Shown: positions 1 through 64,000 of the stretch, one piece after another | How positions within the stretch are numbered: the stretch's first letter is position 1 | Layout: every line of letters starts with the position of its first letter | From: Escherichia coli | GTDB taxonomy: Bacteria; Pseudomonadota; Gammaproteobacteria; Enterobacterales; Enterobacteriaceae | Strand: one strand, 5' to 3' | Assembly: GCF_030013205.1 (NCBI RefSeq) | Contig: NZ_CP122648.1 | DNA length: 64,000 nt | The notes under the pieces: generated by a model | Seen by the model: only the letters and a program-made list of their open reading frames with translations | The model's database searches: none | Told to the model about the DNA's origin: nothing | Made by a program: the position numbers and the translations under genes

Positions 1-1
1 G

Positions 2-592
2 ATTGGTCTGCTGCTGGCAGGATTAGTCTACTGGGGCTGTACGGTAGTCGTCTTACACTTCGACGCCTATGGTGAACAAATGGCGGCAGCAGCATCGCTT
101 CCAAAAATTGTAGTGCAACTGTTCGGTGTAGGAGCGTTATGGATTGCCTGCGTGATTGGCTATCTGGCCTGCTTTGCCAGTCTCAACATTTATATACAGA
201 GCTTCGCCCGCCTGGTCTGGTCGCAGGCGCAACATAATCCTGACCACTACCTGGCACGCCTCTCTTCTCGTCATATCCCGAATAATGCCCTCAATGCGGT
301 GCTCGGCTGCTGCGTGGTGAGCACGTTGGTGATTCATGCTTTAGAGATCAATCTGGACGCACTTATCATCTATGCCAATGGCATCTTTATTATGATTTAT
401 CTGTTATGCATGCTGGCAGGCTGTAAATTATTGCAAGGACGTTATCGACTACTGGCGGTGGCTGGCGGGCTGTTATGCGTTCTGTTACTGGCAATGGTCG
501 GCTGGAAAAGTCTCTATGCGCTGATCATGCTGGCGGGGTTATGGCTGTTTCTGCCAAAACGAAAAACGCCGGAAAATGGCATAACCACATAA
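2..592 (+). CDS. yjeH: YjeH-family amino-acid exporter, C-terminal part (5' end lies outside window)
   Basis: Open frame from window edge with no stops; hydrophobic multi-TM sequence; position opposite fxsA and before aspA as in E. coli. Confidence 0.8.
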   Translation: MGLLLAGLVYWGCTVVVLHFDAYGEQMAAAASLPKIVVQLFGVGALWIACVIGYLACFASLNIYIQSFARLVWSQAQHNPDHYLARLSSRHIPNNALNAVLGCCVVSTLVIHALEINLDALIIYANGIFIMIYLLCMLAGCKLLQGRYRLLAVAGGLLCVLLLAMVGWKSLYALIMLAGLWLFLPKRKTPENGITT

Positions 593-607
593 TCCGGCGT
601 TTCGGCA

Positions 608-1084
608 TTAATCCTGGCGATCGTCTTTATGATCAAGGCGGTCGCGGTCATCATCCTTTCGCTGGTACTCACCATCAAAAGTATTACCGCCACCGGTCCC
701 GGCGCTAAAACCGCCGCCAGGCATACGGGAAAAACGCAAATGCGGCATCAACTTCACTGTCAGATGCTTTTGCACCGGCGGTAATAAAAGCAGAAGACCG
801 AGGAAGTCGGTGAAAAAGCCCGGTAATAAAAGCAGCAAACCGGCAATGATCAGCGAAACACTTTTAATCATCTCCGCCGCTGGGTTTTCACCTGCCGCCA
901 TTTTTTGCTGCATCAGCACGAAATTCTTAAAGCCCTGGTTACGTACCAGTGACATACCGATAACTGACGTGAATATAACCAGCACGAGGGTCAGCAATAC
1001 CCCCAATACATGGGCAACCTGAATAAAGATTGAAATCTCAATATAGACATAAAGGAAAATGGCAATAAAAGGTAACCAGCGCAA
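608..1084 (-). CDS. fxsA: FxsA inner-membrane protein
   Basis: 158-aa ORF, N-terminal TM helices plus acidic C-terminal tail; conserved position next to aspA. Confidence 0.88.
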   Translation of the reverse strand: MRWLPFIAIFLYVYIEISIFIQVAHVLGVLLTLVLVIFTSVIGMSLVRNQGFKNFVLMQQKMAAGENPAAEMIKSVSLIIAGLLLLLPGFFTDFLGLLLLLPPVQKHLTVKLMPHLRFSRMPGGGFSAGTGGGNTFDGEYQRKDDDRDRLDHKDDRQD

Positions 1085-1420
1085 AGGTTTCTCCTGTAAT
1101 AGCAGCCGGTTAAACCCGGCTACCTGAATGGGTTGCGAATCGCGTTCAGCTTATATTGTGGTCATTAGCAAAATTTCAAGATGTTTGCGCAACTATTTTT
1201 GGTAGTAATCCCAAAGCGGTGATCTATTTCACAAATTAATAATTAAGGGGTAAAAACCGACACTTAAAGTGATCCAGATTACGGTAGAAATCCTCAAGCA
1301 GCATATGATCTCGGGTATTCGGTCGATGCAGGGGATAATCGTCGGTCGAAAAACATTCGAAACCACATATATTCTGTGTGTTTAAAGCAAATCATTGGCA
1401 GCTTGAAAAAGAAGGTTCAC

Positions 1421-2857
1421 ATGTCAAACAACATTCGTATCGAAGAAGATCTGTTGGGTACCAGGGAAGTTCCAGCTGATGCCTACTATGGTGTTCACAC
1501 TCTGAGAGCGATTGAAAACTTCTATATCAGCAACAACAAAATCAGTGATATTCCTGAATTTGTTCGCGGTATGGTAATGGTTAAAAAAGCCGCAGCTATG
1601 GCAAACAAAGAGCTGCAAACCATTCCTAAAAGTGTAGCGAATGCCATCATTGCCGCATGTGATGAAGTCCTGAACAACGGAAAATGCATGGATCAGTTCC
1701 CGGTAGACGTCTACCAGGGCGGCGCAGGTACTTCCGTAAACATGAACACCAACGAAGTGCTGGCCAATATCGGTCTGGAACTGATGGGTCACCAGAAAGG
1801 TGAATATCAGTACCTGAACCCGAACGACCATGTTAACAAATGTCAGTCCACTAACGACGCCTACCCGACCGGTTTCCGTATCGCAGTTTACTCTTCCCTG
1901 ATTAAGCTGGTAGATGCGATTAACCAACTGCGTGAAGGCTTTGAACGTAAAGCTGTCGAATTCCAGGACATCCTGAAAATGGGTCGTACCCAGCTGCAGG
2001 ACGCAGTACCGATGACCCTCGGTCAGGAATTCCGCGCTTTCAGCATCCTGCTGAAAGAAGAAGTGAAAAATATCCAACGTACCGCTGAACTGCTGCTGGA
2101 AGTTAACCTTGGCGCAACAGCAATCGGTACTGGTCTGAACACGCCGAAAGAGTACTCTCCGCTGGCAGTGAAAAAACTGGCTGAAGTCACTGGCTTCCCA
2201 TGCGTACCGGCTGAAGACCTGATCGAAGCGACCTCTGACTGCGGCGCTTATGTAATGGTTCACGGCGCGCTGAAACGCCTGGCTGTGAAGATGTCCAAAA
2301 TCTGTAACGACCTGCGCTTGCTCTCTTCTGGTCCACGTGCCGGCCTGAACGAGATCAACCTGCCGGAACTGCAGGCGGGCTCTTCCATCATGCCAGCTAA
2401 AGTAAACCCGGTTGTTCCGGAAGTGGTTAACCAGGTATGCTTCAAAGTCATCGGTAACGACACCACTGTTACCATGGCAGCAGAAGCAGGTCAGCTGCAG
2501 TTGAACGTTATGGAGCCGGTCATTGGCCAGGCTATGTTCGAATCCGTTCACATTCTGACCAACGCTTGCTACAACCTGCTGGAAAAATGCATTAACGGCA
2601 TCACTGCTAACAAAGAAGTGTGCGAAGGTTACGTTTACAACTCTATCGGTATCGTTACTTACCTGAACCCGTTCATCGGTCACCACAACGGTGACATCGT
2701 GGGTAAAATCTGTGCCGAAACCGGTAAGAGTGTACGTGAAGTCGTTCTGGAACGCGGTCTGTTGACTGAAGCGGAACTTGACGATATTTTCTCCGTACAG
2801 AATCTGATGCACCCGGCTTACAAAGCAAAACGCTATACTGATGAAAGCGAACAGTAA
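1421..2857 (+). CDS. aspA: aspartate ammonia-lyase
   Basis: 478 aa from ATG at 1421 ([13 protein letters not shown]...), fumarase/aspartase family; track ORF begins 15 codons upstream. Confidence 0.97.
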
Positions 2858-2878
2858 TCGTACAGGGTAGTACAAATA

Positions 2879-2910
2879 AAAAAGGCACGTCAGATGACGT
2901 GCCTTTTTTC
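2879..2910 (+). terminator. rho-independent terminator after aspA
   Basis: GC hairpin ggcacgtc/gacgtgcc followed by T6. Confidence 0.6.
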
Positions 2911-2974
2911 TTGTGAGCAGTAACTTAAAAATAACAATCTAATATCAACTTGTTAAAAAACAAGGAAGGCTAAT

Positions 2975-4276
2975 ATGCTAGTTGTAGAACTCATCATAGT
3001 TTTGCTGGCGATCTTCTTGGGCGCCAGATTGGGGGGAATAGGTATTGGTTTTGCAGGCGGATTGGGGGTGCTGGTTCTTGCCGCTATTGGCGTTAAACCC
3101 GGTAACATCCCGTTCGATGTCATTTCCATTATCATGGCGGTTATCGCCGCTATTTCTGCCATGCAGGTTGCTGGCGGTCTGGACTATCTGGTTCATCAGA
3201 CAGAAAAGCTGCTGCGCCGTAACCCGAAATACATCACGATCCTCGCACCGATCGTGACCTATTTCCTGACTATCTTTGCTGGTACTGGCAACATCTCTCT
3301 GGCGACACTGCCAGTTATCGCTGAAGTTGCGAAGGAACAAGGCGTTAAACCTTGCCGTCCGCTGTCTACTGCAGTGGTATCCGCGCAGATTGCGATCACC
3401 GCATCGCCAATCTCAGCGGCAGTGGTTTACATGTCTTCCGTAATGGAAGGTCATGGCATCAGCTACCTCCATCTGCTCTCCGTGGTCATCCCGTCCACCC
3501 TGCTGGCGGTTCTGGTGATGTCCTTCCTGGTCACTATGCTGTTCAACTCCAAACTCTCTGACGATCCGATTTATCGCAAGCGTCTGGAAGAAGGCCTGGT
3601 TGAACTGCGCGGTGAAAAGCAGATTGAAATCAAATCCGGTGCAAAAACGTCCGTCTGGCTGTTCCTGCTGGGCGTAGTTGGCGTTGTTATCTATGCAATC
3701 ATCAACAGCCCAAGCATGGGTCTGGTTGAAAAACCGCTGATGAACACCACCAACGCAATCCTGATCATCATGCTCAGCGTTGCAACTCTGACCACCGTTA
3801 TCTGTAAAGTCGATACCGACAACATCCTCAACTCCAGCACCTTCAAAGCAGGTATGAGCGCCTGTATTTGTATCCTGGGTGTTGCATGGCTGGGCGATAC
3901 TTTCGTTTCCAACAACATCGACTGGATCAAAGATACCGCTGGTGAAGTGATTCAGGGTCATCCGTGGCTGCTGGCCGTCATCTTCTTCTTTGCTTCTGCT
4001 CTGCTGTACTCTCAGGCTGCAACCGCAAAAGCACTGATGCCGATGGCTCTGGCACTGAACGTTTCTCCGCTGACCGCTGTTGCTTCTTTCGCTGCGGTGT
4101 CTGGTCTGTTCATTCTGCCGACCTACCCGACGCTGGTTGCTGCGGTACAGATGGATGACACGGGTACTACCCGTATCGGTAAATTCGTCTTCAACCATCC
4201 GTTCTTCATCCCGGGTACTCTGGGTGTTGCCCTTGCCGTTTGCTTCGGCTTCGTGCTGGGTAGCTTCATGCTGTAA
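2975..4276 (+). CDS. dcuA: anaerobic C4-dicarboxylate transporter DcuA
   Basis: 433-aa polytopic membrane protein, paralogous to the DcuB ORF at 52105. Confidence 0.95.
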   Translation: MLVVELIIVLLAIFLGARLGGIGIGFAGGLGVLVLAAIGVKPGNIPFDVISIIMAVIAAISAMQVAGGLDYLVHQTEKLLRRNPKYITILAPIVTYFLTIFAGTGNISLATLPVIAEVAKEQGVKPCRPLSTAVVSAQIAITASPISAAVVYMSSVMEGHGISYLHLLSVVIPSTLLAVLVMSFLVTMLFNSKLSDDPIYRKRLEEGLVELRGEKQIEIKSGAKTSVWLFLLGVVGVVIYAIINSPSMGLVEKPLMNTTNAILIIMLSVATLTTVICKVDTDNILNSSTFKAGMSACICILGVAWLGDTFVSNNIDWIKDTAGEVIQGHPWLLAVIFFFASALLYSQAATAKALMPMALALNVSPLTAVASFAAVSGLFILPTYPTLVAAVQMDDTGTTRIGKFVFNHPFFIPGTLGVALAVCFGFVLGSFML

Positions 4277-4285
4277 TGACCAATC

Positions 4286-4311
4286 GCGGGGCTTCAGGCC
4301 CCGCTTTCTTT
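4286..4311 (+). terminator. rho-independent terminator after dcuA
   Basis: hairpin gcggggc-ttcag-gccccgc followed by T-rich tract. Confidence 0.55.
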
Positions 4312-4390
4312 CCCGCCGACTAACATCCTTCCCCCGTCCGTTGTATAGTGACCTCTCTCTTGCGGTTCCATCTGTTCTTGCGAGGTGTTT

Positions 4391-4729
4391 ATGCTTGATG
4401 AAAAAAGTTCGAATACCGCGTCTGTCGTGGTGCTATGTACGGCACCGGATGAAGCGACAGCCCAGGATTTAGCCGCCAAAGTGCTGGCGGAAAAACTGGC
4501 GGCCTGCGCGACCTTGATCCCCGGCGCTACCTCTCTCTATTACTGGGAAGGTAAGCTGGAGCAAGAATACGAAGTGCAGATGATTTTAAAAACTACCGTA
4601 TCTCACCAGCAGGCACTGCTGGAATGCCTGAAGTCTCATCATCCATATCAAACCCCGGAACTTCTGGTTTTACCTGTTACACACGGAGACACAGATTACC
4701 TCTCATGGCTCAACGCATCTTTACGCTGA
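4391..4729 (+). CDS. cutA: divalent-cation tolerance protein CutA
   Basis: 112 aa from ATG 4391 ([14 protein letters not shown]...), SD gcgaggtg upstream; 3' end overlaps dsbD start. Confidence 0.9.
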
Positions 4730-6402
4730 TCCTGCTACTTTGCAGCACTTCCGTTTTTGCCGGATTATTCGACGCGCCGGGACGTTCACAATTTGTCCCC
4801 GCGGATCAAGCCTTTGCTTTTGATTTTCAGCAAAACCAACATGACCTGAATCTGACCTGGCAGATCAAAGACGGTTACTACCTCTACCGTAAACAGATCC
4901 GCATTACGCCGGAACACGCGAAAATTGCCGACGTGCAGCTGCCGCAAGGCGTCTGGCATGAAGATGAGTTTTACGGCAAAAGCGAGATTTACCGCGATCG
5001 GCTGACGCTTCCCGTCACCATCAACCAGGCGAGTGCGGGAGCGACGTTAACTATCACCTACCAGGGCTGTGCTGATGCCGGTTTCTGTTATCCGCCAGAA
5101 ACCAAAACCGTTCCGTTAAGCGAAGTGGTCGCCAACAACGCAGCGTCACAGCCTGTGTCTGTTCCGCAGCAAGAGCAGCCCACCGCGCAATTGCCCTTTT
5201 CCGCGCTCTGGGCGTTGTTGATCGGTATTGGTATCGCCTTTACGCCATGCGTGCTGCCAATGTACCCACTGATTTCTGGTATCGTGCTGGGCGGTAAACA
5301 GCGGCTCTCCACTGCCAGAGCATTGTTGCTGACCTTTATTTATGTGCAGGGGATGGCGCTGACTTACACGGCACTGGGTCTGGTGGTTGCCGCCGCAGGG
5401 TTACAGTTCCAGGCGGCGCTACAGCACCCATACGTGCTCATTGGCCTCGCTATCGTCTTTACCTTGCTGGCGATGTCAATGTTTGGCTTGTTTACTCTGC
5501 AACTCCCCTCTTCGCTGCAAACACGTCTCACGCTGATGAGCAATCGCCAACAGGGCGGCTCACCTGGCGGTGTGTTTGTTATGGGGGCGATTGCCGGACT
5601 GATCTGTTCACCATGCACCACCGCACCGCTTAGCGCGATTCTGCTGTATATCGCCCAAAGCGGGAACATGTGGCTGGGGGGCGGCACGCTTTATCTCTAT
5701 GCGTTGGGCATGGGCCTGCCGCTGATGCTAATTACCGTCTTTGGTAACCGCTTGCTGCCGAAAAGCGGCCCGTGGATGGAACAAGTCAAAACCGCGTTTG
5801 GTTTTGTGATCCTCGCACTGCCGGTCTTCCTGCTGGAGCGAGTGATTGGTGATATATGGGGATTACGCTTGTGGTCGGCGCTTGGTGTCGCATTCTTTGG
5901 CTGGGCCTTTATCACCAGCCTACAGGCCAAACGCGGCTGGATGCGCGTGGTGCAAATAATCCTGCTGGCAGCGGCATTGGTTAGCGTGCGCCCACTTCAG
6001 GATTGGGCATTTGGTGCGACGCATACCGCGCAAACTCAGACGCATCTCAACTTTACACAAATCAAAACGGTAGATGAGTTAAATCAGGCGCTCGTTGAAG
6101 CCAAAGGCAAACCAGTGATGTTAGATCTCTATGCCGACTGGTGCGTCGCCTGTAAAGAGTTTGAGAAATACACCTTCAGCGACCCGCAGGTGCAAAAAGC
6201 GTTAGCAGACACGGTATTACTTCAGGCCAACGTCACTGCCAACGACGCACAAGATGTGGCGCTGTTAAAGCATCTTAATGTCCTTGGCCTACCGACAATT
6301 CTCTTTTTTGACGGACAAGGCCAGGAGCATCCACAAGCACGCGTCACGGGCTTTATGGATGCTGAAACCTTCAGCGCACATTTGCGCGATCGCCAACCGT
6401 GA
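4705..6402 (+). CDS. dsbD: thiol:disulfide interchange protein DsbD
   Basis: 565 aa from ATG 4705 ([13 protein letters not shown]...); CxxC thioredoxin-like C-terminal domain (WCVACK). Confidence 0.95.
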
Positions 6403-6438
6403 ACGACACTTGCAGTGGGAAAGACGGAGGAAAATAGC

Positions 6439-7014
6439 GTGCAACGTGAAGATGTACTGGGAGAAGCCCTGAAATTATTAGAATTACAAGGGATTGCCAA
6501 CACCACGCTGGAGATGGTTGCTGAACGTGTGGATTATCCACTGGACGAGCTACGCCGCTTCTGGCCAGACAAAGAGGCAATCCTCTACGATGCGCTGCGT
6601 TATCTTAGCCAACAGATAGATGTCTGGCGTCGTCAGCTGATGCTGGACGAAACGCAAACCGCCGAACAAAAGTTGCTGGCACGTTATCAGGCGTTATCGG
6701 AGTGCGTTAAAAACAACCGCTATCCGGGCTGTCTGTTTATCGCTGCCTGTACGTTTTATCCCGATCCTGGCCACCCTATTCATCAACTGGCCGATCAGCA
6801 AAAAAGCGCGGCCTACGATTTCACCCACGAACTGTTAACCACACTGGAAGTTGACGATCCGGCGATGGTAGCAAAGCAGATGGAACTGGTGCTGGAAGGC
6901 TGTTTAAGCCGAATGCTGGTGAATCGTAGCCAGGCGGATGTCGACACCGCACATCGGCTGGCGGAAGATATCCTGCGCTTCGCCCGCTGCCGCCAGGGTG
7001 GTGCTTTGACCTGA
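6439..7014 (+). CDS. yjdC: TetR-family transcriptional regulator YjdC
   Basis: 191 aa from GTG 6439 with SD ggagg; N-terminal HTH. Confidence 0.85.
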
Positions 7015-7120
7015 CAGAAACACAGAAAAGAAGCGATTTGCCGCAATCTTAAGCAGTTGAATCGCTTTTACTGAAATTAGGTTGACGAGATGTGCAGATT
7101 ACGGTTTAATGCGCCCCGTT

Positions 7121-7196
7121 GCCCGGATAGCTCAGTCGGTAGAGCAGGGGATTGAAAATCCCCGTGTCCTTGGTTCGATTCCGAGTCCGGGCACCA
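7121..7196 (+). tRNA. pheU: tRNA-Phe (anticodon GAA)
   Basis: 76-nt cloverleaf sequence GCCCGGATAGCTCAGTCGGTAGAGCAGGGGATTGAAAATCCCC...CCA; anticodon loop TTGAAAA. Confidence 0.95.
7174..7196 (+). repeat. attL core (3' end of pheU), duplicated at 38277-38298
   Basis: 23 nt ttcgattccgagtccgggcacca; 22 of these recur (one G fewer) at 38277. Confidence 0.75.
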
Positions 7197-7208
7197 AATT
7201 CATATCAA

Positions 7209-7236
7209 CGGACCTCCACGGAGGTCCGTTTTTCGT
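7209..7236 (+). terminator. terminator hairpin downstream of pheU
   Basis: ggacctcc-acg-gaggtcc followed by T5. Confidence 0.6.
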
Positions 7237-7393
7237 TTCAGAACACCATGATTTAAGTGTTCTTCCTCCAAATCAATTCTACCGAACTCAACCAAATTCT
7301 CCCCACATCAACCTCATTGTGTGGGTATAATTGCGGGTATACCCCAGTTCGACAGAATTTATACCCTCTTTAACGCATTCAGAAGGCTGAACT

Positions 7394-8656
7394 ATGGCAC
7401 TGACTGACGCAAAAATCCGGGCTGCAAAGCCCACTGACAAGGCTTATAAACTCACTGACGGGGCCGGCATGTTCCTGCTGGTTCATCCTAATGGTTCCCG
7501 TTACTGGCGTCTCCGCTATCGTATTCTGGGTAAGGAGAAGACTCTGGCACTTGGTGTGTATCCAGAAGTTTCTCTCTCCGAAGCTCGTACAAAACGGGAT
7601 GAGGCCCGAAAACTGATTTCAGAGGGGATTGACCCTTGCGAACAGAAAAGAGCTAAAAAAGTTGTCCCTGATTTACAGCTCTCTTTTGAACATATTGCAC
7701 GACGCTGGCATGCCAGTAATAAACAATGGGCACAATCACACAGCGATAAAGTACTCAAAAGCCTCGAGACACACGTTTTCCCCTTTATCGGCAACCGGGA
7801 TATCACAACACTCAGTACCCCGGACCTGCTTATCCCTGTTCGTGCTGCAGAAGCTAAACAAATTTATGAAATCGCCAGTCGTCTGCAGCAAAGAATATCT
7901 GCTGTAATGCGTTATGCCGTACAGTCTGGCATCATCAGATATAACCCGGCTCTGGATATGGCTGGTGCATTGACCACGGTAAAACGCCAGCATCGCCCTG
8001 CACTGGATCTTTCACGCCTGCCTGAACTTCTGTCGCGTATTGACGGTTATAAAGGCCAGCCTGTCACCCGACTGGCAGTTATGCTGAATTTACTGGTTTT
8101 TATTCGTTCCAGTGAACTCAGATACGCCCGCTGGTCTGAAATTGATATTGACAATGCCATGTGGACTATTCCAGCCGAACGCGAACCTCTGCCTGGCGTA
8201 AAATTCTCACACCGGGGCTCCAAGATGCGAACACCACATCTTGTGCCACTCAGCAAACAGGCTGTAGCCATACTGGCAGAACTACAGACATGGGCTGGTG
8301 AAAATGGTCTGATCTTTACGGGAGCACATGACCCGCATAAACCAATCAGTGAAAATACTGTAAATAAAGCCCTGAGGGTGATGGGGTATGACACAACCCA
8401 GGATGTCTGTGGCCATGGATTCCGTGCGATGGCATGTAGTGCGCTGATCGAATCAGGTTTGTGGTCCCGCGATGCTGTTGAACGTCAGATGAGCCATCAG
8501 GAACGTAACGGTGTACGCGCTGCGTATATCCATAAAGCCGAACATCTGGAAGAACGCCGGCTGATGCTACAGTGGTGGGCAGATTTTCTGAATGCGAACA
8601 GAGAGAAATGTATCAGTCCGTTTGATTATGCAAAGATCAACAATCCATTAAAATAG
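7394..8656 (+). CDS. int: P4-type tyrosine integrase
   Basis: 420 aa directly downstream of tRNA-Phe; N-terminal MALTDAKIRAAKP... and C-terminal HGFRAMA...RAAY tyrosine-recombinase signature. Confidence 0.9.
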   Translation: MALTDAKIRAAKPTDKAYKLTDGAGMFLLVHPNGSRYWRLRYRILGKEKTLALGVYPEVSLSEARTKRDEARKLISEGIDPCEQKRAKKVVPDLQLSFEHIARRWHASNKQWAQSHSDKVLKSLETHVFPFIGNRDITTLSTPDLLIPVRAAEAKQIYEIASRLQQRISAVMRYAVQSGIIRYNPALDMAGALTTVKRQHRPALDLSRLPELLSRIDGYKGQPVTRLAVMLNLLVFIRSSELRYARWSEIDIDNAMWTIPAEREPLPGVKFSHRGSKMRTPHLVPLSKQAVAILAELQTWAGENGLIFTGAHDPHKPISENTVNKALRVMGYDTTQDVCGHGFRAMACSALIESGLWSRDAVERQMSHQERNGVRAAYIHKAEHLEERRLMLQWWADFLNANREKCISPFDYAKINNPLK

Positions 8657-8819
8657 TAATAATCCCCGGGCAAAATGCCCGGGGTACTTTGAATGACTAT
8701 TTTTCTTTGGGCGTGATGAAGAAGATTGATGGTAAGACAAATTACTCCCGACTCTTACGTATTTTCATGGAAAGAAATCCCCCAATATCATCCATCGGGA
8801 TCGAGTAATAACCTGTAAT

Positions 8820-9005
8820 ATGCTGCAGGTTCCGACAGCGGCGGCAAATATGCAGCACATATTGTGCTCACTGATCGGCACCTGCCGTCTGAACAATGCG
8901 GAGTCAGAAAAATTGCTGCATTACGTCACAGATCATATGCAGGACTGGTCGGCAAACCGGGTACGCGATCTGTTGCCCTGGAAAGTTGATCTGACCTCTC
9001 AGTAA
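8820..9005 (+). pseudogene. IS66-family transposase C-terminal fragment
   Basis: 61-aa ORF ...LIGTCRLN...LLPWKVDL matches the C-terminus of the larger IS66-like fragment at 9730-10251. Confidence 0.5.
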
Positions 9006-9069
9006 ATATCAATACGGTTCTGGCGAGCCGCTTACAATCGAACTGGGATACAGGGAGATAAAACAGACG

Positions 9070-9429
9070 ATGCAACTGAGCAGGCTGACGCTGAGAAGTA
9101 AAAAGCCGGAGCTTGTGGAGCAAGAGCTGTGGGGTGTCTTACTGGCTTATAATCTGGTGAGATATCAGATGATTAAAATGGCGGAACATCTGAAAGGTTA
9201 CTGGCCGAATCAACTGAGTTTCTCAGAATCATGCGGAATGGTGATGAGAATGCTGATGACATTGCAGGGCGCTTCACCGGGACATATACCGGAGCTGATG
9301 CGCGATCTTGCAAGTATGGGACAACTTGTGAAATTACCGACAATAAGGGAAAGGGCCTTCCCGAGAGTGGTAAAGGAGAGGCCCTGGAAATACCCCACAG
9401 CCCCGAAAAAGAGCCAGTCAGTTGCTTAA
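9070..9429 (+). pseudogene. DDE transposase C-terminal fragment (IS4-like)
   Basis: 119-aa truncated ORF resembling a DDE transposase C-terminal region; no N-terminal catalytic part. Confidence 0.4.
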
Positions 9430-9753
9430 CTGACTGGCATTAGGCCGCCGGGGGCGTTTTTTTACCACCGGGACTTCGGACATAACGGTGTTTTCAGTAA
9501 GTACGACAGGTACTGTGGAGGCACTCCCGTAAAGACGGGCATCAAGTTCCCGCTCCGACATACCTGCGGGCAGAGGCCATGAAAGGCCAGCTTTTCGGAA
9601 GCGCACGAACATACCACAAACTGTTGATTTTGGTACGCCCAGGCGACGTCCGGCCACAATCCGTGGTAAATGTTCTTCAAAGTGAAGACGTAAAGCTTCA
9701 GTGATCCAGGTCCGGTATTCCATACGATAGTGTCCATTAAAAATGATGGACAT
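9418..9753 (-). pseudogene. transposase N-terminal HTH fragment (family uncertain)
   Basis: 111-aa ORF with HTH-like segment (RRLGVPKSTV), embedded among IS debris. Confidence 0.3.
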
Positions 9754-10251
9754 TATTTTTGTGGAGCCGGAGGAAACACACCAGACTGTTTAAATGAGCC
9801 GGTTACCGAAATACGCGGGTTGCCGGTGTCTGAACGCCTGGCGGTCAGGCAAATGCAGAGTAAACCGCTACTGACTTCCCTGTATAAGCTGATGCAGGAG
9901 AAAGAACACACATTATCGAAAAAATGCCGTCTGAGAGATGCGTTCCGGTATATCCGGAAGCACTGGGTTGCGTTGTGCAACTTCTGTGATGATGGTCTGG
10001 CGGAGGCGGATAATAATGCCGCGGAAAGAGCGCTTCGTGCAGTCTGTCTCGGAAAGAAAAACTTTATGTTCTTCGGCAGCGATCACGGCGGCGAGCGAGG
10101 AGCACTGTTGTACGGGCTGATCGGCACCTGCCGACTGAACGGTATCGATCCGGAAGCGTATCTGCGCCATATCCTGAGCGTACTGCCGGAATGGCCTTCC
10201 AACCGAGTTGACGAACTCCTGCCATGGAACGTAGTACTCACCAATAAATAA
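9730..10251 (+). pseudogene. IS66-family transposase (TnpC) C-terminal fragment
   Basis: 173-aa ORF ending ...GIDPEAYLRHILSVLPEWPSNRVDELLPWN; gtaagcg-type end motif about 40 bp downstream. Confidence 0.6.
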
Positions 10252-10385
10252 GCGTCAATACGGCACTCCGTTAACGCTTACGTTTAAGTCATAAAGCCAT
10301 GCAGAACGCTCACCTCCCAAGATCTTGGTTTTTATAAGGTGTAATGATAATGTAAGCTAATGTTTCACATGCCAAAGGAAACACC

Positions 10386-11714
10386 ATGAGCCACAGGGAA
10401 TTGTTCAGCGAATTTCTTGAAAATTTGAATCTTGACCTCAAACAGGCAAAAAAGATCAGCTATCACTATCGAAAAATAACCAAGTCATTAAATCTTGCGT
10501 TCAGAGGAACGAGTTCCCGGGTAGCAAACCGCTTGAAAGTGGGGTCAGTAGGCAGACATACCGCAATAAAAGGCATATCCGATCTGGATATGCTTTATAT
10601 TATGCCCCCCAATCAGTATGAATATTATAACCGTAAGGATAATGGTCAGTCTGCATTGCTTACAGATGTCAGAAACATTCTGGCGGAAGAATATCCTGAC
10701 CAGACTGTGAAAAAGGACAGACTGGTTGTTCAGATCATCTTTAAAAACTTTTATGTCGAGGTTCAACCTGTATTCAGACAGGATGATGACAGCTTTAAAT
10801 TCCCTGAAAGCTATAATGGAGGAGCATGGCGCATTACAAAACCTCTTCACGAAAAGGCGGCCATGACCGCATTTTCGCGAGATAAATCCAATAATCTGCG
10901 CAAGCTGTGTAAAATGATCAGAGCCTGGAAGAACCTGCATGGCGTCAATATGGGTGGCTTACTGATAGACACACTAGCGTATCGCTTTCTTTCATCAACA
11001 TCAGATTATGACAATACCGGAAATGGCAGCCTGGGAGCCCTCGCCAGAGACTTTTTTGAATATCTGTCAAATGAGGAGAGAAAGGAAAGGTATCTCGCGT
11101 TAGGCAGTAATCAGCATGTACGTGTTAAATCTCCCTGGTTTGGCCGGGCAGCGAAACACGCGTATGAATTATGTTGTGATGCCTTAGACGCTGAGGGGGC
11201 TGCCAGTGAAAATGACCGCTGGCGCAAAGTGTTCGGACGAGCCTTCCCCAGACGTAAAGTGGGTATTATGGAAGCCCGTCTTGGTCTGGAATCGCATGCG
11301 GCAGATGCTGTTCCCTGGACCGATACCGAAGAGTTTATAGAGGATAAATATCCGGTGGATATCAGGTACTCACTCAACCTTGACTGTACCGTAACCCAGG
11401 ATGGTTTCCCTCCCAGAAGCCTGAGGGAGATGCTTACCAGAAGATTCCGCCTCTCCGCTCGAAAATCTCTCCTTTTCCGGGCAGACTTGACAGAAATGGA
11501 GGCAGAGGAACCCTACACCGTTATGTGGAAGGTACTGAACGTGGGTGACGAAGCACGCAGAAGAAATATGATCCGGGGACAAATCGTTTCGGACGGCGGC
11601 TACTGTACGAAGAAAGAAACTACCGACTTCCGCGGAGATCACATGGTAGAATGCTATGTGATAAAAAATGAGGTTGTGGTTGCCCGGGCCCAGATTGAAG
11701 TTCCCATAAGCTGA
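10386..11714 (+). CDS. Pol-beta-fold nucleotidyltransferase with C-terminal extension (SMODS/CD-NTase-like plus AGS-C-like region)
   Basis: ATG with SD aaagga; GS-x10-SDLD nucleotidyltransferase signature (VGSVGRHTAIKGISDLD); about 150-aa C-terminal extension; AT-rich gene. Confidence 0.6.
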   Translation: MSHRELFSEFLENLNLDLKQAKKISYHYRKITKSLNLAFRGTSSRVANRLKVGSVGRHTAIKGISDLDMLYIMPPNQYEYYNRKDNGQSALLTDVRNILAEEYPDQTVKKDRLVVQIIFKNFYVEVQPVFRQDDDSFKFPESYNGGAWRITKPLHEKAAMTAFSRDKSNNLRKLCKMIRAWKNLHGVNMGGLLIDTLAYRFLSSTSDYDNTGNGSLGALARDFFEYLSNEERKERYLALGSNQHVRVKSPWFGRAAKHAYELCCDALDAEGAASENDRWRKVFGRAFPRRKVGIMEARLGLESHAADAVPWTDTEEFIEDKYPVDIRYSLNLDCTVTQDGFPPRSLREMLTRRFRLSARKSLLFRADLTEMEAEEPYTVMWKVLNVGDEARRRNMIRGQIVSDGGYCTKKETTDFRGDHMVECYVIKNEVVVARAQIEVPIS

Positions 11715-11721
11715 GGTTTTT

Positions 11722-12297
11722 ATGACGCAATCAGAGATGCTGAAATTAATCGCCCGACATGGTTATAACGTTGGATTTGGCGCTAAGAAAAACTTTGCCA
11801 CCTATGATCTGATTTGTAAGGCATCCGGTTGGATTAGCTTTATTTCTCTTGCTGTCGGTGTGTTCGCCCTTTTTATTCCTGAGCTGGCCACAAACGTCAT
11901 TTCCGCGATATTAATTATATTTGGTGTTGCTACAATGTACATTCAGTTTTATGACTCGGAAAAGCAGAGTTATGAAAGTGCGGGGATTGAGCAGACCAAA
12001 ATTTTTAATGAACTTGAAGTCATCTACCGCAACGTAAAAAGCGATGCAAACTTTGACTATCAGCGTACACAACAATCCATCGACGCTATCATGTCCCGGT
12101 TTTACGGCACGGTCATCAGCAAACAGATCTTCGGAAGTAACTGGTACGCACATTATAAATTTTACTGTGAATTTGAAAAAGCATGGGTTGAAGAAGAGCT
12201 GAACCTGACACTGAAGGACAAAATCCCGCTTTCGCTCTGCTTTCTCGCCGGTCTGGCGATCATTTTTACTATAGCTGTCATCTGGAAAACGCCCTGA
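11722..12297 (+). CDS. small multi-TM membrane protein (SLATT-like predicted effector)
   Basis: 191 aa, starts 8 nt after the nucleotidyltransferase stop with SD gagg; two adjacent N-proximal hydrophobic helices and one C-terminal helix. Confidence 0.55.
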   Translation: MTQSEMLKLIARHGYNVGFGAKKNFATYDLICKASGWISFISLAVGVFALFIPELATNVISAILIIFGVATMYIQFYDSEKQSYESAGIEQTKIFNELEVIYRNVKSDANFDYQRTQQSIDAIMSRFYGTVISKQIFGSNWYAHYKFYCEFEKAWVEEELNLTLKDKIPLSLCFLAGLAIIFTIAVIWKTP

Positions 12298-12848
12298 TGC
12301 TGCAGCCAATGAAAAATTCAGCAAGCTGACTGTCAAATATGCGATGTATAGCCGGTATCACCATCCAGTGTACGTTCTATAAGGGGGGCGCTTGGAAAAC
12401 GGGTAGAGTCAAGATGTGGCGCGGTAATTTTACAGGTCAGGCATATCTGTTGCCGCCTCTTTCGATTGGCGGTGCCTTACTGTCCTGACCATAAATCCTG
12501 TTTCCACACCCCGCTCATCGAAGCGGACATGCGCTTCTAACACATCCGGCTCTCGGACAGAATCATGCCTTCGCCCACGGAAACCTCTGCGGGAGCTTCG
12601 GTGCATATTTTCATGGAAGGGGATCACCCAATAACTTCCATCGAGATCGGGTCATAACGGCCAATCCGTGATCGAATAGAGCGGAATACGCACTCTGACG
12701 AACTGCTTACATTTAAACTAATTACAAACTATATAAATCCGCCTTGCTCATTCACAGGGTAGATATATTCTTACTTTTAATTTTATGTGTAATTAACTGA
12801 TGACGAAAAATGAATTGAACTGTAAATGCATATCTAAGTTTTTCATTC

Positions 12849-13574
12849 TTATGATGTACATAATACCTTAAAATTATCAACTAGCTGAGCATTAACCTCC
12901 ATCTGACTAATCCCCCATAATGCGGCTAACTGTTTCTCTGCAATCCCACTATCCCATGGCATTAGTGGGTCATTACGAAACTTAGCAAATGGCCCATCTG
13001 TTTCTGTAAGAATGCGTGATTTGGGTATTTTCAAAACTAAGGCCTTACCCTTTATTGTATCGAGCATAGCAGGCCCCACTGAGAACCAGCATCCTAAATC
13101 AATTGCCCTTTCAAGCTGCTTAGGTGTTCCAGTGAACCAATGCAATATTGCCACCCCATCGATATTTTCAATCTCATCAAGCACCGCTGATGCACTTCCC
13201 CGACTATGGATAGTCATAATCTTGCCACCAGCCCGATTTACACTGTTGAGAATGTGTCGGAACACTTTCAATTGAATATCCCAATGTTCTTTAAATCCCT
13301 GTCCACCATCAAGCCCTATTTCCCCTACATACTTAGTTTCCGAAAGCAATGAATCAAACAGGTCTAACTCATGCGATCTTTGATGCGCGATTTGAGGATG
13401 TAGCCCAAGAGCAGTTCGGATTCGTTGACTTTCTTTAGCCAATAAAGAAGTACCATGCCATGCTTTAGGTGTTGTTGTCACCGACAGAATATAAGTCCCT
13501 CGACGTTTACTTTCTTCAGCCACGAGGTCTGGCCGAGGATATAAGTCTAGATGACAGTGCATATCGATGCTCAT
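12849..13574 (-). CDS. qatD: TatD-family metal-dependent DNase (QatD)
   Basis: 241 aa; N-terminal HxH metal motif (MSIDMHCHLDLYP); start ATG overlaps qatC stop (ATGA). Confidence 0.8.
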   Translation of the reverse strand: MSIDMHCHLDLYPRPDLVAEESKRRGTYILSVTTTPKAWHGTSLLAKESQRIRTALGLHPQIAHQRSHELDLFDSLLSETKYVGEIGLDGGQGFKEHWDIQLKVFRHILNSVNRAGGKIMTIHSRGSASAVLDEIENIDGVAILHWFTGTPKQLERAIDLGCWFSVGPAMLDTIKGKALVLKIPKSRILTETDGPFAKFRNDPLMPWDSGIAEKQLAALWGISQMEVNAQLVDNFKVLCTS

Positions 13575-14890
13575 ACTATGTTCTCACTCAGTAAATAGCT
13601 TTCAACCTCATCCAGGCCATCCTTAAATACTTGCTTGAAATTATCAAATTCTGCCGTAGGCAAAGGGCCACTTTTGGCAATCCATGTACCTATTTTCAAA
13701 GTCGATTTCTGCGTGATCGCAATCCTAAGGGCGATCAGGTCGTCCCTGCGATCTATTTCATTCATTACTTTAGCTAAGGACTGGAAAATATATTCAACAT
13801 CTCTACTAATTCCCCCTGCATGAAGTGATGCTCGTCGAATGATACACGGTATACATACCCCACATTGCTGCCCCATTCGTTTCCAATGACTGCAGGATAC
13901 TGTACTTTCCACAATTTTAGATAAGAGCTGCTTATTTGAACATTCGGAGATCATTTTTCCTTTTGTCTTAAACTGATATGGATTGATTATTTGACAAGAA
14001 ATACCGAGCGCATCAAAGATCTTTTGTATGCTCGTAATAAAATGTGGATGTGTTGTTCGTGTGCTCAGCGAACCTATCCGCCGTGGAGTAAGTGGTGCAT
14101 TTAATGAGATAAATCCATTTTCAGGTACGAACAAATCAATCTTTTCTTGTTGAGATATCTCTTGTACGGCACAAGCACCTACGGCCGCAAAGGCAAGAAA
14201 ATTGAGGCTACGAGTTCGCATCGTAATATCAGTCACGCCTTGATAAATGTGTGGGTCAGCATTAATCTCAAAGCGCGAAAATTGGCCACTTAATTTTTCA
14301 GCAATCTGATCTTGACGAGACTTATCCCCCTTATAAGCATGACTAACCAAAAGTGGAGCGCGCCCTGCAGCCAGAAGATCTATTGCACCAATAGCTGAAT
14401 CCAGACCTCCTGAAAATAGGCTGACACAGTCAAGCCCTTTTAGCTTAATCAGACGATGCCTTGAATGCTGGCTATAAGGCTCTGGCGGTGCATAACCATC
14501 GTCACAAAATTCGAAATCCCAGATGTCTCCACTAAGAAAATGCAAAGCACTCTCAAGTTCTTTCTTTAGACTAATCCATCTGGATGGTTCATGAAGGGGG
14601 AGTCGTAACGACAATTGGCGGGTCCAACCATCCTCGGAACTTTCACGCTGAACGAAAGTATCTGCTGCAGTTACTGCTAATGCAACACTCAGAAAATCCA
14701 TGACCTTAGCTGGAAGCTGTACTCCCAAACGTCTGATCCGATCAATCGCAGGATTCCCGATAACAGATATATCTCCGCGCCTCTGACCACTTAATCCATA
14801 TAGCTGAACAGGTAACACTTTCTCACTTGCTGGCGGCAAATGGTGATGTTTATGATGGAAAACTAATTGTGTCACTGGTATGCCTCCCAT
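13571..14890 (-). CDS. qatC: QueC-like PP-loop ATPase (QatC)
   Basis: 439 aa; PP-loop SGGLDS; C-terminal Cys cluster CSHW...CGVCIPC as in QueC. Confidence 0.8.
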   Translation of the reverse strand: MGGIPVTQLVFHHKHHHLPPASEKVLPVQLYGLSGQRRGDISVIGNPAIDRIRRLGVQLPAKVMDFLSVALAVTAADTFVQRESSEDGWTRQLSLRLPLHEPSRWISLKKELESALHFLSGDIWDFEFCDDGYAPPEPYSQHSRHRLIKLKGLDCVSLFSGGLDSAIGAIDLLAAGRAPLLVSHAYKGDKSRQDQIAEKLSGQFSRFEINADPHIYQGVTDITMRTRSLNFLAFAAVGACAVQEISQQEKIDLFVPENGFISLNAPLTPRRIGSLSTRTTHPHFITSIQKIFDALGISCQIINPYQFKTKGKMISECSNKQLLSKIVESTVSCSHWKRMGQQCGVCIPCIIRRASLHAGGISRDVEYIFQSLAKVMNEIDRRDDLIALRIAITQKSTLKIGTWIAKSGPLPTAEFDNFKQVFKDGLDEVESYLLSENIV

Positions 14891-15624
14891 TCTTGCCAGG
14901 CCTCAATAATGGCCTGACGTTCAATTTTTACCATTTGGTTTCGTGTGAACGATCTTATGTTACCGGCAAGTTTTGGTGCCATATGTTTATCAACAACAAC
15001 TTTAATCAATTCCCGGAGTTCAATTTCTGCATGAATTGCCTTTGAAGGTGTATCTGCTTTGTTCCATGCCCTATTAGAATCCATTACCATCTGAAGGAAA
15101 ATACTTTCCGCTAGATAACCAATCATTGTGTCAACAATCACACCATCAGTTATTTTTTGAGGATCGAAAATTTCTACGCCATCAAGAGCCTCCACTAAAG
15201 CATGGTTCATGGCCGCACAGATCTTTTCTGAGTCACCATCCTGTGATGTTAAAGCTTGAGCAATAGTTGATATTGCTATTTCGCATGGAAGGCCTGCCAA
15301 ACTGCCCAAATCGATGCTTGGTTCTCCGGGAGCCGAAGGCATTCCCACTAAAGCCCCAAATAATTCGGCCCCAGCTTGCGTGACACTCCCTAATCGCCGA
15401 GCAGCGTTACTGCTCCCTCCGGAGGCTTTTCGCGCGTAGTGCCCTATGGCTTTTCTGAAATCTGCTCGATTTCCATTTGATACCGCATTTCCCAACGATT
15501 CTCGAAATGGCGCAAACCTCCTTTCTTGCGGCGAGGGTAACGGTTGCTGTGGCTGATCATCAGCCCATGGTGGAACCAGCGGAGAGCCACCTCCTGGACC
15601 TTTACTTGATTGTGATGTTCCCAT
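14872..15624 (-). CDS. qatB: QatB (function unknown)
   Basis: 250 aa Gly/Pro-rich protein between the KAP ATPase and QueC-like genes; start overlaps qatA stop by 1 nt, 3' end overlaps qatC by 19 nt. Confidence 0.65.
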   Translation of the reverse strand: MGTSQSSKGPGGGSPLVPPWADDQPQQPLPSPQERRFAPFRESLGNAVSNGNRADFRKAIGHYARKASGGSSNAARRLGSVTQAGAELFGALVGMPSAPGEPSIDLGSLAGLPCEIAISTIAQALTSQDGDSEKICAAMNHALVEALDGVEIFDPQKITDGVIVDTMIGYLAESIFLQMVMDSNRAWNKADTPSKAIHAEIELRELIKVVVDKHMAPKLAGNIRSFTRNQMVKIERQAIIEAWQEWEAYQ

Positions 15625-17408
15625 TAAGCGTCCTTATTCCATTGTTCATCTTTTAATGCTGCAGTCATCCACGCTGGTCGTTTCATCCCCAACTGTAATT
15701 CCTGTAGATAACGAATTAATATGCTGGCTGCATCTGTTGAGTAGCGGGCCAACAGACATGCGCCGGAAAAGCCTCTGGGCTTACGATCCCAATCTGATAC
15801 CTGCCGTAACTGGTTAATTAAACCTTCCATTACAGGTATTTGCTCCTCACGAGGAAGTGCTTTCAAAAGGTTTTCTGCTGTAGGAGAACTAGTGTTTTTC
15901 AATTCAATTAGTGCATTTAGTACTTCCCGTCCAGATGGCGATAAACCAACCACATATGCACCTATTGGCATAGTTTCTCGGGACAGATATATGGCGGCCC
16001 TTAAGTCAATCCCACCAAGACGAGGTTCAAGTTGGGCCCATTGACTGATGAAAGATTTAGTCGTTGGACTATCAGTCCATGTCTTTGGTGCATCAGTAGG
16101 TATTTGACCGCCATTATCGTCAAGCTGTTTAAGTATCTGGGGAACACCTTGTTCAATATCCACGAGATGATATAAATCAGCGGTGCCATCCACTCCAACA
16201 CAGCGTTCAAAAATTACTAGCTTAGTAATAATTGCTTCATCCAAAGGCATTGCTCGTCGCTTCGCAATTTGAGATCGCATTTTCACAACATTCAACAAGC
16301 GTTTAACGATCCTGGGATTACCATGAATAATTGGAGAGTTGGCTAAAATGGGAGCAATACGGTCAGCACGCGCAAACGCCAGCGCGAGGTTGCTATCATC
16401 CGCTTCACCAGTCATTTTTAAGGCCTCCTGACGTGAGATTGGTTCATCTTTCCAGGATTGCTGTAACGCCTTCTCTAAGCCCTCACGGAGCATAGTTATT
16501 TTTTCGCCTTCTAAGCCATGTTCAATGGCATAAAGCATGAACAGATACGAACGGATCTCACGGACCCCAGCCTTAGGCACCCGAATAGGAACCTGGATTA
16601 GCTTATCCAGATAATCTATTTGATGGCGCTGTGATGCCCCTTTGAAGTAATCAGCCACAGAAGAGCGAATCATGTCCTCATCTGCTGCAATAATAAAGGC
16701 TGTATTAGTCAAGAAAAGGAATAGCCTGATAGCTTCAAGTGTATGGATAGCATTGGCAGGGAGACAGCGGTCTAGGTTATCTATTACCACAATGAGTGGC
16801 TTTCCAAGTTCTTCTAGAATTTCCCCATATTCCTTACGAAAGGCATCAATCTGCTGAGGGGGGCTTTTTTTTGTTTGTGGTTTAATCAAACCACAAGCAG
16901 TTTCTTTACCTTCTTTAGCTATATTGCCTAAAGCCTCATACTCTTCCTGACTCTGGATGCCATCGGTGATATTTCTTAATGCACCAATCCCCCTAGAAAG
17001 CAAACCGCCAGTAGGTAATCCTGCCATTAAAGCTGTACCCTCAGCTAGTAATCCCATAGCTCTAAAACCATCAACTCGACTAAGGAGTCTCTTAGTTTTT
17101 GATATAAGGGTAGAATTACCTTCAGCAGCTTTTGTCAATTCTGTAGCGATGACTTCAAGAAGTGCGGCACGGGCGTCGTCGTACCCCTGATAGAGCCAAG
17201 AGTCAAAATTGATAACAATCCAATCTTTGTCGTCTTGCTCAAGTTTTTGCTCTATCAGTTTTAACAGAGAGGATTTACCTGCCCCCCAGTTTCCAAAAAT
17301 TCCGATAGATACTGGTAACATATCTTTCGTGGTAAGTACATCCACGGCTAACTGAGATACTTCACCAAAATTTAGGTAGTCTTCTGATGACTCTTTGTCT
17401 GACCACAT
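15624..17408 (-). CDS. qatA: KAP-family P-loop NTPase (QatA)
   Basis: 594 aa; Walker A GNWGAGKSS near N-terminus. Confidence 0.8.
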   Translation of the reverse strand: MWSDKESSEDYLNFGEVSQLAVDVLTTKDMLPVSIGIFGNWGAGKSSLLKLIEQKLEQDDKDWIVINFDSWLYQGYDDARAALLEVIATELTKAAEGNSTLISKTKRLLSRVDGFRAMGLLAEGTALMAGLPTGGLLSRGIGALRNITDGIQSQEEYEALGNIAKEGKETACGLIKPQTKKSPPQQIDAFRKEYGEILEELGKPLIVVIDNLDRCLPANAIHTLEAIRLFLFLTNTAFIIAADEDMIRSSVADYFKGASQRHQIDYLDKLIQVPIRVPKAGVREIRSYLFMLYAIEHGLEGEKITMLREGLEKALQQSWKDEPISRQEALKMTGEADDSNLALAFARADRIAPILANSPIIHGNPRIVKRLLNVVKMRSQIAKRRAMPLDEAIITKLVIFERCVGVDGTADLYHLVDIEQGVPQILKQLDDNGGQIPTDAPKTWTDSPTTKSFISQWAQLEPRLGGIDLRAAIYLSRETMPIGAYVVGLSPSGREVLNALIELKNTSSPTAENLLKALPREEQIPVMEGLINQLRQVSDWDRKPRGFSGACLLARYSTDAASILIRYLQELQLGMKRPAWMTAALKDEQWNKDA

Positions 17409-17539
17409 TTTTATATCCTTTACATCACCAATTTTTACGTCATTGAGTAAACTACAGGTTTGATAAAACCAACTCTGTTCAGGTGGGCAAATTCAGTGTA
17501 CCACTTCATCAATAATCCAATATGATGACTGCTATAGAT

Positions 17540-18742
17540 CTATTTTTTAAAGAATGAAATAAGCTTTCTTATCCCAGTCCATATTTTCCTATCAGAATCC
17601 GAAGGGTTAAATTCGCTCTTGTCAAAATCAGCAACCTCAGCAACCTCAGCAACCTCAGCAACCTCAGCAACCTCAGCAACCTCAGCAACCTCAGCAACCT
17701 CAGCAACCTCAGCAACCTCAGCAACCTCAGCAACCTCAGCAACCTCAGCAACCTCAGCAAGGTTTATTCTATTTTGATGAGCTGTCAAATGTTCTTTGTT
17801 AATTTCATCTCTAATTAGCTGTTCTTTTTCTATGCTGTAGTTTTTGTCATTATAAGTCACATCAAAATCATCTAAGAAAACGATATAAATCAATTTAAAA
17901 AAACTAGTCTTAAATAAAAAACTATCGCACTCATCAGGAAAACCAAAAAAGAAAACATTAAGATATTTGGTTGCTTTGCGCTTGTCTTTTAGTCCATTAT
18001 AATACTTATTTGCTTCTGCTCTTTGTTTTTCATACTCACTACAGAAAAAACTCTTTTTACTTTCATCCCATTCTGAAGCATCAATTTCAAGTTTATATGC
18101 TTGTTTGGTACCTTTCTTTCTGGCTAAAAAAGTAAGGTAATATCTATTCGAATTTATCTCCAGCCGTATATTAGATTGAATTTTACCAAAATAAATTGCT
18201 GGCTTATTATATCTAATTCCTTCTTTATAGATGATTAGTTGAAAAGTATCTTTATAAGTTCTAACTCCATAAGGGGGAATTGATAATGGTTCATAGAGAT
18301 TATCTCCATTAATGTAGTAGTCTACTACCGGTTTGATGCTTGAAGATGACACAGGGTGTACTTTACCTCCCAAATCTTTTTCATCATCTCGCGTCTGTTT
18401 GATAATTCTTCTGCCAGAAGAGTCGTAATTTCTTTCAGACACATCAAGTTTCAGAAGAGATATAGCTAATGCCGGTGGTGAATTATGCTTTTTATTATTC
18501 TTTGAGTTACACTTATTTTTACTCTTAGGATCATGAATCTTACATCCCGGCCTATGAGTCTCTTTATATCGAAAGTATGATTGATTTAAATTTATTTCTT
18601 TGAAGCTACATGGAGTAGCGGGTATCCTACATTTGTCATACGGGCATTCAAAAGTGGTTGTTCGTATATAAAGATCATCCATTTCCCGAAGATCATGACC
18701 ATGAACAATTTCACCACTAACAGAATCTCTTGCTATTGTCAC
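17540..18742 (-). CDS. hypothetical protein with N-terminal Cys cluster and C-terminal (Ala-Glu-Val)n repeat
   Basis: 400 aa; GTG start preceded by perfect SD AAGGAG at 5-nt spacing; C33/C38/C45/C67 with flanking His; AT-rich; co-directional with qatA 131 bp downstream. Confidence 0.6.
   Translation of the reverse strand: MTIARDSVSGEIVHGHDLREMDDLYIRTTTFECPYDKCRIPATPCSFKEINLNQSYFRYKETHRPGCKIHDPKSKNKCNSKNNKKHNSPPALAISLLKLDVSERNYDSSGRRIIKQTRDDEKDLGGKVHPVSSSSIKPVVDYYINGDNLYEPLSIPPYGVRTYKDTFQLIIYKEGIRYNKPAIYFGKIQSNIRLEINSNRYYLTFLARKKGTKQAYKLEIDASEWDESKKSFFCSEYEKQRAEANKYYNGLKDKRKATKYLNVFFFGFPDECDSFLFKTSFFKLIYIVFLDDFDVTYNDKNYSIEKEQLIRDEINKEHLTAHQNRINLAEVAEVAEVAEVAEVAEVAEVAEVAEVAEVAEVAEVAEVAEVADFDKSEFNPSDSDRKIWTGIRKLISFFKK
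17628..17760. repeat. perfect 9-bp tandem repeat (gcaacctca), about 14.8 copies, in-frame within the 400-aa CDS
   Basis: Direct reading of sequence; encodes the AEV repeat on the minus strand. Confidence 0.97.
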
Positions 18743-18980
18743 ACAATCTCCTTTGATAAAAATTAATAGATTCTAATTTCATACCAAGGCTAATTTAAAT
18801 AAAGGCTATTTAAGAGAAAAACAAGTCAGCCTGACAGACATATCCCCTCCCATGGCAATATGCCGCTATTTCGCGTTTTTTTTCACGCCATAATGCGTTT
18901 CAAGGTAGCGAATATCTTCGATTGCCCATGGTGTGCGCATTCTTTTGGGTTTATTTTCCATTACCATGTTTTATCAGCCA

Positions 18981-19190
18981 TCATGGCAGCCTCTCCGGTT
19001 TGCCAGCGTGTTCCACCTGATAACGATTAATCAGCTGATTCAGTGCCATTTCAGCCTGTTTTTGCTGCTGTTCACTGCCATTCTGGTTACGGGCTTCATC
19101 ATAGCGACGTAACTGCTCTTCCGCCGGGATATGCCGGTTAAAAGCCTGCATGATGCCAAACACCTCTGTTTTCAGTTCACTGACCGTCAT
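18981..19190 (-). CDS. small hypothetical protein
   Basis: 69 aa from internal ATG with SD gggga (track ORF 84 aa); Gln/Glu-rich helical sequence. Confidence 0.4.
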   Translation of the reverse strand: MTVSELKTEVFGIMQAFNRHIPAEEQLRRYDEARNQNGSEQQQKQAEMALNQLINRYQVEHAGKPERLP

Positions 19191-19950
19191 GTATTTTCCC
19201 CGCTGTTCATCCAGACGGTTCAGGCGCTCAGCCATCCGCGGCCTGAAGAGATAAAGGCGATAATAAAACAGACATCAGTGTCAGTGACAGCAAGGACGGA
19301 CAGCGCCGGAATAAGCTTTGTTCCTCAGCCCTCACGTTCCTGCAACATAATTTTCCAGCCAAACGAAAAACCTTTTATTCATGCCATACCAATAATCGCC
19401 AGCCTCCTGGCGATGCCTCCCACCATGTTTTGCAGTGGTACGCTACCGCCCTTCCGGTATTTACCCGCATCAACCGGTACCAGAATGCTGAGTAACAAAC
19501 CAGCTCAGAACTGACTGAATTTTGATCATTATAGAATAATGATCTGAACTGCAGCAATATAACAGATTTATCGATCGATATAACGCAAATGAACAGATCT
19601 TTATTCTGTCATATATCGCAAAAACAGCACATTACAAAATTTATAACCATAATTAATGGAAAAGTGCAGAAAATTATTCCACTGAATGCTTTTAATACAG
19701 TTAGTTAGCTAAAAAAATAGCAATTTTTGATTTCAGTCATTGAAAATTGCAATGCGTGACGATTCAACAGCATTTAAGTGAGTTTCAGGATATGGGAAGG
19801 ACATGAAAGGAGGAGCGCAATAAAATATACAGGAAGAAGGGGAAAATGTTTCGTAAAAACAGAAAATTAACAGCGCACATCAGGAAACTCAGTCTCCTGA
19901 TTCAGTGCTACCACATGAAAATTTAGTTAACTGTTACCGTACTAAAATTT

Positions 19951-20142
19951 ATGTCAGAAGATGTTCCATTACCGAAAGTCAATCAGCGATACAAAGACGA
20001 TCATGGTGCGCTTGTCACCGTGACCAGTGTTGAGGAAACCCGGGTGGTGTTTATGCGGGACGGCTATCCGCATCCCTGCATGCGACCGATGTACAACTTT
20101 CTGGGAAAATTCAAACCCGAACCCCGGGAAGAAACAGAATAA
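19951..20142 (+). CDS. small island protein (DUF4222-like)
   Basis: 63-aa ORF MSEDVPLPKVNQRYKDDHG...; family assignment from memory. Confidence 0.4.
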   Translation: MSEDVPLPKVNQRYKDDHGALVTVTSVEETRVVFMRDGYPHPCMRPMYNFLGKFKPEPREETE

Positions 20143-20194
20143 AACGAAATCCCTGCCGGCAATCACACTGCCTGATGGCAGCATAATCCACTTA

Positions 20195-20428
20195 TTAATT
20201 CTCATCCCCGGAGACAAGCCCAGAAAACCACTCCGGGTGTTCACTGTATGCCGTGTTCAGCGCATCCCAGGAAACGTTTATATAAAAGCTGTCCTGCAAT
20301 TTCCGGGTAACCACCTCTGCCAGGCGGTTCCGGTTATCCGCCAGTCCGGCATAACCTCTCTCTGTCAGCCACTCATTCAGTTCATGTTTCAGAGACAGAT
20401 TAATAATCTCATAATCGGACCTTGCCAT
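20195..20428 (-). CDS. small hypothetical protein
   Basis: 77 aa from ATG 20428 with SD aagga upstream. Confidence 0.4.
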   Translation of the reverse strand: MARSDYEIINLSLKHELNEWLTERGYAGLADNRNRLAEVVTRKLQDSFYINVSWDALNTAYSEHPEWFSGLVSGDEN

Positions 20429-20523
20429 TCCCGTTTCCTTAGCACATATTTTCAGGCACGGGGATAAAGTATAAAGAATGTCGTACTGCTGCTGCCAGAG
20501 CAATATTCCCCCTGATGGTTGTA

Positions 20524-21159
20524 TCAGAGATGGTATGCCGGTACTTTGCGGGTTGTTCCTGTCAGGTTATCGTGCACCTCCACGGTCGTGGTCACCACCG
20601 GCATTCCGGCCTTTCTCAGCCTCAGAACATCAGCCGCAATACGCTGACTGCCAAACCAGAACAGGCCGTCCAGTGCAGTCACCAGTAAACCCGCCTCCAG
20701 TGCATACTTCAGCCGTTCACGGGGCGCTTTCACTTCCCGGGCAACCTGCTGATATGGCAATGATGTGTTTTCATTCCCAACCACGCGACGAATACGGTGA
20801 GACAGATGATACCGGAATGTATCCGGCACACCAGAAAGGCTGGCCTTCAGGCTGTACACGCAACCAAACCGTTTATCGTTAAACACCACATTTTTCTGGC
20901 TGATGCCCCATTCTTCACGCAGCGCGGCAATCAGTTGTGGTGTCCGGGTAAGCAGCAAGCGAAAAGGCAGTTCAAAACTGGTGACGTAATCCACATTCAG
21001 CAGTGCAATACGCAGCCGTTCTTCTGGCCCGGCCTCTGTCTGCCGGCACTCCTCCAGAACATCCTGCCACTGCTGGCGAAGACGGGGCGATTCGCTCCGT
21101 TCTGTAAAACAGTATTTATCCGCCAGATAGTCAATTTGTGTACGCATACTGAAGAGCAT
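20524..21159 (-). CDS. hypothetical island protein
   Basis: Long ORF (219 aa from a TTG); first ATG at 21159; start uncertain. Confidence 0.4.
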   Translation of the reverse strand: MLFSMRTQIDYLADKYCFTERSESPRLRQQWQDVLEECRQTEAGPEERLRIALLNVDYVTSFELPFRLLLTRTPQLIAALREEWGISQKNVVFNDKRFGCVYSLKASLSGVPDTFRYHLSHRIRRVVGNENTSLPYQQVAREVKAPRERLKYALEAGLLVTALDGLFWFGSQRIAADVLRLRKAGMPVVTTTVEVHDNLTGTTRKVPAYHL

Positions 21160-21456
21160 TCCGTATAAAGATTCAGCTGACAAAACTTTATCAGTCCATA
21201 AGAATCAACGGAAGCACCGATGGTTCACTTGGTCATCGCCAAGTTTTGCCATAACCGGTAGCAATGATCATTCTGTGTAACTATTTGGCCCACAGATGAT
21301 GATGTTTATCGATGTCTCCTCTGTCTGAATGTCGCATAAAGAGGATCATCAGCAGACACAGCCAGTGAACCACCGTCCGCGGAACAAAGCGCCGGACCAC
21401 ATCCGGATCCGGCAGGGACATGACTGGCATGATCAAGTAATTATGTCGCATCTCCC

Positions 21457-21870
21457 TCACTCCTGGTCCCGGAGCAAATCTGGCTGGTATCTGTAAACAT
21501 ACTTCGTACATGCCGCTCTGCAATAAATCCCCGTATCACAGGTTTCACAGAACTTCTTCCCATGAAAAAGCCTCTCGCACATCACGCAATGCCACTCCAG
21601 CACGACAGGTAATGGCGATAAAAACATCGCCATATCATCAATGTAAGGATGGGATTTTTCCGGATTCAGCACCACGCAGGCCGCCTTCTGTTGCGCGCTC
21701 AGGGCATGTAAATCATGCTCAAACCACGCCCCCTGAGCATCTGTCTGCAAAATCAACCGGCCACGACAGGAAAGGCAGAAACACTGCCGGATATTTCTGC
21801 TGAGCGCAGAGTTGGCACTGATAATGTGCTCACCCGGCGTGATCCCCAGCCCCATTTTTATGCCGTTCAT
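21457..21870 (-). CDS. Cys/His-rich small protein (putative zinc-binding)
   Basis: 137 aa with multiple CxxC pairs; ATG overlaps upstream gene stop (ATGA). Confidence 0.5.
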   Translation of the reverse strand: MNGIKMGLGITPGEHIISANSALSRNIRQCFCLSCRGRLILQTDAQGAWFEHDLHALSAQQKAACVVLNPEKSHPYIDDMAMFLSPLPVVLEWHCVMCERLFHGKKFCETCDTGIYCRAACTKYVYRYQPDLLRDQE

Positions 21871-22256
21871 CCTGCTACCACCTCCTCACTGAAGCGCCCG
21901 GTCTGGCAGTGTGTGCAGTACTGCTCCCCATAATAATCGTGGTGACATTGTCTGCAGTACCAGCTGGCTTTACGTACTACGGGTAAGGCATCCGGTACGA
22001 ATTGCTGCAGACGTTTAATCAAACGTATTTCTCTGCGTTCCGGTCTGACATAAGGGCACTCATGACCGTGCTCAGTCAGCCCATCGTCAGTGTGTTCAAA
22101 CCAGGGACGTTCAGTGTCGTATTGCGGGTGGTATCTGAGTGCACTGCCACAAAGATGACAGGTATAACGATCATATGGCGCAGTCTGTGCGGTACGGGCA
22201 CCGGTCAGACGTCCGTTGCCATCAAATGCGAGAAAAGATTTTGCGTACATAGTCAT
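21867..22256 (-). CDS. Cys/His-rich small protein (putative zinc-binding)
   Basis: 129 aa; SD gagga; CHLCG...CPY...CRQCHH...CTHCQ motifs. Confidence 0.55.
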   Translation of the reverse strand: MTMYAKSFLAFDGNGRLTGARTAQTAPYDRYTCHLCGSALRYHPQYDTERPWFEHTDDGLTEHGHECPYVRPERREIRLIKRLQQFVPDALPVVRKASWYCRQCHHDYYGEQYCTHCQTGRFSEEVVAG

Positions 22257-22509
22257 ATTCCTCAGCCGCCAGACGACACGCAGGCAACAGCCGTCCCGGT
22301 ACGGGCAGCGTGGTCAGGGTGTGAATGGCGGTTCAGTTAAAATCTGGACTGGAGTTTGGGTAAAGCAGGCTGGTTGCTGTTACAGCACTGTGGTTGTCAC
22401 ACAATGGAACACTGACGTAAAAAACAGTCCGTGGGCGAGTGGATACATCGTTGCTGCCAGACAACAACCCATACTTTTGGTTTGCCGGGTATTGGCGCGC
22501 CAGTCGTGC

Positions 22510-23079
22510 TCAACTCCGGCTACAGCCAAAATTACGCTCACCGGTACCGTTGACTTTGGTGTACTCTTTCGCGAGATAGTCAGCACGGTTCAGCATATCC
22601 CGTAAACCAGCATCATCATCGCGTTCCAGCCACACCACCGGCCTGGCCGGAAAATGCACCAGCGTGGCATAGCATCCGGCATCCACCCCCAGGGCACTGC
22701 ACCACGCCTGTTTAATCATCCCGGCCAGTGACCCCGGATCGCGGTAATCGCCCGCACCACACCAGGTATCACGGTTGACCAGCAGTATCAGGTGATAGTG
22801 TTTTTTACCCCTGAGCACCCCGAATTCCCGGGCCCAGACGTAATGCAGCCTTGTGGTATGTACGCGTTTACCTTCACGGCGCTTACGCTTCTGGTAAGCA
22901 TCGATTCGGGCTTTCAGGGCATTGATGAAGCGGGATATCACTGCTGCGTCAGTTGCTGCCGGTACATCCGGGAGACGCAGGTCAACCCGCAATGCCGTCA
23001 GACGGGGATGAACATCAAGTGCGCGCAGCACCGTCTCACGGATACGTTGTTGCCAGAAGGGTTTGTACTCGTGTGTCAT
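22510..23079 (-). CDS. YagK/YfjJ-family (inovirus Gp2-like) protein
   Basis: 189 aa; SD ggag; resembles YfjJ-type proteins of CP4-57-like elements (from memory). Confidence 0.55.
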   Translation of the reverse strand: MTHEYKPFWQQRIRETVLRALDVHPRLTALRVDLRLPDVPAATDAAVISRFINALKARIDAYQKRKRREGKRVHTTRLHYVWAREFGVLRGKKHYHLILLVNRDTWCGAGDYRDPGSLAGMIKQAWCSALGVDAGCYATLVHFPARPVVWLERDDDAGLRDMLNRADYLAKEYTKVNGTGERNFGCSRS

Positions 23080-23282
23080 GGTTAAATCTCCGTATGGTTT
23101 CGTTCATACGGAATAACCACGCCGTTAAAAATGCGCAGAGTCCCTGAAGTGATCGCCAACCAGGCAATATCTCAGGCACCCGGTGATAACCCGACAGTCG
23201 TCTCCGGACTGACGGCTGAATTTTCAGCGTTGTTTTTTTAATGCAAAAAGCCGGTTACGGGGAAGGTTGTGAGGAGGACGTG

Positions 23283-23480
23283 ATGGTGATACGCCAAACG
23301 GTGTGCAGGGATTGTGATAACGCCATCCCTCATAATACGGAATGTTGCCCGAGCTGCGCGTCAACAGCTTCCTCAGGCTATTACCGAAATACCGATCGTC
23401 TGCTCTTTCTACTGACGTTACTGTCTGTGCTGATTCTGGCTGTCGTTTCAGGCGTCAGTGTATTTGTACTGTTGCGGTAG
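23283..23480 (+). CDS. small zinc-ribbon membrane protein
   Basis: 65 aa from ATG with strong SD gaggagg; CxxC...CCPSC followed by a C-terminal TM helix. Confidence 0.4.
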   Translation: MVIRQTVCRDCDNAIPHNTECCPSCASTASSGYYRNTDRLLFLLTLLSVLILAVVSGVSVFVLLR

Positions 23481-23818
23481 GTTACAGGGGAGGAATTATC
23501 CGGAATCAACGGGGCAGAACGCCCCGCCGCCTCTGCGTTTGCTGTGCCAGACAGTAACGCGCCGGATCCCCGGTAAATACGAGAAAACCTCAGCATATAC
23601 AGGCCGGTAATGCCCGAAAATCAGCCCATGACCACCCACACCTCCGGATACCATTCCCTTTTGATTTCGAATTCTTCGCTATACCGCTTAACGTTCCCGG
23701 TATTATCCTGGTTCCCGACAACAGGAACATATTCAGCTTTTAACAACCTGAGAAAACCCAAAAAGAATCACACAGAGCAGATAACACCTGGCGCAATACC
23801 GCTGTGATTGCCAAACGT

Positions 23819-24031
23819 TCAGGTGACATATTTCCAGACGGAAGCCGGCACGCGATCATAAAGTTTGTTCATCGTCAGTTCTGCCAGCCGGTGATCGACC
23901 GCAGAGTTGAAAGCTTCCAGCTCCGCAGGGGTAAGTTTATAACGCGTGTGGGAAATCACTTTTTCCAGTGTCTCCCGGGATGAACAACGACGGAACTGAT
24001 ACAGCCAGTCTTCTTTGGTTTTAACTTCCAT
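23819..24031 (-). CDS. small hypothetical protein
   Basis: 70 aa, SD gagagg upstream. Confidence 0.4.
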   Translation of the reverse strand: MEVKTKEDWLYQFRRCSSRETLEKVISHTRYKLTPAELEAFNSAVDHRLAELTMNKLYDRVPASVWKYVT

Positions 24032-24733
24032 TAGCCTCTCATTACTTTATGCTGCAATTAACGTGATACTGTCAGCATGCCGCACCAGACCGGCATTCTG
24101 GTACCCTCCCCAAACTTATTACTCCCGTGCCACCACTTAACCGGTATCTCAGACTGACACTCACCAGGTCGGATACGTTTACCGCTCAAATACACTCTGT
24201 TCACGTGTGTTGCAGGTACGTTTTATATACGCAGGTTATACGCCAGCTATCAGAGATAGCCCTGTGGGTACAACGCAATCTGTTGTTACTGCGTTCTCAT
24301 ACCCACTGATCACACTCACAGTGTTTATTTCACATATATGAACTCATGTATTTGATCTCATGTGTTTGCTCTCTCTTATATATTTAATACCAATCAGACA
24401 GTCTTATCCCATCGGTGATACCTGTCGCCTGCCCGCCGGACACGGGCTGCCCCACCGTAACCGCCCCGTAAATAACTCTGCAATTATCAGAACGACGGCT
24501 CTTCCCCTCATCCTCCCGAAAAGCATCCCTTCTCTGTCGTGCGTACGCGCGGGAAGCATCGTTTCGCGGTAGCCACCGGGTATCTCAGCATCATGCCCCC
24601 TGTTTATCTCTCGGCAGGAATATTCCCCTACTCATTTTTTACGTTTCTCCCCGGTTGTTATGCCGGTGAAGGTGGTGCGTTGTTTTTATCACCAATGCCG
24701 GTTGAGATTAACAACATCCGAAGGAACATTTTC

Positions 24734-24940
24734 ATGAATATCCCAGTTTCACTGATGGATGACCAGATGGTCGACATGGCGTTTATCACTCAACTGACCG
24801 GCTTAACCGATAAGTGGTTTTACAAGCTCATCAAGGATGGTGCCTTTCCAGCCCCCATCAAACTCGGCCGCAGCTCCCGATGGCTGAAAAGTGAAGTGGA
24901 AGCCTGGTTGCAGGCGCGTATTGCTCAGTCCCGTCCGTAA
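24734..24940 (+). CDS. alpA: AlpA-family phage transcriptional regulator
   Basis: 68 aa from ATG with SD aagga; HTH, ...RSSRWLKSEVEAWL... typical of AlpA/Vis. Confidence 0.7.
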   Translation: MNIPVSLMDDQMVDMAFITQLTGLTDKWFYKLIKDGAFPAPIKLGRSSRWLKSEVEAWLQARIAQSRP

Positions 24941-25025
24941 TTCCTGACCGTTATCCGTTCAACCGCAGCGAATACACTATCCGGCCTCCGGAGGCATTCT
25001 GCTGCGTGCTAAAGGAGAAAATATT

Positions 25026-25598
25026 ATGCAAAAACTTGAAAACCGGTGTGATCTGCTGCTCATCCAGCATCAGAAATGGATGGCAAGTGTAACCCGGTTT
25101 ATTGTCGCTCATGGAATGGGCTCTCCGCATCTTCATGGTTATCACCGCCTGACCCTGGCCCACTTTTTTCTGCCGGAAAAAGGCACCATTATCTCGGTGG
25201 CACCACAGGGACTCTATCAGGTCGTCAACCCGGGAACGCCACCGTTCCTTCCTGCCATTCAGGAAGGGTTAATGACCAGCATTCAGACGCATGAAATCAT
25301 GCTGCTTACACATTTTAACCTGGGTGGTGTTTTACTCAGTGAACTACATCGTCTGGGCGAAAGCCGGCTGGCAAACAGGCTGAACAGTCTGCTCCGGCGT
25401 TTTGACGATCGCGATCTCTACCACACCCTGATATGGCTGTGCTGGTATGATCTGATGTGCGCCCGCTCCATGCAGCCCTGGACTGAAGAGTTAAAGCATA
25501 AATCACACGCAGAACTTGAACGCTGGGCTGTGGCACGCAAACGGGAAAAGCGCGAGCTTGAACTGATGATTGACGAGTATCTGCTATACGCCTGTTGA
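25026..25598 (+). CDS. hypothetical island protein
   Basis: 190 aa, SD aaggag. Confidence 0.5.
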   Translation: MQKLENRCDLLLIQHQKWMASVTRFIVAHGMGSPHLHGYHRLTLAHFFLPEKGTIISVAPQGLYQVVNPGTPPFLPAIQEGLMTSIQTHEIMLLTHFNLGGVLLSELHRLGESRLANRLNSLLRRFDDRDLYHTLIWLCWYDLMCARSMQPWTEELKHKSHAELERWAVARKREKRELELMIDEYLLYAC

Positions 25599-25712
25599 TT
25601 CATAACATTCCCGGGCCTGCGCGCATTCACTTTTCTTCCGTCACCATCATACAAAAGCTGGTGGTGACGAACATACGGCAATACAGCCTGAATAATCAGT
25701 CTCAGTGAGGCA

Positions 25713-27218
25713 TTATGACCGAAAGAATTGCTCTTTCCATTCTCTCAGTTTCTGGCTGTGATAGCCCTGCTCGTAACACGCCTTCAACTCAGAGAACGTG
25801 ATATTGTTTACTCTGGAAAGCAGGACATAGGTTGTTTTACCTTCTCTCTCAAAGGAAAGCTTTAACTGAGACGCAAGAATGTTCAACAGTGCGTTCAGTT
25901 TTTTTCTGTTTCTGAAACGCCCCGGGCCACACTGGAGAATATAATTTTTCCTGACACGAGGCGGGCATTCTCCGCGGCACTCCTCAATGAGCCAGTCGAG
26001 CAGCTCCTGTGCGTCCTGCAGCTGCAGTTCAGATTCATCAGGTAACGCAAATAATTTTTTATATTCATCTGTGTACCACGAACTTATTACGACAGCAGAC
26101 GTCATGATATCGGCAGTAATTTTCCCTTCCCCCTGACTGAAATACTGCAATAATGCAGCAATTCTCGCAATGTTTTCTGTTTTTTTTGAAACATGTCCCC
26201 GAAACGCACTTAACGGACCGGAAGGAGATAAATCCTGCTCAAGAACATTATAGTGCTCAATAAATATTTTTTGCGCTTCAGGCGAAAAATGCAGACAATA
26301 CCGTTCATCCTTACTGGATTTTTCAATACTGGCTCTGGCCAGTTCCATTAATCGTTCATGAAATGCCGTTAACGATCCTCCCGGGGTCACAGCTCCGTTA
26401 ATAAAGCGTTTCCCCTGCGTGCTTGCAGGTTTACTGATAAGGCAACGGGCAAGAAAACCACTGTCTCTGGCAACAGCACCTTTTCGCTCCATATATCGGT
26501 CAAAAAGACCGGGTTGCACCATGAGGGATAACGTCATTCTGGCATTTTCAATCATCTGTTCGGGTTCATTCTTTCTGTCCACAGACAACACTGAGCCATC
26601 CCACATTTTGTTAATAAAAGGCAACTCAGACAGGGTATATCCATCAAATATAATACCAGCTTCATCTGACATAATACCAACTGAACGCCATTTACCACAA
26701 AGCTGATTCTTAATTGCCGCAGTCGTGGCATCATTAACAATGAATTTATACCTCACAGGTTCTTCCGCACTGTTTTTCTGAAGTACTTCCAGTTGTCTGA
26801 GGGTTTCTGACTCATCCGCGCCTTTGCGGAGTTCTTTATTCAGTTTTGACAACAATGCTTTTTTCTGAGCCTTTAAAAGCTCTTCCTTGTTTTTCCAGAC
26901 AGCCAGTTCACTTTTGTATCTGGAATATAACTGCATCTCCTGCTGGTACAGGGGCTTCATTAATAATTTGTCCACTGCGGTTTTTCGTTCTCCGGACTCG
27001 GCAAGCGTCAGGAAAAAAAGAGAAACCGGCCCCCGCAGTGTATTCAGTCTGCAGACATCAATCAGATTCTGGCAGACAAGTGAAACAGCGCCCAGTGCAG
27101 ATGCTGCCACAAGCCCAAGGGGAGCCTGCGTAATTTGCTGAGCTTCAATAACGGCATCACGAATGAGTGGAGGCAGCGAACTCAGGGGGAACTCATCACA
27201 AGGCTGACCGAATGACAT
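25713..27218 (-). CDS. DUF3987-like (YfjI-family) island protein
   Basis: 501 aa from ATG 27218 with SD tgaggt (track ORF starts at upstream TTG); follows alpA as in CP4-57-like elements. Confidence 0.5.
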   Translation of the reverse strand: MSFGQPCDEFPLSSLPPLIRDAVIEAQQITQAPLGLVAASALGAVSLVCQNLIDVCRLNTLRGPVSLFFLTLAESGERKTAVDKLLMKPLYQQEMQLYSRYKSELAVWKNKEELLKAQKKALLSKLNKELRKGADESETLRQLEVLQKNSAEEPVRYKFIVNDATTAAIKNQLCGKWRSVGIMSDEAGIIFDGYTLSELPFINKMWDGSVLSVDRKNEPEQMIENARMTLSLMVQPGLFDRYMERKGAVARDSGFLARCLISKPASTQGKRFINGAVTPGGSLTAFHERLMELARASIEKSSKDERYCLHFSPEAQKIFIEHYNVLEQDLSPSGPLSAFRGHVSKKTENIARIAALLQYFSQGEGKITADIMTSAVVISSWYTDEYKKLFALPDESELQLQDAQELLDWLIEECRGECPPRVRKNYILQCGPGRFRNRKKLNALLNILASQLKLSFEREGKTTYVLLSRVNNITFSELKACYEQGYHSQKLREWKEQFFRS

Positions 27219-28402
27219 AGTAACCTCACTACATACAGATATAAAAGCACTGCAATTTTGGCTATTAATAGCAAAAATAGCAGTCAAATCAATATGAGGT
27301 AAAAATTTTTGTTGATTTAATGGTTAAATAATAACCACAGTGTGTTTTGCTGCTGAAGAAAGACAAAATGAATCTGTGTGTCCCCTCCTTCCCTTCGGAG
27401 CATATCTACTGTTCAAATTTTACACAATCACGTACAAACAAAAAGCATCATCCCGGGTATTGCAGATACCGGTTTCCTGCCGGGAAGAATCATAAACAGA
27501 AAACCCGGAATAACACCTTCAGAAAGCGACTTCCCTCCTGAAGAATAATAAAGAAGACGATAATTCCTGTCCTGAATTCGATATTTCATGGATATGACGC
27601 CATTTTTATAAATGACAAAAAAGCATTTAATGCTGACACATCAGGAAAAACAAAATAATACCCCCCTGCCGATACAGATAAAACACACCAATTTTCTTTG
27701 AATGCTCCCGCATAATTGTCAGACAGTGATAAAAATGGGTTATGACAATCTTTCTTCAACAAAAACCTGTCTTCTGTTTTTTTACATCAGCATCCTGCTT
27801 AAATTAAACGTAAACGAGCACAGCATTTCTGTACCAGAACTAAAAATCAGCTATTATTCAGCACCCTCAATCAATAAAATCTCAACAATATTATCCGGAA
27901 CAGCATGGTACCTCTATCAAAGGTTTTTAACAGGACAATTAACATTACTGAACAGCCTTCCTGCAGAACCACTGCAAATATAAAACCAGGGCGCAGGATA
28001 AATAATCACACCCTGAAAAATGCTGTCACACAAAAAAAAATTAATCACTGCACATAATCCGGAAGCGAAATACCAAACAACCCGGTATCAACAGGTATCA
28101 TTGCGTGCGCCACTCTTATAAAAAACACACAGCAGAAGTAAGATAATTATAAACGTAATTTTAATATCTCTCTGCCCCCCACAAAAAAACACTGAAAAAA
28201 AAATACTCACATCAGTAAACATGAGCACACCTGATAATCAGGCTGTCAGAGGAATGATATTTCCCTTTTACGGGATAGTCAGCCCGCCATTGAACAATGT
28301 TCAAATCGATTCAAAATAATTTCAGACAGATATTATCGTTGTGAGTCCCCCGCCACCTTTCCGGTACGCGGGATTTTGTCTTTTTTCACCGGGAATACAT
28401 GT

Positions 28403-29275
28403 ATGAATCCGTCTGATGCCATTGAGGCAATTGAAAAACCGCTCTCCTCCCTGCCTTATTCGCTTTCCCGTCACATCCTGGAACATCTGCGTAAACTCAC
28501 CAGCCACGAACCCATGATTGGCATTATGGGGAAAAGCGGGGCCGGTAAATCCTCACTCTGTAATGCGCTGTTTCAGGGGGAGGTCACCCCGGTCAGTGAT
28601 GTTCACGCCGGCACCCGGGAAGTGCGGCGCTTCCGTCTGAGTGGCCACGGTCACAGCATGATTATCACTGACCTGCCCGGGGTGGGCGAGAGCCGGGACA
28701 GGGATGCAGAGTATGAAGCCCTGTACCGTGACATTCTGCCTGAACTTGACCTGGTACTGTGGCTGATTAAAGCCGATGACCGTGCCCTGTCTGTGGATGA
28801 GTATTTCTGGCGACACATCCTGCACCGGGGACATCAGCGGGTACTGTTTGTGGTGACGCAGGCCGATAAAACGGAGCCCTGCCATGAATGGGATATGGCC
28901 GGTATTCAGCCTTCTCCCGCACAGGCACAGAACATTCGCGAAAAAACGGAGGCGGTATTCCGTCTGTTCCGGCCCGTACATCCGGTTGTGGCCGTATCGG
29001 CCCGCACCGGCTGGGAACTGGATACGCTGGTCAGCGCGCTCATGACAGCACTTCCCGACCATGCCGCCAGTCCCCTGATGACCCGCCTGCAGGACGAGCT
29101 GTGCACGGAATCTGTCCGGGGGCAGGCCCGTGAACAGTTTACCGGTGCGGTGGACCGGATATTTGACACGGCGGAGAGCGTCTGTGTTGCCTCTGTTGCA
29201 CGCACGGTTCTGCGTGCCGTCCGTGACACGGTGGTCTCTGTTGCCCGCGCGGTATGGAACTGGATTTTCTTCTGA
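28403..29275 (+). CDS. yeeP: YeeP/YkfA-family GTPase
   Basis: P-loop GKSGAGKSS; placed immediately upstream of the antigen 43 gene as in CP4-44. Confidence 0.7.
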   Translation: MNPSDAIEAIEKPLSSLPYSLSRHILEHLRKLTSHEPMIGIMGKSGAGKSSLCNALFQGEVTPVSDVHAGTREVRRFRLSGHGHSMIITDLPGVGESRDRDAEYEALYRDILPELDLVLWLIKADDRALSVDEYFWRHILHRGHQRVLFVVTQADKTEPCHEWDMAGIQPSPAQAQNIREKTEAVFRLFRPVHPVVAVSARTGWELDTLVSALMTALPDHAASPLMTRLQDELCTESVRGQAREQFTGAVDRIFDTAESVCVASVARTVLRAVRDTVVSVARAVWNWIFF

Positions 29276-29389
29276 ACAGTCTGCCAGGGAAATGCCTGAT
29301 TACATTACGTTAACCAACTGAAAACATGACACAAACACCTCATACTCCTCCTGTTTCTCTTGCATGACTGCCTCGTCATTAATAGAATA

Positions 29390-29432
29390 AAACGATCGAT
29401 AAAACAGGTATCGATCGCCATCATCGATCGTT
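29390..29432. promoter_or_regulatory. three clustered GATC sites upstream of Ag43 (Dam/OxyR phase-variation switch)
   Basis: GATC at 29394, 29413 and 29426 within 36 bp, about 220 bp upstream of the Ag43 start. Confidence 0.6.
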
Positions 29433-29646
29433 TATAGTGGTTAATGACCTGCGAAAAGGCAGTTGATTCTCTTCATCATGCAGAACGGAATTGCACACAA
29501 CGGACTGATGCTTCTCTGGCGGATGAGAGAGGGGAAGCATTTATGTCCGAGAAAAACCACTTTATCTGACCATGCTGTTTTGTACCTGCCGGTATCCACA
29601 TTTGTGGGTACCGGCTTTTTTATTCACCCTCTGTAAGGAAAAGCTG

Positions 29647-32493
29647 ATGAAACGACATCTGAACACCAGCTACAGGCTGGTATGGAATCACATTACGGGC
29701 ACCCTGGTGGTGGCTTCCGAACTGGCCCGCTCACGGGGGAAACGTACTGGCGTGGCGCTGGCGCTGTCTCTTGCCACCGCCACTTCAGTCCCGGCCCTGG
29801 CTGCTGACAGTGTTGTACAGGCAGGGGAAATCGTGAACGGCGGGACACTGGTAAATCATGACAACCAGATTGTCTTCGGTACGACCAACGGAATGACCAT
29901 CAGTACCGGGCTGGAGTATGGGCCGGATAACGAGGCCAATACCGGCGGGCAATGGGTACAGGATGGCGGCACAGCCAGTAATACCACCATCAGCAACGGC
30001 GGGCTCCAGTTTGTAGGTGCCGGGGGAAAGGCTACAGACACAATAATCAATGAAGGAGGCGGACAAAGTCTGAAGGGACTGGCACTGAACACCACGCTGA
30101 ATGGTGGCGAGCAGTGGATGCATGAAGGTGCGATAGCCACAGGAACCGTCATTAATGATAAGGGCTGGCAGGTCGTCAAACCCGGCGCAGTGGCAACAGA
30201 CACCGTTGTGAATACCGGCGCAGAAGGAGGACCGGATGCAGAAAATGGTGATACCGGGCAGTTTGTTCGCGGAAATGCCGTACGTACCACTATCAATAAA
30301 AATGGTCGTCAGATTGTGGTAGCCACCGGAGTGGCAAACACCACGGTGGTTTATGCCGGCGGCGACCAGACGGTACATGGCCACGCACTGGATACCACGC
30401 TGAATGGCGGTAACCAGTATGTGCACAACGGCGGTACAACGTCTGACACTGTTGTGAACAGTGACGGCTGGCAGATTATCAAGGAAGGTGGTCTGGCGGA
30501 TTTCACCACCGTTAACCAGAAAGGCAAACTGCAGGTGAACGCCGGTGGTACAGCCACGAATGTCACCCTGAAGCAGGGCGGCGCACTGGTCACCAGTACT
30601 GCTGCAACGGTTCTTGGCAGCAACCGTCTGGGGAATTTCACGGTGGAAAACGGTAAGGCTGACGGCGTTGTTCTGGAGTCCGGCGGTCGCCTGGATGTAC
30701 TGGAGGGCCATTCAGCGCAGAATACCCTGGTGGATGACGGCGGTACCCTGGCAGTGTCTGCCGGTGGTAAGGCAACAGATGTCACCATGACATCCGGTGG
30801 TGCCCTGATTGCAGACAGTGGTGCCACTGTTGAGGGGACCAATGCCAGCGGTAAGTTCAGTATTGATGGCATATCCGGTCAGGCCAGCGGCCTGCTGCTG
30901 GAAAATGGCGGCAGCTTTACGGTTAATGCCGGGGGACAGGCCGGTAACACCACTGTCGGATATCGTGGAACACTGACGCTGGCTGCCGGGGGAAGTCTGA
31001 GTGGCAGAACACAGCTCAGTAAAGGTGCCAGCATGGTACTGAATGGCGATGTGGTCAGTACCGGCGATATTGTTAACGCAGGGGAGATTCGCTTTGATAA
31101 TCAGACAACACCGGATGCCGCGCTGAGCCGTGCTGTTGCAAAAAGTAACTCCCCGGTAACGTTCCATAAACTGACCACCAGTAACCTCACCGGCCAGGGC
31201 GGCACCATCAATATGCGTGTCAGCCTTGATGGCAGTAATGCCTCAGACCAGCTGGTAATTAATGGTGGTCAGGCAACCGGCAAAACCTGGCTTGCGTTCA
31301 CAAATGTCGGAAACAGCAATCTCGGGGTGGCAACCTCCGGACAGGGTATCAGGGTTGTGGATGCACAGAATGGCGCCACCACAGAAGAAGGTGCGTTTGC
31401 CCTGAGTCGCCCGCTTCAGGCCGGCGCCTTTAACTACACCCTGAACCGTGACAGCGATGAAGACTGGTACCTGCGCAGTGAAAATACTTATCGTGCTGAA
31501 GTCCCCCTGTATGCCTCCATGCTGACACAGGCAATGGACTATGACCGGATTCTGGCAGGCTCCCGCAGCCATCAGACCGGTGTAAGCGGTGAAAATAACA
31601 GCGTCCGTCTCAGCATTCAGGGCGGTCATCTCGGGCACGATAACAACGGTGGTATTGCCCGTGGGGCCACGCCGGAAAGCAGCGGCAGCTATGGCTTCGT
31701 CCGTCTGGAGGGTGACCTGCTCAGAACAGAGGTTGCCGGTATGTCTCTGACGACAGGGGTGTATGGTGCTGCAGGCCATTCTTCCGTTGAAGTTAAGGAT
31801 GATGACGGCTCCCGCGCCGGCACGGTCCGGGATGATGCCGGCAGCCTGGGCGGATACCTGAATCTGGTACACACATCCTCCGGCCTGTGGGCTGACATTG
31901 TGGCACAGGGAACCCGCCACAGCATGAAAGCGTCATCGGACAATAACGACTTCCGCGCCCGGGGCTGGGGCTGGCTGGGCTCACTGGAAACCGGTCTGCC
32001 CTTCAGTATCACTGACAATCTGATGCTGGAGCCACAACTGCAGTACACCTGGCAGGGACTTTCCCTGGATGACGGCCAGGATAACGCCGGTTATGTGAAG
32101 TTCGGGCATGGCAGTGCACAACATGTGCGTGCCGGCTTCCGTCTGGGCAGCCACAACGATATGACCTTTGGTGAAGGCACCTCATCCCGTGACACCCTGC
32201 GCGACAGTGCAAAACACAGTGTGCGTGAACTGCCGGTGAACTGGTGGGTACAGCCTTCTGTTATCCGCACCTTCAGTTCCCGGGGTGACATGAGCATGGG
32301 GACAGCCGCTGCCGGCAGTAACATGACGTTATCACCGTCACAGAATGGCACGTCACTGGACCTGCAGGCCGGACTGGAAGCCCGTGTCCGGGAAAATATC
32401 ACCCTGGGGGTACAGGCCGGTTATGCCCACAGCGTCAGCGGCAGCAGTGCTGAAGGTTATAACGGTCAGGCCACGCTGAATGTGACTTTCTGA
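29647..32493 (+). CDS. flu: antigen 43 self-associating autotransporter
   Basis: 949 aa from ATG 29647 (MKRHLNTSYRLVWNH...); long Gly/Thr-rich beta-helix passenger and C-terminal beta-barrel. Confidence 0.9.
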   Translation: MKRHLNTSYRLVWNHITGTLVVASELARSRGKRTGVALALSLATATSVPALAADSVVQAGEIVNGGTLVNHDNQIVFGTTNGMTISTGLEYGPDNEANTGGQWVQDGGTASNTTISNGGLQFVGAGGKATDTIINEGGGQSLKGLALNTTLNGGEQWMHEGAIATGTVINDKGWQVVKPGAVATDTVVNTGAEGGPDAENGDTGQFVRGNAVRTTINKNGRQIVVATGVANTTVVYAGGDQTVHGHALDTTLNGGNQYVHNGGTTSDTVVNSDGWQIIKEGGLADFTTVNQKGKLQVNAGGTATNVTLKQGGALVTSTAATVLGSNRLGNFTVENGKADGVVLESGGRLDVLEGHSAQNTLVDDGGTLAVSAGGKATDVTMTSGGALIADSGATVEGTNASGKFSIDGISGQASGLLLENGGSFTVNAGGQAGNTTVGYRGTLTLAAGGSLSGRTQLSKGASMVLNGDVVSTGDIVNAGEIRFDNQTTPDAALSRAVAKSNSPVTFHKLTTSNLTGQGGTINMRVSLDGSNASDQLVINGGQATGKTWLAFTNVGNSNLGVATSGQGIRVVDAQNGATTEEGAFALSRPLQAGAFNYTLNRDSDEDWYLRSENTYRAEVPLYASMLTQAMDYDRILAGSRSHQTGVSGENNSVRLSIQGGHLGHDNNGGIARGATPESSGSYGFVRLEGDLLRTEVAGMSLTTGVYGAAGHSSVEVKDDDGSRAGTVRDDAGSLGGYLNLVHTSSGLWADIVAQGTRHSMKASSDNNDFRARGWGWLGSLETGLPFSITDNLMLEPQLQYTWQGLSLDDGQDNAGYVKFGHGSAQHVRAGFRLGSHNDMTFGEGTSSRDTLRDSAKHSVRELPVNWWVQPSVIRTFSSRGDMSMGTAAAGSNMTLSPSQNGTSLDLQAGLEARVRENITLGVQAGYAHSVSGSSAEGYNGQATLNVTF

Positions 32494-32820
32494 TAATCAG
32501 GTCACTCCCCTTCAGGCCCCGGCCATCATGACCGGGGCTTTTTACTTTCAGGGAGCAACAGATATGCCTGGTTGTACATCACGTTTATTGCCCGAAGGCC
32601 CTTTTGCTGCCAAATGGCATCTGAATCGATCACAGTTTGACCGGTTATTACCCGATCCCGATGGGGTTATTGGGTGATCTCCTTCCATAAAAATACGCAG
32701 CTCGCCAGTGAAGGGCTTCTCAGACAATAAACGTCATTCATTTCATCGGTCAGGCCGCGTCTTCTCCGGGAGACGCGGCTTTTTCATTTATACCGCTAAC
32801 TCATTCATAAGGAGCAAATC

Positions 32821-33639
32821 ATGCGATTAGCAAGTCGTTTTGGTCATGTAAACCAGATACGCCGTGACCGTCCGCTGACACATGAAGAACTGATGCACTA
32901 TGTACCCAGTATTTTTGGGGAAGATCGGCATACCTCCCGCAGTGAACGCTATGCGTACATTCCCACCATCACCGTACTGGAAAGCCTGCAGCGGGAAGGT
33001 TTTCAGCCATTCTTCGCCTGCCAGACCCGCGTGCGCGATCCGGGCCGCCGGGGATACACCAGACACATGCTGCGTCTGCGGCGGGCCGGGGAGATAACCG
33101 GACAACATGTCCCTGAAATTATTCTGCTCAACTCCCATGACGGTACCTCCAGCTACCAGATGCTGCCGGGTTACTTCAGATTCGTCTGCCAGAACGGCTG
33201 CGTCTGCGGTCAGTCTCTGGGGGAAGTCCGTGTGCCCCACCGGGGAAATGTGGTGGACAGAGTCATTGAAGGGGCTTACGAGGTAGTGGGCGTTTTTGAC
33301 CGGATTGAGGAAAAGCGTGATGCCATGCAGTCTCTGGTCCTGCCGCCACCGGCACGTCAGGCGCTGGCACAGGCGGCACTGACTTACCGTTATGGTGACG
33401 AACATCAGCCGGTCACCACCGCCGACATTCTGACGCCACGACGCAGGGAGGATTACGGTAAGGACCTGTGGAGTGCATATCAGACCATCCAGGAGAATAT
33501 GCTGAAAGGCGGGATTTCCGGTCGCAGCGCTAAAGGAAAACGTATCCACACCCGTGCCATTCACAGCATCGACACGGACATTAGGCTCAACCGCGCATTG
33601 TGGGTGATGGCAGAAACGCTGCTGGAGAGCCTGCGCTGA
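32821..33639 (+). CDS. DUF945/YfjQ-family protein
   Basis: 272 aa, SD aaggag; CP4-type island protein. Confidence 0.65.
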   Translation: MRLASRFGHVNQIRRDRPLTHEELMHYVPSIFGEDRHTSRSERYAYIPTITVLESLQREGFQPFFACQTRVRDPGRRGYTRHMLRLRRAGEITGQHVPEIILLNSHDGTSSYQMLPGYFRFVCQNGCVCGQSLGEVRVPHRGNVVDRVIEGAYEVVGVFDRIEEKRDAMQSLVLPPPARQALAQAALTYRYGDEHQPVTTADILTPRRREDYGKDLWSAYQTIQENMLKGGISGRSAKGKRIHTRAIHSIDTDIRLNRALWVMAETLLESLR

Positions 33640-33730
33640 TGCTGTTTCCCTGAAAGTGCAGCCCTGACTCACGTCTGTACCAGTCCCCAGGCATTCTTCC
33701 ATTCATTTGCTTTTTATAAGGAATAATCTC

Positions 33731-34216
33731 ATGACAACCTCTTCGCATAATTCCACCACACCTTCTGTTTCCGTAACCGCTGCATCAGGGAATAACCAGT
33801 CTCAACTGGTTGCCACTCCCGTCCCTGATGAACAGCGCATCAGTTTCTGGCCGCAGCACTTTGGCCTCATTCCACAGTGGGTGACCCTGGAGCCCCGTAT
33901 CTTCGGCTGGATGGACCGTCTGTGTGAAGACTACTGCGGTGGTATCTGGAATCTGTATACCCTGAACAACGGCGGGGCATTTATGGCACCCGAACCGGAT
34001 GACGATGATGACGAAACATGGGTACTGTTCAATGCCATGAACGGTAACCGCGCTGAAATGAGCCCGGAAGCCGCCGGTATTGCCGCCTGTCTGATGACGT
34101 ACAGCCATCATGCCTGTCGTACGGAGTGTTATGCCATGACGGTCCATTATTACCGGCTGCGGGATTACGCCCTGCAGCATCCTGAATGCAGCGCCATTAT
34201 GCGCATCATCGACTGA
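33731..34216 (+). CDS. antirestriction protein (YfjX/KlcA-like)
   Basis: 161 aa from ATG with SD aagga; acidic DDDDDE patch. Confidence 0.65.
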   Translation: MTTSSHNSTTPSVSVTAASGNNQSQLVATPVPDEQRISFWPQHFGLIPQWVTLEPRIFGWMDRLCEDYCGGIWNLYTLNNGGAFMAPEPDDDDDETWVLFNAMNGNRAEMSPEAAGIAACLMTYSHHACRTECYAMTVHYYRLRDYALQHPECSAIMRIID

Positions 34217-34230
34217 GCCGGAGAAGCACA

Positions 34231-34707
34231 ATGCAACAACTTTCCTTTCTGCCCGGAGAGATGACAACCAGAGAGCGCAGTCTCATTCTGCGGGCCCTGA
34301 AAACCCTGGACCGCCATCTTCATGAACCCGGTGTGGCCTTCACCTCCACGCATGCGGCACGGGAATGGCTGATTCTGAACATGGCAGGACTGGAGCGGGA
34401 AGAGTTCCGGGTACTGTATCTGAACAACCAGAATCAGCTGATTGCGGGTGAAACCCTCTTCACCGGCACCATCAACCGCACGGAGGTCCATCCCCGGGAA
34501 GTGATTAAACGTGCCCTGTACCACAATGCCGCTGCCGTGATACTGGCACACAACCACCCGTCCGGTGAAGTCACTCCCAGTAAGGCAGACCGGCTTATTA
34601 CGGAACGTCTGGTACAGGCACTGGCCATGGTGGATATCCGGGTGCCGGACCATCTGATAGTCGGTGGCAGCCAGGTTTTCTCCTTTGCCGAACACGGTCT
34701 GCTTTAA
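34231..34707 (+). CDS. RadC-like JAB-domain protein (YeeS/YfjY family)
   Basis: 158 aa; JAMM motif HNHPSGE. Confidence 0.8.
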   Translation: MQQLSFLPGEMTTRERSLILRALKTLDRHLHEPGVAFTSTHAAREWLILNMAGLEREEFRVLYLNNQNQLIAGETLFTGTINRTEVHPREVIKRALYHNAAAVILAHNHPSGEVTPSKADRLITERLVQALAMVDIRVPDHLIVGGSQVFSFAEHGLL

Positions 34708-34775
34708 CCCGTCACCGTCACAACCACATCACACCTGTTTTCACTTTTATCTTCTGTCTTCAGAGGTATCCCACC

Positions 34776-34997
34776 ATGAAAATTATCACCCGTGGTGAAG
34801 CCATGCGCATTCACCGTCAGCATCCGGCATCCCGTCTTTTTCCGTTCTGCACCGGTAAGTACCGCTGGCACGGCAGCACTGAGGCATATACCGGTCGTGA
34901 AGTGCAGGATATTCCCGGTGTGCTGGCCGTGTTTGCTGAACGCCGTAAGGACAGTTTTGGCCCGTATGTCCGGCTGATGAGTGTAACCCTGAACTGA
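34776..34997 (+). CDS. YeeT/DUF987-family protein
   Basis: 73 aa, SD gagg. Confidence 0.6.
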   Translation: MKIITRGEAMRIHRQHPASRLFPFCTGKYRWHGSTEAYTGREVQDIPGVLAVFAERRKDSFGPYVRLMSVTLN

Positions 34998-35015
34998 GTC
35001 AGGAAGGGAATTCTG

Positions 35016-35660
35016 ATGAGCAGAATTATCACCACCACCGTGTATACGCTGGATGAACTTTCCTGCCCGGCACGGGAAAAAGCCCGCGACGGGTACCGTC
35101 AGCATCATGCTGACAGCAACTGGTATGAAAACGTGTATGAAGACTTCAGGGAGGTCTGTGACATTTTCGGGATTAACCTCCGCCAGCGTGTTATCCGGCT
35201 CAGCAGTGGCAGGTTTATGGAAGAGCCGTGCATCTGGTTCAGCGGATTCTGCAGCCAGGGGGACGGAGCCTGTTTTGAAGGACGCTGGCACTGGCAGTCA
35301 GCAACAGCCAGGAGAATCCGGGAGTATGCCCCACAGGACCGTGAAATTCATCGTATCGCGGATGCCCTGCAGTCGGTACAGAAGCGTAACTTCTGGCAGT
35401 TACAGGCTGAAATCAGTCACCGGGGACGTTACTGCCATCCGTACAGCATGGATATCACCGTCACCCGGAACAGTCCGACTGGTCAGGTAATGACAACCGA
35501 TGCGGAAGCCGCTGTCAGCGAAGCCCTGCGCGACCTGGCCTTCTGGTTGTACCGTCAGCTGGAAAACGAGTACGACTGGCTGACCTCAGACGCCGCTGTG
35601 GATGAGGCCCTTCTCATCAACGAATACACCTTCACCGAAGCCGGTCTGCGCGCCGGCTGA
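35016..35660 (+). CDS. hypothetical protein (Cys/Trp-rich)
   Basis: 214 aa, SD ggaaggg; sits between yeeT-like gene and cbeA. Confidence 0.5.
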   Translation: MSRIITTTVYTLDELSCPAREKARDGYRQHHADSNWYENVYEDFREVCDIFGINLRQRVIRLSSGRFMEEPCIWFSGFCSQGDGACFEGRWHWQSATARRIREYAPQDREIHRIADALQSVQKRNFWQLQAEISHRGRYCHPYSMDITVTRNSPTGQVMTTDAEAAVSEALRDLAFWLYRQLENEYDWLTSDAAVDEALLINEYTFTEAGLRAG

Positions 35661-35709
35661 CTCGTCATCGTTAAACTATCATTCACCGATTTTCTGTGAG
35701 GATTTTATC

Positions 35710-36078
35710 GTGTCAGACACACTCCATGAAACAAATTATCCCGACGACAACAACGACCGCTCCTGGTGGGGGCTACCCTGCACCGTGACGCCCTGTTTCA
35801 GGGCACGTCTGGTGCAGGAAGGGAACCGGTTGCATTACCTTGCAGACCGTGCCGGTATCAGAGGCCGGTTCAGCGACGCGGATGCGTACCATCTGGACCA
35901 GGCCTTTCCGCTGCTGATGAAACAACTGGAACTCATGCTCACCAGCGGTGAACTCAGTCCCCGCCATCAGCATACCGTCACGCTGTATGCAAAAGGGCTG
36001 ACCTGCGAAGCCGACACCCTCGGCAGTTGTGGCTACGTTTATATGGCTGTTTATCCGACGCCCGAAACGAAAAAGTAA
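35710..36078 (+). CDS. cbeA: CbeA/YeeU-family type IV antitoxin
   Basis: 122 aa from GTG 35710 with SD gagga (MSDTLHETNYPDD...WWGLPCTVTPCF...). Confidence 0.8.
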   Translation: MSDTLHETNYPDDNNDRSWWGLPCTVTPCFRARLVQEGNRLHYLADRAGIRGRFSDADAYHLDQAFPLLMKQLELMLTSGELSPRHQHTVTLYAKGLTCEADTLGSCGYVYMAVYPTPETKK

Positions 36079-36167
36079 ATAATCAGAATAACCTTCTGCT
36101 CCGGCCAGGTGCTTTCACCACACCACTTTCCCATTTCTCATCTCTGCATATCAGGAAAATCTTCAGT

Positions 36168-36545
36168 ATGAAAACATTACCTGTATTACCCGGGCAGGCG
36201 GCCGGTTTACGCCCGTCTCCGGTTGAAATCTGGCAGACACTGCTTACCAGACTGCTGGACCAGCATTACGGCCTCACGCTGAATGACACGCCGTTTGCCG
36301 ATGAACGTGTGATTGAGCAGCATATTGAGGCAGGCATATCACTGTGTGATGCGGTGAACTTTCTCGTGGAAAAATACGCGCTGGTGCGTACCGACAAGCC
36401 GGGATTCAACGCCTGTACCCACTCTCAGTTAATAAACAGCATCGATATCCTCCGGGCCCGCCGGGCAACAGGCCTGATGACCCGCGACAATTACAGAACG
36501 GTGAACAATATCACCCGGGGTAAACATTCGGAGGCGAAACGATGA
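36168..36545 (+). CDS. cbtA: CbtA/YeeV-family toxin
   Basis: 125 aa (MKTLPVLPGQAAGLRPSPVEIWQ...) directly downstream of the antitoxin. Confidence 0.8.
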   Translation: MKTLPVLPGQAAGLRPSPVEIWQTLLTRLLDQHYGLTLNDTPFADERVIEQHIEAGISLCDAVNFLVEKYALVRTDKPGFNACTHSQLINSIDILRARRATGLMTRDNYRTVNNITRGKHSEAKR

Positions 36546-37030
36546 AACTGACCCTGACACTGGAAGCCGACAGTATTAATGTGCAGGCACTGAACATGGA
36601 GCGAATTGTTGTTGACGTCGATGGTATTGAGCTCGCTGAACTGATTAATAAGGTCGCTGAAAACGGTTATTCACTCCGCGTGGTGGATGCTCCCGAACAG
36701 CAGACAACGGATTCTCCACCATCGTTTACGGCCCTTACCGGCATACGCTGCAGTACCGCACATATCACGGAAAAGGATAACGCCTGGCTGTACTCGCTGT
36801 CACACCAGACCAGTGACTTCGGTGAATCAGAATGGATTCATTTCACAGGTAGCGGATATCTGTTACGTACCGATGCGTGGTCATATCCGGTTCTGCGGCT
36901 TAAACGCCTGGGGCTGTCAAAAACGTTCCGTCGTCTGGTTGTCACACTCATCCAACGTTATGGCGTCAGTCTCATTCATCTGGATGCCAGCGCTGAATGT
37001 CTGCCGGACCTGCCCACTTTCGACTGGTAA
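36542..37030 (+). CDS. YeeW-like protein
   Basis: 162 aa, start overlaps cbtA stop (ATGA). Confidence 0.55.
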   Translation: MKLTLTLEADSINVQALNMERIVVDVDGIELAELINKVAENGYSLRVVDAPEQQTTDSPPSFTALTGIRCSTAHITEKDNAWLYSLSHQTSDFGESEWIHFTGSGYLLRTDAWSYPVLRLKRLGLSKTFRRLVVTLIQRYGVSLIHLDASAECLPDLPTFDW

Positions 37031-37031
37031 C

Positions 37032-37239
37032 CAGGAACAACATGAAATCATTAACCACAGAAACCGCACTGGATATTCTGATTGCGTGGCTACAAGACAA
37101 TATCGACTGCGAATCGGGAATTATCTTTGACAACGATGAGGATAGAACGGATTCGGCAGCACTGTTGCCCTGTATCGAACAGGCCAGAGAGGATGTCCGT
37201 ACCCTGCGTCAGCTGCAGTTTCTGCAACAGAACCGGTGA
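37032..37239 (+). CDS. small island protein (YpjJ-like)
   Basis: 68 aa from ATG with SD agga. Confidence 0.4.
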
Positions 37240-37323
37240 GTCTTACTCACCAGACTTCATTCCACTGACGCCAGCCTGAATACGGCTGGCGTTTTCGTTT
37301 ATCTGCAAAAAGGAATATCGATT

Positions 37324-38166
37324 ATGTCTGAAATCACAGCCTCTCGTCCGGAAGTGGTCAACGGGCATACGGACGTTATCTGCTCAACCAGTATCCGCCA
37401 CATTCTGGCTGTACGAAAGAGTACATTGCTGCAAATCGACACACTTATCCGGCAACTGGCTGAAATATCAGCAATGACAGAAAGTATTGGAGGTAAAACG
37501 GCTCTGGACTGGGCCATGAAACAGGATTTTCGCTGCGGTTGCTGGCTGATGGAGAAACCGGAAACCGCAATGAAAGCCATCACACGCAATCTTGATCGCG
37601 AACTCTGGCGTGATCTGATGCAACGTTCCGGGTTGCTGAGTCTGATGGATGCGCAGACCCGGGACACATGGTACAGGTCACTGGAATATGATAATTTTCC
37701 GGAAATCAGCGAAGCGAACATTCTGAGCACATTTGAACAACTGCACCAGAACAAAGATGAAGTGTTTGAACGGGGAGTGATCAACGTCTTCAAAGGGCTG
37801 AGCTGGGATTACAAAACCAACTCACCCTGTAAATTTGGCAGTAAAATTATCGTCAACAATCTGGTGAGGTGGGACCAGTGGGGATTTCATCTTATCAGTG
37901 GAATGCAGGCAGATCGCCTGGCTGACCTGGAAAGAATGTTGCATCTGCTCAGCGGTAAACCGATCCCCGACAACCGGGGGAATATCACCATTAATCTGGA
38001 TGACCACATACAGTCCGTTCAGGGTAAAGGACGCTATGAAGATGAGATGTTCATCATTAAATACTTTAAGAAGGGATCTGCACACATCACTTTCAAAAGG
38101 CTGGAGCTGATTGACAGAATTAACGATATAATAGCTAGGCACTTTCCTTCTGTGCTCTCAGCCTGA
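37324..38166 (+). CDS. DUF4942-like island protein
   Basis: 280 aa, SD aaagga; family assignment from memory. Confidence 0.5.
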   Translation: MSEITASRPEVVNGHTDVICSTSIRHILAVRKSTLLQIDTLIRQLAEISAMTESIGGKTALDWAMKQDFRCGCWLMEKPETAMKAITRNLDRELWRDLMQRSGLLSLMDAQTRDTWYRSLEYDNFPEISEANILSTFEQLHQNKDEVFERGVINVFKGLSWDYKTNSPCKFGSKIIVNNLVRWDQWGFHLISGMQADRLADLERMLHLLSGKPIPDNRGNITINLDDHIQSVQGKGRYEDEMFIIKYFKKGSAHITFKRLELIDRINDIIARHFPSVLSA

Positions 38167-38276
38167 CCCCGAGTTTGATTCCCTTTCGATATCAAAAGGG
38201 ACTGCGGGTACAAAAGAGGGTACATCTTTCACCAAACCAAACAAAATAAACTAATATCAACATGATAGAAGCATTC

Positions 38277-38298
38277 TTCGATTCCGAGTCCGGCACCA
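38277..38298 (+). repeat. attR: duplicate of pheU 3' end
   Basis: ttcgattccgagtccggcacca matches 7174-7196 with one G fewer; flanking about 150 bp also resembles the region downstream of pheU. Confidence 0.75.
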
Positions 38299-38463
38299 AA
38301 TTCATATAAACGGACCTCCACGGAGGTCCGTTTTTCGTTTCAGGACGCCACAATTTAAGCGTTCTGCCTAAAAATCATTTCTACCGAACTCAACCAAATT
38401 CTCCCCACAACACCAGCATTTTGCGGGTATATCCCAATTCGGGAAAATTTGTTCCTGAGCTAT

Positions 38464-38655
38464 AGCGCTGACTGACGTGAAATGTCGTGCGACCCCGTGA
38501 TGCTGTTGAATGTCAAATGACGTCATCAGGAGCGTAACGCATCCATAAAGCACAACACCGGTCTGAACGCCGACTGATGAGATTTTCTGAATGAGAACAA
38601 AGAGAAATGTATCAGTCCGCTTGCTCATGCAAAGACTAACAATCCATAAAAATAG
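38464..38655 (+). pseudogene. integrase remnant (first codons fused to 3' end; internal deletion)
   Basis: gctgactgacg matches int start at 7399; 38490-38655 parallels int 8460-8656 including the stop. Confidence 0.6.
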
Positions 38656-38914
38656 TAAGCGCGCCGGGCAATTTCCCATGGATTATTTTCTGAACATTTT
38701 TCTTTGGCAAAGATGATGAATTTTGATGATAAGGAATATTACTTCTGGTTCTCAGTAAAATCCTTTCGTAATACTATGTAATCAAGAAGTTTATGGCTGG
38801 TAAAAATAACGTCTTGCATTCACCAATAATATGTAAATAAAACCATCTATAGATGGTAAAAATAGGTTGTGGCAATTATCATTGCATCATTCCCTTTTCG
38901 AATGAGTTTCTATT

Positions 38915-40453
38915 ATGCAACAACCTGTAGTTCGCGTTGGCGAATGGCTTGTTACTCCGTCCATAAACCAAATTAGCCGCAATGGGCGTCAACTTACCCT
39001 TGAGCCGAGATTAATCGATCTTCTGGTTTTCTTTGCTCAACACAGTGGCGAAGTACTTAGCAGGGATGAACTTATCGATAATGTCTGGAAGAGAAGTATT
39101 GTCACCAATCACGTTGTGACGCAGAGTATCTCAGAACTACGTAAGTCATTAAAAGATAATGATGAAGATAGTCCTGTCTATATCGCTACTGTACCAAAGC
39201 GCGGCTATAAATTAATGGTGCCGGTTATCTGGTACAGCGAAGAAGAGGGAGAGGAAATAATGCTATCTTCGCCTCCCCCTATACCAGAGGCGGTTCCTGA
39301 CACAGATTCTCCCTCCCACAGTCTTAACATTCAAAACACCGCAACACCACCTGAACAATCCCCTGTTAAAAGCAAACGATTCACTACCTTTTGGGTATGG
39401 TTTTTTTTCCTGTTGTCGTTAGGTATCTGTGTAGCACTGGTAGCGTTTTCAAGTCTTGATACACGTCTTCCGATGAGCAAATCGCGTATTTTGCTCAATC
39501 CACGCGATATTGACATTAATATGGTAAATAAAAGTTGTAACAGCTGGAGTTCCCCGTATCAGCTCTCTTACGCGATAGGCGTGGGTGATTTGGTGGCGAC
39601 ATCACTTAACACCTTCTCCACCTTTATGGTGCATGACAAAATCAACTACAACATTGATGAACCGAGCAGTTCCGGTAAAACATTATCTATTGCGTTTGTT
39701 AATCAGCGCCAATACCGTGCTCAACAATGCTTTATGTCGGTAAAATTGGTAGACAATGCAGATGGTTCAACCATGCTGGATAAACGTTATGTCATCACTA
39801 ACGGTAATCAGCTGGCGATTCAAAATGATTTACTGGAGAGTTTATCAAAAGCGTTAAACCAACCGTGGCCACAACGAATGCAGGAGATGCTCCAGCAAAT
39901 TTTGCCTCATCGTGGTGCGTTATTAACTAATTTTTATCAGGCACATGATTATTTACTGCATGGCGATGATAAATCATTGAACCGTGCCAGTGAATTATTG
40001 GGTGAGATTGTTCAATCATCCCCAGAATTTACCTACGCGAGAGCAGAAAAAGCATTAGTTGATATCGTGCGCCATTCTCAACATCCTTTAGATGAAAAAC
40101 AATTAGCAGCACTGAACACAGAAATAGATAACATTGTTACACTACCGGAATTGAATAACCTGTCCATTATATATCAAATAAAAGCGGTCAGTGCTCTGGT
40201 AAAAGGTAAAACAGATGAGTCTTATCAGGCGATAAATACTGGCATTGATCTTGAAATGTCCTGGCTAAATTATGTATTGCTTGGCAAGGTTTATGAAATG
40301 AAGGGGATGAACCGGGAAGCAGCTGATGCATATCTCACCGCCTTTAATTTACGCCCAGGGGCAAACACCCTTTACTGGATTGAAAATGGTATATTCCAGA
40401 CTTCTGTTCCTTATGTTGTACCTTATCTCGACAAATTTCTCGCTTCAGAATAA
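38915..40453 (+). CDS. cadC: membrane-integrated transcriptional activator CadC
   Basis: 512 aa; N-terminal winged-helix, single TM (FTTFWVWFFFLLSLGICVALVAF), periplasmic sensor. Confidence 0.95.
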   Translation: MQQPVVRVGEWLVTPSINQISRNGRQLTLEPRLIDLLVFFAQHSGEVLSRDELIDNVWKRSIVTNHVVTQSISELRKSLKDNDEDSPVYIATVPKRGYKLMVPVIWYSEEEGEEIMLSSPPPIPEAVPDTDSPSHSLNIQNTATPPEQSPVKSKRFTTFWVWFFFLLSLGICVALVAFSSLDTRLPMSKSRILLNPRDIDINMVNKSCNSWSSPYQLSYAIGVGDLVATSLNTFSTFMVHDKINYNIDEPSSSGKTLSIAFVNQRQYRAQQCFMSVKLVDNADGSTMLDKRYVITNGNQLAIQNDLLESLSKALNQPWPQRMQEMLQQILPHRGALLTNFYQAHDYLLHGDDKSLNRASELLGEIVQSSPEFTYARAEKALVDIVRHSQHPLDEKQLAALNTEIDNIVTLPELNNLSIIYQIKAVSALVKGKTDESYQAINTGIDLEMSWLNYVLLGKVYEMKGMNREAADAYLTAFNLRPGANTLYWIENGIFQTSVPYVVPYLDKFLASE

Positions 40454-40818
40454 GTAACTCCCGGGTTGATTTATGCTCGGCAATATTTGTTGTTGAGTTT
40501 TTGTATGTTCCTGTTGGTATAATATGTTGCGGCAATTTATTTGCCGCATAATTTTTATTACATAAATTTAACCAGAAAATATCCCGCAATCCATTGTAAA
40601 CATTGAATGTTTATCTTTTCATGATATCAACTTGCGATCCTGATGTGTTAATAAAAAACCTCAAGTTCTCACTTACAGAAACTTTTGTGTTATTTCACCT
40701 AATCTTTAGGATTAATCCTTTTTTCGTGAGTATTCTTAGCACCAGTTTGGTCTGGTCAGGAAATAGTTATACATCATGACCCGGACTCCAAATTCAAAAA
40801 TGAAATTAGGAGAAGAGC

Positions 40819-42153
40819 ATGAGTTCTGCCAAGAAGATCGGGCTATTTGCCTGTACCGGTGTTGTTGCCGGTAATATGATGGGGAGCGGTATTGCATTAT
40901 TACCTGCGAACCTAGCAAGTATCGGTGGTATTGCTATCTGGGGTTGGATTATCTCTATTATTGGTGCAATGTCGCTGGCGTATGTATATGCCCGACTGGC
41001 AACAAAAAACCCGCAACAAGGTGGCCCAATTGCTTATGCCGGAGAAATTTCCCCTGCATTTGGTTTTCAGACAGGTGTTCTTTATTACCATGCTAACTGG
41101 ATTGGTAACCTGGCGATTGGTATTACCGCTGTATCTTATCTTTCCACCTTCTTCCCAGTATTAAATGATCCTGTTCCGGCGGGTATCGCCTGTATTGCTA
41201 TCGTCTGGGTATTTACCTTTGTAAATATGCTCGGCGGTACCTGGGTAAGCCGTTTAACCACTATTGGTCTGGTGCTGGTTCTTATTCCTGTGGTAATGAC
41301 AGCTATTGTTGGCTGGCATTGGTTTGATGCTGCGACTTATGCTGCTAACTGGAATACTGCGGATACCACTGATGGTCATGCGATCATTAAAAGTATTCTG
41401 CTCTGCCTGTGGGCCTTCGTGGGTGTTGAATCCGCAGCTGTAAGTACTGGTATGGTTAAAAACCCGAAACGTACCGTTCCGCTGGCAACCATGCTGGGTA
41501 CTGGTTTAGCAGGTATTGTTTATATCGCTGCGACTCAGGTGCTTTCCGGTATGTATCCGTCTTCTGTAATGGCAGCTTCCGGTGCTCCGTTTGCAATCAG
41601 TGCTTCAACTATCCTCGGTAACTGGGCTGCGCCGCTGGTTTCTGCATTCACCGCCTTTGCGTGCCTGACTTCTCTGGGCTCCTGGATGATGTTGGTAGGC
41701 CAGGCAGGTGTACGTGCCGCTAACGACGGTAACTTCCCGAAAGTTTATGGTGAAGTCGACAGCAACGGTATTCCGAAAAAAGGTCTGCTGCTGGCTGCAG
41801 TGAAAATGACTGCCCTGATGATCCTCATCACTCTGATGAACTCTGCCGGTGGTAAAGCATCTGACCTGTTCGGTGAACTGACCGGTATCGCAGTACTGCT
41901 GACTATGCTGCCGTACTTCTACTCTTGCGTTGACCTGATTCGTTTTGAAGGCGTTAACATCCGCAACTTTGTCAGCCTGATCTGCTCTGTACTGGGTTGC
42001 GTGTTCTGCTTCATCGCGCTGATGGGCGCAAGCTCCTTCGAGCTGGCAGGTACCTTCATCGTCAGCCTGATTATCCTGATGTTCTACGCTCGCAAAATGC
42101 ACGAGCGCCAGAGCCACTCAATGGATAACCACACAGCGTCTAACGCACATTAA
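40819..42153 (+). CDS. cadB: lysine/cadaverine antiporter CadB
   Basis: 444-aa APC-family transporter, paralogous to the AdiC ORF. Confidence 0.95.
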   Translation: MSSAKKIGLFACTGVVAGNMMGSGIALLPANLASIGGIAIWGWIISIIGAMSLAYVYARLATKNPQQGGPIAYAGEISPAFGFQTGVLYYHANWIGNLAIGITAVSYLSTFFPVLNDPVPAGIACIAIVWVFTFVNMLGGTWVSRLTTIGLVLVLIPVVMTAIVGWHWFDAATYAANWNTADTTDGHAIIKSILLCLWAFVGVESAAVSTGMVKNPKRTVPLATMLGTGLAGIVYIAATQVLSGMYPSSVMAASGAPFAISASTILGNWAAPLVSAFTAFACLTSLGSWMMLVGQAGVRAANDGNFPKVYGEVDSNGIPKKGLLLAAVKMTALMILITLMNSAGGKASDLFGELTGIAVLLTMLPYFYSCVDLIRFEGVNIRNFVSLICSVLGCVFCFIALMGASSFELAGTFIVSLIILMFYARKMHERQSHSMDNHTASNAH

Positions 42154-42232
42154 TTAAAAGTATTTTCCGAGGCTCCTCCTTTCATTTTGTCCCATGTGTT
42201 GGGAGGGGCCTTTTTTACCTGGAGATATGACT

Positions 42233-44380
42233 ATGAACGTTATTGCAATATTGAATCACATGGGGGTTTATTTTAAAGAAGAACCCATCCGTGAACTTCA
42301 TCGCGCGCTTGAACGTCTGAACTTCCAGATTGTTTACCCGAACGACCGTGACGACTTATTAAAACTGATCGAAAACAATGCGCGTCTGTGCGGCGTTATT
42401 TTTGACTGGGATAAATATAATCTCGAGCTGTGCGAAGAAATTAGCAAAATGAACGAGAACCTGCCGTTGTACGCGTTCGCTAATACGTATTCCACTCTCG
42501 ATGTAAGCCTGAATGACCTGCGTTTACAGATTAGCTTCTTTGAATATGCGCTGGGTGCTGCTGAAGATATTGCTAATAAGATCAAGCAGACCACTGACGA
42601 ATATATCAACACTATTCTGCCTCCGCTGACCAAAGCACTGTTTAAATATGTTCGTGAAGGTAAATATACTTTCTGTACTCCTGGTCACATGGGCGGTACT
42701 GCATTCCAGAAAAGCCCGGTAGGTAGCCTGTTCTATGATTTCTTTGGTCCGAACACCATGAAATCTGATATTTCCATTTCAGTATCTGAACTGGGTTCTC
42801 TGCTGGATCACAGTGGTCCACACAAAGAAGCAGAACAGTATATCGCTCGCGTCTTTAACGCAGACCGCAGCTACATGGTGACCAACGGTACTTCCACTGC
42901 GAACAAAATTGTTGGTATGTACTCTGCTCCGGCAGGCAGCACCATTCTGATTGACCGTAACTGCCACAAATCGCTGACCCACCTGATGATGATGAGCGAT
43001 GTTACGCCAATCTATTTCCGCCCGACCCGTAACGCTTACGGTATTCTTGGTGGTATCCCACAGAGTGAATTCCAGCACGCTACCATTGCTAAGCGTGTGA
43101 AAGAAACACCAAACGCAACCTGGCCGGTACATGCCGTAATTACTAACTCTACCTATGATGGTCTGCTGTACAACACCGACTTCATCAAGAAAACACTGGA
43201 TGTGAAATCCATCCACTTTGACTCCGCGTGGGTGCCTTACACCAACTTCTCACCGATTTACGAAGGTAAATGCGGTATGAGCGGTGGCCGTGTAGAAGGG
43301 AAAGTGATTTACGAAACCCAGTCCACTCACAAACTGCTGGCGGCGTTCTCTCAGGCTTCCATGATCCACGTTAAAGGTGACGTAAACGAAGAAACCTTTA
43401 ACGAAGCCTACATGATGCACACCACCACTTCTCCGCACTACGGTATCGTGGCGTCCACTGAAACCGCTGCGGCGATGATGAAAGGTAATGCTGGTAAGCG
43501 TCTGATCAACGGTTCCATTGAACGTGCGATCAAATTCCGTAAAGAGATCAAACGCCTGAGAACGGAATCTGATGGCTGGTTCTTTGATGTATGGCAGCCG
43601 GATCATATCGATACGACTGAATGCTGGCCGCTGCGTTCTGACAGCACCTGGCACGGCTTCAAAAACATCGATAACGAGCACATGTATCTTGACCCGATCA
43701 AAGTCACCCTGCTGACTCCGGGGATGGAAAAAGACGGCACCATGAGCGACTTTGGTATTCCGGCCAGCATCGTGGCGAAATACCTCGACGAACATGGCAT
43801 CGTTGTTGAGAAAACCGGTCCGTATAACCTGCTGTTCCTGTTCAGCATCGGTATCGATAAGACCAAAGCACTGAGCCTGCTGCGTGCTCTGACAGACTTC
43901 AAACGTGCGTTCGATCTGAACCTGCGTGTGAAAAACATGCTGCCGTCTCTGTATCGTGAAGATCCTGAATTCTATGAAAACATGCGTATTCAGGAACTGG
44001 CTCAGAATATCCACAAACTGATTGTTCACCACAATCTGCCGGATCTGATGTATCGCGCATTTGAAGTTCTGCCGACCATGGTAATGACTCCGTATGCTGC
44101 GTTCCAGAAAGAGCTGCACGGTATGACCGAAGAAGTTTACCTCGACGAAATGGTAGGTCGTATTAACGCCAATATGATCCTTCCGTATCCGCCGGGAGTT
44201 CCTCTGGTAATGCCGGGTGAAATGATCACCGAAGAAAGCCGTCCGGTTCTGGAGTTCCTGCAGATGCTGTGTGAAATCGGCGCTCACTATCCGGGCTTTG
44301 AAACCGATATTCACGGTGCATACCGTCAGGCTGATGGCCGCTATACCGTTAAGGTATTGAAAGAAGAAAGCAAAAAATAA
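42233..44380 (+). CDS. cadA: inducible lysine decarboxylase CadA
   Basis: 715 aa from ATG 42233 (MNVIAILNHMG...); fold-III PLP decarboxylase, paralogous to AdiA. Confidence 0.97.
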   Translation: MNVIAILNHMGVYFKEEPIRELHRALERLNFQIVYPNDRDDLLKLIENNARLCGVIFDWDKYNLELCEEISKMNENLPLYAFANTYSTLDVSLNDLRLQISFFEYALGAAEDIANKIKQTTDEYINTILPPLTKALFKYVREGKYTFCTPGHMGGTAFQKSPVGSLFYDFFGPNTMKSDISISVSELGSLLDHSGPHKEAEQYIARVFNADRSYMVTNGTSTANKIVGMYSAPAGSTILIDRNCHKSLTHLMMMSDVTPIYFRPTRNAYGILGGIPQSEFQHATIAKRVKETPNATWPVHAVITNSTYDGLLYNTDFIKKTLDVKSIHFDSAWVPYTNFSPIYEGKCGMSGGRVEGKVIYETQSTHKLLAAFSQASMIHVKGDVNEETFNEAYMMHTTTSPHYGIVASTETAAAMMKGNAGKRLINGSIERAIKFRKEIKRLRTESDGWFFDVWQPDHIDTTECWPLRSDSTWHGFKNIDNEHMYLDPIKVTLLTPGMEKDGTMSDFGIPASIVAKYLDEHGIVVEKTGPYNLLFLFSIGIDKTKALSLLRALTDFKRAFDLNLRVKNMLPSLYREDPEFYENMRIQELAQNIHKLIVHHNLPDLMYRAFEVLPTMVMTPYAAFQKELHGMTEEVYLDEMVGRINANMILPYPPGVPLVMPGEMITEESRPVLEFLQMLCEIGAHYPGFETDIHGAYRQADGRYTVKVLKEESKK

Positions 44381-44392
44381 TTAGCTCGTACA

Positions 44393-44422
44393 AGGGAAGT
44401 GGCTTGCCACTTCCCTTTTTTG
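44393..44422 (+). terminator. rho-independent terminator after cadA
   Basis: agggaagtgg-cttg-ccacttccct followed by T6. Confidence 0.6.
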
Positions 44423-44438
44423 CTCATAAGGAGAACAC

Positions 44439-45896
44439 ATGAAAACACCCTCACAGCCGCGCGCGATATACTATATCGTGGCGATCCAAATCTGGGAGTA
44501 CTTCAGTTTTTACGGCATGCGTGCCTTACTCATTCTCTATCTCACCCATCAGCTTGGTTTTGATGATAACCATGCCATCAGCCTGTTCAGCGCATATGCA
44601 TCTCTGGTTTACGTTACCCCTATTCTCGGCGGCTGGCTTGCCGACCGCCTGCTCGGCAACCGCACTGCAGTGATTGCCGGCGCGCTGTTAATGACCCTTG
44701 GCCATGTGGTGCTGGGCATTGATACAAATTCAACTTTTAGCCTGTATCTGGCGCTGGCAATCATTATTTGTGGCTACGGTTTATTCAAATCAAACATCAG
44801 CTGTTTGCTTGGCGAGCTCTACGACGAGAACGATCATCGACGTGATGGCGGTTTTTCGCTGCTGTATGCTGCGGGCAATATCGGTTCTATCGCAGCCCCA
44901 ATCGCCTGCGGCCTGGCTGCTCAGTGGTATGGATGGCATGTTGGCTTTGCCCTTGCGGGTGGCGGCATGTTTATCGGTTTGTTGATTTTCTTAAGCGGTC
45001 ATCGTCATTTCCAGTCCACGCGTAGTATGGATAAAAAAGCGCTAACAAGCGTTAAATTTGCCTTACCAGTATGGAGCTGGTTAGTGGTGATGCTCTGTTT
45101 AGCCCCTGTATTTTTTACCCTGCTGCTGGAGAACGACTGGTCAGGATATTTGCTGGCGATCGTTTGCCTCATTGCCGCACAAATCATTGCCCGCATGATG
45201 ATCAAATTCCCCGAACACCGCCGTGCTCTTTGGCAAATTGTATTGTTGATGTTTGTCGGGACATTGTTCTGGGTACTGGCACAACAGGGCGGCAGTACCA
45301 TCAGCCTGTTTATCGATCGATTTGTGAATCGTCAGGCATTCAATATTGAAGTACCTACTGCACTATTCCAGTCGGTGAACGCAATTGCGGTGATGCTCGC
45401 TGGGGTTGTACTTGCCTGGCTGGCATCGCCAGAAAGCCACGGTAACTCAACATTGCGCGTCTGGCTGAAGTTTGCCTTTGGTTTACTGCTGATGGCTTGT
45501 GGCTTTATGTTGCTGGCATTTGATGCCCGACATGCAGCGGCTGACGGTCAAGCGTCAATGGGCGTGATGATATCCGGGCTGGCGCTAATGGGCTTTGCCG
45601 AACTCTTTATTGACCCGGTGGCGATTGCGCAAATCACGCGTCTGAAAATGTCTGGCGTATTAACCGGTATTTATATGCTGGCAACAGGCGCGGTCGCCAA
45701 CTGGCTGGCAGGCGTCGTGGCACAGCAGACGACAGAGTCGCAAATTAGCGGTATGGCAATTGCCGCTTACCAGCGATTCTTTTCTCAAATGGGAGAGTGG
45801 ACGTTGGCTTGTGTCGCGATCATCGTCGTATTGGCCTTTGCTGCCCGTTTTCTGTTTAGCACGCCGACGAATATGATACAGGAGAGCAACGATTAA
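44439..45896 (+). CDS. dtpC: dipeptide/tripeptide permease DtpC (YjdL)
   Basis: 485-aa POT-family transporter ([31 protein letters not shown]...). Confidence 0.9.
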
Positions 45897-46132
45897 CTGT
45901 CGTAAAAACAATTGGTTATGAATAAATTAACTTTCAGTTTATCACACTAGTAAATTGAGATTAATAAGTCATTTAAACCATTTTTATGGTTATTTATTAG
46001 TGATATCAACTTGAGGTAAGCGTTAGTTTCGATAAGATAAACTGAGTTATTAATAGTCGAGGCAGATAATACAGTGTACCGATCTGTCTCTTTATCTACG
46101 CTAAATTGAAAGCTGGATTTAGAGGAACCAAA

Positions 46133-47650
46133 ATGTCTGAACAAGAAACACGGGGAGCCAATGAGGCTATTGATTTTAACGATGAACTGAGAAATCGCCG
46201 CGAAAAACTGGCGGCACTGCGTCAGCAAGGTGTGGCGTTTCCTAATGATTTTCGCCGCGACCATACCTCTGACCAGTTGCACGAAGAGTTTGATGCGAAG
46301 GATAACCAGGAACTGGAATCCTTAAACATTGAAGTCTCGGTTGCTGGCCGAATGATGACCCGTCGTATCATGGGGAAAGCCTCCTTTGTAACGTTGCAGG
46401 ATGTCGGTGGCCGTATTCAACTGTACGTTGCAAGAGATAGCCTGCCAGAAGGTGTTTATAACGATCAGTTTAAAAAATGGGATCTGGGTGACATTATCGG
46501 TGCCCGCGGTACGCTGTTTAAGACGCAAACCGGTGAGCTTTCCATTCACTGTACTGAGCTGCGCCTGCTGACTAAAGCACTACGTCCTTTACCAGATAAA
46601 TTCCATGGTCTGCAGGATCAGGAAGTCCGTTATCGTCAACGTTATCTGGACCTCATCGCTAACGATAAATCCCGTCAAACGTTTGTTGTCCGTTCAAAAA
46701 TTCTGGCCGCTATCCGTCAGTTCATGGTCGCGCGCGGCTTTATGGAAGTAGAAACCCCGATGATGCAGGTAATTCCAGGTGGGGCATCTGCTCGCCCGTT
46801 TATTACCCATCATAACGCTCTGGATTTAGATATGTACCTGCGTATCGCGCCGGAGCTGTATCTGAAACGTCTGGTTGTAGGCGGTTTTGAACGGGTATTC
46901 GAAATCAACCGTAACTTCCGTAATGAAGGTATTTCTGTTCGCCATAATCCTGAGTTCACAATGATGGAACTCTACATGGCGTATGCGGATTACCACGATT
47001 TGATTGAACTGACGGAGTCCCTGTTCCGCACCCTGGCACAAGAAGTTCTGGGTACCACTAAAGTCACTTATGGCGAGCATGTGTTTGATTTCGGCAAACC
47101 GTTTGAAAAACTCACCATGCGCGAAGCAATCAAAAAATATCGTCCAGAAACCGATATGGCCGACCTGGATAATTTTGATGCTGCTAAAGCATTAGCTGAA
47201 TCTATCGGAATTACGGTAGAGAAAAGCTGGGGGCTGGGACGTATTGTCACAGAGATCTTTGATGAAGTGGCAGAAGCACATCTGATTCAGCCAACCTTTA
47301 TTACGGAATATCCGGCAGAAGTGTCCCCGCTGGCGCGCCGTAATGATGTTAACCCGGAAATCACCGACCGTTTTGAATTCTTCATCGGTGGTCGTGAAAT
47401 CGGTAATGGTTTTAGCGAATTAAACGACGCAGAAGATCAGGCTGAACGTTTCCAGGAACAGGTTAACGCTAAAGCTGCAGGTGACGACGAAGCCATGTTC
47501 TATGACGAAGATTACGTGACTGCGCTGGAATATGGTCTGCCGCCAACCGCTGGTCTGGGTATTGGTATCGACCGAATGATTATGCTGTTTACAAACAGTC
47601 ATACTATTCGCGACGTTATTCTCTTCCCGGCGATGCGCCCACAGAAATAA
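46133..47650 (+). CDS. lysU: lysyl-tRNA synthetase, heat-inducible
   Basis: 505 aa from ATG 46133 ([11 protein letters not shown]...); class II aaRS. Confidence 0.93.
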
Positions 47651-47664
47651 ATTTCACTTAAATG

Positions 47665-47693
47665 AACGAAGCAGTCAGGCGACTGCTTCGTTC
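47665..47693. terminator. hairpin between convergent lysU and ghoT (possible bidirectional terminator)
   Basis: 13-bp stem gaacgaagcagtc/gactgcttcgttc with 3-nt loop ; no clean T-run. Confidence 0.4.
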
Positions 47694-47768
47694 GTCGTTC
47701 CGCAAATCCAGTTATGAGGAGAGACGCTTCGTTTCAAGATAACCAGCGGGTCCACTCAACTACAGCTC

Positions 47769-47942
47769 CTAAAAGAGAGAAAAAAGTAATGCCACAGGCA
47801 GACTCATTGGCCAGGTTATTCCGACCAGGAATGCACTAAGTAAACGAATATGTGTTTTCTCATGTGAGATAAACCAGATAATGACAAAGGATATGTTCAC
47901 ACCAATCACATAAAAAATTAATATTTTAGAGAATAGTGCCAT
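47769..47942 (-). CDS. ghoT: GhoT membrane-lytic toxin
   Basis: 57 aa read manually (MALFSKILIFYVIGVNISFVIIWFISHEKTHIRLLSAFLVGITWPMSLPVALLFSLF); below ORF-track length cutoff. Confidence 0.85.
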   Translation of the reverse strand: MALFSKILIFYVIGVNISFVIIWFISHEKTHIRLLSAFLVGITWPMSLPVALLFSLF

Positions 47943-47969
47943 TTTTTATGTTCTTCTTATCCTTCCTGG

Positions 47970-48266
47970 CTACTTGTAAAACTGACGGAAATAATCATCA
48001 ACTGTCATAATGTTGAGGTCAAAGTCAATATCCGGTAAGTCTAAGCATTTAAGCCTGATTAAATCTTCGATTTCACTTGCGGCTAACGATGTCGTTATTG
48101 CGAAGGAGTTTTCATTCAATTGTCGTGGTATCCCATATTCATCAGCCACGATAGAGGAGAAATTCATATCATACATCAATGATCTTAACCTTAAGAACAC
48201 TGAGGAATAAGATGATGGATAATCAAAAGAAACAACATAAGTATTGAACTTGTTTTTACCTTCCAT
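47970..48266 (-). CDS. ghoS: GhoS antitoxin (type V, RNase)
   Basis: 98 aa directly upstream of ghoT on same strand. Confidence 0.85.
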   Translation of the reverse strand: MEGKNKFNTYVVSFDYPSSYSSVFLRLRSLMYDMNFSSIVADEYGIPRQLNENSFAITTSLAASEIEDLIRLKCLDLPDIDFDLNIMTVDDYFRQFYK

Positions 48267-48492
48267 AATATGACTCCTATCAATATTGAACGCTCTGGGG
48301 ACGCAAAACTTATTAACCCCGATCGATGATTTTCATATAGGAGATATTCTTTTTTTTGCTCAGTAAAGGGGATGACTTGGGACAAAAAAACGCTCTCTCT
48401 GCCCATTCTTTGTGCATCCCCCTACCCTTCAGATGCTCTCCTGCATCACACCGCGGAGAGCATGAAAAATATCGTGACTCTGTACTCTCCCA

Positions 48493-48765
48493 TCAACTGC
48501 GAATATCATCATACTCCCGCGTTTTATCAAATTCGTGTTTCGCAAATGGGCATAGTGGGATAATTTTTCGTTTTTCCCGACGCATTTTTTCCACGACTTT
48601 CGCAACCAGCTGTTTACCAATCCCCTGCCCTTTCAGGCTTTCATCGACATCGGTATGTTCGATAATCGCTAAATTCTCTCCGGTCGGCACAAAGACAATT
48701 TCAGCGATTTGCTTGCCTTGTTCGTCATTAATGTAAAATTTATTGTGGCCTTCGCGTATTTCCAT
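48493..48765 (-). CDS. yjdJ: GNAT-family acetyltransferase YjdJ
   Basis: 90 aa; conserved position between ghoS and yjdI. Confidence 0.8.
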
Positions 48766-48776
48766 TTTACCCTCGC

Positions 48777-49007
48777 TTATTTATGACGGTATTTCAGCGC
48801 GCCGCTCGGGCACGTATCAATCACTTTAACCACAGTGGTGACGTCAACTTCATCCGGCATGATCCACGGCTTTCGTTTGAGATTAAATAACTTGCCGTTG
48901 CCACGTACGCAATTGCCAGAATGCTGACATATCGCAGTGTTGAACCAGACATCGATCTTTTCGCCGGTATAGCAGCGATAACCACCGTCCAGTAGATCCT
49001 GATCCAT
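48777..49007 (-). CDS. yjdI: YjdI (small Cys-containing protein)
   Basis: 76 aa from ATG 49007 ([16 protein letters not shown]...); track ORF extends 19 codons upstream. Confidence 0.75.
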
Positions 49008-49186
49008 GACCTTCCCCCTCTCATCAGTATGGTTTTCGCAATAAGCATAGCCCGGAATCTTCATACCGCACCGGCAGTTTCAGTTTCCAGAGCCTCTTCC
49101 CCTATATAGCCAATCATTCTTACTCCCTTTGAATTACCCGCCTCATCAGAGATAATGCTTAAGAAATTTGTCACACAAGGAAGCTG

Positions 49187-50818
49187 ATGAGACATTCATT
49201 GCCCTACCGCATGTTACGCAAACGTCCGATGAAATTGAGTACCACAGTGATCTTAATGGTCAGCGCGGTACTGTTCTCGGTGCTATTGGTGGTGCATCTG
49301 ATTTACTTCTCGCAAATCAGTGATATGACGCGAGACGGGCTAGCCAACAAGGCACTGGCGGTGGCGCGTACCCTCGCCGACTCGCCGGAAATCCGTCAGG
49401 GCTTGCAGAAAAAACCGCAGGAGAGTGGAATCCAGGCCATCGCGGAAGCCGTACGCAAACGCAACGATCTGCTGTTTATTGTCGTTACCGATATGCAAAG
49501 TCTTCGCTACTCGCACCCTGAAGCCCAGCGTATTGGTCAGCCATTTAAAGGTGATGACATCCTTAAGGCGCTGAATGGCGAAGAAAATGTCGCTATCAAT
49601 CGCGGTTTTCTGGCGCAGGCTTTACGCGTATTTACCCCCATCTACGATGAAAATCATAAACAAATTGGCGTGGTGGCGATCGGCCTTGAGTTAAGTCGCG
49701 TGACCCAACAGATCAATGACAGTCGCTGGAGCATTATCTGGTCGGTATTATTTGGCATGCTGGTCGGACTGATTGGCACCTGCATTCTGGTTAACGTACT
49801 GAAAAAAATTCTTTTTGGCCTGGAACCCTACGAAATCTCCACGCTGTTTGAGCAGCGCCAGGCCATGTTGCAGTCCATCAAAGAAGGCGTCGTTGCCGTG
49901 GACGATCGCGGCGAGGTCACGCTGATCAACGATGCCGCACAAGAATTGCTGAATTACCGTAAGTCGCAGGACGATGAGAAACTGTCGACGCTAAGCCACT
50001 CGTGGTCACAGGTGGTAGATGTCTCGGAAGTGTTACGCGACGGTACCCCGCGCCGCGACGAAGAGATTACGATTAAAGATCGGCTATTACTGATCAACAC
50101 CGTTCCGGTGCGCAGTAATGGCGTTATCATCGGTGCCATTTCAACCTTCAGGGACAAAACTGAAGTACGTAAACTGATGCAGCGACTCGATGGTCTGGTC
50201 AACTATGCTGACGCACTTCGTGAACGATCCCACGAATTTATGAATAAATTGCATGTGATTCTCGGATTATTGCATCTGAAGAGTTATAAGCAGTTGGAAG
50301 ATTACATTCTCAAAACAGCCAATAACTATCAGGAAGAGATTGGCTCTCTGCTGGGTAAGATCAAATCTCCGGTTATCGCTGGTTTTTTAATCAGCAAGAT
50401 TAACCGCGCGACCGATTTAGGCCATACGCTGATTTTAAACAGTGAAAGCCAGCTGCCAGACAGCGGTAGTGAGGATCAGGTCGCGACGCTGATTACCACG
50501 TTGGGAAATCTGATAGAAAACGCGCTGGAGGCATTAGGACCGGAACCCGGTGGCGAAATTAGCGTAACATTGCACTACCGTCACGGCTGGCTGCACTGCG
50601 AAGTTAACGATGATGGACCGGGGATCGCACCCGACAAAATCGATCACATTTTTGACAAAGGTGTCTCGACAAAAGGAAGCGAGCGAGGCGTCGGTTTAGC
50701 ACTTGTCAAACAACAGGTAGAAAATCTCGGCGGCAGCATCGCCGTGGAATCGGAACCCGGGATTTTCACACAATTTTTTGTCCAGATACCCTGGGACGGG
50801 GAGAGGTCGAACAGATGA
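49187..50818 (+). CDS. dcuS: C4-dicarboxylate sensor histidine kinase DcuS
   Basis: 543 aa; two TM segments, periplasmic sensing domain, kinase core. Confidence 0.95.
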   Translation: MRHSLPYRMLRKRPMKLSTTVILMVSAVLFSVLLVVHLIYFSQISDMTRDGLANKALAVARTLADSPEIRQGLQKKPQESGIQAIAEAVRKRNDLLFIVVTDMQSLRYSHPEAQRIGQPFKGDDILKALNGEENVAINRGFLAQALRVFTPIYDENHKQIGVVAIGLELSRVTQQINDSRWSIIWSVLFGMLVGLIGTCILVNVLKKILFGLEPYEISTLFEQRQAMLQSIKEGVVAVDDRGEVTLINDAAQELLNYRKSQDDEKLSTLSHSWSQVVDVSEVLRDGTPRRDEEITIKDRLLLINTVPVRSNGVIIGAISTFRDKTEVRKLMQRLDGLVNYADALRERSHEFMNKLHVILGLLHLKSYKQLEDYILKTANNYQEEIGSLLGKIKSPVIAGFLISKINRATDLGHTLILNSESQLPDSGSEDQVATLITTLGNLIENALEALGPEPGGEISVTLHYRHGWLHCEVNDDGPGIAPDKIDHIFDKGVSTKGSERGVGLALVKQQVENLGGSIAVESEPGIFTQFFVQIPWDGERSNR

Positions 50819-51534
50819 TCAATGTATTAATTATCGATGACGACGCAATGGTCGCGGAGCTGAATCGCCGATACGTGGCACAAATCCCGGGCTTTCAATG
50901 CTGTGGAACGGCTTCGACGCTGGAGAAAGCCAAAGAGATTATCTTCAATAGCGATACGCCTATCGACCTGATATTGCTAGATATCTATATGCAAAAAGAG
51001 AACGGGCTCGATTTACTGCCTGTCCTGCATAACGCGCGTTGCAAAAGTGATGTGATTGTCATCTCCTCCGCAGCCGATGCGGCAACCATTAAAGATTCGC
51101 TGCATTACGGTGTCGTGGATTACCTGATCAAACCCTTCCAGGCTTCCCGCTTTGAAGAGGCGCTCACCGGCTGGCGGCAAAAGAAAATGGCGCTGGAAAA
51201 ACATCAGTATTATGACCAGGCCGAGCTTGATCAGCTAATCCACGGCAGCAGCTCCAACGAGCAGGATCCTCGTCGCTTGCCAAAAGGCTTAACGCCGCAG
51301 ACGTTACGCACGCTGTGCCAGTGGATTGACGCGCATCAGGACTATGAGTTTTCAACCGACGAGCTGGCTAACGAGGTTAACATTTCGCGTGTTTCCTGCC
51401 GTAAATACCTCATCTGGCTGGTCAACTGCCACATCTTGTTCACCAGTATCCATTATGGCGTCACGGGGCGTCCGGTTTACCGTTACCGTATTCAGGCAGA
51501 ACACTACTCACTGCTGAAACAATATTGCCAATAA
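50815..51534 (+). CDS. dcuR: response regulator DcuR
   Basis: 239 aa; start overlaps dcuS stop (ATGA); receiver domain plus HTH. Confidence 0.95.
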   Translation: MINVLIIDDDAMVAELNRRYVAQIPGFQCCGTASTLEKAKEIIFNSDTPIDLILLDIYMQKENGLDLLPVLHNARCKSDVIVISSAADAATIKDSLHYGVVDYLIKPFQASRFEEALTGWRQKKMALEKHQYYDQAELDQLIHGSSSNEQDPRRLPKGLTPQTLRTLCQWIDAHQDYEFSTDELANEVNISRVSCRKYLIWLVNCHILFTSIHYGVTGRPVYRYRIQAEHYSLLKQYCQ

Positions 51535-52104
51535 CGGATCGCTGGTTATCTGTAAGTAATAATTATTACTGTAATGCAAAATATTCCTGGCACAAGTTAC
51601 ATTCTTCATCAGTAAAACTTGTGCCAGATCAAATATAATTATCCCTCCATCATCGTTAAAAATTAATATCTCTTCAGATGAACGGTGTTTTTAATTTCAA
51701 AACGCTAACAAAAGTTAATTAACTATTATGTCACCCGCATTATGTGTATTTTTACCCACAAATGGGTAGATCAGATTAATCTATAAACCTAATGATATCT
51801 GCCCTGAGAACAAAAAATAGACCGATAAATATCAATAAGATAACAGCAAACAAAACATTAACATCTGCGCAGTACAAACTATAAACCCATCGCCAGAGAG
51901 TTTTTCTCTCTGAAAAAGCCGCTTATCACAGTGCATAAATTTGCCGCTGCTTTAATCAGCCAATATTCACTGTGAGGTATTTGCTAAAGCCGGTAACGAC
52001 CAAACGGATATTTAGTCAGGCTCTGAAAACAGTTCATACAAAACAGAACGTGACTGTGATCTATTCAGCAAAAATTTAAATAGGATTATCGCGAGGGTTC
52101 ACAC

Positions 52105-53445
52105 ATGTTATTTACTATCCAACTTATCATAATACTGATATGTCTGTTTTATGGTGCCAGAAAGGGTGGTATCGCGCTGGGTTTATTAGGCGGTATCGGT
52201 CTGGTCATTCTGGTCTTCGTCTTCCACCTTCAGCCAGGTAAACCACCGGTTGATGTCATGCTGGTTATCATTGCGGTAGTGGCGGCATCGGCGACCTTGC
52301 AAGCTTCGGGCGGTCTTGATGTCATGCTGCAAATTGCCGAGAAGCTGCTGCGCCGCAACCCGAAATATGTCTCAATTGTCGCGCCGTTTGTGACCTGTAC
52401 GCTGACCATTCTTTGCGGTACGGGTCATGTGGTTTACACCATTCTGCCGATCATCTACGACGTCGCCATTAAGAACAACATCCGTCCGGAACGCCCGATG
52501 GCGGCAAGTTCTATCGGTGCACAGATGGGGATTATCGCCAGTCCGGTGTCGGTTGCAGTCGTGTCTCTGGTTGCGATGCTGGGTAATGTCACCTTTGATG
52601 GTCGCCATCTTGAGTTCCTCGACCTGCTGGCAATCACCATTCCATCGACGTTAATCGGTATCCTGGCGATCGGTATCTTCAGCTGGTTCCGCGGTAAAGA
52701 TCTGGATAAAGACGAAGAGTTCCAGAAATTCATCTCCGTACCGGAAAACCGTGAGTATGTTTACGGTGATACTGCGACGCTGCTGGATAAAAAACTGCCG
52801 AAAAGCAACTGGCTGGCAATGTGGATCTTCCTCGGGGCAATCGCTGTAGTCGCCCTTCTTGGTGCTGATTCGGACCTGCGTCCATCCTTCGGTGGCAAAC
52901 CGCTGTCGATGGTACTGGTTATTCAGATGTTTATGCTGCTGACCGGGGCGCTGATTATTATCCTGACCAAAACCAATCCCGCGTCTATCTCAAAAAACGA
53001 AGTCTTCCGTTCCGGTATGATCGCCATCGTGGCGGTGTACGGTATCGCATGGATGGCAGAAACCATGTTCGGTGCGCATATGTCTGAAATTCAGGGCGTA
53101 CTGGGCGAAATGGTGAAAGAGTATCCGTGGGCCTATGCCATTGTTCTGCTGCTGGTTTCCAAGTTTGTAAACTCTCAGGCTGCGGCGCTGGCGGCGATTG
53201 TTCCGGTCGCGCTGGCGATCGGCGTTGATCCGGCATACATCGTGGCTTCAGCACCGGCTTGCTACGGTTATTACATCCTGCCGACTTATCCGAGCGATCT
53301 GGCAGCGATTCAGTTTGACCGTTCCGGCACCACCCACATCGGTCGCTTCGTCATCAACCACAGCTTTATTCTGCCGGGGTTGATTGGTGTGAGCGTATCG
53401 TGCGTCTTCGGCTGGATCTTCGCCGCGATGTACGGGTTCTTATAA
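52105..53445 (+). CDS. dcuB: anaerobic C4-dicarboxylate transporter DcuB
   Basis: 446 aa, DcuA paralogue; long AT-rich regulatory region upstream (51535-52104). Confidence 0.95.
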
Positions 53446-53522
53446 ATGCACTTTGCGTGCCGCCCGTGACTACGCGGCACGCCATTTTCGAATAACAAAT
53501 ACAGAGTTACAGGCTGGAAGCT

Positions 53523-55169
53523 ATGTCAAACAAACCCTTTATCTACCAGGCACCTTTCCCGATGGGGAAAGACAATACCGAATACTATCTACTCACTTCC
53601 GATTACGTTAGCGTTGCCGACTTCGACGGCGAAACCATTCTGAAAGTGGAACCAGAAGCCCTGACCCTGCTGGCGCAGCAAGCCTTTCACGACGCTTCTT
53701 TCATGCTCCGCCCGGCCCACCAGAAACAGGTCGCGGCTATTCTTCACGATCCAGAAGCCAGCGAAAACGACAAGTACGTGGCGCTGCAATTCTTAAGAAA
53801 CTCCGAAATCGCCGCCAAAGGCGTGCTGCCGACCTGCCAGGACACCGGCACTGCGATCATCGTCGGTAAAAAAGGCCAGCGCGTGTGGACCGGTGGCGGT
53901 GATGAAGAAGCGCTGTCGAAAGGCGTCTATAACACCTATATCGAAGATAACCTGCGCTATTCACAGAACGCGCCGCTGGACATGTATAAAGAGGTCAACA
54001 CCGGCACGAACCTGCCTGCGCAAATCGACCTGTACGCGGTAGATGGCGATGAGTACAAATTCCTTTGCGTTGCGAAAGGCGGCGGCTCTGCCAACAAAAC
54101 GTATCTCTACCAGGAAACCAAAGCCCTGCTGACTCCCGGCAAACTGAAAAACTTCCTCGTCGAGAAAATGCGTACCCTCGGTACTGCAGCCTGCCCGCCG
54201 TACCATATCGCGTTTGTGATTGGCGGTACGTCTGCGGAAACCAACCTGAAAACCGTCAAGTTAGCAAGCGCTCACTATTACGATGAACTGCCGACGGAAG
54301 GGAACGAACATGGTCAGGCGTTCCGCGATGTCCAGCTGGAACAGGAACTGCTGGAAGAGGCCCAGAAACTCGGTCTTGGCGCGCAGTTTGGTGGTAAATA
54401 CTTCGCGCACGACATTCGCGTTATCCGTCTGCCGCGTCACGGTGCATCCTGCCCGGTAGGCATGGGCGTCTCCTGCTCCGCTGACCGTAACATTAAAGCG
54501 AAAATCAACCGCGAAGGTATCTGGATCGAAAAACTGGAACACAATCCAGGCCAGTACATTCCACAAGAACTGCGTCAGGCCGGTGAAGGCGAAGCGGTGA
54601 AAGTCGACCTTAACCGCCCGATGAAAGAGATCCTCGCCCAGCTTTCGCAATATCCGGTTTCCACTCGTTTGTCGCTCACCGGCACCATTATTGTGGGTCG
54701 AGATATTGCACACGCCAAGCTGAAAGAGCTGATTGACTCCGGTAAAGAACTTCCGCAGTACATCAAAGATCACCCGATCTACTACGCGGGTCCGGCGAAA
54801 ACGCCTGCCGGTTATCCATCAGGTTCACTTGGCCCAACCACCGCAGGTCGTATGGACTCCTACGTGGATCTGCTGCAATCCCACGGCGGCAGCATGATCA
54901 TGCTGGCGAAAGGTAACCGCAGTCAGCAGGTTACCGACGCGTGTCATAAACACGGCGGCTTCTACCTCGGTAGCATCGGCGGTCCGGCGGCGGTACTGGC
55001 GCAGCAGAGCATCAAGCATCTGGAATGCGTCGCTTATCCGGAGCTGGGTATGGAAGCTATCTGGAAAATCGAAGTAGAAGATTTCCCGGCGTTTATCCTG
55101 GTCGATGACAAAGGCAACGACTTCTTCCAGCAAATCGTCAACAAACAGTGCGCGAACTGCACTAAGTAA
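53523..55169 (+). CDS. fumB: class I (Fe-S) fumarate hydratase, anaerobic
   Basis: 548 aa; conserved Cys ligands; ends ...CANCTK. Confidence 0.95.
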
Positions 55170-55291
55170 CCTCTTCGGCCCAGCGCCTGGCAGCATGCTG
55201 CCAGGTGATCCCCCTGGGCCACCTCTTTTGCGATTGTAATTTCACGCTTGCTGGTGAATAGTCAGTATTTTCCCTGACTTGCGAACTCACC

Positions 55292-55942
55292 ATGACCCGC
55301 ACACTCAAGCCGTTAATTCTTAACACCGGCGCACTGGCGCTAACGTTAATCCTGATTTATACCGGCATTTCGGCCCGTGACAAACTCACCTGGCTGATGG
55401 AAGTGACACCGGTGATTATTGTCGTGCCGCTACTGCTTGCCACCGCTAAACGTTATCCGTTAACGCCGCTGCTCTATACGCTCATTTTCTTTCACGCCAT
55501 CATCCTGATGGTCGGCGGACAATACACCTACGCGAAAGTCCCCGTTGGTTTTGAGGTGCAGGAATGGCTGGGGTTGAGCCGTAATCCGTATGACAAACTG
55601 GGGCATTTTTTCCAGGGGCTGGTGCCTGCACTGGTGGCACGAGAGATCCTTGTGCGCGGGATGTACGTTCGCGGACATAAGATGGTGGTGTTTCTGGTCT
55701 GCTGCGTGGCGCTGGCGATAAGCGCGATGTATGAATTAATCGAGTGGTGGGCGGCGCTGGCAATGGGCCAGGGAGCGGATGATTTTCTCGGCACCCAGGG
55801 CGACCAGTGGGACACGCAATCCGATATGTTCTGCGCGCTGCTTGGCGCATTAACGACGGTGATATTCCTCGCTCGCTTTCATTGCCGCCAGCTACGGCGC
55901 TTTGGCTTAATCACCAGAGCGCCGGAAGCGATTACCCCTTAA
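55292..55942 (+). CDS. yjdF: inner-membrane protein YjdF
   Basis: 216-aa multi-TM ORF; stop overlaps melA stop on opposite strand. Confidence 0.8.
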   Translation: MTRTLKPLILNTGALALTLILIYTGISARDKLTWLMEVTPVIIVVPLLLATAKRYPLTPLLYTLIFFHAIILMVGGQYTYAKVPVGFEVQEWLGLSRNPYDKLGHFFQGLVPALVAREILVRGMYVRGHKMVVFLVCCVALAISAMYELIEWWAALAMGQGADDFLGTQGDQWDTQSDMFCALLGALTTVIFLARFHCRQLRRFGLITRAPEAITP

Positions 55943-57294
55943 CGGTGCAACCAGCCAGGCAGCCAGTCGCCGTGGGCAGCAATCAAGTCGTCAACAAGAG
56001 CATATATTTCGTCAATGCCCAGCACGGCGGCAGTATGCGGGTCCATCATCGCGGCGTGGTAAACACGGTCGCGATTTTCCGTAAGAATGGCTTCGGTCAG
56101 CAGCGTCTGTACGTTGATGTTGGTTTGCATCAGGGCGGCCAGATGCGAAGGTAGCGTACCGACTTTGGTCGGCTGAATGCCATTAGCATCAACCAGACAG
56201 GCCACTTCCACACAACATCCTTGTGGCAGGTTATCAATCAATCCATCGTTACGGACGTTGCCGTAAATCACACTCGGCTCGCCAGTCCAGATAGCGTTCA
56301 TGATTGTGCTGGCATATTCCCGTGACGGTTTAATATCAATCCGGGAGGCGTTTTTATACTCCTCCAGCTCTTTATGCCAGTTCGCCAGCTGCTCGACGCA
56401 GCGTTTCGGGTACTCATCCAGCGGTACTTTATAACGCTCAATCAAATCCTCACGACCTGGCTTAATAAACCACGGTGTGTACTCAGCAAAATGTTCTGAC
56501 GATTCCGTGACGAAGTAGCCCAGCTTTTTGAACATTTCGTAGCGCACAATATTCTGGCAGCGAGTATTGCCATGAATATTCGGCTTCGGTGCCTGCCCTG
56601 CTTCATAAGCCGCCAGCAGTTCCGGGTAGAGATTCACGTAACTGCCGTCGGCGGTTTTGCGCTCCAGTTCCAGGTAAAACGCCATATGGTTGATACCTGC
56701 ACAACGGTAACGCAGCGTAGACGGGTCGATATTGAGGTCACGCGCCAGCTCTTCCGCCGTTCCCTGCACCGAATGGCACAGCCCTACCTGTTTGATATGC
56801 GGATAGCGGGCATACATCGCCCAGGTATTCATCGCCATTGGGTTAACATAGTTGAGCATGGTGGCATCGGGGCAGACTTCCGTCATGTCCTCGCAAATTT
56901 GCCACAGATGCGGAATGGTACGTAGCGCGCGCATAATACCGCCCGGCCCCAACGTATCGGCAATGGTTTGTTCCAGACCATGCCGCTTACAGACCTCGAA
57001 ATCAGTCACCGTGCAAGGTTCATAACCGCCAATCTGAAATGCCACCACGACAAAATCAGCATCCTGTAAGGCTTCTTTCTGTTGGGTGTGGCAGGTGATT
57101 TTGCCGCTGGCCCCTGCTGAATCCATCAGCTTACGCACCACAATGTGCGACTCTTCCAGGCGGGTGGGATCAATGTCCATCAGGGCAATATGCGCCGTTT
57201 TCAGCGCCTCGCGATGGAACACATCACCAAGAATATTTTTAACGAAAATCGTCGAACCAGCGCCGATAAATGTAATTTTGGGTGCAGACATCAT
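55939..57294 (-). CDS. melA: alpha-galactosidase (NAD/Mn-dependent, GH4)
   Basis: 451 aa; N-terminal Rossmann motif GAGSTIF. Confidence 0.95.
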   Translation of the reverse strand: MMSAPKITFIGAGSTIFVKNILGDVFHREALKTAHIALMDIDPTRLEESHIVVRKLMDSAGASGKITCHTQQKEALQDADFVVVAFQIGGYEPCTVTDFEVCKRHGLEQTIADTLGPGGIMRALRTIPHLWQICEDMTEVCPDATMLNYVNPMAMNTWAMYARYPHIKQVGLCHSVQGTAEELARDLNIDPSTLRYRCAGINHMAFYLELERKTADGSYVNLYPELLAAYEAGQAPKPNIHGNTRCQNIVRYEMFKKLGYFVTESSEHFAEYTPWFIKPGREDLIERYKVPLDEYPKRCVEQLANWHKELEEYKNASRIDIKPSREYASTIMNAIWTGEPSVIYGNVRNDGLIDNLPQGCCVEVACLVDANGIQPTKVGTLPSHLAALMQTNINVQTLLTEAILTENRDRVYHAAMMDPHTAAVLGIDEIYALVDDLIAAHGDWLPGWLHR

Positions 57295-57372
57295 GCAGAT
57301 CTCCTGGCTTGCTTGAATAACTTCATCATGGCAGGCGAATCTGCAGAAAACCTCCGGCTTCCAGGTTGAGCA

Positions 57373-57426
57373 TTCCCATAAACTCAGATCCTACGTGAAG
57401 CAGCAGTAAATCTGAGTTTATGGGAA
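57373..57426. promoter_or_regulatory. 17-bp perfect inverted repeat in melA-melR divergent intergenic region (candidate operator)
   Basis: ttcccataaactcagat ... atctgagtttatgggaa separated by 20 bp. Confidence 0.4.
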
Positions 57427-57576
57427 TAAATTACCTGAAAAGCAGAGTTTTCGGCCTCAGAATGCTCGGACGGTCCCCTCGCCTCTCTGGGAAGAGAGTG
57501 AAAACCGTGCTCCCACTCGCAGTCATCCTCCCTCACTCCTGCCATAATTCTGATATTCCAGGAAAGAGAGCCATCC

Positions 57577-58485
57577 ATGAATAAAGATACGTTTATGTGC
57601 AGTAGCGACGAAAAACAGACCCGCAGCCCGCTATCGCTGTATTCGGAATACCAGCGGATGGAGATTGAGTTTCGCGCACCGCATATCATGCCCACCAGCC
57701 ACTGGCATGGTCAGGTCGAAGTGAATGTGCCTTTCGATGGCGATGTGGAATACCTGATCAACAATGAAAAAGTGAATATCAATCAGGGTCATATCACGCT
57801 GTTCTGGGCCTGTACACCGCACCAACTAACAGATACCGGAACCTGTCAGAGCATGGCGATTTTTAATCTGCCGATGCATCTGTTTCTCTCCTGGCCGCTG
57901 GATAAAGACCTGATTAACCACGTCACTCACGGTATGGTGATCAAATCACTGGCGACACAGCAACTTAGCCCGTTTGAAGTGCGCCGCTGGCAGCAGGAAT
58001 TGAACAGTCCGAACGAGCAAATTCGCCAGCTCGCCATTGATGAAATTGGCCTGATGCTCAAGCGATTTAGCCTCTCTGGCTGGGAACCGATTCTGGTCAA
58101 TAAAACCTCGCGCACACACAAAAACAGCGTCTCGCGCCATGCGCAATTTTATGTCAGCCAGATGCTGGGCTTTATTGCCGAAAACTATGATCAGGCGCTG
58201 ACCATCAACGATGTGGCTGAGCACGTCAAACTTAACGCCAACTATGCAATGGGGATATTCCAGCGGGTCATGCAATTGACGATGAAACAGTACATAACCG
58301 CGATGCGCATCAACCACGTTCGCGCGTTACTGAGCGATACCGATAAAAGTATTCTCGATATTGCCCTGACGGCAGGCTTTCGTTCAAGTAGTCGTTTTTA
58401 CAGCACGTTCGGCAAATATGTCGGCATGTCGCCGCAACAATACCGCAAACTTAGCCAACAGCGCCGCCAGACGTTTCCCGGCTAA
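57577..58485 (+). CDS. melR: AraC-family melibiose operon regulator MelR
   Basis: 302 aa; C-terminal AraC-type HTH. Confidence 0.95.
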   Translation: MNKDTFMCSSDEKQTRSPLSLYSEYQRMEIEFRAPHIMPTSHWHGQVEVNVPFDGDVEYLINNEKVNINQGHITLFWACTPHQLTDTGTCQSMAIFNLPMHLFLSWPLDKDLINHVTHGMVIKSLATQQLSPFEVRRWQQELNSPNEQIRQLAIDEIGLMLKRFSLSGWEPILVNKTSRTHKNSVSRHAQFYVSQMLGFIAENYDQALTINDVAEHVKLNANYAMGIFQRVMQLTMKQYITAMRINHVRALLSDTDKSILDIALTAGFRSSSRFYSTFGKYVGMSPQQYRKLSQQRRQTFPG

Positions 58486-58683
58486 AGACGATATCAGTAT
58501 CAGCCAAAAAAATAGTTTAGCCGTCGATAATAAGCAGTGAGAATAATTTAAAATAATCACATAACCTATTGTTTATAAAAACAAATATTTTAAAAATGTT
58601 TGTTTTTCACGCGCTTTACAGCCCGAAAAGGCCGGAAGATACTTGCCCGCAACGAAGATTCCTTCATAACCGGGTAAGCAATG

Positions 58684-60951
58684 ATGAAAGTATTAATTGT
58701 TGAAAGCGAGTTTCTCCATCAAGACACCTGGGTCGGTAACGCCGTTGAGCGTCTGGCTGATGCTTTAAGCCAGCAAAATGTTACCGTGATTAAATCCACC
58801 TCCTTTGATGATGGTTTTGCCATTCTCTCTTCAAACGAAGCCATTGACTGCCTGATGTTCAGCTATCAAATGGAACATCCGGACGAACATCAAAACGTCA
58901 GACAATTGATCGGTAAGCTTCATGAGCGCCAACAAAACGTGCCGGTCTTCCTGTTGGGCGATCGGGAAAAAGCCCTCGCCGCAATGGACCGGGATCTGCT
59001 GGAGCTTGTCGATGAATTCGCCTGGATTCTGGAAGATACCGCCGACTTTATCGCCGGACGCGCCGTTGCCGCGATGACCCGCTACCGCCAGCAACTGTTA
59101 CCGCCACTGTTCAGCGCGCTGATGAAATATAGCGACATCCATGAATATTCCTGGGCAGCGCCAGGCCACCAGGGTGGCGTTGGTTTTACCAAAACACCCG
59201 CCGGACGTTTCTACCATGACTACTATGGTGAAAACCTGTTCCGCACCGACATGGGCATCGAACGAACTTCCCTCGGTTCTTTGCTTGACCATACTGGCGC
59301 ATTTGGCGAAAGCGAAAAATATGCCGCACGCGTATTTGGTGCCGATCGCTCCTGGTCGGTAGTCGTCGGTACTTCCGGCTCTAACCGCACCATCATGCAG
59401 GCTTGCATGACCGATAACGATGTCGTGGTCGTTGACCGTAACTGCCATAAATCCATCGAACAAGGCTTGATGCTGACAGGCGCGAAACCGGTCTACATGG
59501 TGCCAAGCCGCAACCGCTACGGCATTATCGGGCCAATCTATCCGCAGGAAATGCAACCTGAAACCTTGCAGAAGAAAATCAGTGAAAGCCCGCTGACCAA
59601 AGACAAAGCCGGGCAAAAACCGTCTTACTGCGTGGTGACCAACTGTACCTATGACGGCGTGTGTTATAACGCGAAAGAAGCGCAGGATCTGCTGAAAAAA
59701 ACCTCCGATCGTCTGCACTTTGACGAAGCCTGGTACGGCTATGCACGTTTCAACCCGATCTATGCCGATCACTATGCCATGCGCGGCGAACCTGGCGATC
59801 ACAACGGTCCTACCGTTTTCGCCACCCACTCCACCCACAAACTGCTGAATGCACTGTCACAGGCCTCTTATATTCATGTACGTGAAGGTCGTGGGGCGAT
59901 TAACTTCTCCCGCTTCAACCAGGCCTACATGATGCATGCCACCACCTCCCCGCTGTATGCCATCTGCGCATCCAACGACGTGGCAGTGTCGATGATGGAC
60001 GGCAACAGCGGCCTGTCACTGACGCAGGAAGTGATCGACGAAGCGGTTGATTTCCGTCAGGCGATGGCGCGGCTGTATAAAGAGTTCACCGCTGACGGTA
60101 GCTGGTTCTTCAAACCGTGGAACAAAGAAGTCGTCACCGACCCACAAACCGGCAAAACCTATGACTTTGCTGACGCACCAACTAAACTGCTGACCACCGT
60201 TCAGGACTGCTGGGTCATGCATCCGGGCGAAAGCTGGCACGGCTTCAAAGATATTCCGGATAACTGGAGTATGCTCGACCCGATTAAAGTCAGCATCCTT
60301 GCTCCGGGAATGGGTGAAGATGGTGAACTGGAAGAAACCGGTGTTCCGGCGGCGCTGGTCACAGCCTGGCTTGGTCGCCACGGCATTGTGCCTACCCGTA
60401 CCACTGACTTCCAGATTATGTTCCTGTTCTCTATGGGCGTGACCCGTGGGAAATGGGGGACTCTGGTTAACACCCTTTGCTCCTTCAAACGCCACTATGA
60501 CGCCAACACCCCGCTGGCGCAGGTGATGCCGGAACTTGTTGAACAATATCCTGACACTTACGCGAACATGGGGATTCACGATCTGGGTGACACCATGTTT
60601 GCCTGGCTGAAAGAAAACAACCCTGGCGCACGGTTGAACGAAGCCTATTCCGGCCTGCCGGTGGCGGAAATCACCCCACGTGAAGCGTACAACGCGATTG
60701 TCGACAACAATGTCGAACTGGTATCCATTGAAAATCTGCCAGGACGCATCGCGGCAAACTCAGTTATCCCGTATCCGCCAGGAATCCCGATGCTGCTGTC
60801 TGGTGAAAACTTCGGCGATAAAAACAGTCCGCAAGTAAGTTATTTACGCTCGCTGCAATCCTGGGACCATCATTTCCCTGGGTTTGAACACGAAACAGAA
60901 GGGACAGAAATTATTGACGGTATTTACCACGTTATGTGTGTGAAAGCGTAA
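58684..60951 (+). CDS. adiA: biodegradative arginine decarboxylase AdiA
   Basis: 755 aa from second ATG (MKVLIVESEF...); CadA paralogue. Confidence 0.95.
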   Translation: MKVLIVESEFLHQDTWVGNAVERLADALSQQNVTVIKSTSFDDGFAILSSNEAIDCLMFSYQMEHPDEHQNVRQLIGKLHERQQNVPVFLLGDREKALAAMDRDLLELVDEFAWILEDTADFIAGRAVAAMTRYRQQLLPPLFSALMKYSDIHEYSWAAPGHQGGVGFTKTPAGRFYHDYYGENLFRTDMGIERTSLGSLLDHTGAFGESEKYAARVFGADRSWSVVVGTSGSNRTIMQACMTDNDVVVVDRNCHKSIEQGLMLTGAKPVYMVPSRNRYGIIGPIYPQEMQPETLQKKISESPLTKDKAGQKPSYCVVTNCTYDGVCYNAKEAQDLLKKTSDRLHFDEAWYGYARFNPIYADHYAMRGEPGDHNGPTVFATHSTHKLLNALSQASYIHVREGRGAINFSRFNQAYMMHATTSPLYAICASNDVAVSMMDGNSGLSLTQEVIDEAVDFRQAMARLYKEFTADGSWFFKPWNKEVVTDPQTGKTYDFADAPTKLLTTVQDCWVMHPGESWHGFKDIPDNWSMLDPIKVSILAPGMGEDGELEETGVPAALVTAWLGRHGIVPTRTTDFQIMFLFSMGVTRGKWGTLVNTLCSFKRHYDANTPLAQVMPELVEQYPDTYANMGIHDLGDTMFAWLKENNPGARLNEAYSGLPVAEITPREAYNAIVDNNVELVSIENLPGRIAANSVIPYPPGIPMLLSGENFGDKNSPQVSYLRSLQSWDHHFPGFEHETEGTEIIDGIYHVMCVKA

Positions 60952-61068
60952 CCACTATTCCGCTGAAGGCGTAATTGTTAAATAACATTACGCCGCCTGG
61001 CTTAAGGCCTTTTAAGTATGGCAACGTTTTCATAAAAATTGCTGCAAACAAAAAATGTCATGCTTTTT

Positions 61069-61096
61069 GCGCGGTCCCACCCCGCGCTTTTTTTTG
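61069..61096 (+). terminator. rho-independent terminator after adiA
   Basis: gcgcgg-tcccacc-ccgcgc followed by T9. Confidence 0.55.
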
Positions 61097-61286
61097 CCTG
61101 TTATTTATCCTTTTTTTAGCCTGTAAAAAAATATGTACATGAGAAATTACTATAAAAATTTGTAATATTAGTAAAACTCGTTATTTTTATGCATGTTTAT
61201 ATTCATCATACAATTATATAACCATTTCCCGGTATCGCTTTGCTTTAGCGAGAACTGGTCTTTTATTCGCACTCAGGAGTACATGT

Positions 61287-62048
61287 ATGAGGATTTGCAG
61301 CGACCAACCTTGTATTGTTTTATTGACTGAAAAAGATGTCTGGATAAGGGTGAATGGGAAAGAACCTATTAGCCTTAAAGCTAACCATATGGCGTTATTA
61401 AATTGTGAAAATAATATTATCGACGTCTCCTCTCTTAATAACACTTTGGTTGCTCATATTAGTCACGACATCATCAAAGATTACCTCCGGTTTCTGAATA
61501 AAGATCTCTCGCAAATACCAGTATGGCAACGTAGCGCTACGCCCATCCTCACTCTGCCATGCCTGACGCCAGACGTCTTTCGCGTTGCCGCGCAACACAG
61601 CATGATGCCCGCTGAAACTGAGTCAGAAAAGGAACGAACACGTGCATTATTATTCACTGTGCTATCCCGTTTTCTCGACAGTAAAAAATTCCTTTCACTA
61701 ATGATGTATATGTTACGTAATTGTGTAAGTGACAGCGTTTATCAAATTATTGAAAGCGATATCCACAAAGACTGGAATCTTAGTATGGTAGCCAGTTGTT
61801 TATGTCTTAGCCCGAGTCTGTTAAAGAAAAAGCTGAAAAGCGAAAACACCAGTTATAGCCAAATAATCACCACCTGCCGCATGCGTTATGCCGTAAATGA
61901 ATTAATGATGGACGGTAAAAATATCTCTCAGGTATCACAGTCCTGCGGCTACAACAGTACGTCGTACTTTATTTCTGTCTTTAAAGACTTCTACGGTATG
62001 ACGCCTCTGCATTATGTTAGTCAGCACAGAGAACGCACTGTCGCCTGA
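61287..62048 (+). CDS. adiY: AraC-family regulator AdiY
   Basis: 253 aa; AT-rich gene; C-terminal AraC HTH. Confidence 0.9.
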   Translation: MRICSDQPCIVLLTEKDVWIRVNGKEPISLKANHMALLNCENNIIDVSSLNNTLVAHISHDIIKDYLRFLNKDLSQIPVWQRSATPILTLPCLTPDVFRVAAQHSMMPAETESEKERTRALLFTVLSRFLDSKKFLSLMMYMLRNCVSDSVYQIIESDIHKDWNLSMVASCLCLSPSLLKKKLKSENTSYSQIITTCRMRYAVNELMMDGKNISQVSQSCGYNSTSYFISVFKDFYGMTPLHYVSQHRERTVA

Positions 62049-62184
62049 TTTTTAACCTTAACGAAGAGCTATATTAATAACGGCATCAGCGATAACCTGG
62101 TCGATAATAATTCAACTATCGAATGCAGGCGTATGATATGACGTAATTTATTGTCACGAAGCTCGCCTTCGCAGGAGTTTAATT

Positions 62185-63522
62185 ATGTCTTCGGATGCTG
62201 ATGCTCACAAAGTGGGCTTAATCCCCGTCACCCTGATGGTGTCGGGGAATATTATGGGGTCAGGTGTTTTTCTGTTACCTGCAAACCTGGCCTCCACTGG
62301 CGGGATTGCCATTTATGGATGGTTGGTGACGATTATCGGTGCGCTGGGGCTCTCGATGGTATACGCCAAAATGTCGTTCCTCGACCCAAGTCCTGGTGGT
62401 TCTTACGCTTACGCCCGCCGCTGCTTTGGCCCGTTTCTCGGTTATCAAACCAACGTCCTCTATTGGCTGGCCTGCTGGATCGGCAATATCGCCATGGTGG
62501 TCATTGGCGTAGGTTATTTAAGTTACTTCTTCCCGATTCTGAAAGATCCATTGGTATTAACCATCACCTGCGTCGTGGTGCTGTGGATCTTCGTCCTGCT
62601 GAATATTGTCGGTCCGAAAATGATCACCCGCGTGCAGGCCGTTGCCACCGTGCTGGCGCTGATCCCCATCGTCGGGATTGCCGTATTTGGCTGGTTCTGG
62701 TTCCGTGGTGAAACCTATATGGCGGCATGGAACGTCAGCGGCCTGGGCACCTTCGGCGCGATTCAAAGTACCCTTAACGTTACGCTGTGGTCGTTCATCG
62801 GTGTGGAAAGTGCCTCCGTTGCCGCAGGTGTGGTGAAAAACCCGAAACGCAACGTCCCTATAGCCACCATTGGTGGGGTATTGATTGCCGCCGTTTGCTA
62901 TGTGCTCTCCACCACCGCGATTATGGGGATGATCCCTAATGCCGCACTGCGCGTTTCTGCCTCGCCATTCGGTGATGCCGCACGGATGGCGTTGGGTGAC
63001 ACCGCCGGGGCCATTGTTTCCTTCTGCGCAGCTGCGGGTTGCTTAGGTTCACTGGGCGGCTGGACATTGCTGGCGGGTCAAACGGCGAAAGCCGCTGCCG
63101 ATGACGGACTGTTCCCACCAATTTTTGCCCGTGTTAATAAAGCGGGTACACCAGTGGCGGGGCTGATTATCGTCGGTATTTTGATGACCATCTTCCAGCT
63201 CAGCAGCATTTCACCAAACGCGACCAAAGAGTTCGGTCTGGTTTCTTCCGTCTCGGTCATCTTTACACTGGTGCCATATCTTTACACCTGTGCGGCGTTA
63301 CTGCTGCTCGGCCACGGTCACTTTGGTAAAGCACGCCCGGCATATCTGGCAGTTACTACCATTGCCTTCCTCTACTGCATCTGGGCCGTGGTGGGGTCCG
63401 GGGCGAAAGAGGTTATGTGGTCATTTGTCACCCTGATGGTCATCACCGCCATGTATGCGCTGAATTACAACCGGCTGCATAAAAACCCGTATCCCTTAGA
63501 TGCACCAATAAGCAAAGATTAA
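62185..63522 (+). CDS. adiC: arginine:agmatine antiporter AdiC
   Basis: 445-aa APC transporter, paralogous to CadB. Confidence 0.95.
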
Positions 63523-63546
63523 TTCCCCTTAATCCAGCAAACATAA

Positions 63547-63585
63547 AAGCCAACCTTAAGAACTTAAGGTTGGCTTAATTTTGCT
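63547..63585 (+). terminator. rho-independent terminator after adiC
   Basis: 14-bp stem aagccaaccttaag/cttaaggttggctt followed by T-rich tract. Confidence 0.55.
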
Positions 63586-63625
63586 TTGCGAGCATATGCG
63601 CACTTTGTTCGATGGAAACACCGTG

Positions 63626-64000
63626 ATGTTGAAGCGCCTACTAAAAAGACCCTCTTTGAATTTACTCGCCTGGCTATTGTTGGCCGCTTTTTATATCTCT
63701 ATCTGCCTGAATATTGCCTTTTTTAAACAGGTGTTACAGGCGCTGCCGCTGGACTCGCTGCATAACGTACTGGTTTTCTTGTCGATGCCGGTCGTCGCTT
63801 TCAGCGTGATTAATATTGTCCTGACACTAAGCTCTTTCTTATGGCTTAATCGACCGCTGGCCTGCCTGTTTATTCTGGTCGGCGCGGCTGCACAATATTT
63901 CATAATGACTTACGGCATCGTCATCGACCGCTCGATGATTGCCAATATTATTGATACCACTCCGGCAGAAAGTTATGCGTTGATGACGCCACAAATGTTA
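63626..64000 (+). CDS. eptA: phosphoethanolamine transferase EptA, N-terminal part (3' end outside window)
   Basis: ATG 63626 (MLKRLLKRPSLNLLAWLLLAAFYISICL...), N-terminal TM helices; open to window end. Confidence 0.85.
   Translation, partial: MLKRLLKRPSLNLLAWLLLAAFYISICLNIAFFKQVLQALPLDSLHNVLVFLSMPVVAFSVINIVLTLSSFLWLNRPLACLFILVGAAAQYFIMTYGIVIDRSMIANIIDTTPAESYALMTPQML

Follow-up and report, generated by a model that had tools for sequence, protein, structure and literature searches.

Background

P2 Ogr and P4 Delta are small zinc-binding activators of late genes in integrase-type enterobacterial elements, and Delta is a covalent double Ogr. In CoiA, the nuclease of competence and transformation, a putative N-terminal zinc finger precedes a DNA nuclease domain (bioRxiv 10.1101/2024.02.06.579203). 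At the level of whole elements, mobility has been demonstrated for Pseudomonas islands that combine an integrase with AlpA, RadC, defence cargo and an inovirus Gp2-like gene: a jumbo phage transduces them (bioRxiv 10.1101/2024.08.29.610337).

The present study concerns a pair of small proteins, here named ZrA and ZrB, encoded by an island within a 64,000-nucleotide stretch of Escherichia coli DNA (the whole of which is termed the window). Like P4 satellites, the island has a tyrosine integrase next to a tRNA gene, and it also encodes AlpA and a helicase/primase protein of alpha-like type (DUF3987/YfjI). Like Ogr and Delta, the Zr proteins represent a duplicated unit, which takes the form of a double Ogr in Delta and of two tandem genes in the Zr pair; unlike them, the Zr proteins are about twice the size of Ogr and reside in an island without late genes. 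The plan of the island is also shared with the Pseudomonas tmRNA-site islands I23, I44 and I55, which likewise have a terminal integrase (IntY), differ in their defence cargo and share a conserved core composed of AlpA, RadC and a Gp2-like (YfjJ-type) gene (bioRxiv 10.1101/2024.08.29.610337). The text consulted on those islands mentions no zinc protein, and the Zr family is essentially one of the Enterobacterales.

Genomic context of the Zr genes

The features that outline the island are as follows (all coordinates are those of the window):

7121-7196: tRNA-Phe, the start of the island
7394-8656: tyrosine integrase, adjoining tRNA-Phe
15624-17408: QatA, of the Qat system
25713-27287: DUF3987/YfjI protein, with PHROG helicase and primase matches

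The integrase is followed by defence cargo, composed of a nucleotide-binding (nucleotidyltransferase) protein and a SLATT protein and then the Qat system. The order of the island core is DUF4222, the ECs1377 family, a 56-aa ORF, ZrB, ZrA, YfjJ, Hha and AlpA, continuing with a 190-aa protein, YfjI/DUF3987, a YeeP-like GTPase, Ag43 and DUF932, and ending with an antirestriction protein, RadC, CbeA, DUF5983 and DUF4942. The Zr region thus belongs to the core of islands whose cargo brings in anti-phage systems, in this case Qat and nucleotidyltransferase-SLATT.

The first-pass annotation had regarded the element as P4-like. The integrase, AlpA and DUF3987 agree with that description; the backbone, however, with its YeeP-type GTPase, Ag43, DUF932, antirestriction protein, RadC and CbeA, is like that of CP4-57 and CP4-44, and neither Psu, Sid nor Delta occurs in the RefSeq annotation of a near-identical island or in Pfam scans of most of the island ORFs. 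Because these three proteins are absent, the element is a CP4-57/CP4-44-type island and not a P4 satellite.

Layout of the pair and the ZrA-ZrB junction

The genes at and around the Zr pair are arranged as follows:

20524-21183: ECs1377-family gene, after the 56-aa ORF
21281..21451, minus strand: hypothetical ORF of 56 aa, starting 6 nt past the ZrB stop
21457..21870, minus strand: ZrB, 137 aa, with the same two domains as ZrA (RefSeq WP_001013297.1)
21867..21887, minus strand: ZrA-ZrB junction, with ATGA and GAGGAGG inside the ZrA coding sequence
21867..22250, minus strand: ZrA, 127 aa, with DUF7828 and Zn_ribbon_11 (RefSeq WP_000270991.1)
22251..22509, minus strand: spacer between yfjJ and ZrA, 259 bp
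22510..23079, minus strand: YfjJ-family ('inovirus Gp2 family') protein, 189 aa, with YagK_YfjJ_C
24735..24940, plus strand: AlpA-family regulator or excisionase of the island

The two small Cys/His-rich ORFs that had been picked out at first pass, overlapping by ATGA, are both present, on the minus strand. The length then given for ZrB (137 aa) holds, while the 129 aa given for ZrA belong to a longer ORF of the ORF listing (21867..22256), which opens at the first ATG. The true start of ZrA is more likely the second ATG (22250, 127 aa) than the first (22256), since a GAGG sequence (22263-22260) lies 9 nt from the second and 3 nt from the first, and since the second is both the RefSeq start and the one consistent with homologues of other genera, which open with MYAKSF or MFAKSF.

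At 21867-21870, the TGA stop of ZrA overlaps the ATG start of ZrB in the tetranucleotide ATGA, and a GAGGAGG Shine-Dalgarno sequence (21887-21881) is located within the 3' end of ZrA, 10 nt before the ZrB ATG. ZrA and ZrB therefore carry both of the sequence marks of a translationally coupled pair, a stop/start overlap and a predicted ribosome-binding site inside the upstream gene, in keeping with the coupling that was originally suggested. The equivalent ZrA-ZrB junction of other genera exhibits a 13-nt overlap (ATGCGTATGCTGA) with GGAGGTGA preceding it; the 4-nt overlap is found in Escherichia and the 13-nt overlap in Mixta, Superficieibacter, Yokenella, Salmonella and Klebsiella (plasmid). 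The maintenance of coupling in two forms, with 4-nt and 13-nt overlaps, is a point for the accessory role considered further below.

The 56-aa ORF downstream of ZrB possibly continues the same transcription unit. A scan for sigma-70 promoters gave matches at chance expectation and no site upstream of yfjJ or ZrA. The spacer between these two genes contains no AlpA remnant detectable by tblastn, and a search for repeats near the Zr genes revealed no origin-like repeat, hairpin or structure, nor anything notable in the spacer itself. Rfam models produced nothing relevant over 18.5-28.5 kb.

Domain composition and candidate zinc ligands

Both proteins match the same two Pfam families above the gathering cutoffs. 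DUF7828 (PF25165; cutoff 25.7) scores 105.2 bits in ZrA (E 1.4e-30) and 78 bits in ZrB (E 4.3e-22), the matches spanning nearly all of the 87 model positions. C-terminal to it, Zn_ribbon_11 (PF11682; cutoff 24) scores 33.8 bits in ZrA and 52.6 bits in ZrB. The profiles thus bear out the zinc-ribbon type proposed at first pass, and the matches are to the uncharacterised DUF7828 and Zn_ribbon_11 alone, with no well-characterised housekeeping family among them. By their profile matches, ZrA and ZrB are ordinary members of this two-domain Pfam family, which the NCBI PGAP pipeline names 'putative zinc ribbon protein'. Since both contain DUF7828 and Zn_ribbon_11 and are 30% identical to one another (E 2e-10), they are paralogues with a single two-domain architecture, and their 127 and 137 residues are fully covered by the two zinc domains.

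The cysteine and histidine content of the pair sets it apart from the rest of the window. The combined proportion of these residues is 11.8% and 11.7%, compared to 6.0% on average (sd 2.6%) over the 99 ORFs that reach 100 aa; of these, only ZrA and ZrB attain 11% Cys+His, and only they contain three or more CxxC motifs. This richness is not due to chance. The CxxC motifs reported earlier for each ORF are indeed found in both (three in ZrA and three in ZrB); CxH, reported for each as well, occurs twice in ZrA and is lacking in ZrB.

When 38 diverse members are aligned, with a mean column identity of 20%, six columns are invariant, which correspond in ZrA numbering to C31, C34, F51, H53, C65 and W97, and near-invariant columns at C99, C102, G108, C112 and C115. 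The candidate ligands of DUF7828 are C31, C34, H53 and C65 (a CCHC finger) and those of Zn_ribbon_11 are C99, C102, C112 and C115 (a C4 ribbon); together these positions account for all seven ZrA cysteines, and ZrB has equivalents. The pattern of eight conserved ligands per protein suggests two tetrahedral zinc sites, CCHC and CCCC.

The AlphaFold2 (AF2) monomer model of ZrA is confident, with a pLDDT of 90.6 and a pTM of 0.81. In the predicted fold, short beta-hairpins are built around the first CxxC and the WFEH strand, and the remainder is formed by two short helices and, at the C-terminus, a three-stranded ribbon. As a whole, this fold showed no likeness to solved or viral structures and none to a known anti-defence fold, and sequence and profile searches of the PDB gave chance-level zinc-ribbon matches alone (E >=0.18). 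A fused model, ZrA-(GGGGS)6-ZrB, predicted by AF2 as a single chain from a paired, padded alignment, has a pTM of 0.45 and a mean pLDDT of 70.8; each half is folded and the halves are not confidently packed, a point against the accessory role. A ZrA:ZrB heterodimer is plausible from the coupling of the genes but is not supported by this model. With pI values of 5.1-9.1 (mean about 7.2), the Zr proteins are near-neutral, unlike typical DNA binders, an observation which also counts against the accessory role.

Resemblance to the CoiA finger

CoiA_N (PF25164) matches 13 of the 38 Zr members at E up to 1 (best E 6.9e-5), profile positions 7-42 being aligned with residues about 18-54 of the Zr members. 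The two members that were inspected score 18.8-19.6 bits, below the cutoff of 26.3, and ZrA itself has no match at E up to 1. The CoiA finger and the DUF7828 core are alike in their CxxC knuckle, beta-hairpin and aromatic-x-His motif. Unlike CoiA, however, the Zr proteins lack the PD-(D/E)XK nuclease (PF06054) and the C-terminal domain, their fourth ligand is by conservation Cys65 rather than a second His, and they carry an additional C4 ribbon. The DUF7828 core may thus be said to resemble, weakly and remotely, the N-terminal zinc finger of CoiA. Membership of the Zr proteins in the CoiA family was rejected in view of the sub-threshold CoiA_N scores and the missing nuclease domain. A third CoiA-like finger, considered for the neighbouring 400-aa protein (17540-18742), was likewise discarded, the profile comparison with the Zr family giving a probability of 0.08.

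The YfjJ-family neighbour

As had been stated at first pass, the pair lies downstream of a YfjJ-family gene: the protein encoded at 22510..23079, upstream of ZrA on the same strand, matches YagK_YfjJ_C (PF11726) with an E value of 1.8e-45. Examination of 10 homologues, 22-83% identical, reveals three invariant motifs, namely R31/D33 (RVDL), H94-Y95-H96 (HUH-like) and Y168/K171 (YLAK). This is the pattern of HUH nucleases, which we take to be an established reading for the YfjJ family, and YfjJ is accordingly treated below as a putative HUH nickase. The score against the Pfam family REP_ORF2-G2P (24.8 bits) is under the cutoff of 27.8, and a PDB search gave a single weak match, to the SIRV1 ORF119 chain, with the HYH motif inside the aligned segment (E 0.13).

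A conserved YfjJ-(AlpA)-Zr cassette

When the fetched loci were scanned with Zr and YfjJ profiles, a Zr gene was found within about 0.7 kb of a same-strand YfjJ wherever flanking sequence exists, usually with AlpA alongside. The exceptions are contig ends and a remnant in E. coli B from which YfjJ is deleted. Five distant single-copy Zr genes (~25-30% identical to ZrA) are arranged as YfjJ-AlpA-Zr or AlpA-YfjJ-Zr on one strand; where the flank suffices, variable cargo comes next, including Gabija-like and other defence genes, and two of these five loci also include an integrase. Other arrangements are YfjJ-AlpA-ZrA-ZrB-YfjJ2 (Superficieibacter, Yokenella and a 342-kb Klebsiella plasmid), ZrA-ZrB-YfjJ2 (Salmonella and Mixta) and a repetition of YfjJ-Zr units on a Serratia contig.

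The alpA gene of the window is detached and on the opposite strand, compared to related islands in which it lies inside a YfjJ-AlpA-Zr operon; in several of them, it occupies the position of the spacer between yfjJ and ZrA. A conserved gene order within an island argues only weakly that the products of its linked genes interact physically. In the two K-12 loci examined, those of yfjJ and yagK, no Zr gene adjoins; YfjJ-family genes of this kind indicate that the Zr proteins are not generally required by YfjJ.

Divergence and selection within the pair

In most comparisons, ZrA has a dN/dS ratio of 0.07-0.22; the ratio is 0.32 in ZrB and ranges over 0.13-0.55 in YfjJ. ZrA is thus under purifying selection, with the lowest values of the three genes compared, and this, like the mobility of the Pseudomonas AlpA/Gp2-like islands, speaks for the accessory role. 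Identity between the ZrA proteins of Serratia and E. coli is 65%.

In a neighbour-joining tree, a tight 'A' clade, which includes the first gene of every tandem Zr pair, is separated from a diverse 'B/other' clade, which includes every second gene of the pairs, the ZrB of the window among them, and all single-copy Zr genes. Some divergent members of the A clade are single or stand apart from a second copy. In E. coli islands with ZrA proteins that share 89% identity, the partner ZrB alleles are only about 30% identical to each other; near-identical ZrA proteins with such dissimilar partners argue against a tightly co-evolved heterodimer. In some strains, ZrB is a frameshifted pseudogene or is disrupted or truncated by an IS element; these lesions, together with the lack of origin-like repeats nearby, weigh against the accessory role.

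Family size and distribution

ZrA and ZrB are 100% identical to RefSeq proteins of E. coli O157:H16 98-3133, and the Zr region was matched in 3828 of 5426 complete E. coli genomes (~70%), at a median of two places per genome. The family is already catalogued and very common in E. coli islands, and it has no assigned function; a literature search found no paper that mentions the DUF7828/Zn_ribbon_11 family and no functional study of YfjJ, YagK, inovirus Gp2 or the ECs137x loci. The present analysis adds the paralogy of the Zr proteins, the pattern of a conserved A and a variable B protein and the conserved cassette with an HUH-like gene.

A HMMER search of 1.84 billion representative proteins gave 262 Zr-family clusters at E up to 1e-3. 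The best 150 of these are mostly 40-170 aa in length, with two exceptions of 203 and 238 aa. The members inspected stand alone, with no fusion to other domains, and one protein (P0226) consists of two fused Zr units. The named sources are Escherichia, Salmonella, Citrobacter, Klebsiella, Enterobacter, Serratia, Edwardsiella, Mixta, Yokenella, Superficieibacter and Erwinia, and the family is essentially confined to the Enterobacterales. The scan of the genome collection employed one narrow peptide pattern and yielded 10 loci, and its taxonomic counts are therefore lower bounds.

No Zr relatives occur in 50,697 phage records, and the proteins match no PHROG family; relatives are present in 33 of 72,556 plasmid records. 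Absence from phages and rarity on plasmids fit a function specific to islands.

Possible roles of the Zr proteins

The reading that we favour, albeit tentatively and as one that is still rather doubtful, is that the Zr proteins assist the putative YfjJ nickase, as accessory subunits, when the island replicates or is transferred. It is favoured by their association with YfjJ and AlpA and by the type of finger, which elsewhere precedes a DNA nuclease, while the invariant HUH-like and Tyr motifs render YfjJ plausible as the catalytic partner. ZrA and ZrB each probably take up two zinc ions, one in the CoiA_N-like CCHC finger at the N-terminus and one in the C4 ribbon at the C-terminus. According to this proposal, what the Zr subunits recognise would be DNA, some DNA structure or a protein partner, and they would thereby target or control YfjJ in island replication or transfer, after excision driven by AlpA. 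ZrA may serve as the conserved subunit and ZrB as a variable, exchangeable one. We infer that zinc is bound, that the Zr proteins touch YfjJ or nucleic acid, and that they take part in replication or transfer. Should they prove to be cofactors of the YfjJ nickase, they would offer a concrete handle on the mechanism by which these islands move; if not, they are two more members of a small catalogued family.

A more specific version, which we consider unlikely, is that YfjJ, the conserved ZrA and the exchangeable ZrB form an unrecognised three-part initiator of rolling-circle replication or single-strand transfer for the defence-carrying islands that are commonest in E. coli and its relatives, in which the zinc-finger subunits would confer specificity for a site or structure in trans. 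If true, it would explain how 'cryptic' islands of the CP4-57/CP4-44 type move without capsid or conjugation genes.

Alternatively, the Zr proteins could be Ogr/Delta-like zinc-finger transcription factors, which would contact RNA polymerase and activate genes of the island or of a helper phage downstream of AlpA. Small proteins of zinc-binding type beside AlpA, in an integrase-type island, would suit this role, the tandem paralogues and the fused two-unit P0226 echo the double Ogr of Delta, and the near-neutral charge is appropriate for protein-protein contacts. Nevertheless, Ogr_Delta (PF04606) has no match in ZrA or ZrB at E up to 0.1, nor in the 38 relatives at E up to 1, and the ribbon spacing CxxC-x9-CxxC differs from the Ogr motif. 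The island, moreover, contains no late or structural genes that could be activated, and no relative is encoded in the phage records searched. We assign this alternative a low probability.

It is comparably improbable that the Zr proteins are counter-defence factors or inhibitors directed at the host or at phages, which would bind and block a protein made by the host or by a rival element; an anti-defence role was raised at first pass, beside DNA binding. An antirestriction protein and RadC are located on the same island, and the ZrB-type genes, highly variable between otherwise similar islands and situated at the edge of the variable defence cargo, behave as arms-race genes would. Against this, ZrA is strongly conserved across genera (the 65% identity between Serratia and E. 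coli noted above), and the Zr genes are tightly linked to YfjJ and not to the antirestriction/RadC block. The PADLOC-DB models, in addition, match neither ZrA, ZrB nor YfjJ at E up to 0.01, and similarity to known anti-defence folds is likewise lacking.

A further alternative, to which we attach little probability, would have the Zr proteins act as negative regulators that restrain the YfjJ nickase up to the induction of the island, in the manner of an antitoxin or addiction module. The conserved adjacency and co-orientation of Zr and YfjJ, a coupling that would fix the stoichiometry, and the retention of the Zr pair in E. coli B, where YfjJ is deleted, are consistent with such an inhibitor. 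The lone YfjJ homologues of K-12, however, have no apparent toxicity, several strains with YfjJ do without ZrB, and no toxin-antitoxin family is matched.

Finally, it is most improbable that the pair is merely what is left, without function, of a cryptic element in decay. Degradation is frequent among such islands, and some strains have a ZrB pseudogene or a ZrB interrupted by an IS element; against this, the dN/dS values lie well under 1, the ligands do not vary across genera, the junction is conserved, and the region is carried, typically in two copies, by most complete E. coli genomes.

Small genes of the island core

The overlapping zinc ribbon genes ZrA and ZrB, together with the upstream gene yfjJ, are accompanied in the island core by several other small genes.

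Small genes around yfjJ and ZrB
20195-21451, minus strand: three small genes 3' of ZrB and co-directional with it: a 56-aa ORF, an ECs1377-family gene and a gene for a short acidic protein
23241-23480, plus strand: small ORF divergent from yfjJ; its product carries CxxC...CxxC and, after it, a hydrophobic helix at the C-terminus
23819-24031, minus strand: gene for a Hha/YmoA-family nucleoid-associated modulator, between yfjJ and alpA

The three genes at 20195-21451 may belong to the same operon as ZrB; the start of the 56-aa ORF lies 6 nt past the ZrB stop codon. The ECs1377-family protein is matched by its NCBIfam model at 327 bits and shows a weak winged-helix match at its C-terminus. The Hha/YmoA-family gene is also kept in several related E. 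coli islands. The product of the divergent ORF is a third small zinc protein of the module, with no sequence kinship to the other two; a 66-aa homologue in another strain bears the RefSeq name "zinc-ribbon domain-containing protein".

Unusual members of the Zr family

Among the Zr family proteins (DUF7828 plus Zn_ribbon_11), four of the ZrB type (P0170, P0172, P0178 and P0193, each a single-member cluster) are mosaic-like, resembling one of the two E. coli ZrB alleles in their N-terminal half and the other in their C-terminal half, which suggests intragenic recombination or else assembly chimeras. Just one covalent "double" was encountered in the family, a 238-aa protein (P0226) in which a DUF7828 unit lacking the ribbon is fused to a complete Zr unit; this protein may be a gene-fusion artefact. 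A 5.4-kb contig of Serratia sp. Ag1 (L015) carries repeated units in the order AlpA, YfjJ, Zr (160 aa), Zr fragments, YfjJ, ZrA and ZrB; tandem duplication of the YfjJ-Zr cassette can therefore occur.

Three loci (L012, L013 and L021), on short contigs from metagenome-assembled genomes that bear the labels Collinsella and Bacillota, also carry Zr genes 85-90% identical to those of E. coli; the label of a further family member, P0090, is Veillonella. Such entries most likely reflect binning contamination by Enterobacteriaceae DNA.

Defence cargo and island variation

Features of the cargo region
10386-12297, plus strand: two-gene pair, first a 442-aa protein named for a "nucleotide-binding domain", then a SLATT-domain protein of 191 aa (both as annotated by RefSeq in the identical island)
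12849-17408, minus strand: Qat anti-phage system (QatD, QatC, a 250-aa protein and a KAP NTPase)
17540-18742, minus strand: 400-aa ORF directly adjoining the Qat system

The KAP NTPase gives a full-length match to the PADLOC QatA model (1133 bits), and the nucleotide-binding and SLATT pair is probably another two-gene defence module. The 400-aa ORF belongs to no Pfam family and matches PADLOC PD-Lambda-4_B weakly (E 4e-6). It encodes a long run of Ala-Glu-Val repeats, seen in the DNA as a 9-nt tandem repeat (about 17619-17760). Kinship with the Zr finger was rejected (hhalign probability 0.08).

The island is otherwise identical to that of E. coli O157:H16 98-3133, but lacks about 7 kb of it (window about 18750-19950 versus 12219-17976 of the 98-3133 locus, L001), in which lie fragments of T6SS genes along with genes for a 3'-5' exonuclease and a GIY-YIG nuclease. 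This difference marks the window as coming from a different strain or island variant than 98-3133.

Follow-up and report, generated by a model that had tools for sequence, protein, structure and literature searches.

The attR-proximal block of a probable CP4-type island at pheU in Escherichia coli and its 214-residue DUF8835 gene

The stretch of E. coli DNA analyzed here (the window) is 64,000 nucleotides long, and it carries an island of 31 kb at the tRNA-Phe gene pheU. The gene follows dsbD and dicD/yjdC, and cadC lies beyond the island, in agreement with an earlier note on this DNA that had placed an island at pheU. The last 23 nt of pheU are repeated, minus 1 nt, at the far end of the island, and directly after this attR an alignment revealed a decayed duplicate (~245 bp) of the sequence that follows pheU. 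A P4-family integrase gene stands beside the tRNA gene and is accompanied by AlpA-, YfjI- and YfjJ-type backbone genes, the combination that marks a CP4-type island. The defense cargo mentioned in the earlier note was identified with PADLOC as type I CBASS and QatABCD. The RefSeq annotation of the island showed no relaxase, oriT or mating-pair genes, and no SSB gene was found in it.

Table 1. Features of the pheU island (positions in the window).
Feature	Position	Strand	Evidence or remark
tRNA-Phe pheU	7121–7196	+	ARAGORN and Rfam; 3' end = attL core
P4-family tyrosine integrase	7394–8656	+	35% identity to K-12 IntA over 420 aa; phrog_1 integrase 1e-63
Type I CBASS (oligonucleotide cyclase and 2TM effector), defense cargo	10386–12297	+	PADLOC Cyclase 9e-177, 2TM effector 2e-82
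QatD, QatC, QatB, QatA, defense cargo	12849–17408	-	PADLOC QatA–D, E-values 6e-97 down to 0
YfjJ/YagK-like backbone protein	22510–23079	-	38% identity to YagK and YfjJ; RefSeq label 'inovirus Gp2 family'
AlpA-like HTH regulator/excisionase	24734–24940	+	PHROG excisionase/regulator families 1e-9; weak 25% AlpA match
YfjI-family backbone protein (DUF3987, helicase-like)	25713–27218	-	52% identity to K-12 YfjI; phrog_2373 DNA helicase 2e-82
YeeP/YkfA/YfjP-family GTPase, full length	28403–29275	+	MMR_HSR1 1e-14; 97% to K-12 yeeP pseudogene fragment; 49% to YkfA and YfjP
IsrC small RNA (Rfam IS102)	29392–29628	+	RF00124, 68.2 bits vs gathering score 46; same position as K-12 isrC
Ag43/Cah-family self-associating autotransporter adhesin, 948 aa	29647–32493	+	73% to K-12 Flu; ESPR, AIDA x7, AC_1, Autotransporter
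Strong terminator-like hairpin after Ag43	32752–32781	+	13-bp stem, then T run
DUF932 protein (YfjQ/YafZ family)	32821–33639	+	Pfam DUF932 2e-51; 74–75% to YfjQ and YafZ
Antirestriction protein (YfjX/YafX family)	33731–34216	+	Pfam PF03230 2e-37; 67–68% to YfjX and YafX
RadC-like JAB-domain protein (YeeS family)	34231–34707	+	Pfam RadC 3e-45; 95% to YeeS
DUF987 protein (YeeT)	34776–34997	+	Pfam DUF987 6e-40; 96% to YeeT
214-aa ORF (DUF8835 family)	35016–35660	+	intact; phrog_5162 1e-35
CbeA (YeeU)-family type IV antitoxin, GTG start	35710–36078	+	Pfam CbeA_antitoxin PF06154 1e-53; 88% to CbeA
CbtA (YeeV)-family toxin	36168–36545	+	Pfam CbtA_toxin PF06755 8e-57; 92% to CbtA
DUF5983 protein, full-length form of K-12's truncated YeeW	36542–37030	+	Pfam DUF5983_N and DUF5983; 60% to 64-aa YeeW fragment
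DUF957 protein	37042–37239	+	RefSeq annotation of identical sequence
Terminator-like hairpin	37267–37293	+	10-bp stem, 7 G-C pairs, then T run
DUF4942 protein, final island gene	37324–38166	+	RefSeq annotation; PHROG matches incl. methyltransferase-family C-terminal part 1e-15
attR	38277–38299	+	pheU 3'-end repeat, 1-nt deletion (sequence and alignment)

The right part of the island, 28376–38166, is referred to below as the block. The open reading frames that the earlier note had listed in it were all found at their given places, each on the plus strand, and only the gene taken there for DUF945 had to be renamed, since Pfam assigned its product to DUF932. The genes for DUF957 and DUF4942 were not in that list. 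According to the Pfam matches and the identities to the K-12 paralogues, the block has the distal gene order of CP4-type islands (GTPase, DUF932, antirestriction, RadC, DUF987, CbeA family, CbtA family). Its CbeA_antitoxin and CbtA_toxin genes are adjacent with the antitoxin first, as in a type IV toxin–antitoxin (TA) pair, and the Pfam domains of the adhesin (ESPR, AIDA passenger repeats, AC_1 and a C-terminal Autotransporter barrel) give the Ag43/Cah architecture. The region was 100% identical to the RefSeq genome of E. coli ETEC4079. Of 5426 complete E. coli genomes, 5029 contained matches to the block, at a median of 3 places per genome. It is the commonest island backbone of E. coli, already known, already annotated in RefSeq and in itself ordinary; a literature search for a published description of the CP4 block as one unit gave nothing directly useful.

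A terminator scan showed that IsrC is closed by a hairpin at 29588–29615. Three GATC sites lie at the start of IsrC (29394, 29413 and 29426) and align with the K-12 sites, albeit with somewhat different spacing, which suggests that agn43 is under a Dam/OxyR phase switch here and that Ag43 is phase-variable. To the right of Ag43, two strong plus-strand terminator hairpins (32752–32781 and 37267–37293) bracket nine genes, which therefore probably form one operon encoding the DUF932 protein, the antirestriction protein, the RadC-like JAB protein, the DUF987 protein, the 214-aa DUF8835 protein, CbeA, CbtA, the DUF5983 protein and the DUF957 protein. These limits come from a simple terminator scan; the weak candidates between the two hairpins numbered two, each with 3 G-C pairs and each within coding sequence.

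To relate the island to the CP4 elements of K-12, we compared protein identities and gene order. YeeP, YeeS, YeeT, CbeA and CbtA were 88–97% identical to their CP4-44 counterparts, and Ag43 73%; against CP4-57 and CP4-6, the identities were 49–82% for the block and 35–52% for the backbone. The homology with the CP4 families that the earlier note had proposed thus holds, as the identities are not too low to support it. Its statement that the block mirrors the CP4-44 order is correct for the GTPase, Ag43, RadC, YeeT, CbeA, CbtA and YeeW, but not for the DUF932 and antirestriction genes, which have counterparts only in CP4-57 and CP4-6. The note had also described the block as fused onto a P4-type island, whereas the left part of the island is itself a CP4-57 backbone, as its matches to IntA (35%), YfjI (52%), YfjJ/YagK (38%) and AlpA indicate. 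The synteny comparison that it had called for confirmed a shared gene order, with the difference that the whole island follows CP4-57 and that the block is not an add-on to it. Judged by its sequence, the whole pheU island is a P4-family-integrase genomic island with the CP4-57 layout.

The 214-aa ORF, which the earlier note had regarded as an extra gene inserted between the yeeT-like gene and cbeA, is real and intact, but the polarity of the proposed event was wrong. K-12 CP4-44 has kept the ribosome-binding site and the first 8 codons of this ORF (window 35006–39, 32/34 nt), and the K-12 match resumes at 35682, just upstream of cbeA, so that ~640 bp have been deleted from K-12. Strain E2855 carries a different deletion, in which only the last ~113 nt of the ORF are left. 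On account of these scars, a recent insertion of the ORF was rejected. It was near-complete (at least 80% coverage) in 1942 of the 5426 complete genomes, CFT073 included. On this sequence evidence, the operon ancestrally included the 214-aa gene, which has repeatedly been lost by deletion, as in CP4-44, and its frequent deletion in E. coli shows that it is dispensable for maintenance of the island. CP4-44 is a decayed version of the module, and as such a poor reference for it, which led to the false call of an insertion.

The 214-aa protein belongs to a family of 3642 clusters at 50% identity, for which the newest PGAP name is DUF8835; no papers were found under that name. The ORF gave no Pfam, NCBIfam or PADLOC match, and a Pfam scan of 102 diverse relatives returned scattered single noise matches only. 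The AF2 model is a confident predicted fold (pLDDT 96.4). Sequence and profile searches against PDB gave nothing below E = 0.24, Foldseek against PDB nothing at E ≤ 0.001, and the search of BFVD only uncharacterized phage proteins. An 'antitoxin' label for the protein in databases was discarded as mis-propagated, as the phrase is the name of COG4118/COG2161 (Phd/YefM) and the PhdYeFM_antitox domain is absent from the ORF and from the 102 relatives in Pfam. Its members are acidic, with a median pI of 4.8 and a median net charge of -15, but an ArdA-like DNA-mimic antirestriction function found support neither in sequence nor in fold, and we keep it as a possibility only.

Members of the DUF8835 family occurred on 112 plasmid records, 41 of them typed conjugative, and in 52 phage records. 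The latter include Caulobacter jumbo phages, which have the gene either in their terminal repeats or within the first 9 kb; in Tistrella it lies ~2 kb upstream of NikA-relaxase genes. Of 79 alphaproteobacterial loci, 46 encode a ParB_N protein upstream of the gene and 60 a 1444-aa Strawberry-notch-like helicase downstream of it; RadC was found in 13 of the loci, and 8 have an antirestriction homologue. A conjugative plasmid of Pukyongiella shows the order ParB, SSB, DUF932, two RadC genes, DUF6878, three hypotheticals, the DUF8835 homologue and an MbcA/RES TA pair. The family is very large, is confined to mobile elements and has no solved relative.

Two other origins of the block were considered. 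It could be a CP4-44-like segment joined secondarily to an unrelated P4-type defense island at pheU, with the 214-aa gene inserted afterwards between yeeT and cbeA. The block proteins are indeed closest to CP4-44, the 214-aa ORF is absent from K-12, and the GC content steps from ~40–43% at 26–28 kb of the window to 54–57% within the block, which implies a mosaic island. CP4-57, however, has its backbone, cargo, GTPase and TA pair arranged in the same order, and the left part of the island is homologous to it. The insertion step is contradicted by the K-12 scar, by the different deletion boundary in E2855, by the presence of the ORF in more than a third of the genomes and by a homologue in the comparable DUF932/RadC/TA array of an alphaproteobacterial conjugative plasmid. 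Secondary joining is therefore very unlikely. Least probable of all is the reading of the region as a genuine P4-like satellite prophage, now cryptic, in which the block would be a set of degenerate phage genes. The P4-family integrase adjoining a tRNA gene, the historical name 'CP4' and the matches of several block proteins to PHROG families are in line with such an origin, but neither the RefSeq annotation of the island nor PHROG scans of the backbone proteins showed any P4 hallmark (Sid, Psu, Delta, the alpha primase-helicase or capsid-size genes), and the block content fits the arrays of conjugative plasmids instead.

A further alternative concerns the 214-aa protein, which might be a third component of the CbtA/CbeA system, for instance a regulator, co-antitoxin or sensor, as its old database name would have it. 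In Enterobacteriaceae its gene was always seen beside the TA pair, in two different positions. E. coli has it upstream of CbeA; in Klebsiella michiganensis and Salmonella diarizonae it separates CbeA from CbtA. Moreover, in some E. coli the 214-aa protein and CbeA are naturally fused in frame into one protein of 342–343 aa, and the Pukyongiella homologue directly precedes another TA pair. Against this, CbtA/CbeA genes were found within 6 kb in none of the 79 alphaproteobacterial loci, the phage homologues have early genes as neighbors and no annotated TA there, CbtA/CbeA of K-12 is a two-gene system from which the ORF has been deleted, and the Phd/YefM domain behind the 'antitoxin' name is missing. 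We thus consider a third component unlikely.

Since the left part of the island and the gene order match CP4-57, the block is best read as conserved distal backbone and not as an add-on. We conclude, with a probability of about 0.88, that 28376–38166 represents the conserved backbone on the attR side of a ~31-kb CP4-type island at pheU, an element of the kind that K-12 has in CP4-44, CP4-57 and CP4-6. The P4-family integrase would have inserted the island at pheU. The block would then consist of four units: the YeeP-family GTPase; IsrC with a probably phase-variable Ag43, as cargo for autoaggregation and biofilm; the probable nine-gene operon from DUF932 through DUF957, which resembles conjugative-plasmid arrays; and DUF4942. 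The early genes of the operon may aid establishment in a new host and evasion of restriction, and CbtA/CbeA may stabilize the island, with CbtA blocking FtsZ/MreB polymerization and CbeA countering it by bundling the filaments.

The modest interest that remains lies in the one uncharacterized gene. As the 214-aa gene sits where anti-defense genes tend to occur, it is a plausible anti-defense candidate and would be a reasonable, cheap choice for an anti-defense screen. Its most likely role would be an early-entry one in host takeover or anti-defense, a tentative assignment at odds well short of even. Speculative to a similar degree is the wider proposal that DUF8835 is a mobile-element family with a new fold acting at DNA entry (anti-defense or host takeover), common to phage terminal repeats, to the SSB-, DUF932- and RadC-associated arrays of conjugative plasmids and ICEs, and to CP4-type islands. 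The operon from DUF932 to the TA pair would then be an establishment cassette of conjugative elements, and the islands would spread, or would have done so in the past, by conjugative mobilization and not as phage satellites.

Among known systems, CbtA/CbeA of K-12 is a studied two-gene pair lacking the 214-aa ORF, in which CbtA inhibits the polymerization of FtsZ and MreB and CbeA rescues the cell by filament bundling, without binding the toxin. The present pair resembles it in identity (92% and 88%), in full-length Pfam matches and in the antitoxin gene lying upstream of the toxin gene; in contrast to K-12, the 214-aa gene precedes the pair. The present CbtA has R15 and F65, which are reported to be the MreB and FtsZ contact residues (Heller et al. 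2017).

The SSB/DUF932/RadC arrays of conjugative plasmids and ICEs have been described as leading-region anti-defense islands (Samuel et al. 2024, PMC11541004), and the block shares their antirestriction, DUF932 and RadC content by Pfam. The likeness is one of gene content alone, as relaxase, oriT and SSB were not found in the pheU island. On the Pukyongiella MOBP/MPF_T plasmid, a single co-oriented array comprises ParB, SSB, DUF932, RadC, the DUF8835 homologue and a TA pair, parallel to the DUF932, antirestriction, RadC, DUF8835 and TA genes of the E. coli operon, except that its TA pair is MbcA/RES and not CbtA/CbeA.

CP4-44 (yeeP-isrC-flu-yeeR-yeeS-yeeT-cbeA-cbtA-yeeW) shares the GTPase, IsrC, Ag43, RadC, DUF987, CbeA, CbtA and YeeW in the same order. 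It differs in that yeeP and yeeW are truncated there and full length here, yeeR occupies the place of the DUF932 and antirestriction genes, a scar remains from the deletion of the 214-aa ORF, and DUF957 and DUF4942 are absent. CP4-57 (the ssrA island) and CP4-6 (the thrW island) use another tRNA or tmRNA site, carry AbpAB and RnlAB as cargo instead of CBASS and Qat, and have neither Ag43 nor IsrC; their K-12 copies are without the 214-aa ORF, DUF5983, DUF957 and DUF4942, and, compared with CP4-57, the YfjI and YfjJ-like genes are here on the opposite strand. The likeness to these two islands nevertheless spans the integrase, AlpA, YfjI and YfjJ, the defense cargo, the GTPase, the DUF932 and antirestriction genes (67–75% identity for these two), RadC, DUF987 and a distal TA pair.

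The block at 28376–38166, in the distal part of the CP4-type genomic island at pheU, consists of + strand ORFs that are all co-oriented. The earlier note had presented it as homologous to the CP4 families and as mirroring the gene order of the K-12 cryptic element CP4-44. Because the identities to the K-12 proteins were high, rather than too low to support such a relationship, the homology was borne out. The likeness in gene order to CP4-44 held in part: the genes are homologous, but CP4-44 alone lacks the full order, having no DUF932 and no antirestriction gene, and yeeR occupies the position that these two genes hold in the block. CP4-44 is a decayed copy of the module. The gene previously read as DUF945 was assigned to DUF932 by Pfam. 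There was no annotated K-12 counterpart of the 214-aa ORF, DUF957 or DUF4942.

Features of the block and of the island ends, with amino acid identities from the protein comparison with K-12 elements
Feature	Position	Strand	Source or remark	CP4-44	CP4-57 / CP4-6
pheU (tRNA)	7121–7196		island start; dsbD and dicD upstream		
GTPase	28403–29275	+	Pfam/RefSeq annotation	YeeP fragment 97%	YfjP / YkfA 49%
IsrC (IS102) small RNA	29392–29628		Rfam; between GTPase and Ag43 genes, position as in K-12		
Ag43/Cah autotransporter	29647–32493	+	Pfam/RefSeq annotation	Flu 73%	none
DUF932	32821–33639	+	Pfam/RefSeq annotation	none	YfjQ / YafZ 74–75%
Antirestriction protein	33731–34216	+	Pfam/RefSeq annotation	none	YfjX / YafX 67–68%
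RadC-like JAB protein	34231–34707	+	Pfam/RefSeq annotation	YeeS 95%	YfjY 78% / YkfG 82%
DUF987	34776–34997	+	Pfam/RefSeq annotation	YeeT 96%	YpjJ 66% / YkfH 67%
214-aa ORF	35016–35660	+	no Pfam match		
CbeA antitoxin	35710–36078	+	Pfam/RefSeq annotation	CbeA 88%	YfjZ 67% / YafW 66%
CbtA toxin	36168–36545	+	Pfam/RefSeq annotation	CbtA 92%	YpjF 65% / YkfI 57%
DUF5983	36542–37030	+	Pfam/RefSeq annotation	truncated YeeW 60%	none
DUF957	37042–37239	+	Pfam/RefSeq annotation		
DUF4942	37324–38166	+	Pfam/RefSeq annotation		
attR (copy of tRNA 3' end)	38277–38299		island end, just before cadC		

Three GATC sites at the start of IsrC (29394, 29413 and 29426) aligned with the K-12 agn43 switch region, with different spacing. 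CbtA carries R15 and F65, which we take to be the MreB and FtsZ contact residues. The C-terminal part of the stand-alone DUF4942 protein matched the 'DNA methyltransferase' family phrog_6263 (1e-15, profile positions 80–287 of 548); the protein has no methyltransferase domain of its own. The block was 100% identical to the chromosome of the porcine E. coli ETEC4079, and of the 5426 complete E. coli genomes, 5029 contained matches, each in a median of three places. A single place accounted for 80% or more of the 9.8-kb block in 2801 genomes. The block is a real observation, but an ordinary one that had been annotated before; only the uncharacterized and mislabelled DUF8835 family, as the newest PGAP annotations name the 214-aa protein, lends it some interest.

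The 214-aa ORF had been taken for an extra gene inserted between the yeeT-like gene (DUF987) and cbeA, a view that the scars in other strains contradict. The 73-nt yeeT–cbeA spacer of K-12 keeps the ribosome-binding site and the first eight codons of the ORF (32 of 34 nt identical to 35006–35039), and the match then resumes at 35682, just upstream of cbeA. K-12 has thus lost approximately 640 bp. In E. coli E2855 (serX island), the deletion is a different one: of the ORF, only the final ~113 nt remain, directly after the DUF987 stop codon. A copy at 80% coverage or more was present in 1942 of the 5426 genomes, including CFT073. The ORF is therefore best regarded as ancestral and lost by K-12.

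The family comprises 3642 clusters at 50% identity, is acidic (median pI 4.8), and shares the well-conserved motifs FSGFxSQGDGACFEG, YxH, and NEYxFTExG. The AlphaFold model of the 214-aa protein was very confident (mean pLDDT 96.4). Neither sequence nor fold gave a match in Pfam, NCBIfam, PADLOC or PDB, and the sole structural neighbours were uncharacterized phage proteins. The name 'antitoxin' given to the protein in databases is unfounded, since it contains no such domain.

All the homologues found lie on mobile elements or look as if they do. Among the best 80 genome loci, 79 were alphaproteobacterial (~60% identity). Of these, 46 have a ParB_N protein upstream and 60 a Strawberry-notch-like helicase of 1444 aa downstream; 13 have RadC nearby, and 8 an antirestriction homologue. 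In Tistrella, the homologue lies ~2 kb upstream of NikA-relaxase genes. Homologues also occurred in 52 phage records, including Caulobacter jumbo phages, in which the gene has small genes of unknown function around it and is located either within annotated terminal repeats or within ~9 kb of the genome start; those of CcrColossus (gp015, locus positions 5001–5648), CcrPW, CcrBL9, CcrSC, and related phages were 32–36% identical. Judging from context only, the 214-aa protein might be a host-takeover or anti-defence factor that acts soon after the DNA has entered the cell, a tentative reading to which we give a probability of roughly 0.3–0.35.

The protein could instead be a third component of the CbtA/CbeA toxin–antitoxin (TA) pair, a reading that draws on the tight linkage of its gene to TA pairs and on fusions with CbeA. 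In Klebsiella michiganensis (locus positions 8001–8645) and Salmonella diarizonae (locus positions 6001–6642), the homologue (~60% identity) separates the CbeA gene from the CbtA gene, so that the DUF8835 gene holds two different positions in the same module, depending on the genus. In some E. coli, the 214-aa protein is naturally fused in frame to CbeA (342–343 aa; P0016, P0003, and ~11 similar clusters); these fusions are rare compared to the unfused form and were created by deletion of the intergenic spacer (junction ...TEAGLRAG-LPEDFIV-SDKLH...). However, most family members have no CbtA or CbeA nearby (neither was found within 6 kb at any of the 79 alphaproteobacterial loci), and the K-12 TA pair works without the 214-aa protein, making a third TA component improbable.

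A simple scan found strong + strand terminator hairpins only at 32752–32781 and 37267–37293, and between them only two weak candidates with 3 G–C pairs, both inside coding sequence; DUF932 through DUF957 would thus form one transcription unit. From knowledge of the families, Ag43 would be cargo that serves as an adhesin; establishment functions of the conjugative-element type would fall to the antirestriction gene and those around it, and CbtA/CbeA would stabilize the island.

Several further features of the island were noted. Between the integrase and CBASS genes (8820–10251), RefSeq annotates IS remnants (IS4, IS66 TnpA, and transposase fragments), suggesting past rearrangement within the cargo region. 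The identity to ETEC4079 does not extend throughout the window: the coordinate offset to that genome changes from +8438 to +8375 across a 63-bp indel of in-frame length inside a hypothetical gene adjoining QatA (17540–18742, –), whose product gave a weak PD-Lambda-4_B match in PADLOC (4e-6). The backbone region contains hha (haemolysin expression modulator; 23819–24031, –), near two 'zinc ribbon' proteins and a DUF4222 gene. Just past attR, at 38300–38520, the sequence that trails pheU (7197–7420) recurs as a decayed duplicate of ~245 bp, complete with the tRNA terminator hairpin (38308–38333) and, in degenerate form, the region around the integrase start codon; it looks like what is left of an island, older or in tandem, that occupied this site.

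The block had also been described as fused onto a P4-type island. In the left part of the island lie genes for an integrase of the P4 family (35% identity to IntA), a regulator resembling AlpA, and YfjI helicase-like (52%) and YfjJ/YagK-like (38%) proteins, and no P4 satellite hallmark genes were found in the RefSeq annotation of the island or in PHROG scans of its backbone proteins. With this CP4-57-like left backbone and the shared gene order, the block belongs to a single island type, of which it forms the conserved distal backbone, and is not an attachment to a different element. The conjugative plasmid p2 of Pukyongiella litopenaei (MOBP/MPF_T) offers a parallel to the E. coli CP4 operon: its array (locus positions 198–10810) runs ParB, SSB, DUF932, two RadC, DUF6878, three hypotheticals, the DUF8835 homologue, and a TA pair, which is MbcA/RES instead of CbtA/CbeA. 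CP4-57 itself has the same order as the pheU island (int, alpA, yfjI, yfjJ, defence cargo, GTPase, DUF932, antirestriction, RadC, DUF987, TA) and differs in the cargo, which is abpAB and rnlAB in CP4-57, and type I CBASS and QatABCD in the pheU island.

Follow-up and report, generated by a model that had tools for sequence, protein, structure and literature searches.

A non-coding AT-rich gap between yfjI and a YeeP/YkfA/YfjP-type GTPase gene in an Escherichia coli island: a drifting core and a conserved promoter-like right end

Introduction

The stretch of Escherichia coli DNA analysed here (the window, 64,000 nucleotides at its full length) carries an acquired island with an intergenic gap of more than 1 kb. 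The question raised by this locus is what so long a gap consists of, and whether any of its parts has a role of its own. We found that the gap is an ordinary non-coding AT-rich region between divergently transcribed island genes. By itself it is of little importance, being another AT-rich intergenic region of an acquired island. We favour, with modest confidence, a reading of the gap as a divergent intergenic region in three parts: the 5' region of the yfjI gene on the left, a core that would act through its composition, and a right end that would be the control element of the GTPase gene. Of the whole gap, only the conserved motif and hairpin at 28310-28386 deserve an experiment, and they make a defined 95-nt target for the question of how the block of genes from GTPase to CbtA is switched on.

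Bounds and genomic context of the gap

The sequence of the window from 27200 to 28450 is 100% identical to that of the E. coli strain ETEC4079. In the RefSeq annotation of this identical sequence, a yfjI-family gene starts at 27218 and a GTPase gene starts at 28403 in the divergent orientation; the whole unannotated gap therefore spans positions 27219-28402 (1184 bp). The sequence-only reading had placed the left boundary at 27288, which is the end of a mechanical ORF extended to a TTG codon. The stretch that it pointed out is real, but its annotated start is 27219.

The left flanking gene (25713-27218, minus strand) codes for a helicase-like protein of the YfjI family with a DUF3987 domain (Pfam E-value 1.8e-96). 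In a comparison with PHROG, the same protein matched family 2373, 'DNA helicase', with an E-value of 2e-82. The right flanking gene (28403-29275, plus strand) codes for a GTPase of the YeeP/YkfA/YfjP type, as judged by the RefSeq annotation and by the Pfam domain MMR_HSR1 (E-value 1e-14). It is the first gene of a co-directional plus-strand block of about 10 kb, with the order GTPase, Ag43, DUF932, antirestriction, RadC, DUF987, YeeU/CbtA and DUF4942.

The island is inserted at a tRNA-Phe gene, adjoining cadC, and has an integrase of the tyrosine-recombinase type at the tRNA gene. Besides, it carries IS remnants, a Qat defence system, a SLATT pair, hha and an AlpA-like regulator. The part of the window beside tRNA-Phe, at about 7100-23000, holds the Qat anti-phage system, a nucleotide-binding protein with the SLATT pair, IS remnants and hha. 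In ETEC4079 the position of the tRNA differs by about 63 bp, which means that the window does not match exactly this strain throughout.

Among the stretches of the island with no annotated gene the gap is the longest, with 1184 bp compared to at most about 750 bp elsewhere. In this sense the gap is indeed, as had been stated, the longest region of the island without a convincing ORF. By a criterion of ORFs of at least 100 aa, however, the region 23080-24538 is longer, although small annotated genes, hha among them, are located in it.

Protein-coding content

The claim that the gap is non-coding was borne out. In its diverged part, no ORF of at least 25 aa kept both its frame and its stop across four sequences representing three allele classes. 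When the longest ORFs of the gap (up to 93 aa) were compared with Pfam and NCBIfam, only one match appeared, at chance level (E-value 0.24). No annotated feature was seen in the body of the spacer (27300-28300) among the 40 matches listed out of those in the 1906 carrier genomes. The mechanical ORFs of up to 93 aa are what would speak for a small protein gene hidden in the gap; given that none of them holds both frame and stop where the alleles diverge, that none has a meaningful family match and that the matches listed show no annotation, we consider such a gene extremely improbable.

Distribution of the spacer and of the GTPase module

Among 5426 complete E. coli genomes, 1906 carry the body of the spacer, at 2348 places in total. 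Nearly one-to-one with it, the 5' end of a yfjI gene of this type occurs at 2284 places in 1865 genomes. A query comprising the whole gap and 48 nt of the GTPase gene detected the GTPase leader in 4158 E. coli genomes, at 9121 places, with most matches spanning only the last ~150 nt. Having 9121 copies across 4158 of the 5426 complete genomes, the GTPase-to-CbtA block ranks with the commonest accessory modules of E. coli; about a quarter of the GTPase modules have the spacer in front of them.

Outside E. coli, none of 29 loci of other species had yfjI upstream of the GTPase gene, and the recognisable part of the gap was limited to the last ~90 nt. The homology to the GTPase loci of other genera ended around 28305-28310, immediately before the promoter-like motif described below. 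Since the spacer is nearly one-to-one with yfjI and rarer than the GTPase leader, it is part of the yfjI side, with the seam located at the GTPase promoter. The sequence-only reading had proposed that the region marks a seam between two modules; the genome comparison supports the seam and moves it from within the spacer to the promoter.

We found no homologs of the spacer in phages, and the only plasmid records with the spacer were mislabelled, chromosome-sized E. coli sequences. A scan of viral contigs with 16-mers returned 12 loci, one of which had the spacer. The CP4-57 island of K-12 shares no part of it.

Conserved promoter-like motif at the right end

The right end of the gap carries a promoter-like motif, TTCAAA-15 nt-TATTAT, at 28310-28336 on the plus strand. 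It is present in a single copy per locus, in every case 66-84 nt before the ATG of the GTPase gene. Together with the hairpin and U-run that follow (28310-28386 in all), the motif is conserved in about 20 species from many enterobacterial genera. We compared 17 sequences from about 16 species, with GTPases 45-65% identical to each other. The mean pairwise identity at 28313-28332 was 0.82-0.87, equal to that of the codons of the GTPase P-loop, and the identity dropped to background left of 28303. The -10 hexamer scored 5/6 in 22 of 22 sequences, while the -35 hexamer scored from 2/6 to 5/6, with a spacing of 15 nt. The hexamers of a sigma-70 promoter are expected at a spacing of 16-18 nt. A generic promoter scan made no call at this motif. 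An alternative -10 hexamer inside the motif (AATAAT) was rejected, as no conserved -35 accompanies it.

The genes yfjP and ykfA of K-12 are preceded by TTGAAA-15-TATCAT. Both sites were reported by Shimada et al. (2014) as 'constitutive promoters' of the RpoD holoenzyme, found by genomic SELEX (PMC3946193); in that work the sites were bound by the RpoD holoenzyme on its own, and the hexamers were predicted from the bound fragments. The K-12 sites share with the right end of the gap the unusual 15-nt spacing, nearly the same hexamers, the position before a paralogous GTPase and the subsequent hairpin with U-run. On the other hand, their upstream DNA is unrelated (the rnlB or the perR side), and neither the 1.1-kb spacer nor a yfjI gene adjoins them. 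In the literature, we found no start-site mapping for the yfjP and ykfA sites of K-12.

The right ~95 nt of the gap would make the control element of the GTPase module itself: a promoter of the sigma-70 type in which the -10 is invariant, the -35 weak and the spacer only 15 nt long. We infer that this promoter is active in vivo. Still, the -35 hexamer scores only 2/6 in many genera, and conservation in the 15-nt spacer is no lower than in the hexamers. A plain promoter would not normally have such a pattern, which is suggestive of a bound factor or of an RNA function.

Two further observations concern other genomes. In several genera, as well as in some E. coli, the GTPase gene is immediately preceded by a gene for a member of a family of 290-400 aa proteins with an RHH-like C-terminus; the stop codon of that gene adjoins the -35 hexamer of the motif (loci L003, 2130-3002; L021, 2987-3916; L029, 2829-3917; L014, 2925-3875; L028, 2690-3895). 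These proteins had no match in Pfam, NCBIfam, PHROG or PADLOC. In CP4-57 of K-12, a weak second match to the promoter-leader model (L040, 22442-22548; 20 bits, E-value 0.57) lies before the pseudogene ypjI and may be a relic of another GTPase module.

Leader hairpin and U-run

The motif is followed by a terminator-like leader hairpin at 28349-28372 and a U-run at 28374-28386, ending 16 nt before the ATG on the plus strand. Downstream of the U-run come the ribosome-binding site and then the start codon of the GTPase gene. The position of the hairpin is kept across genera with at least five unrelated stem sequences. Nearly all lineages have a GC-rich stem-loop with a U-run, with the exception of Pectobacterium, in which the run is broken.

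The stem is kept by compensatory changes. In a model-guided alignment of 26 sequences, where fitting to the model favours the structure, the hairpin and an outer helix together had double changes in 11 of 17 pairs compared to 6.2 in shuffles (none of 500 shuffles reached the observed value), and the covariation score was 0.178 compared to 0.044-0.072 in slid controls. The helix of the hairpin alone had double changes in 6 of 10 pairs. The outer helix, in which the 7 nt after the -10 hexamer pair with the 7 nt before the ribosome-binding site, had double changes in 5 of 7 pairs and is absent in Hafnia, in Pectobacterium and in the window allele. This modelled helix conflicts with a transcription start 7 nt after TATTAT, which would leave those 7 nt out of the RNA.

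In the window allele the hairpin is weakened by two substitutions, with a stem of 5+3 bp. The fold of the whole leader has -13.2 kcal/mol (z-score +0.8) in the window allele and -24.4 kcal/mol in the common allele. Still, a terminator scan of the window flagged 28359-28373 with the tail. In the three-part reading, the hairpin and U-run would terminate or attenuate most transcripts before they reach the GTPase-Ag43-antirestriction-CbtA block.

Intrinsic terminators located close to promoters and 5'-UTR attenuators, as charted by Term-seq in PMC7815308, are similar to this arrangement in having a GC-rich hairpin and a U-run between promoter and start codon, the stem being kept by compensatory change. 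The GTPase leader differs from them in that we found no competing antiterminator fold, leader peptide or ligand-binding domain in it, and in that the window stem is degraded. The Term-seq tables of PMC7815308 have no 3' end in the yfjP leader of K-12. A supplementary table of the same paper places a region of bicyclomycin-sensitive (Rho-dependent) termination about 75 nt upstream of the K-12 yfjP -35 hexamer, in the rnlB-yfjP gap (K-12 coordinate 2767534, plus strand).

An alternative to the promoter-terminator pair is an undescribed regulatory leader, with the invariant 24-nt motif binding a protein or an RNA. The first bases of such a leader would pair with the bases before the ribosome-binding site and enclose a terminator. 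This reading comes jointly with a core selected as a silencer or insulator, and we regard the combination as unlikely. If true, in many Enterobacterales such a leader would act as a gate to the entire GTPase-Ag43-antirestriction-toxin/antitoxin block.

Palindrome at the left end

At the other end of the gap, the left ~100 nt would be the 5' region of yfjI. A palindrome at 27249-27284 (minus strand; inverted repeat I2, 89% complementary), with the centre GCTATTAATAGC, is positioned 31-66 nt upstream of the yfjI ATG, and the fold of the yfjI leader has a z-score of -2.85. The yfjI gene of CP4-57 in K-12, whose protein is 52% identical, has a palindrome at the same place (L040, 5908-5940); its centre, ATTAATAG, is the same, with both arms altered. 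The palindrome is probably an operator or a leader (5'-UTR) hairpin of yfjI, and we list it as a candidate for either. Both this palindrome and the right-end motif with its hairpin had been missed in the sequence-only reading.

RNA content

No Rfam family matched the gap at gathering thresholds. At permissive thresholds, the best scores in the region 27000-28600 were 16-20 bits, compared to thresholds of 52-65 bits. Folding in sliding windows on both strands showed as standouts only the two ends of the gap and the minus-strand interval 27430-27549; in the core, neither strand had excess folding (z-scores near 0). Within the said interval, a stable minus-strand fold at 27430-27518 ends in U5 (-29.8 kcal/mol, z-score -3.4, with none of 200 shuffles as stable) and is strand-specific owing to G-U pairs. 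Its pairs are kept in three allele classes, while the outer stem is lost in the allele L054 of strain MSI001. The fold is a candidate terminator or RNA element, not confirmed as either.

A different reading of the gap is that it makes a non-coding RNA, either a long minus-strand leader of yfjI with an attenuator at 27430-27518, or a plus-strand RNA of ~40-50 nt from the conserved promoter to the hairpin. The first version draws on the stability, the U5 end and the strand specificity of the minus-strand fold, as well as on the skew of the minus strand (T>A, G>C), the sign of which would fit long-term leftward transcription. The second draws on the order of a promoter and an immediate terminator, which is the layout of a small RNA gene. 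However, replication bias in this orientation would match the skew too, the outer stem of the fold is missing in L054, and the generic scan gave 4 promoter-like matches in the region compared to 3.7 in shuffles. Given also the lack of Rfam matches, and no report found in the literature on yeeP/ykfA/yfjP, in that on small RNAs of pathogenicity islands or in Term-seq tables, we think a non-coding RNA quite unlikely. The pertinent items in that literature were limited to the genomic-SELEX listing and the Rho-dependent region upstream of the K-12 yfjP promoter. Against the unannotated small RNA that had been suggested for this region stand the Rfam result, the core with no excess folding and the loss of the minus-strand fold in the most divergent allele; no conserved small RNA was found in the core.

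The same island module does have a known non-coding RNA. IsrC/IS102 (Rfam RF00124, 68 bits) was found at 29392-29628 on the plus strand, between the GTPase gene and Ag43, and is situated likewise in CP4-44 of K-12. It is located 3' of the GTPase gene, outside the gap, while the region 27000-28600 has no match to IsrC or to any other family.

Composition and A/T runs

The GC content of the gap is 37.2% compared to 48.6% for the 64-kb window; stretches of this size reach the same AT-richness in only 1.7% of cases. The base fractions of the top strand are A.367, C.223, G.149 and T.260, with A exceeding T and C exceeding G. We counted 18 A/T runs of at least 5 nt in the gap, compared to 9.8 +/- 2.4 expected from 1000 dinucleotide shuffles, none of which reached 18; this run density is the top value within the 64-kb window. 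The longest runs are A9 at 28032-28040, A9 at 28195-28203, A7 at 28183-28189 and T7 at 27777-27783. A cluster of A-runs (A5, A9, A6, A7, A9; plus strand) spans 28016-28203. The earlier description of an AT-rich spacer with long A-tracts is therefore accurate, with A9, A7 and A9 runs all present.

For curved DNA, which had been offered as a possible property of the spacer, the outcome was different. The cluster has no helical phasing, and in a curvature check of the gap the AA/TT power at periods of 9.5-12 bp was not above that of shuffles (P 0.28-0.48), so the expected periodicity at 10-11 bp is absent. The TpA steps are depleted in the spacer alleles, with observed/expected ratios of 0.73-0.81. 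The 1184-bp gap has no GATC site, compared to 3.8 expected by composition and to a window mean of 3.5 per kb; other spacer alleles have 1-3 sites.

Alleles and evolution of the core

The spacer exists in at least four allele classes that are 70-88% identical. Compared to loci with the common allele, the window has flanking gene segments with 98-99% identity and a spacer with 82% identity overall. The divergence of this pair is concentrated at 27514-28340, and other pairs of alleles have other breakpoints. The fast-evolving core with its mosaic alleles, at 27514-28300, is 20-30% diverged from the common allele, with flanks 98-99% identical. The fourth allele (strain MSI001) is 70% identical over the full length, and it is situated beside a yfjI gene with a dS of only 0.06. 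For deeper alleles of yfjI and the GTPase gene, the full-gene dS was 0.12-0.25, close to the spacer distances.

Hypermutation as the source of the divergence was rejected. As the divergence is about equal to the dS of the deeper gene alleles and recombination breakpoints are present, the pattern is one of drift at a neutral rate plus recombination. The spacer alleles make up a recombination mosaic between island copies, and the core appears to drift at a roughly neutral rate. At the same time, five alleles of the spacer stayed within narrow ranges of length (1184-1331 bp), GC content (37.2-38.5%), GC skew (-0.19 to -0.21) and AT skew (+0.14 to +0.20). The retention of so much ORF-free DNA is the sole hint of a function of the core; the role so indicated would rest on composition instead of sequence.

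Role of the core

In the three-part reading, a core of about 0.9-1.0 kb would travel with yfjI, drift nearly neutrally and be reshuffled between island copies, with length, skew and a GC content of 37-38% held constant. The core would act by its composition, as AT-rich DNA bound by H-NS and by the island's own Hha, and in the bound state it would keep the modules on its two sides quiet and separate. H-NS has a preference for acquired DNA that is AT-rich, and the composition of the gap suggests H-NS silencing as the most likely role of the core. An H-NS-bound region is expected to be well above the genome average in AT content for several hundred bp; the gap has 37.2% GC over 1184 bp, and the composition is alike in all alleles. 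With hha present in the same island, silencing, which had been proposed in the sequence-only reading, is plausible.

The gap is similar to the AT-rich island regions known for xenogeneic silencing by H-NS in its GC content, which is ~11 percentage points below the surroundings, in its location in a tRNA-Phe island between divergent genes and in the hha gene of this island. It differs in that the A-runs are unphased, TpA steps are depleted, and length and composition are conserved but sequence is not; binding of H-NS here is predicted from composition. H-NS favours TpA steps over A-tracts, and the lack of phasing and the under-representation of TpA steps are evidence against the H-NS reading.

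The near-neutral evolution of the core would be equally consistent with no function. The core could be a leftover of a decayed gene or insertion that has come to an AT-rich mutational equilibrium, with only the two ends being regulatory. Its divergence (Jukes-Cantor (JC) distance of about 0.27-0.38) equals or exceeds the dS of the flanking genes (0.06-0.25), conserved ORFs, structures, repeats and motifs are all absent, and indels of up to 73 nt, some palindromic, were gained and lost. However, bacterial genomes normally lose useless DNA by deletion, and five alleles 12-30% apart have all remained at 1.18-1.33 kb with no large deletion and with GC content and skew kept. A relic of the gene family that precedes the GTPase gene in other lineages was looked for in the spacer, but tblastn gave no signal (E-value > 0.2), and a decayed copy of that gene was rejected. 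On balance, we hold a functionless leftover to be a real possibility, although a rather doubtful one. In the joint reading with a regulatory leader, set out above as unlikely, selection would maintain the core as a silencer or insulator that depends on composition and is tied to yfjI.

AT-rich DNA beside a helicase-like gene could also be a replication origin of the excised island, by analogy with P4 ori/crr and the origins of phage-inducible chromosomal islands. The gap shares with these systems the AT-rich non-coding DNA adjoining a replication gene of helicase type and the tyrosine-recombinase integrase at a tRNA; YfjI itself matches a phage 'DNA helicase' family and DUF3987, and the spacer is inherited together with yfjI. 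It differs from them in having no iterons and no conserved initiator sites. The best families of repeated k-mers in the gap were no larger than those in shuffles, with two-copy matches only, and a search for DnaA, IHF, Fis and GATC sites gave nothing above chance (one loose DnaA box, no IHF site, no GATC). Drift at a neutral rate is also unlike a site read by a specific initiator. Therefore, an origin is in our view very improbable.

The spacer is a clean natural case in which the sequence drifts freely while length and composition are fixed, and it is a convenient object for a test of composition-based silencing.

Two insertions set other alleles apart from the window, which has neither. The common E. 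coli alleles of the spacer have a 73-nt insert with a long hairpin just before the -35 hexamer (L002, about 4082-4154), which falls between window positions 28298 and 28299. One allele (L007) has an extra insert of ~64 nt after window position 28047, built around the perfect palindrome GATCACGGTTTGGCCAAACCGTGATC.

Follow-up and report, generated by a model that had tools for sequence, protein, structure and literature searches.

The closest described relative of the locus analysed here is the Dam/OxyR switch of agn43, the antigen 43 (Ag43) gene of Escherichia coli K-12. When the operator is unmethylated, OxyR binds it, represses transcription and keeps the GATC sites protected from Dam, which gives the OFF state, and methylated GATCs exclude OxyR, which gives the ON state; the hemimethylated period that follows replication renews the competition between Dam and OxyR, and switching occurs at ~10^-3 per generation (PMC13337833, PMC2909390, PMC3764049, PMC4872104). 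Four methylome papers (PMC4659465, PMC6602927, PMC4267614 and PMC4490391) mention agn43 only by citation and contain no per-site data on its non-K-12 alleles.

GATC pairs 13 bp apart lie inside OxyR half-sites in the gtr system of Salmonella, whose coordinates also imply a spacing of 32 bp between half-site centres (PMC2909390), the distance described as canonical for reduced OxyR in the opvAB paper. In opvAB itself, half-sites with a 7/10 match to the consensus are functional, and single-base changes in a half-site abolish phase variation.

Here we compare with these systems a cluster of three GATC sites from a stretch of 64,000 nucleotides of E. coli DNA (hereafter, the window). From its sequence and that of its alleles, the cluster is very probably the functional operator of a Dam/OxyR epigenetic phase-variation switch, serving an allelic antigen 43 gene.

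Three GATC sites ahead of an Ag43 gene

GATC occurs at 29394-29397, 29413-29416 and 29426-29429 (GATC-I, -II and -III), spanning 36 bp inside positions 29390-29432, which read aaacGATCgataaaacaggtatcGATCgccatcatcGATCgtt. This confirmed the initial annotation, which had reported three GATC sites within 36 bp ahead of an Ag43 gene; the cluster lies 218 nt upstream of the start of this gene at 29647. The features of the locus are as follows.

28403-29275, plus strand: YeeP-like GTPase gene, conserved upstream neighbour of the switch (profile matches and allele loci)
29360-29365, plus strand: predicted -35 hexamer TTGCAT, 3/6 match, with a 17-nt spacer to the -10 hexamer (allele alignment)
29382-29396, no strand: predicted OxyR half-site 1, ATAGAATAAAACGAT, 8/10, overlapping the -10 hexamer and GATC-I (in-silico consensus score; identical in K-12)
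29383-29388, plus strand: predicted -10 hexamer TAGAAT, identical in K-12 agn43 and 10/11 other alleles (TAGAAC in ET220)
29394-29397, no strand: GATC-I, Dam target, its G being the predicted transcription start (direct read of the sequence)
29394-29646, plus strand: predicted Ag43 mRNA 5' leader, ~253 nt, an IS102/isrC-type structured RNA (Rfam match and fold score)
29413-29416, no strand: GATC-II, Dam target in the left arm of the predicted OxyR half-site 2 (direct read and allele comparison)
29414-29428, no strand: predicted OxyR half-site 2, ATCGCCATCATCGAT, 7/10, with C for the consensus T at position 6 (in-silico consensus score)
29426-29429, no strand: GATC-III, Dam target in the right arm of the predicted OxyR half-site 2 (direct read)
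29588-29621, plus strand: intrinsic-terminator-like hairpin (29588-29615) with a 12-bp stem and 8 GC pairs, followed by TTTTTT (terminator scan)
29647-32493, plus strand: intact gene for an Ag43/Cah family autotransporter adhesin of 948 aa (NF033177 equivalog)

The count of such clusters is unremarkable on its own. When the 224 GATC sites of the window were placed at random, an average of 1.26 clusters of three sites arose within 36 bp, with at least one in 70% of the placements, and the window as a whole is slightly poor in GATC (224 observed vs 249.5 expected). It is the context that gives the trio its significance. On its two sides there is no GATC for 3020 nt and 3202 nt, and the probability of a trio this compact is ~0.0014 when the local density, 8 sites in 11.2 kb, is used. 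Additionally, its offsets of 0/19/32 are unique among the GATC trios of the window, and the 13-bp GATC pair that forms part of it is the only one there. The other trios, at 12622, 13715, 25407, 43504, 48954 and 59757, reached OxyR-like scores of 9-11/20 and were treated as chance occurrences; the one at 13715-13753 spans 39 bp within the coding sequence of qatC.

The product of the downstream gene matched NF033177 with 1979.5 bits (cut-off 1200) over residues 1-948 of 948, and contains the Pfam domains ESPR, AIDA, AC_1 (autochaperone) and Autotransporter (beta-barrel). It is 73% identical to Ag43 from K-12, which has 1039 aa, the passenger domain being 91 residues shorter here, and differs by a single residue in length from the 949-aa product of cah from O157:H7.

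The gene is carried by an island of ~31 kb that extends from a tRNA-Phe gene (pheU, 7121-7196) and an integrase gene (7394-8656) as far as a point just before cadC (38915). Over 21 kb, the window is 100% identical to the chromosome of the porcine E. coli strain ETEC4079. There, the Ag43 gene is preceded on the island by defence genes (Qat among them), hha and the GTPase gene, and the backbone after it consists of DUF932, antirestriction, RadC, DUF987, YeeU/CbtA and DUF5983 genes. The genome of ETEC4079 contains two copies of the switch region, and this second copy, together with the location on a tRNA-Phe island next to cadC, makes the term island copy, used for the Ag43 gene in the initial annotation, an accurate one. 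The genes dam and oxyR belong to the E. coli core, and neither is among the genes of the 64-kb window.

The left part of the island (10386-17408) harbours genes for defence against phages. The ETEC4079 annotation lists a nucleotide-binding protein together with a SLATT-domain protein (10386-12297) and, on the minus strand, a Qat system that includes a KAP-family NTPase (12849-17408); hha is further right. The window and ETEC4079 differ by 63 nt in length, within a hypothetical gene at 17540-18742.

Conservation of the GATC sites among agn43 alleles

We compared the locus with the agn43 regulatory region of K-12 W3110, TAGAATAAAACGATCaatatctattttatcGATCgtttatatcGATC. The sequence between the GATC sites is largely different from that of K-12, so that megablast gave no alignment and MAFFT was out of register, pairing GATC-III of the window with GATC-II of K-12. 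The MAFFT alignment was therefore rejected for an ungapped register anchored on the -10 hexamer. From this hexamer through GATC-I (TAGAAT, AAAAC and GATC; TAGAATAAAACGATC), the window and K-12 are identical, the -10 hexamer lying immediately upstream of GATC-I, and the GATC offsets of 0/19/32 are common to the window, K-12 agn43 and ten further alleles. The sample of further alleles had 85-93% core identity and included cah from O157:H7; one stray contig, which has the same offsets, was added to it.

Across the 48-nt operator of 12 alleles, all 12 GATC columns were invariant and 15 of the remaining 36 columns were variable (Fisher p=0.009; p=0.088 for the same contrast without K-12). The most variable stretch of the operator was the 5 nt between GATC-II and GATC-III, which read CCATC here, TTTAT in O157 cah and TTACT or TTGCT in others. 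O157:H7 cah and the common non-K-12 agn43 alleles have the same type of switch (GATCGATAAAACAGGTATCGATCG...) and of leader as the window. This common non-K-12 type occurs in ~3450 of 5426 complete E. coli genomes, with a core that is 85-93% identical; the exact variant of the window is rare, being found in 23-26 of the 5426 genomes, mostly from pigs.

A scan of 100,044 species genomes with the exact pattern AAACGATCN{14,15}GATCGN7CGATC yielded 101 matches, nearly all of them chance occurrences in unrelated phyla, and consequently tells little about taxonomic spread. The one true agn43 switch among them was on an E. coli-like contig from a 'Collinsella' metagenome-assembled genome (JAIJJM010000733.1, 'MAG: Collinsella sp.', 1560 bp). 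The switch and the leader on this contig are typical of agn43 from E. coli, and its assignment to Collinsella is probably a binning contamination. An unrelated three-GATC motif (AAACGATCAATT...ATTGATCG...CGATCAAT) was a recurrent match in Pantoea, Erwinia, Buttiauxella, Leminorella and their relatives, and may be a conserved Dam-related site.

A predicted OxyR site over the promoter

We scored the window against the 15-nt OxyR half-site consensus, ATAGnTnnnAnCTAT, and searched for composite sites of two half-sites with a 17-nt gap (maximum score, 20). The composite at 29382-29428 scored 15/20, the single best in 64 kb, with half-site centres 32 bp apart; the 8/10 score of its half-site 1 is reached at only 24 positions in 64 kb. 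In this register, the K-12 operator reached 16/20, and the alleles all had scores of 15-16/20. A score of at least 15/20 was found somewhere in 32% of mononucleotide-shuffled windows, so that the match is convincing only because it is located at the site predicted beforehand. A compact OxyR consensus, with a 7-nt gap, reached 12/20 at the site, which is background (window maximum, 13), and was replaced by the arrangement with the 17-nt gap.

Within half-site 2, the alleles vary only at positions 5-9, four of which are N positions of the consensus. This restriction of the variation mostly to free positions supports the half-site register, which we infer from the sequence. Between 29300 and 29500, only two half-sites score at least 7/10, and these two extend across the -10 hexamer and the start site. 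The trio appears to lie within a single predicted OxyR site that overlaps the promoter and the transcription start, as in the agn43 switch.

The C at 29419, position 6 of half-site 2, leaves this half-site with one match fewer than in most alleles (7/10 vs 8/10), and the -35 hexamer matches the consensus in only 3/6 positions. Because both elements are weaker, some weight has to be given to a decayed or biased derivative of the agn43 switch, with expression effectively locked, probably ON or else constitutively low. The loss of phase variation from single-base half-site changes in opvAB, and the rarity of the exact variant among the 5426 genomes, point in the same direction. However, this allele has kept its three GATCs and their spacing, the two recognition arms, the leader and the open reading frame intact, the C at position 6 is shared by allele A0 34/86, and 7/10 half-sites are functional in opvAB; we consider a locked derivative improbable. 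For a switch that operates, the difference from most alleles at this consensus position of half-site 2 could still shift the switching rates.

Promoter and leader RNA

The predicted -35 hexamer is TTGTCC in K-12 and TTGCGT or TTGCAT in other alleles. A generic promoter scan did not call a promoter at the site, because the -35 hexamer has only a 3/6 match. Transcription of agn43 in K-12 is said, from the work of Wallecha and colleagues in 2002, to start at the G of GATC-I; by homology, we take 29394 to be the +1 position here.

The predicted leader matched Rfam family RF00124 (IS102) at 29392-29628 with 68.2 bits (gathering score, 46), as compared with 252.6 bits for the leader of K-12 agn43, and its fold z-score of -4.05 was well beyond the shuffled controls. 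The stem arms of the terminator-like hairpin, its T-run and the ribosome-binding site are invariant among K-12, O157 cah and E2865, with one variable base in the loop.

The scan for structures also flagged an 8-bp hairpin formed by the CGATCG palindromes at the predicted 5' end of the leader. The trio might accordingly serve mainly as an RNA or DNA hairpin, as a target for SeqA or as a means for methylation to act directly on promoter strength, with OxyR being irrelevant; in K-12, SeqA reportedly binds this region and changes the switching bias (PMC13337833 and the opvAB paper). Nevertheless, an 8-bp hairpin is the automatic outcome of the repeated CGATCG, and it is imperfect in K-12 and ET220, where there are no compensatory changes. 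Sequestration of the site is ascribed to OxyR and not to SeqA (PMC13337833), and the geometry of the half-sites fits OxyR. These observations make a role of the trio outside OxyR control highly improbable.

A functionless chance grouping, for which the ~1.3 clusters expected per 64 kb and the 39-bp trio inside qatC could be invoked, is refuted by the comparative data (identical spacing in 12 alleles and invariant GATC columns amid variable neighbours), in line with the low probability at the local density and the best composite OxyR site of the window, and retains practically no likelihood.

GATC depletion around the switch

The 11.2 kb from 26375 to 37593 contain 8 GATC sites vs ~40 expected (P ~7e-10). 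The Ag43 gene itself contains none (7.6-10.5 expected), and there is none between 33041 and 37593 (18 expected). Likewise, K-12 agn43, cah from O157 EC4115 and agn43 from E2865 contain 0 GATC each vs ~8 expected, and the backbone genes (the GTPase gene, and those from DUF932 to DUF5983) contain 0-2 vs 12-18 expected. Counts are normal in alternative cargo, that is, in a dynamin operon and a yeeR-like gene. With both the Ag43 genes and the backbone almost free of GATC, the switch is left as the only Dam target for ~3 kb on each side. This isolation might have been selected to set the kinetics of Dam vs OxyR, or might be a mere relic of GATC avoidance in mobile DNA.

Downstream of the Ag43 terminator and upstream of the DUF932 gene, there is a second trio, at 32628, 32654 and 32676 (offsets 0/26/48). 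It occupies 32628-32679, within a 37-codon open reading frame (32564-32677; MPGCTSRLLPEGPF...) whose stop codon is overlapped by the last of the three GATCs. This 0/26/48 trio is conserved in the island of E. coli MP1 (segment L014; 15149, 15175 and 15197), and no OxyR-like site was found at it (9/20). Elsewhere, the AT-rich intergenic region at 19524-19599 contains four GATCs within 76 bp, with a best OxyR-like score of 13/20, and includes an inverted repeat with one GATC per arm (TGATCATTATAGAATAATGATC) as well as the palindrome CGATCGAT.

A related cassette before a dynamin-like operon

The island slot of agn43 can also hold an agn43-like cassette, which comes after the GTPase gene and before an operon with dynamin-family and RdcB-family genes and a gene for a patatin-like phospholipase. 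We examined five copies, from E. coli MP1, O157:H7 FRIK2455, ST131, EC590 and AVS0747; in MP1 (NZ_CP139039.1), the region ahead of the operon is at about 4067354-4067520. The cassette has a TAGAAT -10 hexamer and three GATCs at 0/18/31, GATC-III being lost in one of the five copies (EC590). For MP1 and O157:H7 FRIK2455, the copies that we scored, each of the two predicted OxyR half-sites reached 8/10, and the gap between them was 16 nt. The cassette region occurs in 2463 of the 5426 E. coli genomes (~45%). By comparison, the dynamin operon of O157:H7 that directly follows cah has no cassette of its own. A search of one literature collection found no paper linking dynamin, OxyR and GATC in E. 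coli.

The three-GATC/OxyR operator always follows a YeeP-like GTPase gene. Judging from the comparative data, many E. coli strains appear to use the same cassette, located in GATC-depleted DNA, for the control of another cargo operon. A bolder proposal is that the operator is a portable part of the island backbone and not private to agn43, that the dynamin operon is phase-variable and that the isolation of the GATCs was possibly selected; we put this forward tentatively, regarding it as rather unlikely in its entirety. If true, the dynamin-family operon would be an unreported Dam/OxyR phase-variable system.

Proposed operation of the switch

The reading that we favour is a Dam/OxyR switch in working order. 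We infer from the K-12 literature that OxyR would bind the window allele in a methylation-sensitive manner, that transcription would start as it does in K-12 and that the gene would switch. Transcription from a sigma-70 promoter (TTGCAT, 17 nt, TAGAAT) would begin at the G of GATC-I or close to it. A tetramer of OxyR in the reduced form would occupy 29382-29396 and 29414-29428, so that the three GATCs would be covered together with the -10 hexamer and the start site. With the GATCs unmethylated, bound OxyR would block RNA polymerase and shield the GATCs from Dam, resulting in an inherited OFF state. If Dam were to methylate first, in the hemimethylated period after replication, OxyR would be excluded and transcription would proceed, as an inherited ON state. 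Transcripts would then cross the IS102/isrC-type leader and the terminator hairpin before reaching the Ag43 start codon.

For annotation, such a switch would mean that the island Ag43 adhesin is to be expected in only a part of the population, switching independently of the second copy in the genome. This would affect the reading of aggregation, biofilm and expression data from porcine ETEC-like strains.

Comparison with known switches

The locus resembles pap-type switches, controlled by Lrp and Dam, in the use of competition between Dam and a DNA-binding regulator for heritable ON and OFF states (PMC2909390). These switches, however, rely on two GATC boxes 102 bp apart, on Lrp and on a PapI-like cofactor (PMC2909390). 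The GATCs of the window are spaced by 19 and 13 bp and, within 3 kb, there is no further GATC; with the nearest other site 3 kb away, the pap layout does not fit.

The likeness to Salmonella gtr (from P22) and opvAB is closer, as they share OxyR half-sites that contain GATCs, centres 32 bp apart and, in gtr, GATC pairs 13 bp apart. Nonetheless, gtr and opvAB contain three or four half-sites upstream of the promoter, which are occupied alternately, and OxyR acts on them both as activator and as repressor. This layout was not found between 29300 and 29500, where the two half-sites scoring at least 7/10 sit on the -10 hexamer and the start; from such a position, OxyR could only repress.

The match to the known Ag43 Dam/OxyR switch and the likely ON/OFF control, as proposed in the initial annotation, are supported by homology, every sequence-level feature of the characterised agn43 switch being present. 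Half-site 1 is identical to that of K-12, and half-site 2 has the same arms (ATCG...CGAT). Both leaders belong to the IS102/isrC type and have the same terminator stem and ribosome-binding site, and in both cases there is a YeeP-like GTPase gene upstream and an Ag43 family gene downstream. Conversely, the two differ in the 15 nt between GATC-I and GATC-II and in the 5-nt core between GATC-II and GATC-III, in half-site 2 (7/10 here vs 8/10 in K-12) and in the -35 hexamer (TTGCAT vs TTGTCC). The leader of the window is ~31 nt longer than that of K-12 and diverged in the middle (68 vs 253 bits with the Rfam model), and the gene resides in the pheU island instead of CP4-44. The locus is, then, an allele of a switch well known from E. 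coli textbooks, and its identification is a correct but ordinary result.

Follow-up and report, generated by a model that had tools for sequence, protein, structure and literature searches.

The 64,000-nucleotide stretch of Escherichia coli DNA analysed here (assembly GCF_030013205.1, contig NZ_CP122648.1; hereafter the window) carries an open reading frame of 214 codons next to the cbeA-cbtA toxin-antitoxin (TA) pair, which raises the question whether this reading frame, here called X, is a gene at all and, if so, whether it belongs to the TA module or is only carried along with it. A sequence-only reading of the locus had allowed for both possibilities, an additional regulator of the module or a separate cargo gene. 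Its description of the locus stands: X extends on the plus strand from an ATG at 35016 to a TGA at 35658-35660 (35016..35660; 214 aa), with coordinates, strand and length as first described, and it lies directly upstream of cbeA (35710-36078) and cbtA (36165-36545). The ribosome-binding site is present as well; a Shine-Dalgarno-like AGGAAGGGA (35001..35009, plus strand, read directly from the sequence) lies about 7 nt upstream of the ATG, and the stop codon of the DUF987/YeeT gene is found 18 nt before it.

X is a real gene and not a chance reading frame. The exact protein, identical to RefSeq WP_000086748.1, is carried by 613 contigs, full-length X is present in 1,942 of 5,426 complete E. coli genomes (36%) in up to 8 places per genome, relatives at about 60% identity are found in Alphaproteobacteria, and dN/dS amounts to 0.12-0.29 against six homologues ranging from E. 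coli to Methylosinus. Between E. coli alleles the ratio is 0.25, and it is 0.22 against an E. coli paralogue of 64% identity; these substitution rates indicate that X evolves under purifying selection. In the window copy the reading frame and every family motif are intact, and the overlapping open reading frames at 34704-35291 (minus strand) and 35053-35490 (plus strand) are without comparable support as genes. The GC content of X is 0.566 (GC3 0.665), and that of the flanking genes from DUF932 to CbeA is 0.55-0.57, with GC3 in agreement as well; X is thus compositionally native to its block. A recent insertion from a donor of high GC content was considered and is ruled out by this flank-like composition together with the ancestral status of X described below. 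An identical stretch of DNA is found in E. coli O157:H16 98-3133, where X is annotated as a hypothetical protein and the gene order is Ag43, DUF932, antirestriction, RadC, DUF987, X, YeeU-family antitoxin, CbtA, DUF5983, DUF957 and DUF4942.

X sits in a tRNA-Phe island of the CP4 type. The tRNA-Phe gene (7121-7196) is followed by a P4-type integrase (7394-8656), and the defence-like cargo past the integrase comprises an SMODS/AGS_C cyclase and TatD, QueC-like and KAP-NTPase genes, then a DUF3987 protein, a YeeP-like GTPase and Ag43, and finally the block with X; cadC starts at 38915. The block is a co-directional unit of nine genes on the plus strand (32821..37239, based on Pfam and the RefSeq annotation of identical sequence), which encode DUF932, an antirestriction protein of the KlcA/ArdB type (PF03230), RadC, DUF987, X, CbeA, CbtA, DUF5983 and DUF957. 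Three of the neighbours of X, all on the plus strand, are identified by highly significant Pfam matches: the YeeT-like DUF987 protein of 73 aa (34776..34997; PF06174, E=6e-40), the CbeA/YeeU type IV antitoxin of 122 aa, which has a GTG start (35710..36078; PF06154, E=1e-53), and the CbtA-family toxin of 126 aa (36165..36545; PF06755, E=9e-57). Terminator-like hairpins detected by a terminator scan on the plus strand (32752-32781 and 37267-37293) bracket the nine genes, and their spacing suggests that DUF932 to DUF957 are transcribed as one unit.

Of the 5,426 complete E. coli genomes, 4,932 have a DUF987-CbeA-CbtA block (13,806 places in all) and 2,682 have at least some trace of X (3,913 places), and the complete order DUF987-X-CbeA-CbtA is found in 1,806. 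X or its remnants are therefore present at 3,913 of the 13,806 block places at most, and most TA blocks of E. coli are without it. Throughout the Enterobacteriaceae X is always found within the block that runs from DUF932, antirestriction, RadC and DUF987 to CbtA, and its place relative to CbeA varies: it precedes CbeA in E. coli and in Salmonella islands of the Brij type, and is located between CbeA and CbtA in Klebsiella michiganensis and in S. enterica diarizonae, where it overlaps the CbeA stop codon by 4 nt. In the ST131 strain JJ1886, the CP4-44 locus beside yeeA-sbmC-dacD still has X.

The CP4-44 locus of the K-12 type, on the other hand, bears the scar of its loss. Its yeeT-cbeA spacer of 73 nt consists of two joined parts, one comprising the ribosome-binding site and the first 8 codons of X (ATGAGCAGAATTATCGCCACTACC), the other about 40 nt which in the window are found 3' of the X stop codon. 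A second class of blocks in E. coli, exemplified by strain ET665, has retained the last ~109 nt of the X coding sequence and the 3' flank. Two scars so different imply that X was deleted at least twice, independently, and that the TA pair was left intact both times; they also imply that the yeeT-cbeA junction of K-12 is derived and not the prototype. Judging from these sequence remnants, X is an ancestral member of the DUF932-antirestriction-RadC-DUF987-X-CbeA-CbtA block. The sequence-only reading had taken the direct succession of yeeT-like gene and antitoxin as the stereotyped order, which has to be reversed: the order with X is common and ancestral, and the textbook arrangement of K-12 CP4-44 arose by the loss of X. 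The K-12 pairs CbtA/CbeA, YkfI/YafW and YpjF/YfjZ have been characterised as two-gene type IV systems (PMC5371832, PMC5624674); among these three modules, it was at CP4-44 that the absence of X was examined.

Outside the Enterobacteriaceae, X is found in a completely different setting. A scan with one genome per species yielded 526 loci, of which the best 80 were analysed; these comprise 79 loci of the alphaproteobacterial type and that of S. diarizonae. Among these best 80 of 526 loci, only the S. diarizonae locus has CbeA, CbtA (searched within 10 kb) and DUF987 near X. The 79 other loci show a stable gene order, in which ArdC, DUF2958, in some cases RadC, a ParB-like protein of ~700 aa and an open reading frame of 138 codons precede X, and in which X is followed by a DUF4326 or Antirestrict protein in some cases, a protein of ~1,440 aa with AAA_34 and Helicase_C_4 domains, a Toprim protein and YAcAr. 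Counted over the best 80 of 526 loci, the helicase is a neighbour of X in 72, ParB in 53, Toprim in 52, ArdC in 40, RadC in 15 and Antirestrict in 10. Of the 80 loci, 73 have the 138-codon reading frame, and in 69 of these 73 it shares 8 nt with the start of X. It has no Pfam match, no informative name was found among its 1,749 relatives, and the 64,000-nt window contains no homologue of it. If it were CbeA-like, the combination of a CbeA-like protein with X would be an ancient pair; we tried it as a cryptic homologue of CbeA or DUF987 and found support for neither (hhalign probabilities of 0.1% and 0.2%). X is located ~2 kb from a nikA-relaxase gene in two elements, in one of them, from Tistrella, ~2 kb upstream of it, and no relaxase was found within 10 kb at the other loci examined. 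A general location of X in the 'leading region' beside the relaxase is thus supported by two loci only and was not adopted.

When the E. coli island is compared with the alphaproteobacterial elements, the identity of X amounts to 58-63%, and that of the Antirestrict and RadC proteins which accompany it to only 33-42%. An identity so far above that of co-resident proteins suggests that X is subject to a strongly conserved target or to catalytic constraint.

Relatives of X are also widespread on plasmids (113, mostly of Rhodobacteraceae) and among viruses, with 83 deposited phage genomes and a minimum of 532 IMG/VR viral contigs carrying them. In phages they are situated among arrays of small accessory open reading frames, and there were no TA genes beside them in the phage loci inspected. 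A conserved phage neighbour was not found either, the best neighbour cluster being present at 10 of 79 loci; a 'WFPGFY' motif in this cluster was considered as a sign of paralogy and dismissed (hhalign probability 6%). The relatives encoded by Caulobacter jumbo phages are located inside the terminal repeats, and in Klebsiella phage Muenster the relative is gene 006 of a terminal repeat of 20 kb.

The profile and structure searches which the sequence-only reading had proposed assigned X to a catalogued family, but led to no characterised family and to no solved fold. The profile of PHROG 5162 ('unknown function') matches residues 2-210 of the 214 residues with E=1.1e-35, and E. coli copies that are 89-92% identical to X at the DNA level carry the RefSeq product name 'DUF8835 domain-containing'. 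By sequence, X belongs to DUF8835/PHROG 5162, which is catalogued and uncharacterised; membership in DUF8835 is taken from the RefSeq names of close homologues, the Pfam-A copy searched being one without a DUF8835 model. As it is the newest RefSeq names on close copies that read DUF8835, the family has been catalogued by Pfam recently, again without a function. Single-sequence and profile searches of X found no match in Pfam-A, NCBIfam, PADLOC (which holds models of defence systems, not of anti-defence proteins) or the PDB sequences, and the result was equally negative for 31 diverse relatives and for a profile of the family. No paper mentioning WP_000086748, DUF8835 or phrog_5162 was found, nor did the literature search find experimental work on family members. 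The family is large, with 6,398, 3,206 and 1,132 clusters (counted at 50% identity) at E <= 1e-3, 1e-10 and 1e-30, respectively. Almost all members stand alone and have ~200-220 aa; the few longer relatives contain no recognisable added domains. Domain fusions therefore gave no hint at the function, also because fusions of X with CbeA are the product of stop codon losses (see below).

The AF2 model of X (pLDDT 86, pTM 0.81) predicts an acidic single-domain alpha+beta protein. No solved structure matches the predicted fold, and the comparison of structures led to uncharacterised phage proteins only. Acidity is a property of the whole family (median pI 4.7, median net charge -17). X was initially described as rich in cysteine and tryptophan, which is true of its composition (6 Cys, 2.8%; 7 Trp, 3.3%), but the cysteines are not conserved in distant relatives. 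What is conserved in divergent relatives is the N-terminal helix ELSD-x-AKEKA, an invariant loop GF-x-SQGDG-A-x-F, the segments P-x-D-x-EL...Q and G-x-YYH, and a C-terminal W-x-Y..LE.EY.Y..S.E...E.I.AN.Y.F...G. The loop is the most conserved motif of the family; in X it is encoded by codons 76-87 (35241..35276, plus strand; S-G-F-C-S-Q-G-D-G-A-C-F), and in family alignments G77, F78, Q81, G82 and G84 are invariant, with D83, A85 and F87 conserved to at least 90%. According to the model it connects beta-strands, and its residues 79-81 have a low pLDDT, as expected of a loop. This pattern of conservation makes the loop a candidate functional site. Acidic and polar residues that are invariant or nearly so are E14, D43, Q81, D83, D108, Q122, E185 and N202.

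Among characterised proteins, the anti-restriction proteins KlcA/ArdB (PF03230), ArdA, Ocr and ArdC resemble X in their circumstances. They share element types and gene clusters with X, PF03230 and ArdC genes being located within a few kb of it, and like X they are small, stand-alone and acidic; the positions of both may be compatible with early expression. Carriage by mobile elements and clustering with anti-restriction genes are indeed observed for X, which is found at ICE-type loci together with ArdC, PF03230 and RadC and also occurs in CP4-type islands, plasmids and phage genomes. In sequence and fold X is different: it has no sequence match to any of these proteins, its predicted fold is unmatched, and it shows no likeness that would place it in the KlcA/ArdB, ArdA or ArdC-N families. 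Its conservation also greatly exceeds that of the co-resident PF03230 protein, which is 33-36% identical in the same comparison. A second comparison is offered by the 'polyvalent proteins', in whose repertoire the companions of X are well represented (ArdC-N/MPTase, ParB, RadC, superfamily-2 helicase, Toprim and CbtA); Iyer, Burroughs, Anand, de Souza and Aravind (2017; PMC5512222) interpreted such domains, RadC and CbtA among them, as early conflict functions of conjugative elements and phages. Unlike polyvalent proteins, X is seen only as a stand-alone protein and matches no LPD or other Pfam domain described in that study. Its own family, DUF8835/PHROG 5162, bears labels of unknown function, and membership in it explains no mechanism. 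By analogy of context, X would behave like an accessory establishment or anti-defence gene, and present evidence does not call for a new kind of system.

How, then, does X relate to the TA pair beside it? It could be a third component of CbeA-CbtA in the Enterobacteriaceae, acting as a regulator, a chaperone-like adaptor or a second antitoxin, and its genomic position invites this view: in this family it strictly adjoins the pair, either before CbeA or between CbeA and CbtA, it is part of the same co-directional and operon-like unit, and read-through fusions of X and CbeA with 342-343 aa are tolerated in some strains. Yet X is nearly twice as long as CbeA and not homologous to it, aligning with the adjacent CbeA in no BLASTP search at E <= 100, having no match to PF06154 and reaching an hhalign probability of 0.3% when the family profile was compared with a CbeA alignment. 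Nor does it resemble antitoxins of the Phd/YefM type, with which it shares nothing more than a database name; there was no Pfam or NCBIfam match to such profiles at E <= 1, either for X or among the 31 diverse relatives, and no gene of the RelE, Doc or ParE type adjoins X in the window. Antitoxins of the Phd/YefM type have ~80-90 aa, less than half the length of X. The fusions are rare, and in alleles of the JJ1886 type X and cbeA are in one frame and 15 nt apart, so that loss of the X stop codon alone yields a read-through protein, and most fusion clusters consist of a single sequence on one contig, P0016 (4 contigs) and P0021 (8 contigs) being those found on more than one. An obligate pairing with CbtA, as expected of a CbeA-family antitoxin, is not seen for X, which beyond the Enterobacteriaceae is overwhelmingly found without CbeA and CbtA, as at 79 of the best 80 loci and at the phage and plasmid loci inspected. 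In E. coli its full-length form occurs in little more than a third of the genomes, compared with the nearly ubiquitous TA block, and of the two independent deletions that spared the TA pair one affected the experimentally characterised K-12 system. We consider it very improbable that X is a third component, and X is very probably no TA component of any kind. The proposal of an additional module regulator is rejected in view of the occurrence of homologues at unrelated loci without linkage to the TA pair, an observation which the sequence-only reading itself had named as one that would refute it. Its other proposal, a separate cargo gene, is borne out: X is a conserved gene that mobile elements carry as an autonomous accessory, and in the Enterobacteriaceae it has been inherited together with the TA pair in one co-directional block. 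Its adjacency to CbeA-CbtA probably reflects the shared descent of the whole block and not a joint function. A link specific to the Enterobacteriaceae may exist, because there X is never found away from the block and sometimes lies between antitoxin and toxin.

The names under which X is deposited do not alter this conclusion. 'Antitoxin' names in the databases are inconsistent, backed by no profile and unsupported, and the X-CbeA fusion entries are a plausible source of them. In the Klebsiella phages Muenster and K64-1, the homologue of X is named 'YeeU-like antitoxin'; the Muenster record states explicitly that the name derives from a BLAST match to one such E. coli entry, and the phage name is thus an annotation propagated from a mislabelled entry. 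This is of practical relevance, as thousands of GenBank entries name X an antitoxin and the unfounded label has already entered phage genomes.

As to what X does, we give about even weight to the reading that mobile elements carry it as an autonomous accessory gene, outside the CbeA-CbtA module, and that it is likely an early host-directed factor for establishment or counter-defence; the specific role in establishment or counter-defence, which is argued from analogy, is proposed tentatively and with rather less than even confidence. X would be made early after the element enters a cell and would act on the host, probably without a partner, either as an inhibitor that binds a well-conserved host component and blocks it or possibly as a small enzyme; its functional surface would consist of the invariant GF-x-SQGDG loop together with conserved acidic residues. 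The early, host-directed role is suggested by the constant anti-restriction and DNA-processing companions of X (ArdC, KlcA/ArdB-type protein, RadC, ParB-like protein, large helicase and Toprim protein) and by its location in the terminal repeats of several jumbo phages, DNA that should reach the cell ahead of the rest; its place upstream of nikA-relaxase in the Tistrella element is a further hint at early entry. Some observations run counter to this reading. The role is assigned by guilt by association; the ParB, helicase and Toprim neighbours fit replication and processing of the element's DNA equally well; and proximity to a relaxase is confined to two loci. Anti-defence proteins often evolve fast, and the conservation of X is unusually high for such a protein.

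These last points lead to another possible explanation, namely that X serves the DNA metabolism of the element itself, as a small enzyme or accessory factor in replication, processing or partition, and works with its ParB-like, helicase and Toprim neighbours instead of against the host. The very stable synteny in alphaproteobacterial elements, from the ~700-aa ParB-like protein to the ~1,440-aa helicase and Toprim, would be accounted for in this way, as would the putative translational coupling of X to the conserved 138-aa ferredoxin-like protein, and the eight conserved acidic and polar residues would fit a metal-dependent active site; it is mainly the high identity of X between E. coli and Alphaproteobacteria that keeps this explanation alive. 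No catalytic fold or motif is recognisable in X, however; CP4-type islands that are degenerate and non-conjugative and have no helicase, ParB or primase neighbours still keep X, lytic phages carry it without a conserved replication partner, and it has often disappeared from E. coli blocks that are otherwise preserved. We regard a role in element DNA metabolism as unlikely, though of appreciable weight. The frequent losses could also mean that X in E. coli has become a functionless passenger, the decaying remnant of an ancestral conjugative element: it has been deleted at least twice, frameshifted, truncated and duplicated variants occur (P0043, P0063, P0001), and the host islands are degenerate. 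This is improbable in view of the low dN/dS values between E. coli alleles and against the paralogue, the full-length copies of 214 aa in so many genomes and at up to 8 places per genome, and the intact frame and motifs in the window.

Returning to the reading of X as an early host-directed factor, one could go further and see in DUF8835/PHROG 5162 a new, widespread class of such effectors, with an unseen fold that presents the GF-x-SQGDG loop to a highly conserved bacterial target. We consider this somewhat unlikely. If it were true, the target might be a defence hub, for instance, or one of the core proteins of DNA or nucleotide metabolism, and in alphaproteobacterial ICEs X would act together with its coupled ferredoxin-like partner of 138 aa. 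Irrespective of this, the family is one of the larger ones on mobile elements to which no function has been assigned, reaching about a third to half of complete E. coli genomes, hundreds of alphaproteobacterial species and hundreds of viral contigs. Its wide spread, the lack of a recognisable fold and the company of anti-restriction genes make X a cheap and well-defined candidate for screens of anti-defence and host-takeover functions.

Two types of E. coli block without an intact X, the 214-aa DUF8835-family ORF at 35016-35660 on the plus strand, still contain traces of it. Alignment of the spacer between yeeT (the YeeT-like gene) and the cbeA antitoxin gene of K-12-type CP4-44 (positions 523-595 of comparison locus L092) with the window shows the ribosome-binding site and first 8 codons of X fused to sequence located 3' of its stop codon, the counterparts in the window being 35006-35040 and 35686-35724, respectively; this spacer is a deletion scar of X. 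E. coli ET665 (locus L101, 423-584, corresponding to 35552-35724 in the window) has a second deletion allele, independent of the K-12-type, in which the 3' flank is preceded by no more of the X reading frame than its final ~109 nt. Among the E. coli blocks without X that were sampled, the majority belong to either the K-12-type (64% coverage) or the ET665-type (69% coverage) class.

Between the E. coli island (compared over 33728-35660 of the window) and the alphaproteobacterial elements among the 80 best species-level loci (L011-L090), X shows 58-63% identity, and the co-resident proteins are far more diverged, with 33-36% identity for the antirestriction protein and 33-42% for RadC. Either X is subject to unusually strong constraint, or its movement between lineages is more recent. 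In an X variant of 283 aa (P0001), which is known from a single 2.5-kb contig, the first ~69 residues are repeated in tandem; the repeat may have arisen in assembly or be a genuine duplication within the protein.

In the E. coli JJ1886 allele (locus L091, 5241-6269), cbeA is in frame with X at a distance of 15 nt, and in some assemblies X-CbeA read-through proteins of 342-343 aa (P0016, P0021, P0003) result from loss of the X stop codon. These proteins are a likely source of the 'antitoxin' names given to X. The X homologues of two jumbo phages, gene 006 of Klebsiella phage Muenster (locus L103, 3001-3612) and gp417 of phage K64-1 (locus L102, 3001-3612), are labelled 'YeeU-like antitoxin' because BLAST matched a mislabelled E. 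coli entry. Muenster gene 006 is located within the 20-kb terminal repeat, 3 kb from the genome end. In 10 of the 79 viral loci X is adjoined by a phage ORF of ~225 aa with a 'WFPGFY' motif (L157-L160, 5324-6001, and six other viral loci); its relationship to X as a paralogue was not demonstrable, with a probability of only 6% in hhalign against X. The RefSeq product name 'DUF8835 domain-containing pootine' on the E. coli KSEC38 and OZ547091 copies, in which 'pootine' is a typo of the public annotation, reveals that Pfam has a DUF8835 model of later date than the Pfam version searched.

The island bearing X begins with a tRNA-Phe gene (7121-7196) followed by a P4-type integrase (7394-8656), and cadC (38915-40453) lies just past the end on the right, an arrangement suggestive of the pheU attachment site. 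Its left half contains defence-like cargo, namely a CBASS-type SMODS and AGS_C nucleotide cyclase (10386-11714, plus strand) and a TatD-DNase/QueC-like/KAP-family NTPase cluster (12849-17408, minus strand). An Rfam match to 'IS102 RNA' (RF00124; 29392-29628, 68 bits) is located directly upstream of the Ag43 autotransporter ORF and overlaps its start.
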